From Halorhodospira halophila SL1 (GTDB lineage: Bacteria > Pseudomonadota > Gammaproteobacteria > Nitrococcales > Halorhodospiraceae), in contig NC_008789.1 of NCBI RefSeq assembly GCF_000015585.1, positions 840,001 through 872,000 on the forward strand: a stretch of DNA of 32,000 nucleotides. The letters are read 5' to 3'. This document shows, piece after piece, positions 1 through 32,000 of the stretch. The position numbers and the translations under genes are program-made. The notes below the pieces were generated by a model, which saw nothing but the letters and a program-made list of their open reading frames with translations, ran no database searches and was not told where the DNA came from. Positions within the stretch are counted from its first letter, which is position 1. Every line of letters begins with the position of its first letter.

Positions 1-351
1 GAGAAGCCGCTGCTGGTCTATATCGCCCGGACCTACGGCTCCATCGCCGAGGCCGATGTGCGCTATGCTCTGGAGCAGACACGGCCGATTGAGCAAGCGG
101 AGGAGCTGACCATGACCGTCGCCGAGGAGTGGATCCAGCGCGGAAGACAACAGGGCTGGCAAGAGGGCCGGCAAGAAGGCCTGCAAGAGGCCGAGACCCG
201 AGCGTTGCTCCAGCAGATCGAGCTGAAGTTCGGCCAAGCAACCAAGGAGGCCCACCGCCAGCGCGTGGAGCAAGGAACCCCCGAGGAGCTCGAGCGGTGG
301 CTTCGTCGCATCATCACGGCCAATCGGGTCGACGACCTCTTCGACGATTGA
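1..351 (+). CDS. Rpn-family recombination-promoting nuclease / putative transposase, C-terminal part with DUF4351-like tail; 5' end lies outside the window
   Basis: Frame 1 is open from base 1 (EKPLLVYIARTYGSIAEADV precedes the first Met at 58). The tail LTMTVAEEWIQRGRQQGWQEGRQEGLQE...QIELKFG...EELERWLRRIITANRVDDLF matches the Q/E/G-repeat plus 'ELKFG' pattern I recognise from DUF4351 C-termini. Confidence 0.6.
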   Translation, partial: EKPLLVYIARTYGSIAEADVRYALEQTRPIEQAEELTMTVAEEWIQRGRQQGWQEGRQEGLQEAETRALLQQIELKFGQATKEAHRQRVEQGTPEELERWLRRIITANRVDDLFDD

Positions 352-677
352 CGTTCAGAGCCCATAAGCGACTCGCTCGGGAATATTCATCACGGCGCCG
401 CAACGGGCCGCATAGACAGCACCTTATGGGACTGACTCAGGCCGCCCGGCTGTCTCTTCCGTTACCGTTATTGCCTCAGCCACCCCGCGCACCCAAACTC
501 CCCCGCTGGACCGCTCTACCGCCTGTTGGTTGCCCCCACGTAACACCTGTGGTTACATTACCGCTCACAACCTGAACACCCCTGCCGGACGGGCCTGCCC
601 AGGCGTCACCGTCCCGGCGGTAGCGTGCTCGAACGCCCTACCCCGGCCGCGCCGCGGCCCTGATCAAGCGCCCCCGA

Positions 678-1052
678 ATGGACACCGAAGAACTCCACCT
701 GCAGGTGCTGCGCCTGCTCGATGACAACCCGCATCTCAGCCAGCGGCAGATCGCCGGCGAGCTCGGGCTGTCCGTCGGCAAGACGAACTACGCCGTACGC
801 TCGGTGATCGAGCGCGGCTGGGTGAAGGCGCAGAACTTCTCCCACTCCCCGAACAAGCGCCGCTACCTGTACAGGCTCACCCCCGCCGGGGTGAGCGAGA
901 AGGCGCAGCTGGCCTACCGCCACCTGCAGCGCAAGCGCGCCGAGCACGAACGGCTGATGCAGGAGATCGAGCAGCTGCGCGCCGAGGTGGAGGCCGCCGA
1001 CAAGACACCGGCCGCGGACGACGCCCCCACGCGCAACCCGGGCCAGTCCTGA
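678..1052 (+). CDS. MarR-family EPS-associated transcriptional regulator (winged helix)
   Basis: 124 aa. LQVLRLLDDNPHLSQRQIAGELGLSVGKTNYAVRSVIERGWVKAQNF..NKRRYLYRLTPAGVSEKAQL is the winged-HTH pattern of the small EPS-locus MarR regulators. It has a C-terminal coiled-coil-like tail and sits directly upstream of the polysaccharide genes. Confidence 0.8.
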   Translation: MDTEELHLQVLRLLDDNPHLSQRQIAGELGLSVGKTNYAVRSVIERGWVKAQNFSHSPNKRRYLYRLTPAGVSEKAQLAYRHLQRKRAEHERLMQEIEQLRAEVEAADKTPAADDAPTRNPGQS

Positions 1053-1096
1053 CGAACCCGCACACCCACCCACACGAACCGCCCAACGAGACCGCT

Positions 1097-2899
1097 TTGC
1101 TCCAGAAGATCCTCTACCTACTCAGCCCCCAGGAGAAGCGCCGCGGCGCCCTGGTCCTGGTCATGGTCATCCTCATGGCGCTGCTCGAGACCATCGGCGT
1201 CGCCTCGGTGATGCCGTTTCTCAGCGTCCTCGGCAACCCCGAGGTGGTGGAGACCAACGCCGTCCTCGCCAGCCTCTACGACGGCCTGGGCTTCGAGTCG
1301 GTGGACACCTTCCTGATGGCCCTCGGCGCGGCCGCCTTCGCGCTGATCGTCTTCTCGGCGCTGTTTCGCGCGCTGACCATCTACGCCATGAACCGCTGGG
1401 CGCTGATGCGCGTGCACAGCTTCGCGCAGCGCCTGCTCGAGACCTACCTGCGCCAGCCCTACGCCTACTTCCTCGACCACCACAGCGGGGACATGTCGAA
1501 GACCATCCTCTCCGAGGCGCAGCAGGTGGTCGGCCAGGCGATCAAGCCGGCGCTGGAGGCCGTCTCGCACCTGATCGTGGTGCTGGCGCTGATCACCCTG
1601 CTGGTGGTTATCGATCCGGTGCTGGCCCTGGCCGTGGCGGGGGCCCTCGGCGGCACCTACGCGCTGATCTATGTCACCATCCGCGGCTTCCTCGATCGCA
1701 TCGGGCGCGACCGGGTGCGCGCCAACAAAGAGCGCTTCGAGGCCGCCGGCGAGGCCCTCGGCGGGATCAAGGACATCAAGCTGCTCGGCCGCGAGCACAG
1801 CTACCTGCAGCGCTTCCGCGGCCCCTCGGCGCGCTTTGCCAAGCACCAGGCGACCAGCAACGTGCTCTCGCAGGTGCCGCAGTTCCTCATCCAGGCGGTG
1901 GCCATTGGCGGCATGATCGCCCTGACCCTGGTGCTGATGGCCACCCACGGCGGGGCGACCAGCGGGGCGCTCGGCGAAGTGCTGCCGATCCTCGGCCTCT
2001 ACGCCTTCGCCGGCCAACGCATGCTGCCCGCGGCGCAGAAGGTCTATCAGGGCGTGAGCAAGCTGCGCTTCGCCGCCCCCGCGGTGGAGAACCTCTACAA
2101 CGATCTGCTCCACCGCCAGCAGCTCGCCGAGATCCGCAAGCGCGCCCCGCAGCCGCTGCGCCCGCAGCAGGCGATCCGGCTGGAGGACGTCACCTACACC
2201 TACCCCAACGCCGCGCAGCCGGCGCTGCAGGGGATTGACCTGGACATCCCGGTGGGCACCTCGGTGGGGCTGGTGGGCAGCACCGGCGCCGGCAAGACCA
2301 CGCTGGTGGATGTGCTCCTCGGCCTGCTCCGCCCCACCGCCGGGGCGATCACCGTGGACGGCGAGCCGGTGACCGACGCCAACCTGCGCGCCTACCAGCA
2401 GGCGCTGGGCTACGTGCCGCAGGATATCTTCCTCACGGACTCCTCGGTGGCGGAGAACATCGCCCTGGGCGTACCACCCGAGCAGATTGACCACGAGCAG
2501 GTGGCCCGCTGCGCGCGCATGGCACAGGTCCACGCGTTCATCATGGACGAGCTGCCGCAGCAGTACGCCACGGTGGTCGGCGAGCGCGGTGTGCGCCTGT
2601 CCGGCGGTCAGCGCCAGCGCATCGGCATCGCCCGCGCTCTCTACCACGAGCCGGATATCCTCGTCTTCGACGAGGCCACCAGCGCCCTGGATACCGTCAC
2701 CGAGCAGGCGGTCATGGAGGCCATCGAGGCCCTGCACCACCAGAAAACGGTGATCCTCATCGCCCACCGCCTCTCCACCGTGCGCGAGTGCGACCAGGTG
2801 GTGCTGCTGCAGAAAGGGCAGATCACGGCGGCCGGGCAATTTGAGGAGCTGCAGGGGCAGAGTGAGCGGTTCAAGGAGATGGCGAGCGGGTTGTCCTAA
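1097..2899 (+). CDS. ABC exporter, fused transmembrane + ATPase domains (MsbA/PglK-like type I exporter)
   Basis: 600 aa with a TTG start and a hydrophobic N-terminal half. Walker A GSTGAGKTT, ABC signature LSGGQRQR and Walker B ILVFDEATSALD are present, followed by the H-loop IAHRLST. Confidence 0.9.
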   Translation: MLQKILYLLSPQEKRRGALVLVMVILMALLETIGVASVMPFLSVLGNPEVVETNAVLASLYDGLGFESVDTFLMALGAAAFALIVFSALFRALTIYAMNRWALMRVHSFAQRLLETYLRQPYAYFLDHHSGDMSKTILSEAQQVVGQAIKPALEAVSHLIVVLALITLLVVIDPVLALAVAGALGGTYALIYVTIRGFLDRIGRDRVRANKERFEAAGEALGGIKDIKLLGREHSYLQRFRGPSARFAKHQATSNVLSQVPQFLIQAVAIGGMIALTLVLMATHGGATSGALGEVLPILGLYAFAGQRMLPAAQKVYQGVSKLRFAAPAVENLYNDLLHRQQLAEIRKRAPQPLRPQQAIRLEDVTYTYPNAAQPALQGIDLDIPVGTSVGLVGSTGAGKTTLVDVLLGLLRPTAGAITVDGEPVTDANLRAYQQALGYVPQDIFLTDSSVAENIALGVPPEQIDHEQVARCARMAQVHAFIMDELPQQYATVVGERGVRLSGGQRQRIGIARALYHEPDILVFDEATSALDTVTEQAVMEAIEALHHQKTVILIAHRLSTVRECDQVVLLQKGQITAAGQFEELQGQSERFKEMASGLS

Positions 2900-3048
2900 A
2901 CGCCCTCCAACACTCATCAGTCAGAGCCGAGCACATTAGTCAATGAAGCGTCCACGGCTGGTGGCACGACCACCGACACCTCACTGGCACGCCCCAAAAA
3001 CCGATACAAAGGTCTGCTTCTAGACAGCCCCGAATGAGGACACCGCAA

Positions 3049-3184
3049 CCCGGATAATTCACGACAGGCAGGGAGATAGATTGGCGTAGCGCCGGATACC
3101 TTGGATAATCATGGAGTTGGAGACTACACGAGCCAGAGCCGACGCTACGCCAACCTATTTGCCGCCTGTCGTGAATTATCCGGG
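3049..3184. repeat. Long imperfect palindrome (nested stems) in the leader of the murA-like gene
   Basis: cccggataattcacgacaggc (3049-3069) is the perfect reverse complement of gcctgtcgtgaattatccggg (3164-3184). Nested inside, ttggcgtagcg (3081-3091) pairs perfectly with cgctacgccaa (3143-3153). Confidence 0.85.
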
Positions 3185-3202
3185 CCCAAGAGGACTTATG
3201 TT

Positions 3203-4501
3203 TTGAATGTGGATCCCTTTACGGCGAGTGTTCCAAAAGAGAACAACGGCGGTTATCTCAAAATTCTACCTGCACGTTTGAGTGGTACGGTGCGGCTATC
3301 GGGAGCCAAGAACGCCGCCTTGCGTCATTTAGCTGCCAGCTTGCTCACTGATGAACCAGTGATTCTTAATAATTTCCCCGCCAGCCTGCTAGATGCGAAG
3401 ATTCACGTCGAGATGCTGGAGCGCTTGGGCAAACGTGCGGCATTACGAAAACAAGACTGCATCATCTTGAGCCAATTAACGCCTTCAACATCACGGTTAG
3501 AATGGACAGGCCGATCGATTCGAAACACGCTGTTGATCCTGGGTGCATTAGTCGCACGTACCGGGGCTGGCGCGGTTCCCTTGCCAGGGGGTTGTAAGCT
3601 GGGTGAGCGGAAGTACGACCTGCATGTTAGTGTACTCGAGAGTCTGGGGGCTACTGTCTGGGAAGAAGACGATACACTTTGCGCCGAGGCCCCTCAAGGC
3701 TTAACAGGCATGGATATCCACTTACGTATTCGCTCAACAGGAGCGACCGAGAACGCAATTCTGTGTGGCACCTTGGCCCGTGGTGTCACTCGCATCTGGA
3801 ATCCACATATCCGACCAGAGATCCTCGACCTGATCGAACTACTGCGCAAAATGGGCGCACACATTCGCGTTTTTGGCCAGGAGCACATCGAAGTGACGGG
3901 TGTAGAGGGCCTCGGCGGTGCAGAGCATACGGTTATCGCAGACAATATGGAGGCTATAACTTGGCTGGTTGGGGCTGCGATTTCTGGCGGCGATGTGGAG
4001 ATTGAGGGTTTTCCGATTTCAGACATGGAAGTAGTACTTGCTCATTTGAAATCCGCGGGCGCGAAGATCTATCAAGGTGCCGGATCGGTCATTGTGCGGG
4101 GAGGCCCATGCTACCCGCTGGAAATCAGCACCGGACCGCACCCCGGGATCAATTCTGATGTGCAACCGATCCTTGCGGCATGGGCAGCCCATGCTAAGGG
4201 TGAGTCGCGCATCATCGATTTACGTTTTCCAGGGCGCTATGCCTATGCGGAAGAACTGGCTCGTATGGGTCTTTGCCACCAATTACATGGCGATATGTTG
4301 CTGATCTATGGTAATGGCGGCGGGCTGCACGGGGCTGAAGTACGGGCACTTGACTTACGTGCAGGTGCCGCACAAGTACTGTGCGGCCTGACGGCAGAAG
4401 GCGAGACCGTGATCCACGATGCGTGGCAACTTCTCCGGGGTTATGACCGTTTTGCTGAAAAACTAGCAGCATTGGGTGTGGAGTGCTGGTGGAAGAATTG
4501 A
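3203..4501 (+). CDS. UDP-N-acetylglucosamine 1-carboxyvinyltransferase homologue (MurA-like enolpyruvyl transferase, EPSP-synthase fold)
   Basis: LKILPARLSGTVRLSGAKNAALRHLAASLLTDEPVILNNFP aligns with the MurA N-terminus. The catalytic-Cys loop PLPGGCKLGERKYDLH is present (Cys codon at 3593-3595). The ORF is open from 3101, but MurA homology starts later. I chose TTG 3203 because AAGAGGA (3188-3194) sits 8 nt upstream; GTG 3209 is an alternative. Confidence 0.85.
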   Translation: MNVDPFTASVPKENNGGYLKILPARLSGTVRLSGAKNAALRHLAASLLTDEPVILNNFPASLLDAKIHVEMLERLGKRAALRKQDCIILSQLTPSTSRLEWTGRSIRNTLLILGALVARTGAGAVPLPGGCKLGERKYDLHVSVLESLGATVWEEDDTLCAEAPQGLTGMDIHLRIRSTGATENAILCGTLARGVTRIWNPHIRPEILDLIELLRKMGAHIRVFGQEHIEVTGVEGLGGAEHTVIADNMEAITWLVGAAISGGDVEIEGFPISDMEVVLAHLKSAGAKIYQGAGSVIVRGGPCYPLEISTGPHPGINSDVQPILAAWAAHAKGESRIIDLRFPGRYAYAEELARMGLCHQLHGDMLLIYGNGGGLHGAEVRALDLRAGAAQVLCGLTAEGETVIHDAWQLLRGYDRFAEKLAALGVECWWKN

Positions 4502-5430
4502 TCTCGAGCCTCTCGCGTCTCTGTCCTGGCGGGGTGCATAGGAATGTCAGTTTGGCGCAGTTCAGTCGTTGGAAAATCGGTGGAATAGCTGACCTTGTCG
4601 TTGAACCTGGCTCGCTGGAGGAGCTCAGTGCGCTACGTGCCTTCATTTCTCGCGAGGGGTTGGCAAATGTAGTGATCGGTGAGACTTCAAACCTGCTCTT
4701 TGCTGACGAAGGTTTGCGAGCTATATGCATCCGGATTGGATCGAGGCTGGCCAACGTTCAAGTTGATGGTGATGAACTTGTCGCTGATGCTGGTATCTGG
4801 GTGCCGTGTTTCGCGCGCCGAGTTATGCAAGCAGGTCTGACCGGTGCCGAGCACATCTGCGGGATACCTGGAACACTGGGTGGCTTGATCTGCATGAACG
4901 GTGGTAGTCAGGGCAATAACATCGGCACTGCTGTGCTGGCAGTAACAGCAGTTAACAAAGACGGAGTGGCACTGACGTTGAGCCAGAAGGAATGTGGCTT
5001 TGCCTATCGTCGTTCAGTTTTCCAGGAACAAGATTTGGTGATTTCTAAAGCACGTCTGCGCTTTTTACAGATAGAAGAGAAACGTGTCGTACGGCGACAA
5101 ATGTCAGCACTTTTGCATGACCGCAACTGTAAATTTCCACGCAAGAAACCCAACTGTGGATCGGTCTTCAAAAGCAACCCGGCCATGTATGCCGAGTTCG
5201 GTCCGCCAGGTGCAGTGATTGAACGGATGGGCTTCAAGGGTTATCGCATCGGCGATGCGGTGGTCTCGACACAACATGCCAATTTTTTTGTTAACGAGGG
5301 CTCGGCCCGAGCGGCCGACATGCTTCGTCTTATCCGTGAGGTGCGTGAAGCAGTTTATGCTGAATCAGGGCATCAGATGGAAGCTGAAGTCAGGTTCGTG
5401 ACGCAAGAAGGAAGTATCGTATCTGCATGA
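4483..5430 (+). CDS. UDP-N-acetylenolpyruvoylglucosamine reductase homologue (MurB-like, FAD-binding)
   Basis: WKIGGIADLVVEP...NVVIGETSNLLF, GIPGTLGGLICMNGGS, FAYRRSVF, PNCGSVFKSNP and RIGDAVVSTQHANFFVNEGSARAADMLRLIREVREAV are MurB type-II-like motifs. The GTG start overlaps the murA-like stop; TTG 4498 is an alternative start. Confidence 0.85.
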   Translation: MLVEELISSLSRLCPGGVHRNVSLAQFSRWKIGGIADLVVEPGSLEELSALRAFISREGLANVVIGETSNLLFADEGLRAICIRIGSRLANVQVDGDELVADAGIWVPCFARRVMQAGLTGAEHICGIPGTLGGLICMNGGSQGNNIGTAVLAVTAVNKDGVALTLSQKECGFAYRRSVFQEQDLVISKARLRFLQIEEKRVVRRQMSALLHDRNCKFPRKKPNCGSVFKSNPAMYAEFGPPGAVIERMGFKGYRIGDAVVSTQHANFFVNEGSARAADMLRLIREVREAVYAESGHQMEAEVRFVTQEGSIVSA

Positions 5431-5471
5431 TGAAAAAAGGTCCTTTCGCGGATTGATCTTGCCCGCCACCA

Positions 5472-5571
5472 GGGGCCTCTAGAAACCTGCTCTCAGCAAG
5501 TTGGCGCTTCTTGTGGAACAGAGTGAGTTGCGGCGCCTGCTTGCTGGCATTTAGTAGTTTTTAGAGGCCCC
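5472..5571. repeat. About 100-nt imperfect palindrome / long stem-loop downstream of the murB-like gene
   Basis: ggggcctcta (5472-5481) pairs with tagaggcccc (5562-5571), extendable to 14/15 with gaaac/gtttt. The inner stem cagcaagttggcgc (5494-5507) pairs with gcgcctgcttgctg (5533-5546) at 12/14. Confidence 0.75.
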
Positions 5572-5775
5572 ATCAAGCCTGAATAGATAACAGTCGTAGA
5601 ATCAACTTTAAAACACAACACTCATACCCGGAGTGAAGGAGGATGTTGCGATGGGAACACCAGCACCCGAGTAGTGACGAGCGTGCTCTCCCAGGCGGGT
5701 GCCGCGTCACAAATCCGCTCGGGGAACCGGTTATTCAGAACCGACTATTTAAAACCTGTTGTTAAGGAGTTTTTA

Positions 5776-6594
5776 ATGGTAATAAAACGCCCTCTGAGTC
5801 ACAGCTTAAAGCACAAAATTTTACGTCGCCACAACCCTCAATATGATCGGTGGCTAAAATCTTCTCAAAAAAATGTCGCACTTCTTCCTATACCGAAAAA
5901 CGCTAACACATGGCTAACATCAATTTTTCTGGTCAATCATGCTCCGTCATCAGGTTTTGACCCAATGCATGAAACGCCTTCTAGTTTTTTAAGAAAACAA
6001 CCTAGCATGTCTCCTAGGGTAAGTTCTTTTAATGAAATTATGGAAGATGCCACCCAGAAACTAATCGTTTTAAGAGACCCCAAAAAAAGGCTTGTAAGCG
6101 GCTTTTATGATAAACTTGTAAAAAAACATCAGAAAAACCCTAAATATAGTGAAGAGGTTGCTGCAGAGGCAGAAAAAGAAACGGGTAGCATTACTTTTTT
6201 AGATTTTCTGTCTTTTTTATCAAAAGTCCCAAAGTACCGGCTGAACTTCCATTTTTTGCCACAATATTTTTGGGTTGATTATTACGGTGAAGATTTTTTT
6301 AATAAAATTGGAACATTAGAAGACATAGAAGACATAGAAGCATACCTCAAAAACGAAGGTTTTGACATTTCGTTAGGCGGTGCGACTAACCTTCATTCTG
6401 GCATTCAAAAGAAAACAAATTACGCTTCAGAAGTTATCGATTGTACCAAAGCAACAATTGAAGATCTAAGCCGGTTAACATATCCCCCGCATTATTTGTC
6501 TTTTTTTGGCGAAAGTGAATGTCGCCTGTTTGAAGCCATGTACCAAAGAGATGTCGAAATTCATAAAAAATATTTTTGTCCTGAATCGACTTAA
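5776..6594 (+). CDS. Sulfotransferase (carbohydrate sulfotransferase, Sulfotransfer_2-like)
   Basis: 5'-PSB-like LLPIPKNANTWLTS and 3'-PB-like LIVLRDPKKRLVSGFYDKL are present, then FHFLPQYFWV. ATG 5776 is preceded by AAGGAG (5764-5769). The ORF is open from 5674, but that extension lacks an RBS. The coding sequence is AT-rich. Confidence 0.75.
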   Translation: MVIKRPLSHSLKHKILRRHNPQYDRWLKSSQKNVALLPIPKNANTWLTSIFLVNHAPSSGFDPMHETPSSFLRKQPSMSPRVSSFNEIMEDATQKLIVLRDPKKRLVSGFYDKLVKKHQKNPKYSEEVAAEAEKETGSITFLDFLSFLSKVPKYRLNFHFLPQYFWVDYYGEDFFNKIGTLEDIEDIEAYLKNEGFDISLGGATNLHSGIQKKTNYASEVIDCTKATIEDLSRLTYPPHYLSFFGESECRLFEAMYQRDVEIHKKYFCPEST

Positions 6595-6657
6595 TGCGAA
6601 TAGCCGTGAAAACACTAATGTACTTTGAAATCTTAACAACAACAGGAAGAGAGCTTA

Positions 6658-7587
6658 ATGTTTAGGCCTAGTCCACATAGTCACGTAGACGTTTTTACTA
6701 TTTGGCATAATAGGTGCGATCATGTTTTTGAGTCTATGTGTTCAATAATTTTTCAAAATTTCGCCAACTATCGAATCATTGCGGTAGATGACGGTTCAGT
6801 GGACGGCACAGGTGAGATGCTAGAGTCAGCAAAAGAGAAAGCTGCAGGTAACAACCTCGAAATGCTTGTTTGGAGAAAAAAAAACGAAGGATTCACGGTT
6901 TCACTGATTCAGGCAATCGAGCGTTATGGACAAGGTGATTTCTTTGCCTTGCACGGTGCAGGAGATTTTTCTTATCCGGATCGGTTGGCAATGCAATATG
7001 ACTTGGCCGAAAGAGAAGGGTGCTCGGTAGTAGGGTCCTGGATTAACGTTAGGAGTTTAAAACAAGACACAAAAAAAACACGCAAACCTACCAAAAAGCA
7101 AACTCGAAACCCTTTTGCCTACCAAAGACCAAAACCCGGCTCCCATGGTTCTGCTTTGATAAGAGCTGACTTATACCACAGAGCAGGGGGCTATAGACCT
7201 GAGTTCACGTATGCGCAAGATGCCGATCTTTGGCTACGAATTAGCAAACTTGCGCCAATAATGAATGTACAAAAAGTATTATACGAAAAAAAAGTATTTG
7301 ATGGATGTGTTTCATCCGACAGAAACAAAAAAAAAGCCCAAAAAAATTTCTACCTCGTGGCATTACAGTCTGCAATGAGCGTCGACTTGACGAATCACGA
7401 TGTTGTTGACGGTTTATGCGAACAAAATGTGGCCGAATACGTTAATAGTGATGTTGAGGCAGCGAATAGGTGCTTGAACCCGAAAGCTAAGCCCCCCCTC
7501 CCTCTTTTAACGCGGGTAGCCATTCCCATCTACAGACGGATAAAATCCGCCGTTTTACACCTTAGGGCGTACGCATATCACGGTTGA
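6658..7587 (+). CDS. Glycosyltransferase family 2
   Basis: FQNFANYRIIAVDDGSVDGTGEMLE is the GT-A nucleotide-binding region. A later acidic motif (YAQDADLWLR) is present. AT-rich, with several A8-A9 runs. Confidence 0.7.
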   Translation: MFRPSPHSHVDVFTIWHNRCDHVFESMCSIIFQNFANYRIIAVDDGSVDGTGEMLESAKEKAAGNNLEMLVWRKKNEGFTVSLIQAIERYGQGDFFALHGAGDFSYPDRLAMQYDLAEREGCSVVGSWINVRSLKQDTKKTRKPTKKQTRNPFAYQRPKPGSHGSALIRADLYHRAGGYRPEFTYAQDADLWLRISKLAPIMNVQKVLYEKKVFDGCVSSDRNKKKAQKNFYLVALQSAMSVDLTNHDVVDGLCEQNVAEYVNSDVEAANRCLNPKAKPPLPLLTRVAIPIYRRIKSAVLHLRAYAYHG

Positions 7588-8077
7588 CAACTGGTTTCGG
7601 ATCATTCAGTGCGCCCAGAACGCGCGGTTCACCAGTTGAGCAAGGTTCTACCCAGGCAGTAGCCGGTTTGAGCTAGTAGCTGACGAACGGTGCCGAGGCC
7701 TGACCGAAAATCAATATTCGAATTTGTCCGGTGAACAGCAACTTGGCCTGCGACAAGCTCACCCATCTGACCCCCTGTCTGTCAACCTGGAGCCATACAA
7801 CCCTTGCATGGGTTAACGTAGATTTCAGGGCCACGACAGCAGGAGCAGAAGGATGCCCACCCGGATTATTCATCGTTGGAACAGCCTGAAACCAATATGT
7901 CCCTTTGTATCAACAAGATATAAAGCGCCTGCCTGGCACCTCAGCTGCACCTCTTGGGTGAAGCTGAGGCTGGGCCTCGGGACTCGGCAGGTTGTTGATG
8001 ATAAAGGACATGAATTGTCCCTCTCGCTCTCTTCATGTTGGGTAGACCGGCTGGTCGCCCAGCCGGCCCCCCGATGA

Positions 8078-8110
8078 GAACCGCTCGTGCCGATTTCCAG
8101 CAAGCGGCTC
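8078..8110 (-). ncRNA. Group II intron domain V (catalytic hairpin)
   Basis: The minus strand reads GAGCCGCUUGCUGGAAAUCGGCACGAGCGGUUC. The basal stem is GAGCCGCU/AGCGGUUC and contains the AGC triad. There is a 2-nt CG bulge and a distal stem capped by a GAAA-containing loop. Compare the consensus GAGCCGUAU...GAAA...ACGUACGGUUC. Confidence 0.85.
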
Positions 8111-8127
8111 CGCGAGTGATGGTTTCG

Positions 8128-8835
8128 CTAGATGGCAGGGCGTGCATAAGGCTTCATGATCCGCGGCTGTGGCAGAGGGAGCCGGTGAAGGAGGTGAGAG
8201 AAGCGCCACCACGGCATCTGGCCTTTCTGAGAGCGCCGGGCTAGCCAAAAGCGCCAGCGTCGCCGGACACCCTGGGAGAACGCATCCAAAGCGTCGTAGT
8301 TGCCCGTGACGCCGTAGTACGCATAGTGCCCCTTCATTTTACGGCAGAGCACTTCCCACTGCTCTTCCACGGGCCGGTGGCGGTTCTGCCGGCACCAGCG
8401 GTGGATGTTGCGCAGGCTCCGGCTCAAGCGGTCCTTGGCCGTCTTGGCCTTGACGACCCACTTGCCGCGCCGGGATCGCCCCCAGTAGAGGGTGAAACCG
8501 AGCAGGTCGAAGGTCTCCGGCTTAGGCCAGGGGCGCTTGACGTTCCGAGGTGGGCGCTGGAAGCCGATCAACCGGGTCTTCTCCGGATGCAGCTCCAGCC
8601 CATACTTCTCGAACCGCCTCGGGAGCACCTTGAGGACCCGCTCGGCGTCATCCCGGAGCTTGAAGAGCAACACGGCGTCGTCGGCATACCGGACCAGCTG
8701 GGCCGGACCGCGGAGCCGCGGCTTGGCCTGCGTCTCGAACCACTCGTCCAGTACCTCATGGAGGAAGACATTGGCCAGCAGCGGCGAGACCACCCCGCCC
8801 TGCGGGGTGCCCTCTCCGAGGCGCTGCCACTGTCC
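8128..8835 (-). pseudogene. Group II intron reverse transcriptase/maturase, N-terminally truncated
   Basis: The reading frame continues upstream of the annotated Met as GQWQRLGEGTPQGGVVSPLLANVFLHEVLD (RT-4). YADDAVLL (RT-5) and the maturase X-domain pattern HYAYYGVTGNYDAL are also present. The frame is cut exactly at the IS3 terminus at 8835/8836. Confidence 0.85.
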
Positions 8836-8865
8836 TGGTCTTACCCAGCGAACGTGGACACGGTG

Positions 8866-9732
8866 TTAGCTATTAAGCCGGGCCTCGTAGTCGTCCGGGG
8901 ATAGGTACCCGAGCGTGCTATGAAGACGCCGGCGATTGTAGTAGCCCTCAATGTATTCGAAGACGGCCTCACGCATCGATGCCCGCGTGGGGAATTTCTC
9001 GCCATGCAGGGCCTCGACTTTCAGGGAACGGAAAAAGCTCTCGTTGCAGGCATTGTCGTAGCAGCTGCCCTTCGCGCTCATGCTGCTGATCAGCCCGTAG
9101 TCGCTGATGAGCCTGCGGTACGCACGGGAGCAGTACTGGCTGCCGCGATCCGTATGGACGATGACCCCCGTGGGGTAGCCTCGCCGTTCCAGGGCCATCA
9201 GAAGCGCCTCACAGGCCAGTTCAGCGCTCATCTGATCGCGCATGGCCCAACCGATCACTTTGCGGCCACAAAGATCCAGGACGACCGCGAGATAGAGCCA
9301 CCCTTCGCCGGTCGCAAAATACGTGATGTCGCCAGTCCACTTCTGGTTCCGCTGCCCCGCTTCAAAGCACTGGGCCAAGTGATTGGGGGCGACCGGCAGG
9401 CTGTGAGCCGAGTTCGTCGTCACCTTAAACCGGCGTGACGTGCGTGCCCGGAGGCCCTGACGGCGCATGCTCCGGGCCACGGTTTTGCGATTGACCGACA
9501 CGCCTTGCCCGTCCAGCTCTCGCGTCAGTCGAGGCGCCCCAGAGCGTTGCCTGGAGTCTTCGAAGGCCTCTTGCACCTGTCCATCAAAGGCCTGCTGGCG
9601 TTCTTCCCGTGCGGCGCGGGCCGCCTTGTTCCGGCACCATGCGTAGAAGCCGCTGCGAGCGACGCCAAGGACGCGGCACATCGCCTGGACTCGGTGCTCG
9701 TGACGCTGCTGATCGATGAACGCGTACTTCAC
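8866..9732 (-). CDS. IS3-family transposase OrfB (DDE/rve integrase core), expressed as an OrfAB fusion by -1 frameshift
   Basis: WTGDITYF...LYLAVVLDLCGRKVIGW, HTDRGSQYCS and CYDNACNESFFRSLKVE give the D, D, E triad context of IS3-family transposases. Confidence 0.9.
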   Translation of the reverse strand: MKYAFIDQQRHEHRVQAMCRVLGVARSGFYAWCRNKAARAAREERQQAFDGQVQEAFEDSRQRSGAPRLTRELDGQGVSVNRKTVARSMRRQGLRARTSRRFKVTTNSAHSLPVAPNHLAQCFEAGQRNQKWTGDITYFATGEGWLYLAVVLDLCGRKVIGWAMRDQMSAELACEALLMALERRGYPTGVIVHTDRGSQYCSRAYRRLISDYGLISSMSAKGSCYDNACNESFFRSLKVEALHGEKFPTRASMREAVFEYIEGYYNRRRLHSTLGYLSPDDYEARLNS

Positions 9733-10043
9733 TTTTGGTTTTTCGCGAAGTACGCCGCGGCCTTTTTTGTGATCGACAGCTCCTCATTCGCTTCCGAGAG
9801 CTGACGTTTGAGCCGGGCATTCTCCTCGGCCAACTCCCGCTCTCGCTGCGAGCGGTCCGCTTCGTTCCGGGCCTTGGTGCGCCACTGGTAGATCTGCGCC
9901 GGCTGGAGCCCGAGTTGCTGCGCCGCCTCACTGACCCCGACGCGCTCGGCCAACGCCAGCGCCTCGTCTCGATAGGCCTGGCTGTAGCGTGTGCGCTTGG
10001 ATTTCGTCTTGGACTTGCTCATCTGAGTAGCTTGCCTCGTCAT
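9729..10043 (-). CDS. IS3-family transposase OrfA (HTH + leucine-zipper region)
   Basis: 104 aa. RTRYSQAYRDEALALAERVGVSEAAQQLGLQPAQIYQWR is the HTH_Tnp_1 pattern. It is followed by the coiled-coil LAEENARLKRQLSEANEEL and ends just after the frameshift site. Confidence 0.9.
   Translation of the reverse strand: MTRQATQMSKSKTKSKRTRYSQAYRDEALALAERVGVSEAAQQLGLQPAQIYQWRTKARNEADRSQRERELAEENARLKRQLSEANEELSITKKAAAYFAKNQK
9762..9768 (-). promoter_or_regulatory. Programmed -1 ribosomal frameshift heptamer A_AAA_AAG
   Basis: The minus strand reads ACA AAA AAG in the orfA zero frame (T-K-K). orfB is in the -1 frame and overlaps the orfA end. This is the classical IS3-family arrangement. Confidence 0.8.
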
Positions 10044-10097
10044 GGATCACCTCGTCGAATGGTAGCTATTGAGGTGTCCACGGTTGGTGGGCAAGAC

Positions 10098-10243
10098 CAT
10101 CGATGCGTGAGGCCGTCTTCGAATACATTGAGGGCTACTACAATCGCCGGCGTCTTCATAGCACGCTCGGGTACCTATCCCCGGACGACTACGAGGCCCG
10201 GCTTAATAGCTAACACCGTGTCCACGTTCGCTGGGTAAGACCA
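10098..10243 (+). mobile_element. 144-146 bp right-end fragment of a second copy of the same IS3 element, in inverted orientation
   Basis: 10098-10243 is the perfect reverse complement of 8836-8981 (checked base by base). It carries the IRR tip and the last ~33 codons of orfB, and it abuts the IRL tip of the intact copy. Confidence 0.85.
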
Positions 10244-10344
10244 TTCTGGCGGGCGTACTCCGCCTTGCTCAGACCAGACGCCGCCCAGCCCTGAACCACC
10301 TCGCGCCAGAAGGCACGCTTGCGCTGTTGAGTCCCGCCGGCCAT
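10244..10344 (-). pseudogene. N-terminal stub of a transposase accessory/HTH protein (IS66 TnpA-like or IS3 OrfA-like), truncated by the IS3 fragment
   Basis: The minus strand has GGAGGT followed 5 nt later by ATG. It encodes MAGGTQQRKRAFWREVVQGWAASGLSKAEYARQ, then runs straight into the IS terminus at 10243. The family assignment is tentative. Confidence 0.5.
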
Positions 10345-10710
10345 CGCCACCTCCGTGCTCGCGGATCAAAACACGGGGCCAAGCTAACCGGCGGGCGTCA
10401 CGCCCGATACACGGGGTTCACCGGACGTATATGGCCTCCTCCCGCAAGGGTCGATGAGCCGCCCCAGGGATCTGGCAAACACGGTGCGGTTGCAGTCGTA
10501 TATCCGGCTTTCTCGTGGAGCGTCACTGCGCTCCTGGCCCTCATGGAATCCGCGCACCGGCTGCCCATCACTTACACGGCCTCTGCTCGGGCGCTTGTCC
10601 GGTATCGGCTTTCACCGGTGCCGGTCCGACCTGTTTTGCCATGATTCGGGCTCATCGCCCGCAACCGCCATCGGCGGGGTTGCTCGGCAATGCTGGCCGA
10701 CCGCCCTCCG

Positions 10711-11769
10711 TCAGGCGGCGTGAGCCGGTGCCGGGTGATCGAACGGCGCATACGTGCCTTGATCCCGACACAGGGCGTAAGCGCGCCGGGCCAGCTTGTT
10801 GGCCAGCGCAATCGTCGCCTTGTTGCGACCGATCCGCGCCTCGGTGTTCATCGCCCACGCCTCCAATGGCGTGAGTTCCGCTTGCTGTGCGGCTCGTCGG
10901 CGCATTCGGTACAGCGCTGATCGAGCCCCATGAATCAGCTGTTTCCGTACGTACGGGTCGCCGCTGCGGGTGATTCCACCCAGGCACCTGCGCGAACCGC
11001 TGCTGTATTCCTTCGGAGTGAGCCCGAGCCAACCCGGGAACTGCCGGGCACTAATGAACTGGCGCAGGTCGCCGACCGCGCTGACCAGCGCGGTGCTCGT
11101 GATCGCCCCGATACCCGGAAGTTGACTGATGCGGGCCGCATCCTGATCCTCGCGCTGAGTGGCCTGCAGCTGCGCGTCGATGTCGGCGACTTGGTCATCC
11201 ATGCGCTGAATGTTTTCAATAAGGTTGTGCAGTATCTGGCGGATCTTGTCCGGCACGGGTTGCTCTGCATCCTCAAGCACCCCGGGGGTTCGACGCCGTG
11301 CCGCGTGGGCGCCTTGGGGTAGGGTCACCCCGTGCTCGCGCAGCAGCCCCCGTGCCTGGTTGATCCACGCCGTGCGATTTCGGATCAACTGCTCGCGGAC
11401 GCGGTGGAGTTGCTGCACGGCTTGCTGCTCCGCGCTCTTGACCCGGATTGCGTGAATGTCCGGGGCGCGGTGCGCCTCAAGCAGTGCAAGCGTATCCGCG
11501 CGGTCCGTCTTGTTTCGCCGCCGATAGCTGGCAACGTACTGAGCAGGGAGTAGCCGGACCTCGTGTCCCTGAGCACCGAGTCTCCGGCCCCAGTGGTGCG
11601 CCATACCGCAGCCCTCGAGGACGAAGACACTTGGCGGCTGCTCCCCGATGAAACGCTCGAACTGCCCACGGCTCAGGCGACGGTGCTGCGGCTTCGTCCC
11701 CAGCCCGTCCGCGACGGCAACCTCGAAGACGTTCTTTGCCAAGTCAACGGCGACAATCTGCTGCGGCAT
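10711..11769 (-). CDS. IS110-family transposase (DEDD N-domain + Transposase_20 C-domain)
   Basis: IVAVDLAKNVFEVAV, VFVLEGCGMAHHWGRRL, NKTDRADTLALLEA, LPGIGAITSTALVSAVGDLRQF...RQFPGWLGLTPKEYSSG and GITRSGDPYVRKQLIHGA are all present. I chose ATG 11769 (MPQQ...) because GGAGGA lies 5 nt upstream; the ORF track starts at 11787. Confidence 0.9.
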   Translation of the reverse strand: MPQQIVAVDLAKNVFEVAVADGLGTKPQHRRLSRGQFERFIGEQPPSVFVLEGCGMAHHWGRRLGAQGHEVRLLPAQYVASYRRRNKTDRADTLALLEAHRAPDIHAIRVKSAEQQAVQQLHRVREQLIRNRTAWINQARGLLREHGVTLPQGAHAARRRTPGVLEDAEQPVPDKIRQILHNLIENIQRMDDQVADIDAQLQATQREDQDAARISQLPGIGAITSTALVSAVGDLRQFISARQFPGWLGLTPKEYSSGSRRCLGGITRSGDPYVRKQLIHGARSALYRMRRRAAQQAELTPLEAWAMNTEARIGRNKATIALANKLARRAYALCRDQGTYAPFDHPAPAHAA

Positions 11770-12087
11770 GACTTCCTCCATCACCATCCGTCGTGGGCCC
11801 TCTCCGTTACTCTAATGGTCGGAGAGAGGGGCGGGAGGAGGCCATCCCATCACGTACGTTCAATGGAGTCGAAGCGGCCGCTGGATGAGCCCCGGCGGTA
11901 GCTTCCTATTGCCAGATGCCCGTCTCACAGCCACCACGACCGCAGAACGATGCCTTCAGCAAGCCGTTGCGCCCCTCAGCGGACCCACTCACGCGCTGGG
12001 GTGGTCAGCTTGGCCGCGTCGTGAATACCGTGGGCTGAGATGCGATCAGTCCCAATTTTGACACATATTGTAACTATGGAGGACTGA

Positions 12088-13077
12088 ATGACGATTCTGG
12101 TGACCGGTGGTGCCGGGTATATCGGCAGCCACATGGTGCGCCGCCTGCTGGCGGATGGGTACGAGGTGGTGGCCCTGGACAATCTCTCCACCGGCCATCG
12201 CTGGGCGGTCCCGGAGGAGTGCCTGGAGGTTGGCGATCTGCAGGACCGGGACGCGTTGTCGACCCTGTTTCAGCGCTACCGCTTCTCGGCGGTGGTGCAT
12301 TTCGCAGCCAGCAGTCTAGTGGGGGAGTCGGAGGAACGGCCGCTGGAATACCACGAGAACAATGTCGGCGGTACTCTCAATCTGCTGCGCGCCTGCCTGG
12401 AGCTGGGGACGACGCGATTGATCTTCTCCTCATCGGCAGCGGTGTACGGGGCGCCGTCCGAGTCGCCGATCCCGGAGTCAGTGGCGCCGGCGCCCATCAA
12501 TCCCTACGGGGTAAGCAAGATGGTGTGTGAGCGCATGCTGGCCGATGTTTCCGTGGGGACGTCACTGCGCTTTGTGAGCCTGCGCTACTTCAATGCTGCG
12601 GGCGCTGATCCCAAGGGGCGGCTGGGGGAGTGCCATGAGCCAGAGACGCACCTGATCCCGCGACTGCTGCAGGTGGTCTCGGGGCGTTCGGCCGGTTTCA
12701 CCCTGTATGGCGACGACTACCCAACTCCGGACGGCACCTGTATCCGCGACTACATCCATGTGGAGGATTTGGTGGAGGCCCACGTGATAGCACTGGCGCA
12801 CCTAGAGGCGGGAGGCGAATCACGCACTTTCAATTGTGGGTATGGTCGGGGTTATTCTGTACGAGAGGTTATCGAAGTAGCACGCGCGGTAACTGGACAT
12901 CCTTTGCCAGTGGATGTTGGCCCCCGGCGCCCGGGTGATCCATCGCAGCTCGTGGCCGACGGATCGGCTCTACGGGAGACCCTTGGCTGGCGACCCCGTT
13001 ACGAATCACTAGAAACCATTGTGAGGGACGCTTGGCGGTGGGAGTCCAGACTCCAAGGAATGACGCAGTCCCGTTAA
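12088..13077 (+). CDS. galE: UDP-glucose 4-epimerase
   Basis: [15 protein letters not shown] Rossmann motif and the catalytic YGVSK (YxxxK) are present, along with [30 protein letters not shown] and [15 protein letters not shown] lies upstream of the ATG. Confidence 0.9.
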
Positions 13078-13162
13078 TGATACTACTAACAACCCTTTTT
13101 AGACCTCATGTTATTCGATTGTTAGCGGTTTGCAAGATCTATTACTTAGGTGGCCCAATAAA

Positions 13163-14263
13163 ATGTGCAGCAATGTTATTGTCTATTGTTCACACAGCGC
13201 AGCGTATACAAGCTCACCCCTTAATGAACATTACATCTATAGAAAATCACACTTCCCGAGAGAACAGCACTACTACATTGCTATTAATACATGCAAAGAA
13301 GAAAAGCGGTTTAAGAGCAACGAGAAATTCCGGATATTTGAATGCAAAGGAAACGATAAAAAACTCTTTGAAGCACTTGAAAATATAATCGATGCACACA
13401 CCCCTTCATCCAATATCATAATTCATAATCATGACCCAAAAGCGACAAAAAAAATCGCACATTTTATTAAAAAAAGACACCACAATATCCCTTTAGTGTA
13501 TACAATCCATAACTCCTATAACAAATTTAGTGCTCGGAAGAAATGCCTCACAAATCTATCCATCCTGCATAGTAGCAAATCCGTATTCTGCGGGCGCGCG
13601 GCTTATGAAGCATATCCTTATCGACATCTTTTTAAACAAAAAACAACATTCATACCGAACGGGGTTGATATAGATCGCATTGACTCTACTCTCAACCGCA
13701 GGGAAGGCACATCAAAGCCGAACGATTATCGTATAAAAGTGGCGACAATCGCGAAGAACAATGGGCAGAAAAACCTGCCACACCTACTGAAGTTAGCTAG
13801 CGAACTGCCAAAAGAAATGCATCTTAGTGTAATTGGCCCGCTTTCCGATGAAGACAAAAACAAAATCGAGTCTCTCGACACAAAGAACGTGAGGCACGTA
13901 GGTGTGCTTGAGCGCGACGAAGCACTCCTCGCATTGTCACAGAACGATATATTTGCCTCTTCTTCTTTTTACGAAGGCTTGCCTGTTGCGGTGCTTGAAG
14001 CTATGGCTATTGGATTGCCCGTAGTGCTATCACGTATCCCCCCTCATTTAGAGCTAAGCTCTAAGGGAGACGGACCCATTGTTGCTGAATGCGACCTCTC
14101 TCTCTGGAAACAAAAAATACGCGAACTGAACGAGCTGAAGCAACAAAAAAATAATGGGCTACAGGAGTTGGGCCAACTAAACCGCAAACTTGTGGAAGAG
14201 CACTTTAGCTTGGCAGCAATGCACAAAGCTTACAGTTCTGTTTATAAGGAATTACTCTATTAA
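13163..14263 (+). CDS. Glycosyltransferase family 4 (GT-B)
   Basis: The C-terminal EX7E region SSSFYEGLPVAVLEAMAIGLPVVLSRIPPHLEL is present. AT-rich. The ORF is open from TTG 13130; I chose ATG 13163, and the start is uncertain. Confidence 0.75.
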   Translation: MCSNVIVYCSHSAAYTSSPLNEHYIYRKSHFPREQHYYIAINTCKEEKRFKSNEKFRIFECKGNDKKLFEALENIIDAHTPSSNIIIHNHDPKATKKIAHFIKKRHHNIPLVYTIHNSYNKFSARKKCLTNLSILHSSKSVFCGRAAYEAYPYRHLFKQKTTFIPNGVDIDRIDSTLNRREGTSKPNDYRIKVATIAKNNGQKNLPHLLKLASELPKEMHLSVIGPLSDEDKNKIESLDTKNVRHVGVLERDEALLALSQNDIFASSSFYEGLPVAVLEAMAIGLPVVLSRIPPHLELSSKGDGPIVAECDLSLWKQKIRELNELKQQKNNGLQELGQLNRKLVEEHFSLAAMHKAYSSVYKELLY

Positions 14264-14279
14264 AAAGCATACTTTCGGT

Positions 14280-15035
14280 TTGACTTATGGGTGGCCTAAA
14301 ATTGAACAAAAACCTGTAACTGTTGATGTAGTCGGTTTTTCTGGCAGCGGAAAAACCATGTTAATTGATCTTTTAAAGAAAAAGTTTGAGCAGAATGGCT
14401 ATTTTGTCGATAGCTCGAGCCCTTACAAAGGAAAAACTGTTGATTCGCTTACATGCACAAGAGCGGCCAACGTTAATGTCTACCGCCTTTTACGTAGCTC
14501 CGCAACGCGGATCACCAAACCAGTTACTCTCTATGTAGCTATAGTTTTTTGGTTTTATTCAATATCCAGGCGTGTTTATCGTTTTAGGCATGCTTATAAC
14601 TTTGCATTGCGCGCATTGTCGCGCAGGACGCACAGCGGGAGAATAGTTCTAGAAGACACGCCCAGAACGTCAATTTTGCCGCTTTTTCTTCCACCTGTTG
14701 ATGGTCGTGGTTGGCGGGGAGGCATCCATCGATTATTGCATGCCGACTTTTTTCCCGATGCTATATTGGTAATTGACCTCCCGCCAGATTTAATGCGCAG
14801 CCGGGTTCTACAAAGAGAACGCCCTGGGGACAAGCACTCAGCGTTAGACGAATCAACATTTATCGATCTTGCAAATGCGTATAAGAAAAATATCAACACG
14901 TTAACTCGTTATCTTAAAAATAACACACGGACTACCGTTATTAAGATTGATGGCACACAAGATATTGAGGCCATCGCTAATAGTGCAGCTCAACAGGTAT
15001 TGTCTCGCTTGAGAAAAGCCGACAAAAACATTTGA
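14280..15035 (+). CDS. P-loop NTPase, kinase-like (family unresolved)
   Basis: Walker A VDVVGFSGSGKTMLIDLL is present. A later ILVIDLPPDLMRSRVLQRER resembles the lid region of small nucleotide/APS-type kinases, but I do not see the LDGDN motif of CysC. The ORF is open from TTG 14190, which would overlap the GT4 gene by 74 nt. TTG 14280 was chosen, and the start is uncertain. Confidence 0.55.
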   Translation: MTYGWPKIEQKPVTVDVVGFSGSGKTMLIDLLKKKFEQNGYFVDSSSPYKGKTVDSLTCTRAANVNVYRLLRSSATRITKPVTLYVAIVFWFYSISRRVYRFRHAYNFALRALSRRTHSGRIVLEDTPRTSILPLFLPPVDGRGWRGGIHRLLHADFFPDAILVIDLPPDLMRSRVLQRERPGDKHSALDESTFIDLANAYKKNINTLTRYLKNNTRTTVIKIDGTQDIEAIANSAAQQVLSRLRKADKNI

Positions 15036-15087
15036 AGAATCACTAACAGATAATGCACGATGTTGCCTCTGTTTTTCCGATCGTTTT

Positions 15088-18000
15088 TTGCGAGCGGCCC
15101 CGATGGTTCCACAGCTAACTGACTATAGTACGCTTATAATCCTCGGCGCCGGCGCCCCCCACCGTGGGGACCTTCCAGCCGCTCTGCGCGAGCCGCGCTC
15201 CGGCACTTCGGTCCTGCAGTGGCTGCTGGACGCGTCCGGCTGCTCGCTCGAGTGCACTACCTTCGTCGCTGGGTACCAAGCAGACGCAATTCGAGAGCGT
15301 TATCCCGATTTGGCGGTGGTGGAAAACCGGGATTGGGAGCACACGGGGAGTGGCGCTTCACTCCTGGCGGCGCCTTTTGGTACGAACTCCCCCCTGCTGG
15401 TCTGCTACAGCGACATCCTCTTCCGTCAGACAGTGCCCACGGCGCTGGCGCGCTGCGAGGCCGATGTGGCAGTGGCCTGGGACAGCGCCTGGGACCACCG
15501 CTACGCCGGGCGCGAGGCTGCGGACCTGGCCCGCTGCGAGAAGGTGATGGTCAACGGCGAGCGCATCGAGCGCCTCGGCGCCGACCTGCCGGTGGACTGG
15601 GCCGACGGCGAGTTCATTGGCCTGGTGCGCTTCTCCCCGCGCGCCCTGGAGTGGCTGGAGCGCCTGCGCGCGGACGGCCCCGAGAGCCTGCGCCAGCGCC
15701 ACCTCTCCGAATACATCGAATACCTGCGTGCGGCCGGCCTTTCGGTCGCCGGCGTCGATGTCGCTGGAGACTGGGCCGAGTTCAACGAACCACGGGACAT
15801 CGCCCACTTCATTCTCGGTACCAAGGCCGAGACATTGGGCCGGCTGCGCGGCATGGTCCGCCACGCGGTCATTCAGGACCAAGTCGTATGCACCGTCGCC
15901 GAGTGGCAAGCCGATCGCGCGGCGGTGATGGACCAGGTGCGCCAGCGCTTCACCGGAGAGCGGCTGGTTGTCCGCTCCAGCGCCCGTAGCGAGGACTCCT
16001 TCCACCATTCGAACGCTGGCGGCTACGACAGCCTGCTCAACGTCGATCCTCGGAATGGCCTTGAAGAGGCCGTCGAGCAAGTCATTGCTTCCTATGGGAC
16101 GGCGGATGACGACGACCAGGTGCTCATCCAGCCCATGGTCACCGACGTGGCCATGAGCGGCGTCGCCTTTACCCGTACCCTGGAGCACGGGGCACCGTGG
16201 TATGTGGTCAACTACGAGACCGCCGGCGACACCGAAGCCATCACCAGCGGGGCTAGCGGTGACCACCGCACGCTGCTGCTGCGCCGTGGCGCGGAACCCG
16301 AAACGCTGCCGGAGCCACGGCTGGGGCCGCTGGTGGCCGCACTGCACGAGATCGAGGCCCTCCTCGGTTACGACGCCCTGGACGTGGAATTCGCGCTCGA
16401 CCCCGCCGGCTCGGTGCACATCCTCCAGGTCCGACCCATCGCGGTAGATCGCAAGGGTAGCGACCTGGACGATAGTGCCTTCGACGCCGCCATGGCTGCC
16501 GCCCACGCCCGATGGGAGACGCTAACCCCGGCCCCACCCCACCTGCCCGGGGATCCGGCGCCGCTCTATGGCGTGATGCCCGACTGGAATCCGGCGGAGA
16601 TCATCGGCACCGCTCCGGGCGCCCTGGCCGCCAGTCTCTACCGTCACCTGATCATGGACGAGACCTGGGCCATCCAGCGCGCCGAGTACGGTTACCGCGA
16701 CGTGCGCCCGGCTCCACTGCTTGTGGAGTTCGCTGGCCACCCGTATGTGGATGTGCGTGCCAGCTTTGCCTCGTTCCTGCCGGCGGAACTCCCCGACGAT
16801 TTGGCCGGCCGGCTGCTGAGCTTCTACCTGGAGTGGCTGCGCCAGCGCCCGGAGCTCCACGACAAGGTGGAGTTCGAGGTGGTGCCCACCTGCCTGGCCC
16901 CCGGCTTCGAGGGCTGGGAGCGGCGCCTGCAGGAGGACGGCGGCTTCAGTACCGACGAGGTCCGCGCCCTGCGCGAGGGGCTACGCCGGATCACCGCCGG
17001 CGCCTTCCACCGCTGCGAGGACGATCTGGCGCAGATCGAGACCCTGCGCCAACGCTTCCAGGCGATCGAGGGCGATACCCGGCTGGCACCACTGGAGCGC
17101 GCACGGATCCTACTGGACGACTGCCGGCGGCTTGGGACACTGCCGTTCTCCCATCTGGCTCGCAGCGGTTTCGTCGCCGTAACACTGCTGCGCGAAGCCG
17201 AGGCGTGCGGGATGATCAGCGCAACCGCCCGGGAGAGCTTTCTCTCCACGGTCCGAACGGTGAGCCACCGGCTCACGGCGGACGCACGGGCCACCGCCAC
17301 CGGGGAGATGAGCGAGCACGCCTTTATCGCTCGTTACGGCCACCTGCGCCCGGGCACCTATGACATCACCTCGCCCCGTTACGACGCCGATCCAGAGCGC
17401 TTCCTCCGGCCGCTGGTGGAGCACGCCCGGGAGGCTGCCATGGAGGAAGAAAACCCTGGGCCCTGGCAAGCCGAGCGCGCAGCCTTCTTCTCGGCACTGG
17501 CCGAGCTCGGCCTGCCGGCCGACCCGGAGCGGGTCGAGACCTTCCTGCGTCAGGCCATCGAGGGGCGGGAATACGCCAAGTTCATCTTCAGCCGCAACCT
17601 GTCCGCGGCGCTGGAGGCACTGGCTGAGGCGGGAGCACAGTACGGTCTGGAGCGCGCCCAGGTCGCGCACCTGCCGCTGGACGAGCTACTCGCCCTGCGC
17701 TCCGCGGCGCGTTCTGATGAGGCGATCGCCCGTCATCTGAGGATGCGCGCCGATGAGGAGGCCGAGGCCCGGCGGGTGGCAGGGGCCTGCGAGCTACCGC
17801 CGCTGATCACCGGCCAGGCGGACCTGGATGCCTTCGTCATTGGTGCCGACCGACCCAACTTCATCGGCTCCGGCTGCATCACGGCGGACTGCCTGGACCT
17901 CGGCGATCAACCGGCCGATGCGGACCTAGACGTGTCCGGGCGGATCGTCCTCATCCCTCAGGCCGATCCCGGCTACGATTGGCTCTTCGGCCAGGGGATC

Positions 18001-18171
18001 ACCGGGCTGGTGACCCTCTACGGCGGCGCCAACTCGCACATGGCCATCCGCGCTGCGGAATTCGGTCTACCGGCCGCCATCGGCATTGGCGAGCAACGCT
18101 ACCGTGAATTGGCCCAAGCGCGAGTTGTCGAGCTTGCCCCGGCCAACGGCATCCTGCGGGTGGTCCGATGA
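15088..18171 (+). CDS. Three-part fusion: N-terminal nucleotidyltransferase-like domain + PPDK_N (ATP-grasp) domain + C-terminal PEP-utilizer phosphohistidine swivel domain; candidate L-glutamine kinase (Cj1418-like)
   Basis: The N-terminus (about 250 aa) has LIILGAGAPHRGDLPAAL and is paralogous to the 18803 gene. The middle has GTKAETLGRL...LVVRSSARSEDSFHHSNAGGYDSLLNV. The C-terminus has GLVTLYGGANSHMAIRAAEFGLPAAIG (His codon at 18037-18039). No TIM-barrel PEP/pyruvate domain is present. The start is either TTG 15088 or ATG 15103. Confidence 0.8.
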   Translation: MRAAPMVPQLTDYSTLIILGAGAPHRGDLPAALREPRSGTSVLQWLLDASGCSLECTTFVAGYQADAIRERYPDLAVVENRDWEHTGSGASLLAAPFGTNSPLLVCYSDILFRQTVPTALARCEADVAVAWDSAWDHRYAGREAADLARCEKVMVNGERIERLGADLPVDWADGEFIGLVRFSPRALEWLERLRADGPESLRQRHLSEYIEYLRAAGLSVAGVDVAGDWAEFNEPRDIAHFILGTKAETLGRLRGMVRHAVIQDQVVCTVAEWQADRAAVMDQVRQRFTGERLVVRSSARSEDSFHHSNAGGYDSLLNVDPRNGLEEAVEQVIASYGTADDDDQVLIQPMVTDVAMSGVAFTRTLEHGAPWYVVNYETAGDTEAITSGASGDHRTLLLRRGAEPETLPEPRLGPLVAALHEIEALLGYDALDVEFALDPAGSVHILQVRPIAVDRKGSDLDDSAFDAAMAAAHARWETLTPAPPHLPGDPAPLYGVMPDWNPAEIIGTAPGALAASLYRHLIMDETWAIQRAEYGYRDVRPAPLLVEFAGHPYVDVRASFASFLPAELPDDLAGRLLSFYLEWLRQRPELHDKVEFEVVPTCLAPGFEGWERRLQEDGGFSTDEVRALREGLRRITAGAFHRCEDDLAQIETLRQRFQAIEGDTRLAPLERARILLDDCRRLGTLPFSHLARSGFVAVTLLREAEACGMISATARESFLSTVRTVSHRLTADARATATGEMSEHAFIARYGHLRPGTYDITSPRYDADPERFLRPLVEHAREAAMEEENPGPWQAERAAFFSALAELGLPADPERVETFLRQAIEGREYAKFIFSRNLSAALEALAEAGAQYGLERAQVAHLPLDELLALRSAARSDEAIARHLRMRADEEAEARRVAGACELPPLITGQADLDAFVIGADRPNFIGSGCITADCLDLGDQPADADLDVSGRIVLIPQADPGYDWLFGQGITGLVTLYGGANSHMAIRAAEFGLPAAIGIGEQRYRELAQARVVELAPANGILRVVR

Positions 18172-18806
18172 GGCGCAGGGTTGCCGTCAGCCAGCGCTGC
18201 GATGCCGTGCCCGGGCGTGACGAGGTGCGCGACACCCTCGACGTGCGTTTGGCGACGCTGCTCTGGGATTTGGGGTTTCTGCCGGTTCCCATGGCCAGCC
18301 ACATCACCGATCGTGCTGCCTACTTTGAGGCCGTTGAGCCCGAGGCCGTGGTCCTTAGCGGCGGGAACAACATTGGCGAGGCCCCCGAGCGCGATCACTT
18401 AGAGATGGCCCTGCTTGATCACGCGGCCGCTTTTAGGCTGCCCGTAGTTGGGATCTGTCGCGGCATGCAGATGATGAACCACTACCAGGGTGGCGCCCTG
18501 CGGGCGGTCGCCAGGCATGTCGCGGTGCGCCACCGGGTCAGCGGCCCGCTGGCAGGGGCAGACCGCCGAGTGGTGAACAGCTACCACGACCAGGGCATGC
18601 TCGACGCCGACCTCGGTGACGACCTTGAGGCCATGGCCTGGTCCGAGGACGGCGCAGTGGAAGCGCTGCGCCACCGGGAGTGGCCGTGGCTCGGGATCAT
18701 GTGGCACCCGGAGCGCGACGCGCCCGTCGCTGAGTCTAACCGAAAGCTAATTCGAAACCACCTGGAAGGCCTACCTTTGGACCTTTCCCACGGAGAGACC
18801 TCATGA
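18168..18806 (+). CDS. Class-I glutamine amidotransferase-like hydrolase (peptidase C26 / PuuD-like); candidate gamma-glutamyl-phosphoramidate hydrolase (Cj1417-like)
   Basis: The nucleophile elbow VVGICRGMQMMN (Cys codon at 18456-18458) and GIMWHPER (His-Glu) are present. ATGA overlaps the upstream stop. Confidence 0.8.
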   Translation: MRRRVAVSQRCDAVPGRDEVRDTLDVRLATLLWDLGFLPVPMASHITDRAAYFEAVEPEAVVLSGGNNIGEAPERDHLEMALLDHAAAFRLPVVGICRGMQMMNHYQGGALRAVARHVAVRHRVSGPLAGADRRVVNSYHDQGMLDADLGDDLEAMAWSEDGAVEALRHREWPWLGIMWHPERDAPVAESNRKLIRNHLEGLPLDLSHGETS

Positions 18807-19552
18807 AAGCGATCATCCTGGCCGCTGGACAAGGTACCCGCCTGCGGCCCCTGACCGACGACAAGCCGAAGTGCCTCGTTGAGTTGGCGGGCAAATCCCT
18901 GCTCGACCACCAACTTGATGTGCTGCGCGCCGCCGGGGTCGATGACATCCACGTGGTCGCTGGCTACCGCGCCGATCAGCTGGAGCGACCCGGGTTCACC
19001 CGCCACATTAACGAGCGTTATGCCGAAACCAACATGGTCGGCACGCTCTTTGCTGCCGAGTCGGTGATGACTGGGGAGAGCGACCTGATTATTAGCTACG
19101 GCGACATCGTCTACGAGCCTCGGGTCCTGGCGGCGCTGCAAGCGGTGGACGCCCCGATCGGACTGGCGGTGGACCGCGAGTGGCGGCGCTACTGGGCGGC
19201 GCGCATGGACGACCCGCTGGCCGACGCCGAGACCCTGAAGCTCACCGATGGCGACCGGGTCGTGGAGTTGGGCAAGAAGCCGGAGGGCTACGCGGACATC
19301 CAGGGCCAGTACACCGGCCTCATCAAGGTCCGCGCCGACCATGTGCGACGGCTGCCCGAAGTCTGGCGCGCCATGGACCGGCACGCCACCTACGACGGCA
19401 AGGATTACGACAACATGTACATGACCAGCTTCATCCAGCACCTCATCGACATGGGCTGGGAAGCGCGCGCCGCCTTCATCGACAACGGCTGGGCGGAAGT
19501 GGACTGCGAGGCCGATCTCGCCGCAGCGACCGGGTTCTGGAGTGCGGGATAA
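18803..19552 (+). CDS. Sugar/phospho-X nucleotidyltransferase (LicC/cytidylyltransferase-like); candidate phosphoramidate cytidylyltransferase (Cj1416-like)
   Basis: MKAIILAAGQGTRLRPLTDDKPKCLVELAGKSLL is the canonical GxGxR signature, followed by YGDIVY. ATGA overlaps the upstream stop. Confidence 0.8.
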   Translation: MKAIILAAGQGTRLRPLTDDKPKCLVELAGKSLLDHQLDVLRAAGVDDIHVVAGYRADQLERPGFTRHINERYAETNMVGTLFAAESVMTGESDLIISYGDIVYEPRVLAALQAVDAPIGLAVDREWRRYWAARMDDPLADAETLKLTDGDRVVELGKKPEGYADIQGQYTGLIKVRADHVRRLPEVWRAMDRHATYDGKDYDNMYMTSFIQHLIDMGWEARAAFIDNGWAEVDCEADLAAATGFWSAG

Positions 19553-19582
19553 CGTGCTCAACCAACAATCAAAGGACACGCG

Positions 19583-21247
19583 ATGAGTCAAGCCGACACC
19601 GAGAACAAATTGCGTACCCGCTCTCCCGACGAGCTCTCTTTGCAGATGGAGGGACTCATTGCGCTCCGTGAGGTCCTCAGTGAGCACCTTGATCGTTGGT
19701 TTCTCAGCGGGGGAACGCTCCTCGGCGCTTATCGAGATGGCGACTTCATTCCATGGGATTGGGACGTTGAGGTGACGGTGCTTACCGAGGAAGCGCAACC
19801 GAAAGAGGGCGCACTTCTTAAAGCACTCCTCGAGGCCGGATTCACCATCACCTCATCCGATTCGTCGCATGAGAATTTTAAAATCGTCGCCTCCGGCTGG
19901 GGAACCGAGTACGAGATCCTCGGCCGGTACCTAGCCGAAGATGGCAACGGACGCATCCGGTTGATGACTGAAGTGCCCGCCCGCTTCTTTGAACAACATG
20001 AGCCTGTGACCTTTCGTGGGCACACCTTCCCCGCACCTAGCCCTACAGATGACTTTCTGGAAGCACTCTATGGAGACTGGCGAACACCGCTGAAGTCAGC
20101 CGATAAAAAGACCTACTTTTCTGGGACTGCATACCGCAAGAACACGCACTCTAGTCCTTCTGCGCGTACCGCCCAGATCCGCAAGCTGCTAGTCCCCGCA
20201 CAGGTGCGGGAGTTTCCTGAGGTTGGAAGGGCTGCCCTTGATCGCTTCCAGTCCTGGGATCAAGAACTGGGCTGGTGTAATCAGCCCAATGTCACGAAGG
20301 TCGATCAATCTGATCGATCGGCCGGCACCAAGAAAGACGCCCCCGGACTGGCCGTCTTCTCCACGGACGAGACGGGCTCCCGCAGTTGTCGCCACCCGAC
20401 CGAAAAACCAGATGTCAGCTGCTACGGCGACGGCTACTGCATGTGCCGGGACGTTCATGATCATGAGACCTTCCCTTGGTTCCTAGGCGACCGGAGGGGC
20501 ACCCGTGTCTCCAACTACGGCGTTGGCAACTACGGGCTTGACCAAGCCCTCCTCCGGCTGCGGCGAGACTACCGTAACGATCCGGCCGACACGGTCGTCC
20601 TTGCCGTCACCTCCATCACCATGGCGCGCTGTGTGTCCGTGTACCGACACTACCTAGAGCCCGGTAACCTCTTCGCGATCAAGCCACGGTTCCGGCTTTC
20701 CGAACAGGATGGATCACTGCAGACCGTTGATTACCCGCTCAACGACAAGCACGATCTCTTGAGGCTGGAAAAATATGCTGACTTCTTTCGCGGGAACGAC
20801 GAGCACTATAGCTTTTGGCGAAGGAGTCGAGTTAACTACTACACGCACCAATTACCAAAAAAGATCGGCGCTCGCTTTGGGGTCACTTCTTTACCCGCCC
20901 CTTACAAGACCTTTGAGTACGAGATTAGCTTCTGGCGGAGCCACGAGTGTTTATTTTTTGGGATGATGGGTTACTATCAGGCCTTGGCCGACAAACATGG
21001 GTTCCGGCCGATTTTTCTGCTCCAGCACCACAACCGAAGCCTTGAGTACCTGAAGGAACGACCGTCACACGAACTGCCCTGGGCCTCGGTACTGTCTAAG
21101 GCCGCGGACCACTTCCCGGGCATAACCTTCTTGGATGAAGCTAATATCTTTGCCGACTATCCGAATATTGACGAGCTGTACATAAGATCGCACCACTCTG
21201 CGCATGCGAATCGTATGATCGCCGATTATTTGAACAACTTTCTATGA
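19583..21247 (+). CDS. LicD-family phosphotransferase fused to a C-terminal SGNH/GDSL-like domain
   Basis: The N-terminus has FLSGGTLLGAYRDGDFIPWDWDVEVTV and FLEALYGDWRTP, which are LicD motifs. The C-terminus has SCYGDGYCMCRDVHDHETFPWFL...VSNYGVGNYGLDQALLRL and a terminal SHHSAHANRMIADYL, resembling SGNH blocks I, II and V with Gly where the block-I Ser is expected. AAAGGA lies 6 nt upstream of the ATG. Confidence 0.7.
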   Translation: MSQADTENKLRTRSPDELSLQMEGLIALREVLSEHLDRWFLSGGTLLGAYRDGDFIPWDWDVEVTVLTEEAQPKEGALLKALLEAGFTITSSDSSHENFKIVASGWGTEYEILGRYLAEDGNGRIRLMTEVPARFFEQHEPVTFRGHTFPAPSPTDDFLEALYGDWRTPLKSADKKTYFSGTAYRKNTHSSPSARTAQIRKLLVPAQVREFPEVGRAALDRFQSWDQELGWCNQPNVTKVDQSDRSAGTKKDAPGLAVFSTDETGSRSCRHPTEKPDVSCYGDGYCMCRDVHDHETFPWFLGDRRGTRVSNYGVGNYGLDQALLRLRRDYRNDPADTVVLAVTSITMARCVSVYRHYLEPGNLFAIKPRFRLSEQDGSLQTVDYPLNDKHDLLRLEKYADFFRGNDEHYSFWRRSRVNYYTHQLPKKIGARFGVTSLPAPYKTFEYEISFWRSHECLFFGMMGYYQALADKHGFRPIFLLQHHNRSLEYLKERPSHELPWASVLSKAADHFPGITFLDEANIFADYPNIDELYIRSHHSAHANRMIADYLNNFL

Positions 21248-22212
21248 CTTCAGAATCACCCAGCACTCCCAAAATCATCGTCCTTGGTACAACGTACTCT
21301 GGATCAGGCGCGGTCTATGACTATCTAGCCAACCGAGGGGACGGGTACGATCCACTCGCCGGGCACGAATACCTCCTCCCGCAGATACCTTATGGCCTGA
21401 TGTGTCTGCGCTCTGCAATAGGTGAATCGTTCCATCACGCTATAGCAGACCATGCCGTCAGGGCTTTTCTCTCCGTTACGGAACAACTGACACGCACAGG
21501 GACTCGGACTCGATATGGAAAGGGATATGGCGTACTCCTGCCGCGCTTCCTAGAGGAGGTTAGGCAGCTTGTGCACGATGCCACTGCCGCTGAATTCCCG
21601 TTACAGCTAGAATGGAGAAAAGCGGAAGAGACGCGGCTGAGGCGCACCGTCAATTGGGTGTTGGCCCGATTTCTCAGATACAGGTCACCCCCTGAGAACA
21701 CCTGGCTCCCGGTCCCTGAAAAGGAGTTCGTTCAACTTACGCAGCGTATGCACGACCGCCTCTTCGTGATGCCTTCAGGCACCTCGGCCAGTTTCACCCT
21801 TCTCAACCAGTCCGGCTCTGGCTGGAACCCGGTGGCGTCTACCGACTTTTTCTCACACAGAAAGGTCGTCCTGGTAACAAGAGACCCACGCGATCAGTTT
21901 GCCGAGTTGAAAACTTTTAAGCGTGCGCGTAACGTCGATGAGTTCGTCAAATGGTATCGTGCCATGCAACAGCGAATTGAGATCGAGCACCCGGATTTGC
22001 ACATTGTGCGCTTTGAAGATTTTGTTTTAGATCATCATGACGCCAAATCAAGCTTGTGCGTTTTTTCTGGGATTGAAGCAGATGTTCCAAGTTCATACTC
22101 GACCGAGATGTCAACTTTAAACATTTCAAAGTATCGACAAACGCTCTCCTCAGAAGAGATAGAAAAACTCGAAACGGAGCTTGGCCAGCACATCCGGGAA
22201 CGAGTTCAATGA
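21244..22212 (+). CDS. Sulfotransferase-fold protein
   Basis: KIIVLGTTYSGSGAVYDYL is 5'-PSB loop-like, VVLVTRDPRDQFAEL is 3'-PB-like, and IVRFEDFVLD is present. ATGA overlaps both neighbours. Confidence 0.65.
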   Translation: MTSESPSTPKIIVLGTTYSGSGAVYDYLANRGDGYDPLAGHEYLLPQIPYGLMCLRSAIGESFHHAIADHAVRAFLSVTEQLTRTGTRTRYGKGYGVLLPRFLEEVRQLVHDATAAEFPLQLEWRKAEETRLRRTVNWVLARFLRYRSPPENTWLPVPEKEFVQLTQRMHDRLFVMPSGTSASFTLLNQSGSGWNPVASTDFFSHRKVVLVTRDPRDQFAELKTFKRARNVDEFVKWYRAMQQRIEIEHPDLHIVRFEDFVLDHHDAKSSLCVFSGIEADVPSSYSTEMSTLNISKYRQTLSSEEIEKLETELGQHIRERVQ

Positions 22213-22448
22213 AGGTTCTATTCTTCATCGGCTCCCTCACCGGCGGTGGAGCCGAGTGCGTCACTGTTGGCCTAGCCAACTACCTCGTCCGGAACGGCCA
22301 CCAGGCCAGTCTCGTGACGATGCACAACACCGACCGGGACTTCTACATCCCCGATGACGGCGTTGGCCGGGTCTGCCTCAATCCCGCCGGCGAGAGCCTG
22401 GGCGTTGACAATTTAACCGCTAAGATGTCTGGGTTCAGGGCATTTTGA
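22209..22448 (+). pseudogene. 79-aa N-terminal stub of a GT4 glycosyltransferase
   Basis: MKVLFFIGSLTGGGAECVTVGLANYLVRNGHQASLV matches the start of GT4 enzymes. Compare PPIAFFVPSVIGGGAQRVFVTLANTLV in the 23762 gene. It stops after 79 codons, 1 nt before the next ATG. Confidence 0.6.
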
Positions 22449-22449
22449 G

Positions 22450-23604
22450 ATGCGCATCGCCTACCTCTCCAGCTCCACCATCCCCTCCGACTCAGCAAAC
22501 AGCATCCACGTCATGAAGATGTGCCAGGCCATCGCACGGCTCGGCCATGACGTACGGCTCATTGCGCCGGATAGGCTGGACACTCTGCGCGCGCAGGCCG
22601 CTACCTGCCCTCACGTTTTCTATGGCGTCGAAGACAACTTCACGATACACCGCGAGCACTGGCCTTCGATCAAGGGCCGAGGGTATTGGTATGGCTTGCG
22701 TGCCGCCCGAGCGGCGAAACGGTGGGGCGCGGAGCTCGCGTACGGCCGCAACACCGCAGCCTGCTTCTTTGCGGCTCAGCTGGGCCTGCCCGTACTGTAT
22801 GAATCGCACTTCCCGATCAACGACTCGGGGCGTCTTCAACGGGCACTCTTCCGGCGCTTGATCCGCAGCCGGCACTTCCGGGGCCTGGCTGTTATCACTC
22901 ATGCGTTAAAAGAGCACTACGAGCACCACTGGCCCGAACTGAAGGGCCGGATCACTGTTGCCCCCGACGGCGCGGATCCCTTGGATGACTCGATGGAACC
23001 TATACCGCTCGCTTCCGATGAGAAGCGGTTACAGGTGGGCTATGCCGGCAACCTATACCCCGGAAAAGGCATGGAGGTCGTCCTGCCCCTGGCGCGCCAA
23101 TGCCCTTGGGCGGACTTCCACGTCATTGGCGGCACCGCAGAGGACCTATCCGCTTGGCTCGGAAGTGAACACCGACCGTCTAACCTTCGGTGCCATGGGC
23201 GCCAGCCCCCCAGCGAAGTGCCTCGCTACCTCCTCGCGATGGATGTCTTACTGCTGCCGAACCAGAAGCACGTAAGTACCCAAGGGGGCAACACCGACAT
23301 CGGGCGTTGGACCTCGCCTTTAAAAGCTTTTGAGTACATGGCCGCCGGGCGCGCGATTCTTTGTTCCGATGTGCCGGTCTTGCGCGAGGTCGCGGTACAC
23401 GGACGGAACGCCCTGCTTTGCTCCCCCGACCAGGTTGATGACTGGGCGACCGCGCTTGAAAGCCTTCGTGACGATCCGGATTTACGCAAGCACCTGGGGA
23501 AGAGGGCGCGCCGGGAGTTGGAAGAAACATACACGTGGACGGCACGGGCTGAGCGTGCCCTAACGGCTACTCCTGGTACGGATGGCCACCCATCGCGCCG
23601 CTGA
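22450..23604 (+). CDS. Glycosyltransferase family 4
   Basis: MRIAYLSSSTIPSDSANSIHVMKMCQAIARLGHDV is the N-terminus. The C-terminal region has SPLKAFEYMAAGRAILCSDVPVLREV (EX7E-type). Confidence 0.75.
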   Translation: MRIAYLSSSTIPSDSANSIHVMKMCQAIARLGHDVRLIAPDRLDTLRAQAATCPHVFYGVEDNFTIHREHWPSIKGRGYWYGLRAARAAKRWGAELAYGRNTAACFFAAQLGLPVLYESHFPINDSGRLQRALFRRLIRSRHFRGLAVITHALKEHYEHHWPELKGRITVAPDGADPLDDSMEPIPLASDEKRLQVGYAGNLYPGKGMEVVLPLARQCPWADFHVIGGTAEDLSAWLGSEHRPSNLRCHGRQPPSEVPRYLLAMDVLLLPNQKHVSTQGGNTDIGRWTSPLKAFEYMAAGRAILCSDVPVLREVAVHGRNALLCSPDQVDDWATALESLRDDPDLRKHLGKRARRELEETYTWTARAERALTATPGTDGHPSRR

Positions 23605-23761
23605 GCCCACTCATCGCCGGACCTCTTAGGTGAACTGCAGCGCGCAACGCGACGATCAACAGCGTATAGCGTTATCTCACGGGGGGCGTTTGACTCCATT
23701 GGGTCTGATCAGCGTCACCACCTACTTTTCCAGAACTAGGGAGCACCAGTTGGCCTCCACC

Positions 23762-24871
23762 ATGAAAAGCGAATCGCAGATTCCCCCAATCGCCTTTTTC
23801 GTCCCCAGCGTGATTGGCGGCGGCGCGCAGCGCGTCTTTGTCACATTGGCAAACACGCTCGTCGATATGACTGCGCACCCGATCCACTTGGTGGTCATCC
23901 GCGATGGCGGGGAGTTCTGGTCCGAAGTACGGCCTGAGGTGGAGATCGTCAACCTGGGGGCCAGCCGCATGCGGTATGCCCTACCAGCGCTCACTCGCTA
24001 CCTCCAGACCGTGCGACCTCAGGCTCTGTGCTCGACACTCACCTACTGCAACGTCGTCACAATCCTCGCGTGGCGGTTGGCCGGGCGACCATGCCGACTC
24101 CTCGTCCGCGAAGCCAACGTCGTACGCAAGGAGGAGAGCGTCAGACGCGCCCTCATGCGCTTAACGTACCCCCAAGCCGATCACGTCATCGCGCTTTCGC
24201 CGGAGCTTCATTCGAACATCCTTGACGCCAACGTCCCAGTGCGCGACAGCATCGCCACCATCGGCAACCCCGCCCTGGACTTTCAAGCGATCGAGCGCAC
24301 GACGGCGGCGCTTGACTTTTTGCCCCGGCCAAACCCCCGGTTCATTTGTGCGGTCGGCAGTCTGACTTATCAAAAAGGCTTCGACACGCTTCTCACGGCC
24401 TTCGCTCGGCTGAGCGACACTTCCGTACACCTTGTCATTCTAGGGGAAGGAGAGCTACGTCCCTCCCTGGAGGCACAAAGCGAGAAGCTGGGCATCGCTC
24501 ACCGTGTGCATCTCGTGGGGTTCGTTGCACGCCCGACCGATATCGTTCAACACGCATCCCTTTTCGTTTTGTCGTCCCGCTGGGAGGGCTTCCCCAACGT
24601 GCTGCTTGAAGCCTTAGGGACAGGGGTGCCGGTGGTCGCCACCGATTGCCCCGGGGCCAACCGTTCAATACTGCGAGACGGCGAGCTGGGCCATCTTGCC
24701 GATCCAGACGACCCGGACGCGTTAGCCCACTCCATCGCTGAGGCGTTGACGGACCCAAGAGCGACTCCAACGGAGCGCCAAGAGCGCGCTCAGGAGTTTG
24801 CCGCGCCAAAGATCGCGCGCGAATATCTCGACCTATTCGGTGCCGCATCCAAAACCGCGCCGGAACGCTAA
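23762..24871 (+). CDS. Glycosyltransferase family 4
   Basis: IAFFVPSVIGGGAQRVFVTLAN, GSLTYQKGFDTLL and SSRWEGFPNVLLEALGTGVPVVATDCPG are present. The ORF is open from 23630, but GT4 homology begins at Met 23762. Confidence 0.8.
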   Translation: MKSESQIPPIAFFVPSVIGGGAQRVFVTLANTLVDMTAHPIHLVVIRDGGEFWSEVRPEVEIVNLGASRMRYALPALTRYLQTVRPQALCSTLTYCNVVTILAWRLAGRPCRLLVREANVVRKEESVRRALMRLTYPQADHVIALSPELHSNILDANVPVRDSIATIGNPALDFQAIERTTAALDFLPRPNPRFICAVGSLTYQKGFDTLLTAFARLSDTSVHLVILGEGELRPSLEAQSEKLGIAHRVHLVGFVARPTDIVQHASLFVLSSRWEGFPNVLLEALGTGVPVVATDCPGANRSILRDGELGHLADPDDPDALAHSIAEALTDPRATPTERQERAQEFAAPKIAREYLDLFGAASKTAPER

Positions 24872-25035
24872 AAATCCTGGCTCACCCTGAACATTTTTTG
24901 TCTCCTTATCCTCTAAGTCACGCAAACCACGAGTACTGCGCCTCCTAATCATTAATTCCCGCAACATCTATCCCACTCAGGGTAAGCGTTGCGGTTTTGA
25001 ATATTGAGCCTCCCTCCAGTTTATTTTTTTACTGC

Positions 25036-26301
25036 ATGACACGCTTAAGAAGTCCAGCTTACCAACCGCCAACCCACCGCGGCAAAACATCCGGGAACGG
25101 GAGCCTTTTTTTTCTAGGTGGGTTGTTCCTACTGTTTTTTTTATTGGTTTTCCGTTTACGCGTTGATCTTTATGACCTAACCATACCTTTAGCCTTTCTG
25201 TCTCTTTTTTTTCTGTATCACAGCCAGAGGTTACCACTTCATTTTCTGTCTGGCTTTGCTCTTCTATTGGCTTTTTCAGCTTACACATACATTATATCAA
25301 TCGCACAAGAGCCAACCGTAGATTCTCATATACTGCTAAAGCAACCACGGGTTTTGCTTTCGTATGCTTCGGTTTTTATTATAACGTGGGCGCTTTTGCG
25401 AAACAATCCTGATATATCCATAAACGCTGCGCACAAGACACTTGCAGCCGTCCTTTCCCTGCATCCGTTAATACTTTTTCTTCAGGTCGTCATACCATCA
25501 TTCAATGAGTGGTGGGCTGCAAGCTTTTTAGCCACCGGCGCTTTTAATATAGAGCGTGGTCGCGGTCTTTCGCCAGGTACTAGTGCAGGCGGGCAGATTC
25601 TTGGCTTCATTTCTCTTTATTATTTTTATCTGTCGAGCCGATTAGACAACCCGAGATACGCACTGGCAGCCCTGTTGACTTTACCTCTTTATCCTTTAAG
25701 CGCTTTGGCGGGCCTTGCCCCTTTTACCATTGGATTTCTATATTGGACGTACTCAGGAGGCCTGCGGCTTGTACCCTTCACCAAATGGGCTGTTGGACTT
25801 TTGGTCGTCATGGCATTTACATGCTTCGCATATTTTATAGACCCTGACAACCTGCTCTTCCAGAGGCTTCAACAGGGTCTACTTCGCGTTTTTGCTGGAC
25901 TTGGTTTTTACGATTCACAGGTTTTACATGGAGACCCAAGGGCCTCGCAGCAATCATTATTAGGAAGTTACAGCACGCCTCCGCTAGATAGACCAGGACA
26001 GTGGCTTTTTGGAAACGCCCAAGAGTACGGACCCGACAAAACTTTCTCTAGCGACGCAGGCTTCGTCCGTTTTCTGCACGTATACGGAATAACGGGCACA
26101 GCATTGGCTTTCTTTGTCATTGCTTGGTTTGTTTATACTGGTAAAAGCATATTGCTCTTTCTATTTGCATTATCTTTCTTTGTTTTACAATACAAAAACC
26201 ACATGCTGTTTGGCCGCATCTCATTTGATCTTTTCTTCCTCTGGTGGACTCTATCAATACTTGAAAGGAATGCATACAATCACCGAAGCTCCAGCCACTG
26301 A
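25036..26301 (+). CDS. Polytopic membrane protein, Wzy / O-antigen-ligase-like polymerase
   Basis: About 10 or more hydrophobic segments throughout, with a larger loop region (GFYDSQVLHGDPRASQQSLLGSYSTPPLDRPGQWLFGN). AT-rich. Called from context inside the glycan locus. The start is ambiguous (TTG 24997 or ATG 25036). Confidence 0.55.
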   Translation: MTRLRSPAYQPPTHRGKTSGNGSLFFLGGLFLLFFLLVFRLRVDLYDLTIPLAFLSLFFLYHSQRLPLHFLSGFALLLAFSAYTYIISIAQEPTVDSHILLKQPRVLLSYASVFIITWALLRNNPDISINAAHKTLAAVLSLHPLILFLQVVIPSFNEWWAASFLATGAFNIERGRGLSPGTSAGGQILGFISLYYFYLSSRLDNPRYALAALLTLPLYPLSALAGLAPFTIGFLYWTYSGGLRLVPFTKWAVGLLVVMAFTCFAYFIDPDNLLFQRLQQGLLRVFAGLGFYDSQVLHGDPRASQQSLLGSYSTPPLDRPGQWLFGNAQEYGPDKTFSSDAGFVRFLHVYGITGTALAFFVIAWFVYTGKSILLFLFALSFFVLQYKNHMLFGRISFDLFFLWWTLSILERNAYNHRSSSH

Positions 26302-26491
26302 TACACCTTCGGCACCATGATCATGATATTTAGATTCGTCGCATAAACTATCATATTTTCGGGCGCTGGGTAATCCGGTGCCTCAGACGAGTTACCCTCG
26401 GTTCTGGATACAACATAACCTAACGATCCAAGACTAGCACTGCGCTTTCATGTGGTAGATGCTAAATTTTCCAGGCTGACTCAACCAAGAC

Positions 26492-27601
26492 ATGAAAACG
26501 ATCGCATACGTAGTATCTAGCCTTCCACCATCCGGCCCGACTACCCAGTTACTTCACTTGCTAAAGAACCTCGACCGTGACCGCTTCATGCCTCGTCTCG
26601 TTGTTTTATCACCTGAGCGCGGCAATCGCTCCGTGCGCTCCGAGCTTCCCTCTGATGTAGAGGTTCACTCGCTCGATCTCGGTCGGCTATCAGCCGTCGG
26701 ACGCGGCGCGCGGGATCTTGATCGGATTCTTAAAAGGATTGATCCCAAGATCGTCCATACGAGCGGCGCACGCCCGGATAGCTGGGTCTCTCGTCTCACA
26801 GGGCAGTGGCGGCACCTAGCCACCTTGCGTAATGACCCGTTTCACGATTACCCGTCCCGCTTCGGGACTCTCCTTGGCCGAGTGCTTGCCTTCTGGCACT
26901 TGCGTGCTCTGCGCCGGGTACAGCAGCCTGTCGCGTGCTCCTCGGAGCTTGCCCGTACATACTCCCGACAATACGGCATATCAGCTGAAGCCATTCGGAA
27001 CGGAGTAGATACTGACTACTTTCGACCTAGCGACGACTTGCCGACCGAGCGCACGGACTTTCTTTGGGTGGGATCACTCATCCCGCGCAAAGAGCCGAAT
27101 CTAATGATAGACGCCTTCGGGCACGCGTTCCCACGAGATGTTCCCGGGCCATCGACCCCCGGCCTCTCCATGCTTGGGGATGGGCCGCTCAGCAACCAAC
27201 TCGCGTCCGAGGCCAATCACCCAGGAGTGAGCTTGAATGGCGCCGTCGACGATCCCCTGCCCTACTACCATCAAGCGTCCTGGTTCGTGAGCACATCCCG
27301 CAGCGAGGGTCTGCCCAATGCCGCCCTGGAGGCGCTCTCTTGCGGCCTTCCAGCACTATTGAGCGACATACCGGCCCATCGAGAGCTCGCGGAGCATGCC
27401 GGAGAAGCGGTGCGCTTGGTCCCGGAGCACAGCACGAAGGCTTGGGCAGAAGCCCTGCATGCCGCCGCCTCGGATTGTAACCTTCCCGCACGACGGTACG
27501 CGGCTCGGCAGGCTGCAGAGCGACACTTTTCCGCGAGGGCGATGGCAAAGCAATACATGGCTCTCTACGAGGACCTGATTCAGCAAGGGCGCTGCTCATG
27601 A
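26492..27601 (+). CDS. Glycosyltransferase family 4
   Basis: FLWVGSLIPRKEPNLMI and STSRSEGLPNAALEALSCGLPALLSDIPAHRELAE (EX7E) are present. Confidence 0.8.
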   Translation: MKTIAYVVSSLPPSGPTTQLLHLLKNLDRDRFMPRLVVLSPERGNRSVRSELPSDVEVHSLDLGRLSAVGRGARDLDRILKRIDPKIVHTSGARPDSWVSRLTGQWRHLATLRNDPFHDYPSRFGTLLGRVLAFWHLRALRRVQQPVACSSELARTYSRQYGISAEAIRNGVDTDYFRPSDDLPTERTDFLWVGSLIPRKEPNLMIDAFGHAFPRDVPGPSTPGLSMLGDGPLSNQLASEANHPGVSLNGAVDDPLPYYHQASWFVSTSRSEGLPNAALEALSCGLPALLSDIPAHRELAEHAGEAVRLVPEHSTKAWAEALHAAASDCNLPARRYAARQAAERHFSARAMAKQYMALYEDLIQQGRCS

Positions 27602-28884
27602 CGAAGTTCAACACGTTAGAGCGTCGTGTCGCCCGTCTCCTCACTGGTGCTCCGAGGACGAAGTCTGTCGCGAAGGCTGCTTGGCAGCGGTGGTCGTACC
27701 TGCTGAACCGACCTAACTTCCGGCGCTCGTGCCACTACCCCATCCGCTCTCTGGGAAGTCCTGATACCGCTTCCTTCTTCGGCTATTACGATCATAGTCC
27801 GGCGTCACCGGATGACCATCGCCTGCTTTGGCACGAGACCAACGCTGATACCGCCCGTCCCCCCGAGTGTGCCTCCTCTATCGACATCGTGCTGGCGGAC
27901 CCGAACGGAACCCCCTTAGGCCGCTGGCCAACCCGCGCGTTCAACTGGCAGCAAGGGGCGCGGCTGCAGTGGCTCGATACGCACACCTTTCTCTACAACG
28001 ACTTTGACAGCAACGAGCAACGCTATGTCGCGCGGCTGCGTGACAGTGAGGGAAGCTGGCTCCGTGACCTCTCCCACGCCGTCTACGACGCTTCCGCCCA
28101 ATCGGGGCTTGCGGTTTCCATCAACTTCGAGCGGCTCGCGCAGCTGCGGCCCGATTACGGCTACTTCGCTCGCGCGGTTGGTGCGGCGCCACCAATGCCC
28201 TCGGATCACGAGGACGGCCTGTGGGTTGTCCCCGTCGACGGCAGCGCCCCAAGCCTTGCTGTCTCATTAGCTACGCTTTCGGATAAGTCCGGCCGTAAGG
28301 GCGATCAGCGTAAGGTCAACCATCCAATGCTGGACCCTACGGGCAAGCACTGCGTGTTTCTCTATCGCGTCTTCGAACAGGGGCGGCGGCACGACAGCCT
28401 GTGGCTTTTGGATCTTACAACCGGCTCGCTAGACCAGCTCTTAGATACTGGCATGGTAAGCCACCTTGCCTGGTACGACACGGACTGGCTCATCGGGTAC
28501 TTGCGGGGCCAGGACGGGAAAGACGGTTACTACTGGTTGGACCGATCCGGCCACCTGCAACCTCTTGCGGAGCGTAAACTAGACGAGCACGGCGATGGCC
28601 ACCCCTCCGTGCACGGTCGTTGGGTTGTCACCGACACCTACCCGGATAAGGGCCGTCTACAGCACCTACGCCTCTTGGACCTCGAAACCGGTCGCGTCGA
28701 GCACGTTGGCAGCTTTTTCCACGGCTTCCGGTACGCTGGACCTCAGCGGTGCGATCTGCACCCTCGCTTTGCGCCCGATGGTCAAGCGATTTTCTTCGAC
28801 TCGGTCCACGAAGGCCTCCGGCGCCTTTACTGCGTCGATGTGAGAAGCACTTGCCCCGAAAACCTGACAGAGGAATACGCTTGA
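27598..28884 (+). CDS. TolB/PD40-like beta-propeller protein of unknown function (oligogalacturonide-lyase-like tail)
   Basis: FFGYYDHSPASPDDHRLLWHE, NHPMLDPTGKHCVFLY and the C-terminal CDLHPRFAPDGQAIFFDSVHEGLRRLYCVDV resemble PD40-type propeller blades. ATGA overlaps the upstream GT4 gene. Confidence 0.5.
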   Translation: MTKFNTLERRVARLLTGAPRTKSVAKAAWQRWSYLLNRPNFRRSCHYPIRSLGSPDTASFFGYYDHSPASPDDHRLLWHETNADTARPPECASSIDIVLADPNGTPLGRWPTRAFNWQQGARLQWLDTHTFLYNDFDSNEQRYVARLRDSEGSWLRDLSHAVYDASAQSGLAVSINFERLAQLRPDYGYFARAVGAAPPMPSDHEDGLWVVPVDGSAPSLAVSLATLSDKSGRKGDQRKVNHPMLDPTGKHCVFLYRVFEQGRRHDSLWLLDLTTGSLDQLLDTGMVSHLAWYDTDWLIGYLRGQDGKDGYYWLDRSGHLQPLAERKLDEHGDGHPSVHGRWVVTDTYPDKGRLQHLRLLDLETGRVEHVGSFFHGFRYAGPQRCDLHPRFAPDGQAIFFDSVHEGLRRLYCVDVRSTCPENLTEEYA

Positions 28885-29030
28885 CATCCCGTACCTGATG
28901 TGTACGTCGCTACCCGGTTGAGATTTTATCGCATGCCTGCGCGAGCACGAAAACATTGCTAAAATGATGCGCCCCCATTTAGCAAATTGATTGGCGATTT
29001 CAATCTGCGCGCCATGGACTTCTACGCCCT

Positions 29031-29855
29031 ATGCAAACAGACGTTTCTATATTACTCGCCACTTATTCCGGCGACTCCCCAGAACTTTTACATAAGAGCC
29101 TCGAAAGCCTTGAGCACCAGACCTTGCCGCCTGACGAGGTCATATTAGTTGAATCAGGCGCCCTGACACAAGCGCAGAGAGAGGTCATCGAAGAAAAACA
29201 GAAACAACTTCCACTTCGCCGAGTCCTGAAAGAAAAAAACGAGGGGCTGGGCGCTGCTTTAGCCGAAGGCCTCAAGCATGCGCGCTGTGAATGGGTTGCA
29301 AGAATTGACGCTGACGATATTGCCTTCACGGACCGACTGGAACGCCAAAACCAACACCTGATTAAAAACCCAGGCATTGACATTCTCGGAGGAGGCGCTG
29401 TAGAAATTGATTACGATGGAAATATTGGAAAAACCAGGGTCATGCCAACAAAGCATGACAAGATTTCTAAAACAATCTGGGCCTGCCCAGTCATTCACCC
29501 TAGCGTTACTTTTCGCCGGAGAAGAATTTTAGAGGTAGGCAACTACAACCCAAGCTTACCCAGAGGCCAAGACTACGAGCTCTGGTTCCGTGCTTTGCAC
29601 AACGGGCTAAGATTTGAAAACCTTCCCGACCCCGTCGTCTACTACCGATTTTCCCAAGACAATATTCGGCGCCAGCCTCCCCGTGAGTGTTTTGTCCAGG
29701 GGCAAATTGGTTGGCGTGGCTGCCGCATGCTGGGTTTACCCTTATGGCAGCATTTGGCGGTTTGGTATCCCTTTGCTCGAAGCCTTCTTCCCCTGCCTTT
29801 GGCGGAAGCAGCATATCGTTTTTCACAGAGGATTGATCCACGGCTCGCACGTTGA
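29031..29855 (+). CDS. Glycosyltransferase family 2
   Basis: VSILLATYSGDSPELLHKSLESLEHQTLPPDEVILVESG and the DxD-type ARIDADDIAFTDRLERQ are present. Confidence 0.8.
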   Translation: MQTDVSILLATYSGDSPELLHKSLESLEHQTLPPDEVILVESGALTQAQREVIEEKQKQLPLRRVLKEKNEGLGAALAEGLKHARCEWVARIDADDIAFTDRLERQNQHLIKNPGIDILGGGAVEIDYDGNIGKTRVMPTKHDKISKTIWACPVIHPSVTFRRRRILEVGNYNPSLPRGQDYELWFRALHNGLRFENLPDPVVYYRFSQDNIRRQPPRECFVQGQIGWRGCRMLGLPLWQHLAVWYPFARSLLPLPLAEAAYRFSQRIDPRLAR

Positions 29856-30064
29856 ACACCAGATCACACAGAAAAGGAGTAAACACACGTCGAGCTCACA
29901 ACTCGCGCTTCTGATAGATTACCGTAGCCACCGTGACCATTGCGGAACACCTCGTAACAGACCGGTTCCGATGAGTGAGTCGGCTACGGTTGGGGAGTGT
30001 GTTGCAGCCACGCCCACAACCACAGCACTGCACTCGCCAACCCTTCCCAGGGCGTCGGAATGTT

Positions 30065-30580
30065 TCAACCCCGATCCGACAGTGAGTGCACGTTTTCTTG
30101 ATGAATGTCGCTCTTCGTCCTCGGGGTCGATAGCTCCTCTGCGCTGGCCGTCAGGAAGGCTTCGGCGCTCTGGGCCACGCCGTCCTCGGGGTTAATGGCG
30201 ACCTCCTGTGGAGGCGTGCGCGCGATCGGACGTCCCTTGGGATACCGGTGAGGGTGCTCGGCGAAGTAGGCGTCGAGGGCGGCCTGGCGCTGTGCGCGGA
30301 CGGCCTCGACGCGGCCCTCGAAGACCTCGGCCGGGGTGTAGTAGGCGAGACCCTCATGCGGGCGGTGCTTGTAGCTTTCCATGAACGCGCTCATCCACTC
30401 GCGAGCGTGGTCGATGCCCTGGAACCGGCCGGGATACCCCGGGCTGTACTTGATCGTCTTGAAATGCGCCTCACTGAAGGGGTTGTCGTTGCTCACCCTC
30501 GGCCGGGAATAGCTGCGCCGGACGCCGTGGCTGTCGAGGAACTCCCGATAGCTCTGGGCGATCATCCCCGAGTTCCACAG
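30065..30580 (-). pseudogene. C-terminal fragment of a DDE integrase-core (rve) transposase, IS3-family-like
   Basis: SGMIAQSYREFLDSHGVRRSYSRPRVSNDNPFSEAHFKTIKY...ESYKHRPHEGLAYYTPAEVFEGR covers only the region around the catalytic Glu and the C-terminus. No upstream D-D region is present; the frame hits a stop near 30581. Confidence 0.7.
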
Positions 30581-30641
30581 CTATGCGCCTAAGTTGTTGA
30601 GTCGCCGACGGCGCGACCCCCGAAAATGTCACAACAGGCCT

Positions 30642-32000
30642 TCAAGCCGGGTGCTGAGGCACCTCTACACCTAGCTCGTCGAAGAGCTGGAGTTGCTCCG
30701 GTGTCGGCTTGGTCACCCGCTCGTAGTCCTGCCCGGCGAGGTGAACTTTGTGGCGCTGTATACGGCGCAGCGCCCGTAACGCGTTCTCCGGTGAGTAACC
30801 GCTACCAGCCGCCTTGAGACGCCGGCGCAGGATGCGATGCAGAACCAGGGCCAGGAAGCAGATGAGCGCGTGGGCACGGACGCGCTCCGGCAGCCGGTGG
30901 TAGACCGGCGCGATTTGGATGTCGCTCTTGAGCACGCGGAAGCCGCGCTCAATGTCCGCAAGGGCCCGATAGCGGTCGGCGATCTCGCTCGGCGAGTACT
31001 CGTGGAGGCTCGTGACCAGCAGCAGCTTGCCGTCGAGCCGCTCGGCGGCCGCCCACGCCTCTTCGTCGATGTCATAGCGGAATTGCTCGGCGCCGAGGTC
31101 GGCCTTGACGATGCTCGAGAGGCTGCTGCGCAGGACGTGCTGATGGAAGCGCCGATGGGCGCTGCGATCAGTCGAGCGCCGCCCGCGGCCGGGCTTTCCC
31201 GCATCCTGGTTGTCGAGTCGCTGGGCCAGGGCCTCGCCGATCTGCTCTAGCCGGTGGATCTTGTGCCGGCGCGAGGCCTGCTGTTCGGCAGCCCGTTGCG
31301 GGTTGTGCGCCACAATCAGCCGGCGCCCCTGCCAAGTGGTCTCGGTGACGGCTTCGCCCTCATGCTCTGCCGCCTGCTTCTCGAGCTGCGGCTGCAGCTC
31401 GCTCATCAAGCCGGTGAACTCCGCATACCGGCGTCCGGGCACCGCCAGGATGTAATCGATAGCCAGGTCGTGCTGCGCGCTGAGCGCCTCCAGCGTGTCG
31501 ACATTGTCGAGGCTGAGCAGCCCCCGATCCGCGACCACGGCCACACGCCTGATCGGGTAGCGGCTGAGCAGGCGCTGGAGCATGGGTGCCAGGGTGCGCG
31601 TCTCCGCGACATTGCCCTCGAAGACCTCGTGGGCGATCGGCAGGCCATCGGAGGTCTGCACGACCCCGAGGGCGAATTGGCGGGCAACGCCGCCTGTGTC
31701 CTTGCTCTTGCCGCGCTGGCGCAGATCGTCCGCGACCTCCTCCACACCGTGGATGCGCACCGTGGTGATGTCCCAGAACACGACGCTGAGCTCCTGATCG
31801 AGCAGGGGCTTGAGCTGCCCGGCAATGGCCTGCTCGACCCGCTCGGGGTGGTTCATCAGCGCGTCCATGGCGCGCAGCAGCTGCTCGTGGTGCAGTTGCT
31901 CAGAATCCACACCCGGGAGGCTGACATCCTCCTGAAGCCAGTCGAGCACGCCGCGCTTGCTCCGCGGTGCAGCCAGCCGGTTGAAGACCATGGCGCGGAT
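30642..32000 (-). CDS. IS4/IS1634-family DDE transposase; N-terminus outside the window
   Basis: VVFWDITTVRIHG, VAVVADRGLLSLDNVDTLE, DYILAVPGRR, LLLVTSL and YRALADIERGFRVLKSDIQIAPVYHRL are DDE_Tnp_1-type motifs. The frame stays open to the window edge. Confidence 0.8.
   Translation of the reverse strand: MRAMVFNRLAAPRSKRGVLDWLQEDVSLPGVDSEQLHHEQLLRAMDALMNHPERVEQAIAGQLKPLLDQELSVVFWDITTVRIHGVEEVADDLRQRGKSKDTGGVARQFALGVVQTSDGLPIAHEVFEGNVAETRTLAPMLQRLLSRYPIRRVAVVADRGLLSLDNVDTLEALSAQHDLAIDYILAVPGRRYAEFTGLMSELQPQLEKQAAEHEGEAVTETTWQGRRLIVAHNPQRAAEQQASRRHKIHRLEQIGEALAQRLDNQDAGKPGRGRRSTDRSAHRRFHQHVLRSSLSSIVKADLGAEQFRYDIDEEAWAAAERLDGKLLLVTSLHEYSPSEIADRYRALADIERGFRVLKSDIQIAPVYHRLPERVRAHALICFLALVLHRILRRRLKAAGSGYSPENALRALRRIQRHKVHLAGQDYERVTKPTPEQLQLFDELGVEVPQHPA

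Follow-up and report, generated by a model that had tools for sequence, protein, structure and literature searches.

Positions 15088-19552 of the window, the whole 32,000-nucleotide stretch of Halorhodospira halophila SL1 DNA that was analyzed, are predicted from family membership to encode a three-gene module for synthesis of CDP-NH2, of the kind formed by Campylobacter Cj1418, Cj1416, and Cj1417. In the reading that we favor, to which we give about an even chance, glutamine would be converted to glutamine phosphate, CDP-glutamine, and then CDP-amidate, after which the adjacent LicD enzyme would place unmethylated phosphoramidate on a glycan. The variant with a fused kinase was found in at least 588 species genomes; it seems to be a widespread, undescribed form that hands its donor straight to a CDP-type phosphotransferase. 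No description of a route from CDP-amidate through LicD to a glycan was found in the searchable literature. The features of the locus are listed in Table 1.

Table 1. Features of the window, with domains and key codons of the proteins discussed.
Feature	Position	Strand	Length (aa)	Basis or remark
MsbA-type ABC exporter	1097..2899	+		Pfam ABC_membrane + ABC_tran
Second sulfotransferase of the locus	5674-6594			
Orphan P-loop ORF	~14316-15035	+		Pfam AAA_33, 31 bits; directly 5' of kinase
Kinase ORF	15088-18171	+	1027	
LicC-like nucleotidyltransferase-fold domain, kinase N-terminus, residues 1-235	15088..15792	+		Degenerate NTP-transferase signature
Glutamine-kinase-family domain: ATP-grasp (PPDK_N), helical substrate domain, phosphohistidine swivel	15793..18171	+		NF004508
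Kinase swivel His984	18037-18039	+		
Class-I glutamine-amidotransferase-like hydrolase, predicted gamma-glutamyl-CDP-amidate hydrolase	18168..18806	+	212	NF045546
Hydrolase Cys97; His180; Glu182	18456-18458; 18705-18707; 18711-18713	+		
Canonical cytidylyltransferase (NT), predicted CTP:phosphoglutamine cytidylyltransferase	18803..19552	+	249	Pfam NTP_transf_3, NTP_transferase
NT Arg13; Lys23	18839-18841; 18869-18871	+		
LicD-protein ORF	19583-21247	+	554	
LicD/FKRP-type phosphotransferase domain, predicted CDP-amidate:glycan phosphoramidate transferase	19583..20182	+		Pfam LicD E 2e-11
LicD DxD motif (Asp59, Asp61)	19757-19765	+		
SGNH/GDSL-like domain fused to LicD	20183..21247	+		Relatives with PF13472
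SGNH block-I Gly284	20432-20434	+		
Sulfotransferase-like protein ST3	21244..22212	+	322	GTTYSGSG P-loop, RDPRD motif; coupled to LicD-SGNH

The open reading frames matched exactly the positions given in an earlier note on this DNA; the true start of the kinase is likely the ATG at 15103. ATGA stop/start overlaps were present at the kinase/hydrolase and hydrolase/NT junctions, in agreement with the translational coupling that the note had proposed for these three genes, and also at the LicD/ST3 junction. The ABC exporter was 46% identical to an ABC gene adjoining the module in locus L096, a JGI contig (P0166) carried an ABC gene immediately upstream of the kinase, and the exporter probably belongs to the same system as the module. 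The orphan P-loop ORF, which the note had overlooked, was low in GC (GC3 of 40%), had only itself and one remote relative among 1.84 billion representatives, and had no counterpart in any of 80 related loci. Only 33 Walker-A columns could be aligned between this ORF and Cj1415-type APS kinases, and it probably does not belong to the system.

The kinase had been described as a PPDK_N and phosphohistidine-swivel enzyme without a TIM barrel, and both Pfam and the AF2 model (pLDDT 85) bore this out. Pfam assigned residues 279-374 to PPDK_N and residues 951-1010 to PEP-utilizers but did not find the PEP-utilizers_C barrel; in the model, residues 457-900 were entirely helical and the PEP/pyruvate TIM barrel was absent. 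The swivel histidine was invariant. The closest solved fold was rifampin phosphotransferase (RPH; E 4e-22), and the ATP-grasp and swivelling phosphohistidine domains are shared with RPH and with PEP synthase/PPDK. By sequence, however, NCBIfam NF004508, the Cj1418 family, scored 854 bits over residues 236-1024 (cutoff 501), compared to 36-58 bits for the PEP synthase and RPH models. The kinase therefore groups with the Cj1418 family, and its assignment as a PEP synthase or rifampin phosphotransferase was ruled out. Homologues are named glutamine kinase by JGI, and homology predicts L-glutamine as the substrate.

A pseudo-cytidylyltransferase domain at the N-terminus of the kinase had escaped the earlier note. 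Pfam NTP_transf_3 matched it at only 21.8 bits, identity to stand-alone NTs was 26-27%, and its AF2 model matched CTP:inositol-1-phosphate cytidylyltransferase (TMt 0.76). This extra domain was carried by all 184 fused kinases, each with the xGxRL stretch deleted and the signature lysine changed to alanine, serine, or threonine. We would expect this domain to be a cytidine-nucleotide-binding unit, not a catalyst of transfer.

The hydrolase matched Pfam Peptidase_C26/GATase, and its Cys/His/Glu triad, reported as intact in the note, was kept in 73 of 73 homologues. NF045546 (Cj1417) was the top NCBIfam model at 100.5 bits, with the runner-up family at 54. Assignment as a TrpG/PuuD amidotransferase, which the note had held out as grounds for abandoning its proposal, was rejected. 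The hydrolase was linked to the module in 76 of 77 loci. The score of approximately 100 bits is below the curated equivalog cutoff of 250 for NF045546. The GxGxR nucleotidyltransferase was likewise confirmed: the signature G9-x-G11-x-R13...K23 was unchanged in 65/65 orthologues, and the best PDB relative was LicC (1jyk, E 3e-15). The NT was linked to the module in all 77 loci.

Assignment of the module to the Cj1418/Cj1417/Cj1416 families, as the note had proposed, was thus upheld by NF004508 and NF045546 and by 40-41% identity, essentially over full length, of the kinase, hydrolase, and NT with a triad from Azospirillum. Identity with the unfused Azospirillum kinase was 41% over the kinase domain, and the NT was 41% identical to that of Azospirillum and 39% to that of a Smac51 plasmid. 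In Azospirillum the triad shares its locus with an APS kinase of the PRK05541 type and a SAM methyltransferase; this gene content corresponds to cj1415-cj1420 and is also found on the Smac51 plasmid. The likeness to C. jejuni proteins is drawn from the family models and these relatives rather than from C. jejuni sequences.

The C. jejuni enzymes for O-methyl phosphoramidate (MeOPN) comprise Cj1418 (L-glutamine kinase), Cj1416 (CTP:phosphoglutamine cytidylyltransferase), Cj1417 (gamma-glutamyl-CDP-amidate hydrolase), Cj1415 (cytidine diphosphoramidate 3'-kinase), methyltransferases Cj1419/1420, and transferases Cj1421/1422. The H. halophila module has the same three families in the same order, with translational coupling, an intact catalytic histidine, Cys/His/Glu triad, and GxGxR...K signature, and a location in a surface-polysaccharide locus. 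In contrast to C. jejuni, neither an APS-kinase-type (Cj1415-type) kinase nor a methyltransferase was found in the window, as the note had observed; the kinase has the additional degenerate LicC-like domain, and the neighboring transferase is of LicD/FKRP type, fused to an SGNH-like domain. The note had placed the hydrolase before the cytidylyltransferase; the enzyme names show the reverse order. After phosphorylation of glutamine, the stand-alone cytidylyltransferase would join CMP from CTP to yield CDP-L-glutamine, and the hydrolase would cut the gamma-glutamyl amide bond to release glutamate and CDP-NH2. This donor would be used directly by the LicD/FKRP-type domain, with no 3'-phosphorylation or methylation: a hydroxyl of the repeat-unit sugar would attack the beta-phosphorus and CMP would leave, giving unmethylated sugar-O-P(O)(O-)-NH2. 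The transfer step is suggested by the LicD mechanism and comparative genomics, whereas the identity of the group as phosphoramidate, with a P-N bond in the product, is predicted from homology. There is chemical precedent for such a group: the LPS of Xanthomonas campestris and of Shewanella MR-4 is known to be substituted with unmethylated phosphoramide.

The gene after the NT belongs to the LicD family, as first noted, with a match to FKRP (6kaj) by sequence (E 1e-5) and by fold (E 3e-8; AF2 model, pLDDT 91). LicC/LicD phosphocholine and FKRP/fukutin ribitol-phosphate systems resemble this locus in pairing a LicC-like NT with a LicD/FKRP-like transferase bearing DxD, and a solved FKRP structure includes bound CDP-ribitol and CMP. 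However, the window contained neither a choline kinase or transporter nor genes for making ribitol phosphate or glycerol phosphate, and the donor here is predicted to come from the glutamine-kinase/hydrolase pair. In BLAST comparisons LicD-SGNH showed no similarity to the genes that are candidates for the transferase in the Campylobacter-type loci of Azospirillum and Smac51.

A survey of gene neighborhoods, suggested in the earlier note, showed that a CDP-X phosphotransferase adjoins most homologous modules. Among the 53 loci whose flanks were complete, 42 had a member of one of three unrelated classes within 5 kb. The usual partner was TagF-like (within 300 bp in 42/77 loci and within 5 kb in 49/77); LicD and CDP-alcohol phosphatidyltransferase were rarer, the latter adjoining the triad in SAR86 and Agrobacterium vitis. 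Given these neighbors, the output of the module is, on comparative grounds, predicted to be a CDP donor. Of the note's interpretation, which held up in part, the link to LicD is among the supported points. LicD was immediately downstream in only 1 of 61 loci, but three distant loci (L095, L096, and Pelagibacter L090) likewise combine the module with the LicD-SGNH and ST3 pair, and the association is therefore judged not to be chance adjacency. A SAM methyltransferase is also present in relatives that share this LicD block, and some fused-type loci (Rheinheimera L024 and L028, Wenzhouxiangella L075) include a Cj1415-type kinase.

Most fused-type loci share the logic of C. difficile flagellin Type A modification. 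There, the LicC-like cytidylyltransferase FtaB makes CDP-threonine, an amino-acid-derived donor activated with CDP, and the adjacent CMP-releasing FtaD (CDP-N-methylthreonine:GlcNAc phosphotransferase) transfers to the glycan; FtaD, which is TagF-like, has been shown by experiment to use a CDP-amino acid as the donor of a phospho-amino acid (bioRxiv 10.64898/2026.02.12.704994). That system differs in having an O-phosphoester donor and a phosphodiester product, in lacking a His-swivel kinase and an amidotransferase-like hydrolase, and in using a TagF-like enzyme where the H. halophila window has LicD.

Against the favored reading count the hydrolase score, the rarity of LicD as a partner, the differing composition of LicD-SGNH/ST3, the Cj1415-type kinase of some fused-type loci, and the methyltransferase of relatives that have this LicD block. 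The chemistry of the fused variant may differ, as every fused kinase has the extra domain. The kinase could activate a target other than the glutamine amide, or the pathway could end at another CDP-X (such as CDP-glutamine or a different CDP-linked amino acid or amide) while the amidotransferase supplies or removes nitrogen elsewhere; LicD or TagF-like enzymes would then install an ordinary phosphodiester substituent and no free P-NH2. We regard this as possible but doubtful. TagF-like, LicD, and CDP-alcohol phosphatidyltransferase enzymes normally move phospho-alcohols, FtaD moves phospho-N-methylthreonine, and some sources label the kinase a choline kinase; that label, however, suits only the LicC-like domain, the kinase fold being of the PPDK/His-swivel type. 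The kinase domain also passes the Cj1418-family model over its full length, with a score similar to that of the unfused Campylobacter-type orthologue (854 vs 932 bits). The hydrolase of Azospirillum, whose locus is of the full Campylobacter type, scores equally low (107 bits), and the hydrolase and NT are as near to their Campylobacter-type orthologues as those are to one another. If no intermediate derived from glutamine were involved, the presence of a gamma-glutamyl-type hydrolase in nearly every locus would be difficult to account for.

Alternatively, the module could make CDP-amidate while ST3, an equally recurrent partner, is the real transferase, alone or after a non-orthologous 3'-kinase, with LicD-SGNH adding another phospho-X or acyl group; we consider this unlikely. 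Such a route would resemble that of C. jejuni, in which the donor is a PAPS-like 3'-phospho-CDP-amidate. ST3 retains a P-loop and an RDPRD motif of the 3'-phosphate-binding type, sulfotransferase-domain proteins occur in the Azospirillum locus, and a P-loop ORF lies immediately 5' of the kinase; that ORF, however, is missing from all related loci and foreign in composition, and the window has no APS-kinase-family gene. In Legionella septentrionalis and five species of Marinobacter, ST3 homologues flank the module in loci without a TagF-like or LicD gene, but the Marinobacter loci belong to one genus and are thus not independent. A CMP-releasing phosphotransferase is the general rule across loci, no alternative CDP-X synthesis route in the window would supply LicD, and the second sulfotransferase is consistent with ordinary sulfation. 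Still less probable is that the adjacency is accidental, without a functional link, the module serving another target (such as LPS core or a lipid) and LicD-SGNH/ST3 belonging to a glycan cassette that was acquired separately. GC content varies along the locus as a mosaic, four mobile-element remnants are present, GC3 falls from 79-85% in the module to 65% in LicD-SGNH and 55% in ST3, and locus L091 has a LicD-SGNH homologue with no module nearby. Nevertheless, only 30 bp separate the NT from LicD, the order kinase-hydrolase-NT-LicD-SGNH-ST3 is kept in L095, the same genes are co-located in a TARA contig and Pelagibacter, and several LicD and kinase matches fell on equal-sized contigs (29986, 7607, 26802, and 31919).

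ST3 itself matched Pfam Sulfotransfer_3 at 23.9 bits, under the cutoff of 27. Its orthologues lie downstream of LicD-SGNH in L095 (53% identity), L096, and L090 (38%), and it may act in sulfation or take part in the decoration step. The fusion of LicD to an SGNH-like domain had been missed in the note. Fold matches of the latter domain include TesA, GDSL lipases, and CgnD, and glycine takes the place of the usual block-I serine; among 43 family members, 34 have serine and 8 have glycine. In Legionella, in a MAG of Kofleriaceae, and in a JGI contig, the module is adjoined by the SGNH-like domain alone.

Re-called ORFs fell at exactly the positions given in the earlier note, and the kinase and the LicD protein each had a 100% identical nr entry from Halorhodospira halophila. 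The kinase scored 854 bits against NCBIfam model NF004508/PRK05849 (cutoff 501), covering model positions 4-786 of 789, compared to 36-58 bits against the models for PEP synthase, rifampin phosphotransferase, and prodigiosin ligase, which favors the earlier hypothesis over a grouping with PEP synthases or antibiotic phosphotransferases. Pfam assigned PPDK_N and PEP-utilizers domains only, with no PEP-utilizers_C (PEP/pyruvate) barrel in the kinase, in agreement with the architecture first described (PPDK_N and a phosphohistidine swivel lacking a TIM barrel). The swivel histidine, His984, was invariant. In an AF2 model, the central region was all-helical (pLDDT 85) and the fold resembled rifampin phosphotransferase (E 4e-22). 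NF004508 itself carries the name "hypothetical protein"; we infer that it models the Cj1418 family because the unfused Azospirillum kinase, from a cj1415-1420-like locus, scored 932 bits and because several close homologues are named "glutamine kinase" by JGI. The window kinase is predicted to be an L-glutamine kinase (EC 2.7.3.13), converting ATP and L-Gln to AMP, Pi, and Gln-N5-phosphate.

Cj1418 is a single module of approximately 780 aa. In contrast, the window kinase has an extra 235-aa LicC-like N-terminal domain (residues 1-235) that went unnoticed in the earlier note; kinases with this domain are termed fused here, and those without it unfused. The domain matched Pfam NTP_transf_3 at only 21.8 bits, a "phosphocholine cytidylyltransferase" from a Pseudomonas plasmid aligned to kinase residues 16-238, and the fold matched CTP:inositol-1-phosphate cytidylyltransferase (TMt 0.76). 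It is a distant paralogue (26-27% identity) of the stand-alone nucleotidyltransferase (NT) of the module. In 184 of 184 fused kinases, the "xGxRL" of the signature was deleted and the signature Lys was replaced with Ala, Ser, or Thr, and the Y-x-D, D, and W motifs that follow were retained. We read the domain as a putative nucleotide-binding pseudo-enzyme domain. That it could be the real Cj1416 equivalent, fused for channelling, was rejected: its identity to the Azospirillum NT was 26%, compared to 41% for the stand-alone NT, and the signature Arg and Lys were absent from all 184 sequences. "Choline kinase" labels in the sources were put down to annotation carried over from the LicC-like domain. 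The nr entry for the kinase is only 953 aa, its annotated start cutting off the N-terminal G-A-G motif, so that part of the extra domain (region 15088-15300) is hidden in public annotation; a second gene caller began the kinase at ATG 15103 (1022 aa).

The hydrolase has a class-I amidotransferase fold (Pfam Peptidase_C26 and GATase), and the Cys/His/Glu triad previously described as intact (Cys97, His180, and Glu182) was kept in 73 of 73 homologues. Its top family was NF045546 (gamma-glutamyl-CDP-amidate hydrolase) at 100.5 bits, below the equivalog cutoff of 250; this cutoff seems narrow, since the Azospirillum orthologue, whose locus is Campylobacter-type and complete, scored only 107 bits. 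Models for TrpG, PabA, GuaA, and PuuD gave 54 bits or less, placing NF045546 ahead by 46 bits. Of the 77 loci that have a complete kinase ORF, 76 contain the hydrolase gene, normally straight after the kinase, and all 77 contain the NT gene. Scores and linkage both speak against an ordinary PuuD or anthranilate-synthase amidotransferase, which by the earlier note would have refuted the hypothesis. The NT, first described as a GxGxR nucleotidyltransferase, has LicC as its closest solved relative; the LicC-type signature (G9, G11, R13...K23) was retained in 65 of 65 orthologues, and no curated family model matched. One earlier claim, that the hydrolase acts before the cytidylyltransferase, did not stand. 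As far as the enzyme names in NCBIfam and in paper titles and a paraphrase in the Borg preprint indicate, the known order is kinase, cytidylyltransferase (CDP-L-glutamine), and then hydrolase (CDP-amidate).

Two loci with full Campylobacter-type gene content, from Azospirillum and from a deltaproteobacterial plasmid (Smac51), served as stand-ins for C. jejuni Cj1415-Cj1422. The Azospirillum lipoferum plasmid locus encodes a PRK05541 APS-kinase-type protein, a class-I SAM methyltransferase, an unfused kinase, a LicC-like NT, and an orthologue of the hydrolase, which is the gene content of cj1415-cj1420; the Smac51 locus is the second complete one. The kinase domain, hydrolase, and NT of the window were 41%, 40%, and 41% identical to their Azospirillum counterparts, the NT over its full length, and the NT was 39% identical to that of Smac51. 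The C. jejuni MeOPN pathway includes the Cj1415 cytidine diphosphoramidate 3'-kinase and a methyltransferase in the Cj1419/1420 role. In contrast, the window has neither, as had been noticed from the sequence. No window ORF matched the APS-kinase family (PRK05541, APS_kinase) in profile searches, and three Cj1415-type kinases used as tblastn queries had no match in the window. Likewise, Pfam found no methyltransferase domain in the window ORFs scanned, and five methyltransferases (Campylobacter-type loci, MT231) used as tblastn queries had no match in the window. The P-loop ORF upstream of the kinase was considered as a hidden member of the Cj1415 family and rejected: it is an orphan, with one remote relative among 1.84 billion representatives, and its alignment to Cj1415-type kinases was confined to the Walker A motif. 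Elsewhere, PRK05541-type (Cj1415-like) kinases were seen in fused-kinase loci of Rheinheimera (L024 and L028) and Wenzhouxiangella (L075), the last having a methyltransferase in addition; the fused architecture alone thus does not exclude a 3'-phospho route.

The gene after the NT had been called LicD-family, and this was confirmed. Residues 1-200 of its product are LicD/FKRP-like (Pfam LicD E 2e-11), the DxD metal motif D59-W-D61 is conserved, and the domain matches FKRP by sequence and fold. FKRP has been solved with CDP-ribitol and CMP, and by analogy we infer that the LicD domain would use a CDP-X donor and release CMP. Residues 205-554, a fusion also missed at first, adopt an SGNH/GDSL fold (AF2 model, pLDDT 91) with fold matches to TesA, GDSL esterases, and CgnD, and relatives carry PF13472. 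Block I of the window protein reads G-D-G (Gly284), so that the nucleophile Ser is absent; among 43 family members, this position was Ser in 34 and Gly in 8. The sulfotransferase-like protein encoded next (ST3) carries P-loop and RDPRD motifs and scored 23.9 bits against Pfam Sulfotransfer_3, below the cutoff of 27; its Marinobacter homologues matched at E 2e-10.

The link of LicD to the module is conserved. The order seen in the window (kinase, hydrolase, NT, LicD-SGNH, and ST3) recurs in a Logan contig, L095, whose kinase is 73% identical. In a TARA contig (L096) and in Pelagibacter nBUS_49 (L090), the module is followed by an ABC exporter and then by LicD-SGNH, which overlaps an ST3 orthologue. 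The window exporter was 46% identical to that of the TARA contig. On its own, the SGNH-like domain is found next to the module in Legionella septentrionalis, a Kofleriaceae MAG, and a JGI contig. The co-occurrence with LicD that the earlier note had proposed to survey was therefore seen in these three other loci; however, among 61 immediate downstream genes, Pfam gave Glyphos_transf for 21, Sulfotransfer_3 for 6, and LicD for 1, the window itself. Following LicD-SGNH and ST3, the same three loci encode a 190-aa KGGHHRAA (ParB/Srx-like) protein and a 231-aa SAM methyltransferase, neither of which left a trace in the window, and their product may be methylated. The Pelagibacter kinase (L090, 1-2823) was called as three pieces of 456, 572, and 144 aa and may be a pseudogene or the result of assembly frameshifts.

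For the window, we put at about an even chance a function in which the three-gene module would make CDP-amidate and LicD would move unmethylated phosphoramidate from it straight onto the polysaccharide. Diverged chemistry, with a phosphodiester substituent as the product, seems unlikely to us; the hydrolase score below its cutoff has to be set beside the similarly low score of the Azospirillum orthologue. More doubtful is the possibility that the ST3-like protein is the transferase, though five Marinobacter species and Legionella have ST3-like genes on the flanks of the module. A coincidental adjacency of module and LicD would be quite improbable: L091, a LicD-SGNH homologue, lacks a neighboring module, to be weighed against the three loci in which LicD-SGNH and ST3 accompany the module. 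Glutamine-dependent amidation leading to a CDP-glyceramide-type donor, with the kinase as a carboxylate activator, was also considered, and no support for it was found.

Relatives of the kinase occurred in at least 588 species, with one genome scanned per species. The best 80 of these were all fused; they span Gamma- and Alphaproteobacteria, Actinomycetota, Planctomycetota, Bacteroidota, Chlamydiales, Cyanobacteria, and Spirochaetes, and also cover SAR86, Pelagibacteraceae, and Legionella. Carriers of the fused-kinase module include Pelagibacter, SAR86, Legionella, Pseudomonas, Providencia, and Actinomycetota. The commonest neighbor was a TagF-like gene of the CDP-glycerol glycerophosphotransferase family: at a strict threshold, 42 of the 77 loci had such a gene within 300 bp and 49 had one within 5 kb. 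A gene of this type also adjoins the module in Providencia, Pseudomonas japonica, and a Vibrio alfacsensis plasmid. In SAR86, a CDP-alcohol phosphatidyltransferase gene is directly 5' of the kinase, in Agrobacterium vitis plasmids one follows an unfused triad, and in an Oceanospirillum MAG the module is flanked by small LicD genes and a TagF-like gene. Of the 53 loci flanked by 3 kb or more on each side, 42 had a TagF-like, LicD, or CDP-alcohol phosphatidyltransferase gene within 5 kb. Enzymes of these three families direct attack at the beta-phosphate of CDP-X and release CMP. The TagF-like FtaD has been demonstrated to move a phospho-amino acid from a CDP-amino acid (bioRxiv 10.64898/2026.02.12.704994). 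These CMP-releasing CDP-X partners, along with the FtaD precedent, are the strongest argument that the module product is a direct CDP donor.

The module belongs to a fused-kinase variant, carried by hundreds of species, that is partnered by CMP-releasing phosphotransferases rather than by the 3'-kinase route. We tentatively propose, at somewhat below even confidence, a widespread route (at least 588 species, more than 10 phyla) in which a fused kinase, a Cj1417-like hydrolase, and a Cj1416-like NT would yield CDP-amidate, and an enzyme of any of three unrelated families (TagF-like, LicD, or CDP-alcohol phosphatidyltransferase) would then transfer phosphoramidate directly with release of CMP, skipping the Campylobacter 3'-phosphorylation. 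Phosphoramidate-decorated sugars have so far been attributed to Campylobacter only (PMC6429109), and the glutamine kinase has been termed "C. jejuni-specific" (PMC9561416); both sources are reviews. Unmethylated phosphoramide occurs in the LPS of Xanthomonas campestris and Shewanella MR-4. Within the searchable, non-subscription literature, we found no description of LicD or TagF-like enzymes with phosphoramidate, or of the fused kinase. If the proposed route is true, bacterial glycans and lipids would commonly bear P-N bonds, which would cease to be a peculiarity of Campylobacter, and CDP-NH2 would be a new donor specificity for the LicD, TagF, and CDP-alcohol phosphatidyltransferase families. 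The route could also supply the biosynthesis still lacking for the Xanthomonas and Shewanella LPS groups, giving these unmethylated substituents a testable origin. Many environmental and host-associated bacteria would then have a surface group that is acid-labile, easy to overlook, and of relevance to recognition by phages and the immune system. Since H. halophila can be grown in culture, the prediction is directly testable.

Related clusters were also observed in other settings. Agrobacterium vitis plasmid pRvVAT039a (L093, 3100-13030) carries an unfused kinase, hydrolase, and NT followed by a LysE exporter and a CDP-alcohol phosphatidyltransferase, and the arrangement is the same in Allorhizobium ampelinum S4. 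Neighbors on the former plasmid are an aaRS-like protein, a TauD dioxygenase, and an asparaginase, and this type resembles a cluster for a small-molecule or lipid phosphoramidate rather than a glycan locus. In Pseudomonas (L006, L014, and L061) and approximately 10 MAG loci, a cassette recurs outside O-antigen loci, in the order sulfatase-family membrane protein (~700 aa), fused kinase, hydrolase, NT, TagF-like, and YidC-like (60KD_IMP), which suggests the same donor with a periplasmic or lipid target.

The surrounding locus is of the surface-polysaccharide type (table) and also contains several GT2 and GT4 glycosyltransferases, a GalE-like epimerase, a Wzy-like membrane protein, and, in all, 4 mobile-element remnants. 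Its base composition is a mosaic: the three module genes have a GC3 of 79-85% and the ABC gene one of 95%, compared to 65% for LicD, 55% for ST3, and approximately 40% for the two genes immediately 5' of the kinase. ATGA overlaps couple kinase and hydrolase, hydrolase and NT, and LicD and ST3, and a 30-bp gap separates NT from LicD. Glycan genes of mixed or low GC, together with mobile-element remnants, fill the approximately 12 kb (2900-15087) between the ABC exporter and the kinase. A related JGI contig has its ABC gene directly 5' of the kinase, so insertions may have separated two genes that were ancestrally adjacent. The MurA (EPSP_synthase fold) and MurB paralogues (3101-5430, GC ~53%) hint that the glycan contains an enolpyruvyl- or lactyl-ether sugar.

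Coordinates of features in the window and in three related loci
Feature	Sequence	Positions	Strand	Remark
MsbA-type ABC exporter	Window	1097-2899
MurA-like	Window	3101-4501		EPSP_synthase fold
MurB-like	Window	4483-5430
Sulfotransfer_2 gene	Window	5674-6594		38% GC
GT2 glycosyltransferase	Window	6658-7587
Group II intron RT fragment	Window	8128-8793	minus
IS3-type element	Window	8866-9732	minus
IS110	Window	10711-11787	minus
P-loop ORF	Window	~14316-15035
Kinase	Window	15088-18171
Hydrolase	Window	18168-18806
NT	Window	18803-19552
LicD-SGNH	Window	19583-21247
ST3	Window	21244-22212
79-aa ORF	Window	22209-22448		weak GT4 N-terminal similarity; overlaps ST3 stop codon
Intact GT4 gene	Window	22450-23604		begins just after 79-aa ORF
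190-aa protein and 231-aa methyltransferase	L095	10675-11939
190-aa protein and 231-aa methyltransferase	L096	12874-14123
190-aa protein and 231-aa methyltransferase	L090	13850-15093

The 79-aa ORF between ST3 and the intact GT4 gene is probably the remnant of a lost glycosyltransferase.

Follow-up and report, generated by a model that had tools for sequence, protein, structure and literature searches.

A seemingly non-catalytic cytidylyltransferase-like domain fused to a predicted L-glutamine kinase in Halorhodospira halophila

The gene at 15088-18171 of the window (32,000 nucleotides from Halorhodospira halophila SL1, NC_008789.1:840001-872000) codes for two modules, a nucleotidyltransferase-fold domain at the N-terminus (N-domain) and a predicted L-glutamine kinase. 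The N-domain is best explained as a LicC/Cj1416-type cytidylyltransferase that was copied long ago, has since degenerated and is rigidly fused to the N-terminus of the kinase. On balance we favour a function as a conserved, non-catalytic pseudo-cytidylyltransferase which binds a nucleotide or an intermediate of the pathway and serves to couple or regulate steps 1 and 2. In Campylobacter jejuni the L-glutamine kinase starts the O-methyl phosphoramidate modification of the capsule, and to our knowledge it has been characterised in this organism only. The features of the locus are listed below together with the evidence for each.

15088..18171, +: whole gene, putative pseudo-cytidylyltransferase domain and predicted L-glutamine kinase (ORF, NF004508, homologues)
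15124..15807, +: N-terminal nucleotidyltransferase-fold domain, residues ~13-240 (BLASTP, AlphaFold2, Foldseek)
15142..15186, +: degenerate signature loop LGAGAPHRGDLPAAL, residues 19-33, replacing GXG(T/S)RX4-8PK (alignment, conservation)
15406..15414, +: Y107-S-D109, counterpart of the Y-G-D with the metal/catalytic Asp in the stand-alone enzyme (alignment)
15814..15837, +: LGTKAETL, residues 243-250, invariant, start of the kinase ATP-grasp domain (conservation, NF004508)
15922..16209, +: PPDK_N (ATP-grasp) core match, residues 279-374 (Pfam)
17938..18117, +: PEP-utilizers mobile (phosphohistidine) domain, residues 951-1010, including GGANSH984M (Pfam)
18168..18806, +: Cj1417-like class-I glutamine amidotransferase, overlapping the stop of the kinase gene with its start
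18803..19552, +: Cj1416-like canonical cytidylyltransferase, stand-alone (AAGQGTRLRPLTDDKPK), overlapping the stop of the amidotransferase gene with its start
19583..21247, +: LicD-family N-terminal domain followed by ~400 uncharacterised residues, candidate transferase that may use the CDP-linked product

The fused gene, its kinase part and the cassette

Positions 15088-18171 on the + strand form a single unbroken ORF with a length of 1027 aa from TTG 15088 or 1022 aa from ATG 15103, whereby the latter is the probable true start. The identical protein of H. halophila is publicly annotated (P0001) with 953 aa and a start at TTG 15310. This annotation drops 74 N-terminal residues, which looks like a truncation of the N-domain. 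More than 100 homologues keep residues 15-74 in frame, with L19, A21, G22, P24, G27, W45 and G62 being invariant in this part. This conservation argues against a start downstream of the N-domain, the case in which the original prediction of a fused domain would have been wrong. Long antisense and alternative-frame ORFs inside 15164-17740 were taken as high-GC artefacts, and Rfam as well as promoter and terminator scans gave nothing relevant.

The kinase model NF004508/PRK05849 covers residues 236-1024, corresponding to profile positions 4-786 of 789, with 854.3 bits at a cut-off of 501. Since this match begins at residue 236, the first ~235 residues lie outside the curated kinase family, and the single-module architecture of ~790 residues expected for NF004508 is exceeded by this stretch at the N-terminus. 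Pfam assigns PPDK_N (PF01326, 56.8 bits) and PEP-utilizers (PF00391, 39.4 bits) to the kinase part. The motif GGANSH984M is invariant in 49 sequences, the His codon being located at 18037-18039. Best Foldseek matches are to rifampin phosphotransferase (5hv1, E 4.5e-20). This enzyme (5hv1, 5fbs) represents the nearest solved fold to residues ~240-1027 and likewise consists of ATP-grasp, substrate and His swivel domains. It differs by an identity of only ~17%, by its substrate and by having no N-terminal nucleotidyltransferase-like domain. JGI lists four of the fused homologues under the name 'glutamine kinase'. Judged by homology, the gene product is predicted to be an active Cj1418-type L-glutamine kinase.

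The kinase part matches the whole family model of Cj1418, the L-glutamine kinase of C. jejuni (EC 2.7.3.13; NF004508/PRK05849). With Cj1418 it shares an ATP-grasp domain, a phosphohistidine swivel domain and the conserved His, and the Cj1417-like and Cj1416-like genes follow in the same order. In contrast to the Cj1418-type model with its 789 positions, the H. halophila protein carries a nucleotidyltransferase fold of ~235 residues at the N-terminus, and the model starts at the junction helix. The original prediction held this architecture to be absent from the Campylobacter enzyme. The boundaries of the NF004508 model, from which this is read, are consistent with such an absence. The last helix of the N-domain (residues 235-242) passes directly into LGTKAETL without a linker, and the full-length model reaches a pTM of 0.75. 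In this model the junction between N-domain and kinase appears rigid.

Downstream of the kinase, the product of 18168-18806 has gamma-glutamyl-CDP-amidate hydrolase (NF045546) as its best NCBIfam match, although below the cut-off. The product of 18803-19552, which follows kinase and amidotransferase, exhibits an intact signature motif and a PF12804 match of 62.3 bits. Its nearest solved relative is LicC, and no curated Cj1416 model was matched. Other neighbours in the window are LicD-like and sulfotransferase-like transferases; a Cj1415-type (APS-kinase-like) gene was not recognised within the window. As far as a preprint summary and the NCBIfam names tell, the pathway runs from the kinase via a CTP:phosphoglutamine cytidylyltransferase to the gamma-glutamyl-CDP-amidate hydrolase. 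The cytidylyltransferase hence catalyses step 2, and the fusion joins the consecutive steps 1 and 2 instead of the first and third steps as had been proposed.

Fold and signature residues of the N-domain

Residues 17-239 align with residues 4-240 of the 18803-19552 product at 28% identity (BLASTP, 58.9 bits, E 5e-15). The resemblance of residues ~1-250 to this product, initially seen by eye, is supported by this alignment, which spans the stretch that had been compared. A profile built from 25 N-domains detects 75/75 stand-alone cassette enzymes from other genomes with 55-104 bits (median 78), and it matches none of the solved nucleotidyltransferases with more than 27 bits. The N-domain alone was folded by AlphaFold2 with a pLDDT of 90 and a pTM of 0.89. 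Foldseek ranks CTP:inositol-1-phosphate cytidylyltransferase (IPCT) first (4mnd, E 1.3e-12; 2xme, target-relative TM 0.74), followed by PntC, MurU, GlmU and RmlA with E values of 1e-12 to 1e-9 through GlmU. With such confidence and E values of ~1e-12, the N-terminal region has the nucleotidyltransferase-like fold that was assumed for it.

The window copy of the N-domain stays below the gathering cut-off of PF12804 (21.6 bits, cut-off 27), which is passed by the orthologues P0007 (36.3 bits) and P0043 (28.5 bits). PF27448 is listed for many homologues. The claim that the N-domain is paralogous to the gene two downstream holds at the level of the subfamily, and the cassette enzymes, including this neighbour, are among its best sequence relatives. 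However, some canonical stand-alone enzymes from elsewhere (P0254, P0265 and P0266) are closer, with ~111-114 bits vs 58.9 bits for the neighbour (BLASTP).

The signature GXG(T/S)RX4-8PK is unmatched in the N-domain of the window, where the loop reads GAGAPHRGDLPA. In the alignment GAGAPHRGDLPAAL is found at the place of AAGQGTRLRPLTDDKPKCL in the stand-alone enzyme; the loop is 5 residues shorter and the Pro spacing is 3 instead of 4-8. Among 71 N-domains of many phyla, K does not occur in the Lys column at all (0/71; S, A, P, T, C, V or N instead), and the Arg column holds R in 27/71. The stand-alone partners (n=75) show 100% conservation of G9, G11, R13, P22 and K23. The degeneration of the signature noted in the fused copy thus extends over the family and argues for lost catalysis. 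Arg15 and Lys25 of GXG(T/S)RX4-8PK form the PPi/alpha-phosphate site; exchange of the Lys for Ala abolished the activity of FrbH and YgbP, and PntC variants R15A and K25A were left with less than 10% activity (PMC6697681).

Retained in the N-domain are D109, D132, R138, R142, E151 and W229-x-E231, all of which share alignment columns with invariant residues of the active partner. Judged by these columns and the broken signature, the N-domain seems to lack the active-site half for pyrophosphate and alpha-phosphate while keeping the metal/phospho-substrate half. D109 and W229 are present in 71/71 N-domains and E231 in 67/71, and the final Asp column contains N in 48/71 and D in 15/71. With Asn233, the replacement of the second acidic metal ligand, Mg2+ binding might nevertheless be possible. 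Counter to a non-catalytic reading, R26 of the window copy occupies the canonical Arg column; moreover, position 23 is basic (R/K) in 52/71 N-domains and might substitute for the missing basic residues.

In comparison to Cj1416 and the COG1213/LicC types (LicC 1jyk, IPCT 2xme/4mnd, PntC 6pd1), the N-domain has the same fold and the columns Y-x-D, D..W, R, E and W-x-E in common. It differs from them by the broken GXG(T/S)RX4-8PK motif and, for the window copy, by the PF12804 score below cut-off. Across phyla, 29 positions of the N-domain-plus-junction segment are at least 90% conserved, 23 of them inside residues 13-240, and most of these ~23 positions are former active-site columns (D109, W229, E151, R142). 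Mean pairwise identity within the same genomes is 36% for the N-domain, 46% for the kinase, 50% for the cytidylyltransferase and 42% for the amidotransferase. Such faster evolution combined with conserved positions is the pattern expected for a module that is non-catalytic but functional. Taken together, the N-domain has kept the fold, lost the catalytic residues and is under purifying selection, as it applies to a pseudo-nucleotidyltransferase.

Distribution of the fusion

A search for the architecture across genomes found the fusion in 80/80 best-matching species-level loci from many phyla, and the fused architecture is present in more than 100 protein clusters. The predicted architecture is thus not a local oddity. 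In 77/80 loci a Cj1417-like amidotransferase adjoins the kinase. A separate canonical cytidylyltransferase is found in ~75/80 loci, most of the others being cut by contig ends. These loci have the separate enzyme in addition to the fused domain, which is not the sole enzyme of its type there. A metagenome-assembled locus (MAG locus L054) apparently has a domain with canonical motif before the kinase and no separate enzyme.

Candidates for free-standing N-domains were rejected. Most of the short matches are truncated gene calls running into kinase sequence. P0254, P0265 and P0266 were ruled out as free degenerate domains, as all of them are canonical active-type enzymes. Nor does P0254 represent a pre-fusion state: its 3.5-kb contig contains an MFS transporter and a membrane protein but no kinase. 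A description of the fused form was not found in our literature search, whereby the primary Cj1418/Cj1416 papers might mention fused homologues.

Possible roles of the N-domain

By homology, the kinase with its ATP-grasp, substrate and swivelling phosphohistidine domains would make L-glutamine phosphate, which the separate cytidylyltransferase (18803-19552) would convert to CDP-L-glutamine. The amidotransferase (18168-18806) would then release CDP-phosphoramidate for transfer to a surface glycan. The N-domain would have lost CMP transfer while still binding a ligand of the pathway. Candidates are the CDP-linked product (CDP-L-glutamine or CDP-amidate) or L-glutamine phosphate. Such binding may allow it to tune the kinase, and thereby the ATP-costly first committed step, to the downstream flux. 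Alternatively, it may retain the labile N-P intermediate until this is passed on to the true cytidylyltransferase.

A more specific version, which we put forward only tentatively, regards the N-domain as a metabolite sensor in cis that derives from the second enzyme of the pathway, binds CDP-L-glutamine or CDP-phosphoramidate and gates the kinase. It would be the fused bacterial counterpart of the GMPPA/GMPPB pair and the normal form of the glutamine kinase outside Campylobacter. GMPPA (PDB 7d72), the inactive paralogue that regulates the GDP-mannose pyrophosphorylase GMPPB, likewise has a conserved nucleotidyltransferase fold without catalysis and is a possible model for the sensing of a nucleotide-linked product with feedback on the pathway. 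However, GMPPA acts on its active paralogue as a subunit of its own, whereas the N-domain shares one polypeptide with an unlike enzyme, the kinase, which it is only presumed to regulate.

Somewhat more doubtful is the originally proposed role as docking or channelling scaffold, in which the dead domain recruits the stand-alone cytidylyltransferase (or the amidotransferase) such that the acid-labile L-glutamine phosphate passes from step 1 to step 2. The two steps are consecutive, fused domain and partner enzyme belong to the same subfamily, and the three genes are translationally coupled via overlapping stop and start codons and occur together in ~75/80 loci, all of which would suit a scaffold. 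The conserved residues of the N-domain however map to active-site columns and not to a separate surface patch, a location that would suit ligand binding no less than a mere scaffold function. Moreover, LicC and a PntC of the subfamily are reported to be monomeric (PMC6697681), so that there is no homodimer interface to re-use. As far as a hand-off of the ligand is concerned, the scaffold overlaps with the binding of a pathway ligand that we favour instead of excluding it.

It is unlikely that the N-domain is an active, non-canonical nucleotidyltransferase, which would use R/K23, R26, R138 and R142 on another substrate or nucleotide and render the protein truly bifunctional. The conserved D109, D132, E151 and E231 are compatible with such an activity, as are the basic residue at position 23 in 52/71 N-domains, R26 of the window copy and the apparent canonical-motif domain of L054 in a locus with no separate enzyme. 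In addition, active LicC-like domains are commonly fused to the first enzymes of pathways in phosphonate clusters (PMC6697681). The Ppm-cytidylyltransferase fusions and Fom1 are examples, in which a LicC-like domain likewise sits on the first committed enzyme of a pathway and which are linked to cell-surface phosphorus decoration (PMC6697681). Yet these domains keep the motif and are active, whereas the N-domain has lost it and an active-type enzyme is retained beside it in essentially every locus (~75/80). Further arguments against activity are the absence of the motif Lys (0/71), the variable Arg and the PPi loop shortened by 5 residues, the crippling effect of mutated motif residues in related enzymes (PMC6697681) and the N-domain evolving faster than each of its catalytic partners.

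Just as improbable is a structural relic that binds nothing and only stabilises or oligomerises the kinase: although the N-domain changes more rapidly than the remaining proteins of the cassette and, as the Campylobacter-type family model shows, is dispensable for the existence of the kinase, a purely structural role would not keep ~23 positions at 90% conservation or more, mostly in former active-site columns, and the fusion is retained in very distant lineages.

Close relatives of the kinase share the three-gene core and are present in at least 80 species genomes of many phyla. In every one of them the kinase bears a conserved version of the enzyme that acts next in the pathway, which seems to be dead. 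Should this domain sense pathway intermediates or pass them on, it would represent a clear case of a bacterial pseudoenzyme, in which a duplicate arisen within a pathway was recruited to control its first step. If the sensor reading is true, phosphoramidate-type glycan decoration would be regulated and widespread over many phyla. The fused kinases also flag a large unexplored set of loci for phosphoramidate (or related CDP-activated) modification of surface glycans.

The fused kinase gene and its start

The gene at 15088-18171 (+) is a single unbroken ORF of 1027 aa counted from TTG 15088, with the closest in-frame stop upstream at position 15010. Its true start is likely ATG 15103, which lies 11 codons ahead of the first conserved strand and agrees with the starts of homologues. 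P0001, the identical Halorhodospira halophila protein, is deposited at 953 aa with TTG 15310 as start, dropping 74 conserved residues and with them strands 1-3 of the N-terminal domain (N-domain). Because residues 15-74 are conserved in frame, with L19, A21, G22, P24, G27, W45 and G62 invariant among 105 close homologues, this deposited start looks like a truncated annotation, and a real start beyond the N-domain is not supported. GC content changes from ~43% to ~65% immediately upstream of the gene.

Pfam places PPDK_N at residues 279-374 and PEP-utilizers at residues 951-1010. The curated kinase model NF004508/PRK05849 (NCBIfam) matches residues 236-1024 at profile positions 4-786 of 789 (854 bits, cut-off 501) and thus leaves the first ~235 residues as an extra part relative to the family. 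In all testable respects bar the single-module architecture, the kinase part agrees with the Cj1418 family of L-glutamine kinases. Foldseek matches the protein after the N-domain to rifampin phosphotransferase (5hv1, E 4.5e-20). There is no linker at the junction: a helix at 235-242 directly precedes the invariant LGTKAETL, which opens the ATP-grasp domain.

Fold and active site of the N-domain

The stand-alone cytidylyltransferase encoded at 18803-19552 is a canonical nucleotidyltransferase (PF12804, 62 bits) with LicC as its best solved relative. The original prediction claimed that residues ~1-250 of the kinase resemble this product. BLASTP of residues 1-250 returned one end-to-end alignment (17-239 to 4-240, 28% identity, E 5e-15), which takes in the quoted segment. 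For the N-domain alone AlphaFold2 gave a pLDDT of 90 and a pTM of 0.89; in the full-length model (overall pLDDT 85.5, pTM 0.75) the same part reaches a pLDDT of about 77-94. Foldseek assigned it the fold of LicC/IPCT-type cytidylyltransferases (4mnd and 2xme, E about 1e-12, TM 0.74), followed by PntC, MurU, GlmU and RmlA. A phmmer search against PDB sequences yielded no match. With no sign of a start beyond the N-domain and with the nucleotidyltransferase fold present, the fusion is confirmed.

To compare the active sites, 71 N-domains were aligned with 75 stand-alone partners and residues were counted column by column.

Active-site columns of stand-alone cytidylyltransferases (75) and N-domains (71)
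Signature Gly: stand-alone G9, G11 (100%); N-domain G20-A21-G22-x-P24-x-x-G27
Motif Arg: stand-alone R13 (100%); N-domain R in 27/71
Arg-to-Pro spacing: stand-alone inside the 4-8 residue range; N-domain 3 residues, loop 5 shorter
Motif Pro and Lys: stand-alone P22, K23 (100%); N-domain Lys column S/A/P/T/C/V/N, never K
Metal/substrate side: stand-alone D101, D124, R134, E143, W230-x-E232; N-domain Y107-x-D109 (D 71/71), D132, R138, R142, E151, W229 (71/71), E231
Final acidic column: stand-alone D234; N-domain N 48/71, D 15/71

The signature had been called degenerate in the fused copy, which the counts bear out (Lys 0/71, Arg 27/71, loop shorter by five residues). The window N-domain itself lacks the defining motif GXG(T/S)RX4-8PK and stays below the PF12804 cut-off (21.6 bits, cut-off 27), with the fold present. 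In this class the Arg together with the backbone makes up the site for pyrophosphate, and the alpha-phosphate is contacted by the Lys; FrbH and YgbP lost their activity when the Lys was replaced, and PntC R15A or K25A kept <10% (PMC6697681). The simplest reading of the alignment is that the N-domain would be incapable of normal CTP-dependent transfer and would keep the half of the pocket for metal and phospho-substrate or product. Residual non-canonical catalysis is possible, and R26 in the window copy as well as a basic position 23 in 52/71 copies point in its direction.

Origin, distribution and genomic context

A profile of the N-domain scores all cassette cytidylyltransferases at 55-104 bits and solved nucleotidyltransferases at ≤27 bits throughout, which places its descent within the cassette cytidylyltransferase subfamily. 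Three canonical stand-alone cytidylyltransferases with intact motif from other contexts, P0254, P0265 and P0266, lie nearer to the N-domain (about 111-114 bits) than the enzyme of the cassette does; the neighbour at 18803-19552 is thus a paralogue, and the direct parent need not be this gene. In P0266 a methyltransferase is fused on, and P0254 (L081 117-890) has an MFS transporter and a large membrane protein as neighbours, but no kinase at that locus. Across 62 genomes mean pairwise identity is lowest in the N-domain (36%), against 42% in the amidotransferase, 46% in the kinase and 50% in the free cytidylyltransferase. Constraint on the N-domain is relaxed, yet clearly present.

In the protein database >100 clusters, with proteins about 1010-1045 aa long, match 98-100% of the query at 50-85% identity; their sources are Halorhodospira, Spiribacter, Halomonas, Marinobacter, Pseudomonas, Providencia, Natronospira and one cyanobacterium. 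The name 'glutamine kinase' is attached to some and 'choline kinase' to several, the second apparently transferred by mistake from LicC/LicA-type entries. For many of the fused homologues there is also a precomputed Pfam match, PF27448. Some orthologues pass PF12804, so the fused architecture is visible in domain databases, though uncharacterised. An exhaustive search with the N-domain alone gave 103 representatives at E ≤1e-30, nearly all of them ~1000-aa fused proteins or their fragments.

At least 598 relatives turned up when one genome per species was scanned, and the N-domain is present in all 80 best loci. These come from Gamma-, Beta- and Alphaproteobacteria, Bdellovibrionales, Myxococcota, SAR86 and Pelagibacteraceae as well as Flavobacteriales, Planctomycetota, Verrucomicrobiota, Chloroflexota, Actinomycetota, Acidobacteriota, Cyanobacteria, Spirochaetales and Chlamydiales. 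The amidotransferase follows the kinase in 77/80. A separate cytidylyltransferase with intact motif occurs in about 75/80, usually directly after the amidotransferase and 1-2 kb upstream in several Alphaproteobacteria; the other loci mostly end at contig edges, and the fused domain is therefore never a substitute for the free enzyme. In L054, a locus from a Kofleriaceae MAG (7899-11449), a cytidylyltransferase ORF with canonical motif (ALILAAGRGSRLRPHTDHVPK...) enters the kinase ORF via a frame change; of the usual N-domain this kinase ORF has just the final ~75 residues, and a separate cytidylyltransferase is absent downstream. The arrangement could reflect a natural fusion with an active domain, recombination or faulty assembly.

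Genes around the kinase and mobile elements in the window
3101-5430: MurA-like (EPSP_synthase family) and MurB-like pair, beside the ABC exporter at 1097-2899
8128-8793, - strand: reverse-transcriptase fragment (RVT_1), no group II intron RNA by Rfam
8866-9732, - strand: IS3-type integrase remnant (rve)
10711-11787, - strand: IS110-family transposase remnant
14190-15035: P-loop kinase-like ORF (AAA_33, 31 bits), 43% GC, 53 nt upstream of the kinase
18168-18806: class-I glutamine amidotransferase, top NCBIfam gamma-glutamyl-CDP-amidate hydrolase at 100 bits, below the cut-off of 250
19583-21247: 554-aa protein directly after the cassette, LicD-family N-terminus (Pfam, residues 39-67 only), about 400 residues without family match
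21244-22212: 322-aa sulfotransferase-like protein, weak Sulfotransfer_3 (23.9 bits, below cut-off)
30642-31991, - strand: transposase remnant (DDE_Tnp_1)

Successive stop and start codons of the kinase, amidotransferase and cytidylyltransferase genes overlap, and their order is presumably that of cj1418c-cj1416c in the C. jejuni capsule locus. The products of 19583-21247 and 21244-22212 are candidate transferases for the CDP-linked phosphoramidate. Of 80 related loci, 52 have one or more of three genes behind the three-gene core: a TagF-like CDP-glycerol-type phosphotransferase (PF04464), a Formyl_trans_N-like protein and a methyltransferase (e.g. L009 14469-15665; L019 14813-15736, 16895-18067; L023 13682-14542, 15805-16659, 17938-19095). 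In other phyla such genes stand where the window has its LicD-family and sulfotransferase-like proteins; downstream tailoring genes are therefore conserved, yet unlike the window's own set. Among the scanned ORFs none was recognised as Cj1415-type (APS-kinase-like). The ORF at 14190-15035, with further weak matches to thymidylate and deoxynucleoside kinases, might act in its place or have no connection with it; 74 nt are shared with the glycosyltransferase ORF before it, which makes a start further downstream probable.

The window is a mosaic surface-polysaccharide locus with an ABC exporter, the MurA/MurB-like pair, sulfotransferases, six glycosyltransferases, a GalE-like epimerase and several insertion-sequence remnants. 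Low-GC islands (5001-8000, 13001-15000 and 25001-26000; 38-48% GC vs 60-69% in the rest) carry a sulfotransferase, GT2 and GT4 glycosyltransferases and an unannotated 434-aa ORF, which suggests horizontal assembly of the mosaic. A sugar carrying an enolpyruvyl or lactyl group is a possibility raised by the MurA/MurB-like pair.

A possible role for the N-domain

By family knowledge the kinase would form L-glutamine phosphate, the free cytidylyltransferase CDP-L-glutamine and the amidotransferase, also by its NCBIfam name, CDP-phosphoramidate. Beyond the observed architecture, fold, motif loss, conservation and co-occurrence, we infer that the N-domain is a pseudo-cytidylyltransferase still able to bind a pathway ligand. 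The residues that are missing normally hold the pyrophosphate as it leaves, so that a bound CDP conjugate resembling the product, or the phospho-substrate, is favoured over CTP turnover, and with it a role as sensor or hand-off module, which could tie the costly first step to the flux downstream. A parallel would be GMPPA, which is inactive, binds GDP-mannose and holds back its paralogue GMPPB. A purely structural role is possible; a pure docking scaffold is possible too, but LicC-type enzymes are monomeric and the conserved N-domain residues form no separate surface patch.

In Ppm-cytidylyltransferase fusions, likewise, a LicC-like domain is attached to the enzyme that begins a phosphorus-tailoring pathway. 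There, however, the fused domain is active, whereas here it is degenerate and a free enzyme with intact motif is retained. Literature searches, outside which the original Cj1418 and Cj1416 papers lay, found no description of the fused form. The fused kinase is a real, widespread and unstudied variant of a known enzyme, well short of 'very surprising' and directly testable.

Follow-up and report, generated by a model that had tools for sequence, protein, structure and literature searches.

The fusion gene and its operon

The window analyzed here, a stretch of 32,000 nucleotides from contig NC_008789.1 of Halorhodospira halophila SL1, encodes a 554-residue protein in which a LicD/FKRP-type phosphotransferase domain is joined through a short linker to a C-terminal domain of the SGNH fold. 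The gene, its neighbors and its main sequence features are listed in Table 1. It lies within a GC-mosaic island with IS elements, a surface-polysaccharide island, and was not found in 60 relatives. RNA-seq reads from a separate study, in which strandedness was weak, cover all bins of the gene.

Table 1. Genes and sequence features in and around the LicD-SGNH fusion gene (positions are those of the window).
Feature	Position	Strand	Basis or remark
AAA_33 P-loop ORF	14190..15035		Upstream of the coupled operon
Nucleotidyltransferase-like N-terminus and Cj1418-type glutamine kinase, 1027 aa	15088..18171	+	NF004508/PRK05849; PPDK_N, PEP-utilizers
Peptidase_C26/GATase protein	18168..18806	+	PF07722; NF045546; start overlaps upstream gene (ATGA)
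249-aa nucleotidyltransferase, candidate pathway cytidylyltransferase	18803..19552	+	Pfam NTP_transf_3, NTP_transferase
LicD-SGNH fusion gene, 554 aa	19583..21247	+	ORF call and translation
LicD/FKRP-type phosphotransferase domain, aa ~15-190	19625..20152	+	Pfam PF04991; FKRP by sequence and fold
Putative metal-binding acidic motif D59-W-D61-V-E63	19757..19771	+	Aligned with FKRP D-Y-D-V-D
Linker with helix and EFP motif	20153..20239	+	Alignment; helix 191-203 in AF2 model
CgnD-like SGNH-fold domain, aa 220-554	20240..21244	+	AF2, VIA, Foldseek, Protein Atlas
Gly284 codon GGC, block I nucleophile position	20432..20434	+	G-D-G versus G-D-S of relatives
Block II-like loop NYGVGNYGLDQ	20513..20545	+	Conserved in family
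EPGN...KPRF segment, candidate block III Asn362	20657..20692	+	Motif order
Asp518	21134..21136	+	Nearly invariant: 37/38 fused, 62/63 stand-alone
Block V-like SHHSAHAN	21188..21211	+	H537 = aligned catalytic His
322-aa sulfotransferase-fold protein	21244..22212	+	PF13469 (E 5.7e-5, below cutoff); start overlaps fusion stop

The genes that precede the fusion resemble those of a phosphoramidate donor pathway. The 1027-residue protein scores 854 bits against NF004508/PRK05849 (cutoff 501), a model that we take to represent the Cj1418-type L-glutamine kinase. For the C26 protein the best model by far is NF045546, the gamma-glutamyl-CDP-amidate hydrolase (E 1.3e-28), with a score of 100 bits that is below its cutoff of 250. 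The 249-residue nucleotidyltransferase matches LicC (1jyk; E 3e-15) and is 34-46% identical to the transferase that adjoins the glutamine kinase in other genomes. The same set of glutamine kinase, C26 protein and transferase adjoins the fusion in the window and at loci L003, L020, L025, L026 and L039, and marine and Pelagibacter loci have it as well. At several LicD-only loci belonging to this module, no glutamine kinase lies within 10 kb. There is no APS-type 3'-kinase (PF01583) in the coupled operon; in other genomes, genuine APS-kinase genes are found with the glutamine-kinase cassette. The window also showed no methyltransferase.

Downstream, the 322-residue partner is 40% identical (E 5e-83) to the product of the gene directly downstream of a Pelagibacter fusion, and a sulfotransferase-fold gene is present at 9 of the 11 fusion loci that have downstream room, as against 5 of 70 LicD-only loci. 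No LicD-SGNH-sulfotransferase triple fusion occurs among 104 homologue matches, two of which carry PF04230.

An O-methyl phosphoramidate pathway has been described in Campylobacter jejuni (PMC11800397), and in the literature that we searched this chemistry is characterized mainly in Campylobacter. The window resembles that pathway (Cj1415-Cj1418, Cj1421/Cj1422) in having a glutamine kinase, a C26 protein and a candidate cytidylyltransferase, and it differs in its transferase candidates, which are the LicD-SGNH fusion and the sulfotransferase-fold protein. Because the linkage to glutamine kinase, C26 protein and cytidylyltransferase is recurrent, we infer that the donor used by the LicD domain is probably CDP-amidate. 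The role of phosphoramidate transferase could equally well fall to the sulfotransferase-fold partner, since genes of the TPR-sulfotransferase fold flank the pathway in another genome; a BLAST comparison found no similarity between the 322-residue partner and the TPR-sulfotransferase genes beside another cassette.

Domain architecture of the fusion protein

The initial annotation proposed from the sequence that LicD signatures at the N-terminus are followed by an SGNH-like domain. All of the motifs that it quoted were found and their coordinates confirmed by translation, and the two-domain architecture is upheld by Pfam, by the homologues, by the AF2 model, and by VIA and Foldseek. Full-length homologues of the fusion protein are 37-72% identical to it at a coverage of 93-100%.

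For the N-terminal domain, PF04991 matches residues 39-67 with 40.8 bits (cutoff 22.6, E 3.5e-10) and the DWDVE motif is intact, in agreement with the proposed LicD signatures. FKRP (6kaj) is found by sequence with an E value of 1.3e-5, and Foldseek returns FKRP chains at E values of 5e-8 to 1.7e-7 over 150-188 columns with 21-27% identity, in addition to the nucleotidyltransferases LnuA and TM1012. Of the 38 fused proteins, 35 have either WDWDVE or WDWDIE. From its DxDxE site, the PF04991 match and the FKRP fold, the LicD domain is predicted to be catalytically intact. The N-terminal 190 residues share both the D-x-D-x-(D/E) site and the catalytic-domain fold with the LicD/FKRP enzymes (PF04991; 6kaj-6kan), and by this likeness the fusion would be expected to move a phospho-substituent from a CDP-linked donor onto the hydroxyl of a sugar. 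The donors of known LicD-family enzymes are CDP-choline, CDP-ribitol and CDP-glycerol, whereas the operon of the fusion points to CDP-amidate; in the literature searched, no paper ties CDP-amidate or phosphoramidate to LicD. Known LicD proteins consist of a single domain or have other partners, and FKRP has an N-terminal stem domain, while the fusion carries a C-terminal SGNH domain. The annotation did not recognize this combination, and we likewise found no description of a LicD protein with a C-terminal SGNH domain in the literature searched.

The fold of the C-terminal domain was established through its homologues and an AF2 model. Searches of Pfam and the PDB with the single sequence gave no SGNH match for this part of the protein, and the curated SGNH model NF047475 reached only 13.7 bits where its cutoff is 325; annotations with PF13472 are confined to stand-alone relatives at a greater distance. 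The AF2 model of the domain (pLDDT 95.1, pTM 0.93) has as its top VIA match CgnD (8a2n), with a Z score of 20.1 over 235 residues. The next match has a Z score of 14.2, and the 50 best matches listed, which extend down to a Z score of 10.1, are all SGNH/GDSL or closely related esterase or acyltransferase structures. Foldseek agrees, with 43 matches at E ≤ 0.001, and a Protein Atlas feature search returned SGNH/GDSL clusters at 0.97-0.98. The family profile aligns the GDS serine with those of 4rsh and 7bxd, and the histidine with that of D-G-L-H-Y-S in 7bxd. The similarity to SGNH proteins that the annotation had suggested is thus borne out by both profile and structure searches.

Two structural relatives are informative. 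CgnD, the crocagin leader peptidase, is an SGNH-type hydrolase with the triad Ser79/His328/Asp325 (PMC10070186). Among the structures listed it matches the fusion domain best, over model residues 3-335 and with the N-terminal extension included, but the two are only 16% identical and CgnD goes undetected by the sequence profile. CgnD is soluble and serves as a peptidase in the pathway to a peptide natural product; the fusion domain lacks a triad of the CgnD type, with Gly at the Ser position and no Asp at H-3. The CE2 esterases (2w9x, 2wao) share the SGNH fold with Z scores of 11-12, and according to the title of their deposited structures the esterase active site also serves in non-catalytic carbohydrate binding, providing a precedent for an SGNH pocket used in binding. 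They differ from the fusion domain in that they are plant-cell-wall enzymes acting outside the cell, have a beta-sandwich as a domain apart, keep the Ser and show no link to a phosphotransferase.

The candidate block II (NYGVGNYGLDQ) and block III (EPGN) segments are conserved, their roles being assigned by motif order, by which Asn362 would be the oxyanion-hole Asn. All 38 fused and 63 stand-alone proteins, whether or not they have retained Ser and His, share N311, G318, D320 and Q321 without exception; K367 (37 of 38 fused proteins) and R369 are nearly invariant. H537 is His in 29 of the 38 fused and 61 of the 63 stand-alone proteins, where the exceptions are a Tyr in a fragment of a fused protein and a gap. 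H538 is conserved mainly within the fused clade (His in 36 of 38). One assignment of the annotation did not hold up. SHHSAHAN had been read as a DxxH context, but the residue at H-3 is Ile534 and the loop Y533-H537 is without an acidic residue in every fused member, so this is not a DxxH block.

In the full-length AF2 model (pLDDT 93.0, pTM 0.90) the LicD and SGNH domains are predicted, from the pTM, to form an integrated and rigidly packed unit. The linker between them replaces, by position, the N-terminal membrane helix of the stand-alone relatives, in which a hydrophobic N-terminus directly precedes the EFP motif in 52 of 60 cases. Among 131 anchored relatives the anchor helix is flanked on average by 2.86 K/R residues after it versus 0.78 before it, and the catalytic domain of the stand-alone proteins is predicted to face the cytoplasm. 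The only match to the SGNH family in a plasmid collection is from Natrinema, in an unrelated context.

Recurrent loss of the catalytic pair in fused proteins

According to the initial annotation, the nucleophile position of block I is occupied by Gly rather than Ser. Translation and the family alignment confirm this for Gly284: the YGDGY motif has G-D-G at 20426-20434, and the GGC codon falls inside the range (20416-20442) that had been marked for a check against point error. Such an error is excluded. A contig at a depth of 270 and contigs of a second sample show zero differences at the codon, and in the raw RNA-seq reads of the separate study, which cover the bin of the Gly codon about sixfold, no variant reached the listing threshold; reads of a second isolate give no coverage at this codon. 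Nor does the Gly stand alone among homologues that are uniformly GDS, since nine fused homologues also read GDG.

Across the 38 fused proteins the nucleophile position is Ser in 29, Gly in 8 and Glu in 1, and the block V position is His in 29, Tyr in 7, Phe in 1 and Asp in 1. Ser and/or His is missing in 13 of them and both are kept in the other 25; of the 8 proteins in which His537 is lost to Tyr or Phe, 4 also have Gly. In the aligned set of stand-alone proteins the Ser is present in 62 of 63, the sole exception (a Gly/Tyr row) being a fragment of a fused protein. A motif scan of about 220 stand-alone sequences gave 182 GDS and 8 GES, the rest being mis-hits or Ser-keeping GNS/GGS variants, and among these sequences there was no GDG outside the fused clade. 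Within that clade a quick IQ-TREE phylogeny with SH-aLRT support requires at least six changes between Ser and Gly. Where the fused relatives have Ser, it is mostly encoded by AGC or AGT, a single transition from Gly, and the replacement codons are GGC, GGT, GGA and GAA, each of which encodes Gly, or Glu reachable from Gly. That only these replacements occur suggests that the residue at the nucleophile position must stay small.

The domain itself does not appear to degenerate once the pair is lost. The ratio of SGNH to LicD divergence is 1.37 for Gly-Gly, 1.34 for Gly-Ser and 1.36 for Ser-Ser pairs, calculated domain by domain from protein identities among related sequences and not from a codon model; the DNA pairs are 50-72% identical in protein and their synonymous sites are saturated, hence the use of protein divergence ratios in place of dN/dS. 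The window protein retains 33 of 34 other core residues, and such residues are kept at 88% in fused proteins lacking Ser or His versus 94% in the rest. We read these data as a domain that shows no sign of decay and is apparently still under selection. The annotation had offered two alternatives, a non-catalytic module that would bind glycan and target the phosphotransferase, or the use of a different nucleophile. Of these, a non-catalytic role, though not glycan binding or targeting as such, is favored by a loss that recurs only in fusions, by the unchanged divergence and by the kept pocket. Since this loss is also found repeatedly among related fusions, the domain is probably a silent binding or scaffold part.

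Proposed function and alternative explanations

Based on these data we propose, with moderate confidence, that an active LicD domain carries a catalytically silent SGNH pseudoenzyme module, with LicD carrying out the chemistry on a donor that is likely CDP-amidate. The fusion would be a cytoplasmic two-domain enzyme for polysaccharide decoration, its gene apparently coupled in translation to those of the glutamine kinase, the hydrolase-like protein and the cytidylyltransferase. From a CDP-activated donor the LicD domain would pass a phospho-substituent on to a sugar hydroxyl, releasing CMP; the donor would most likely be cytidine diphosphoramidate and the added group a phosphoramidate. The C-terminal domain would derive from a family of membrane-anchored SGNH serine enzymes, with LicD having taken the place of the membrane anchor. 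Replacement of the nucleophile Ser by Gly makes classical covalent catalysis impossible, and the old active-site pocket may now hold something without turnover, the candidates being the sulfotransferase-fold partner, the acceptor itself and an anionic substituent that the acceptor bears. The module also contains LicD-only genes (62-75% identity), and split pairs of LicD and SGNH genes exist in both gene orders, so LicD appears to work without the SGNH domain.

It should be noted that 25 fused proteins have both Ser and His, so that in most relatives the domain may well be functional as an enzyme. There it could serve in the cytoplasm as an editing esterase or amidase for the same glycan or its precursor, in which case Gly284 would switch this activity off and alter the structure of the surface, for instance when phages exert pressure, and the domain would be kept only for the folding of LicD. 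We consider this unlikely, albeit a serious contender. It has a precedent in NeuA of group B Streptococcus and E. coli K1, where a CMP-sialic acid synthetase is fused to a sialate O-acetylesterase that edits the level of glycan decoration (PMC8319020). NeuA is likewise a cytoplasmic enzyme of a capsule pathway with a CMP/CDP-linked substrate and a C-terminal esterase domain, but the resemblance is architectural only, as its N-terminal domain is a cytidylyltransferase rather than a LicD phosphotransferase and its esterase is active. The step from Ser (AGC) to Gly (GGC) is a single transition, the gene lies in the mosaic island and was not found in the 60 relatives, and the phosphoramidate decoration of C. 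jejuni appears from excerpts of the literature to be phase-variable and phage-related. In addition, an AT3-SGNH O-acyltransferase is encoded two genes from the Ser-form fusion at Pelagibacter loci but nowhere in the window. On the other hand, a role in folding only predicts that the active site should drift, yet all but one of the other core residues are kept in the window protein, the four invariant residues of block II persist in every fused protein without Ser or His, and the Gly forms show no increase in the divergence of the domain. Also, only Gly, and Glu from Gly, replaces Ser even though several residues are reachable by one base.

A second alternative is that the SGNH domain is still catalytic without Ser284, using a water activated by His537/His538, or Cys286/Cys288 beside the lost Ser. 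His537 is kept in the window protein, His538 is nearly constant in the fused proteins, conservation of Cys288 across the fused family is 90% or more, and the pocket residues are intact. However, His537 is lost to Tyr or Phe in the eight fused proteins described above, and four of these have Gly as well, so both residues are dispensable, and Cys288 and His538 are equally conserved in the Ser forms and therefore give no sign of a compensating change. We know of no SGNH enzyme that works without Ser in such a manner, and we give this explanation little credence.

Slightly more doubtful still is the proposal that the SGNH family is the phosphoramidyl-handling enzyme of cassettes outside Campylobacter, acting through a Ser-phosphoramidate intermediate, and that after fusion LicD took over the transfer, leaving the Ser dispensable and the pocket only to bind phosphoramidate. 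In its favor is one locus in another genome (L128), where a stand-alone member directly follows the glutamine kinase, the C26 protein, the transferase and an APS-type kinase, and where no further candidate for the transferase is seen. SGNH serines react with organophosphorus compounds, to go by the PDB titles of 1j00, 3dt6 and 3hp4, and SGNH-fold transferases that act on glycans (PatB, OatA) are among the VIA matches listed. Nevertheless, L128 is the one such cassette that we confirmed, 12 other glutamine-kinase loci in the phylum sample are without a family member, and other stand-alone members are in unrelated contexts (L129, L130 and the Natrinema replicon). Finally, although one base separates GGC from AGC, we dismiss the readings of Gly284 as a sequencing or assembly error and of the gene as a decaying pseudogene, as the contigs and the reads of the other study are without a variant at the codon, the Gly is common to the nine homologues in three different Gly codons, and the frame is open, full length and covered by RNA-seq.

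Implications

The essence of the proposed silent module is an enzyme domain that would have been re-used non-catalytically: its catalytic Ser/His pair has disappeared time and again, in each case after fusion, from a pocket that is otherwise conserved. For annotation, the name "LicD family protein" conceals 60% of the fusion protein, and automatic SGNH esterase calls would mislabel a third of such fusion genes.

A more far-reaching hypothesis, which we put forward as speculative and judge rather improbable, is that the CgnD-like SGNH family is an unrecognized working part of phosphoramidate glycan decoration outside Campylobacter. The family would then be a membrane-anchored and cytoplasm-facing Ser-phosphoramidate transferase, or an amidase that trims transferred phospho-glutamine; after fusion LicD would have taken over, Ser and His would have been lost repeatedly, and the pocket would now only read the tetrahedral phosphoramidate. 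If true, LicD would be a phosphoramidate transferase, and the family would offer a natural series in which one enzyme takes catalysis over from another, in abundant marine bacteria including SAR11.

LicD enzymes decorate the surface glycans that decide recognition by phages, grazers and the immune system. Here such an enzyme is hard-wired to a domain of the esterase fold within a putative phosphoramidate-donor operon, and, with the same module in Pelagibacter and on many marine metagenome contigs, this decoration may be common in ocean bacteria.

The fusion gene and its block-I glycine codon

The gene encoding the LicD-SGNH fusion protein (P0001) has a stop codon that shares an ATGA with the start of the downstream gene. 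Full-length homologues are 37-72% identical to P0001 and align over 93-100% of its length, so the assigned start codon is right. All of the motifs cited in the initial annotation were located at exact positions in the translation (see table), and its suggestion that the GGC codon might be a sequencing error can be set aside. Specifically, positions 18800-22300 have zero differences from the contigs of a sequencing run with a depth of 270, which may itself be the source of the sequence, as do positions 18800-22195 from contigs of a second sample. RNA-seq raw reads from a separate study under the same species label are present in 30 of 30 bins, with 206 of 223 reads at least 99% identical, and the two minor variants listed (21017 and 21295) do not include the Gly284 codon (bin depth ~6x). 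The glycine is therefore genuine, and the read coverage suggests that the gene is transcribed. Of the two variants, C>A is carried at 21017 by 3 of 16 reads on one strand, and T>C at 21295 by 4 of 6 reads; they may be strain differences or errors.

Features of the fusion gene and its operon (window positions)
Feature	Position	Strand	Length	Basis or assignment
LicD-SGNH fusion gene (operon gene 4)	19583-21247	+	554 codons	open frame
DWDVE (LicD acidic motif)	19757-19771	+		motif located in translation
G-D-G	20426-20434	+		Gly284 codon GGC at 20432-20434
NYGVGNYGLDQ	20513-20545	+		motif located in translation
SHHSAHAN	21188-21211	+		motif located in translation
Operon gene 1			1027 aa	NF004508/PRK05849, 854 bits
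Operon gene 2				C26 protein; best model gamma-glutamyl-CDP-amidate hydrolase, 100 bits, below cutoff
Operon gene 3			249 aa	nucleotidyltransferase
Operon gene 5			322 aa	sulfotransferase-fold protein

Folds of the two domains

The N-terminal domain has a Pfam LicD match above the cutoff. Among solved structures the one closest to it in sequence is FKRP (E 1.3e-5), whose D-Y-D-V-D aligns with D59-W-D61-V-E63. FKRP chains also rank first (E 5e-8) in a fold search with the full-length AlphaFold model (pLDDT 93.0), and the model's pTM of 0.90 points to a single rigid body made up of both domains. The LicD part looks catalytically intact. LicD-only genes (186-243 aa, 62-75% identical to this domain) hold the same slot in the same gene module, so LicD can do without the SGNH domain.

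Curated models gave no SGNH detection in the C-terminal part of P0001. The SGNH/GDSL likeness proposed for it is borne out by homologues, a predicted structure and a profile. A search of a large protein collection returned ~40 full-length fusions and ~60 stand-alone proteins of ~400 aa, some of the latter recorded with PF13472, and an exhaustive search with residues 220-554 gave 1850 representatives at E ≤ 0.001. With an AlphaFold model of the domain built on a 143-row alignment (pLDDT 95.1, pTM 0.93), SGNH/GDSL-type proteins occupy the best matches listed by Foldseek and VIA-align throughout, the top VIA-align match (Z 20.1 over 235 residues; runner-up Z 14.2) being CgnD (8a2n), an SGNH-type leader peptidase with the triad Ser79/His328/Asp325 (PMC10070186). 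In the family profile, G-D-S aligns with the block-I Ser found in solved GDSL proteins and G-G-H-x-S with the His of D-x-x-H, which places the nucleophile at position 284 and the catalytic His at H537. The block-V D-x-x-H context read at SHHSAHAN, however, does not exist: the family lacks an Asp at H-3, unlike CgnD with its Asp325.

Recurrent loss of the catalytic residues

Whether GDG is conserved among homologues has a divided answer, as Gly recurs in fused proteins but is not general, the stand-alone relatives examined all retaining Ser. Among ~220 sequences the block-I motif is GDS in 182 and GES in 8, the rest being motif-scan mis-hits or GNS/GGS forms that keep Ser. In the aligned stand-alone rows Ser is kept in 62 of 63, the sole exception being a fragment of a fused protein, and His537 in 61 of 63, where that fragment has Tyr and one row a gap. 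In the 38 fused proteins, position 284 is Ser (29), Gly (8) or Glu (1) and the H537 position is His (29), Tyr (7), Phe (1) or Asp (1), such that 13 lack Ser, His or both. The maximum-likelihood tree requires at least six Ser/Gly changes, a number forced by well-supported branches. In the DNA of fused relatives most Ser codons are AGC or AGT, the Gly codons are GGC, GGT and GGA, and the Glu codon, GAA, is a single step from GGA; hence all of the Ser losses pass through Gly. Asn, Thr, Cys, Arg and Ile are also a single base from a Ser codon, yet are not used. The mirror pattern is seen in three fused proteins (P0037, P0041 and P0042), in which the LicD acidic motif WDWDVE is lost to unrelated residues and the SGNH Ser, Asn and His are retained.

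The main rival to the reading that we favor draws on analogy with NeuA (PMC8319020): Gly284 would simply be a naturally occurring knock-out of a second, NeuA-like activity. Judged by sequence, the Ser-less domain is not decaying. The SGNH/LicD divergence ratio is 1.37 in Gly-Gly, 1.34 in Gly-Ser and 1.36 in Ser-Ser pairs, and P0001 retains 33 of 34 core positions, defined as further sites conserved in ≥85% of stand-alone proteins. These are kept at 88% in fused proteins lacking Ser or His versus 94% in other fused proteins; N311, G318, D320 and Q321 have no exception in any fused protein, and K367 and D518 are each retained in 37 of 38.

The operon and the probable donor

The five closely packed genes of the operon have three ATGA junctions. 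The C. jejuni enzymes Cj1415-Cj1418 convert glutamine, ATP and CTP into CDP-phosphoramidate 3'-phosphate (PMC11800397), and Cj1421 and Cj1422 are required to place the phosphoramidate group on the capsule (PMC11800397; PMC3907429). The kinase/C26/transferase set also lies beside the fusion or LicD-only form in Pelagibacter (L003) and in four metagenome loci (L020, L025, L026 and L039), of which L039 has identical genes in common with Pelagibacter L002. The 249-aa transferase shares 34-46% identity with the one adjoining glutamine kinase in most other sampled genomes, so it would be the pathway cytidylyltransferase and not a separate LicC. Because CDP-glutamine and CDP-amidate are the only CDP-linked products visible from the operon, CDP-amidate is the likely LicD donor, although several LicD-only loci have no kinase within 10 kb.

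The 322-aa sulfotransferase-fold partner is a rival candidate for the transferase in place of LicD. It accompanies 9 of 11 fusion genes having downstream room, mostly immediately downstream, and 5 of 70 LicD-only loci, counts that come from mutually related loci and are not a statistic. In its favor, the cassette in one other genome is flanked by two TPR-sulfotransferase-fold genes; in yet another genome the flanking gene is a TagF-like CDP-glycerol-type transferase. At the former (L147, G262:C22, 1180-4807), adjacent paralogues (559 and 632 aa) that combine TPR repeats and a sulfotransferase fold (PF13469) directly adjoin the transferase, C26 and glutamine-kinase genes, and are candidate phosphoramidate transferases using a PAPS-like donor. 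They are paralleled by TPR-SGNH proteins, in which the SGNH family is fused to N-terminal TPR repeats (P0054 and P0056, 467 and 519 aa). At the latter (L157, G208:C1, 5976-11542), a 1015-aa glutamine kinase, which shares the additional N-terminal nucleotidyltransferase-like domain of its counterpart in the window (41% identity), is followed by C26, transferase and the TagF-like gene (PF04464), and an APS-type kinase was not seen at the locus.

Possibly, the SGNH family itself handles the phosphoramidyl group and LicD took over after fusion. The evidence is one cassette (L128, G202:C320, 3700-9236), where glutamine kinase, C26 hydrolase, nucleotidyltransferase and APS-type kinase (PF01583, E 4e-34) genes precede a 410-aa stand-alone member of the family (GDS, 39% identity over 165 residues) whose start overlaps the kinase stop. 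Two GT4 glycosyltransferase genes follow, with no LicD, sulfotransferase-fold gene or other transferase candidate in view. However, twelve further cassettes in the phylum sample lack an SGNH-family member, and other stand-alone members lie in neighborhoods unrelated to the cassette.

Two further observations concern neighboring genes. A low-GC (0.43) P-loop AAA_33 ORF (14190-15035) directly upstream of the high-GC operon is the sole 3'-kinase candidate here and does not match the APS-kinase model of cassettes elsewhere. A conserved marine module upstream of LicD (L002, 609-5185; also L026 and L035-L039), which Pelagibacter loci also have, comprises an ABC exporter followed by three proteins of ~345, 333 and 246 aa without significant Pfam/NCBIfam match, the 333-aa protein having a faint APH kinase-like match (E 0.02).

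Split pairs, topology and genomic setting

Split LicD and SGNH gene pairs occur in both orders: in L033 LicD comes after an SGNH protein that has a hydrophobic helix at its N-terminus, and in L061 LicD precedes a remnant of the SGNH domain's last third. The L061 pair (1078-2045) has a LicD gene 40% identical and, in a different frame, a fragment that by eye matches the last third of the window's SGNH domain at about three-quarters identity, with the first 230 residues absent; the arrangement resembles a scar left by recombination or deletion. In 52 of 60 stand-alone relatives a hydrophobic helix at the N-terminus immediately precedes the EFP motif, which in the fusion is located after the LicD domain. 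Across 131 anchored relatives, the 15 residues following the helix contain on average 2.86 Lys/Arg, versus 0.78 before it, a count biased by the short pre-helix segment. By the positive-inside rule the SGNH domain would face the cytoplasm and therefore be compatible with fusion to a cytoplasmic LicD.

The host, probably an anoxygenic phototroph, has its genome in one 2.68-Mb contig on which reaction-centre L/M-like genes lie in tandem; these two neighboring Photo_RC genes (G000:C1:1745631-1747289; open frames of 325 and 281 aa) are similar to those for the L and M subunits of a type-II reaction centre. The window (1-32000) is a GC-mosaic island (GC 0.38-0.69) with IS elements, and a search of 60 relatives did not return the fusion gene, all of which fits horizontal acquisition. 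IS3-, IS110- and DDE-type transposase genes break up the glycan genes in the window, and the fusion gene has a GC of 0.57-0.61 versus 0.65-0.69 in its flanks.

Proposed role of the fusion protein

In the literature searched, no paper treats LicD in an SGNH fusion or in connection with phosphoramidate, and public records name the homologues no more closely than 'LicD family protein' or 'hypothetical protein'. Both domains are of known kinds; what is new relative to that literature is their fusion, the recurrent Ser/His loss and the operon link. The best-supported reading is that P0001 combines an active LicD phosphotransferase with an SGNH domain predicted to be unable to perform covalent serine catalysis. 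We propose that the LicD phosphotransferase would add, probably, phosphoramidate, and that the SGNH domain, presumably without serine catalysis in this genome yet kept almost unchanged, would be a pseudoenzyme module whose pocket may still serve binding or docking.
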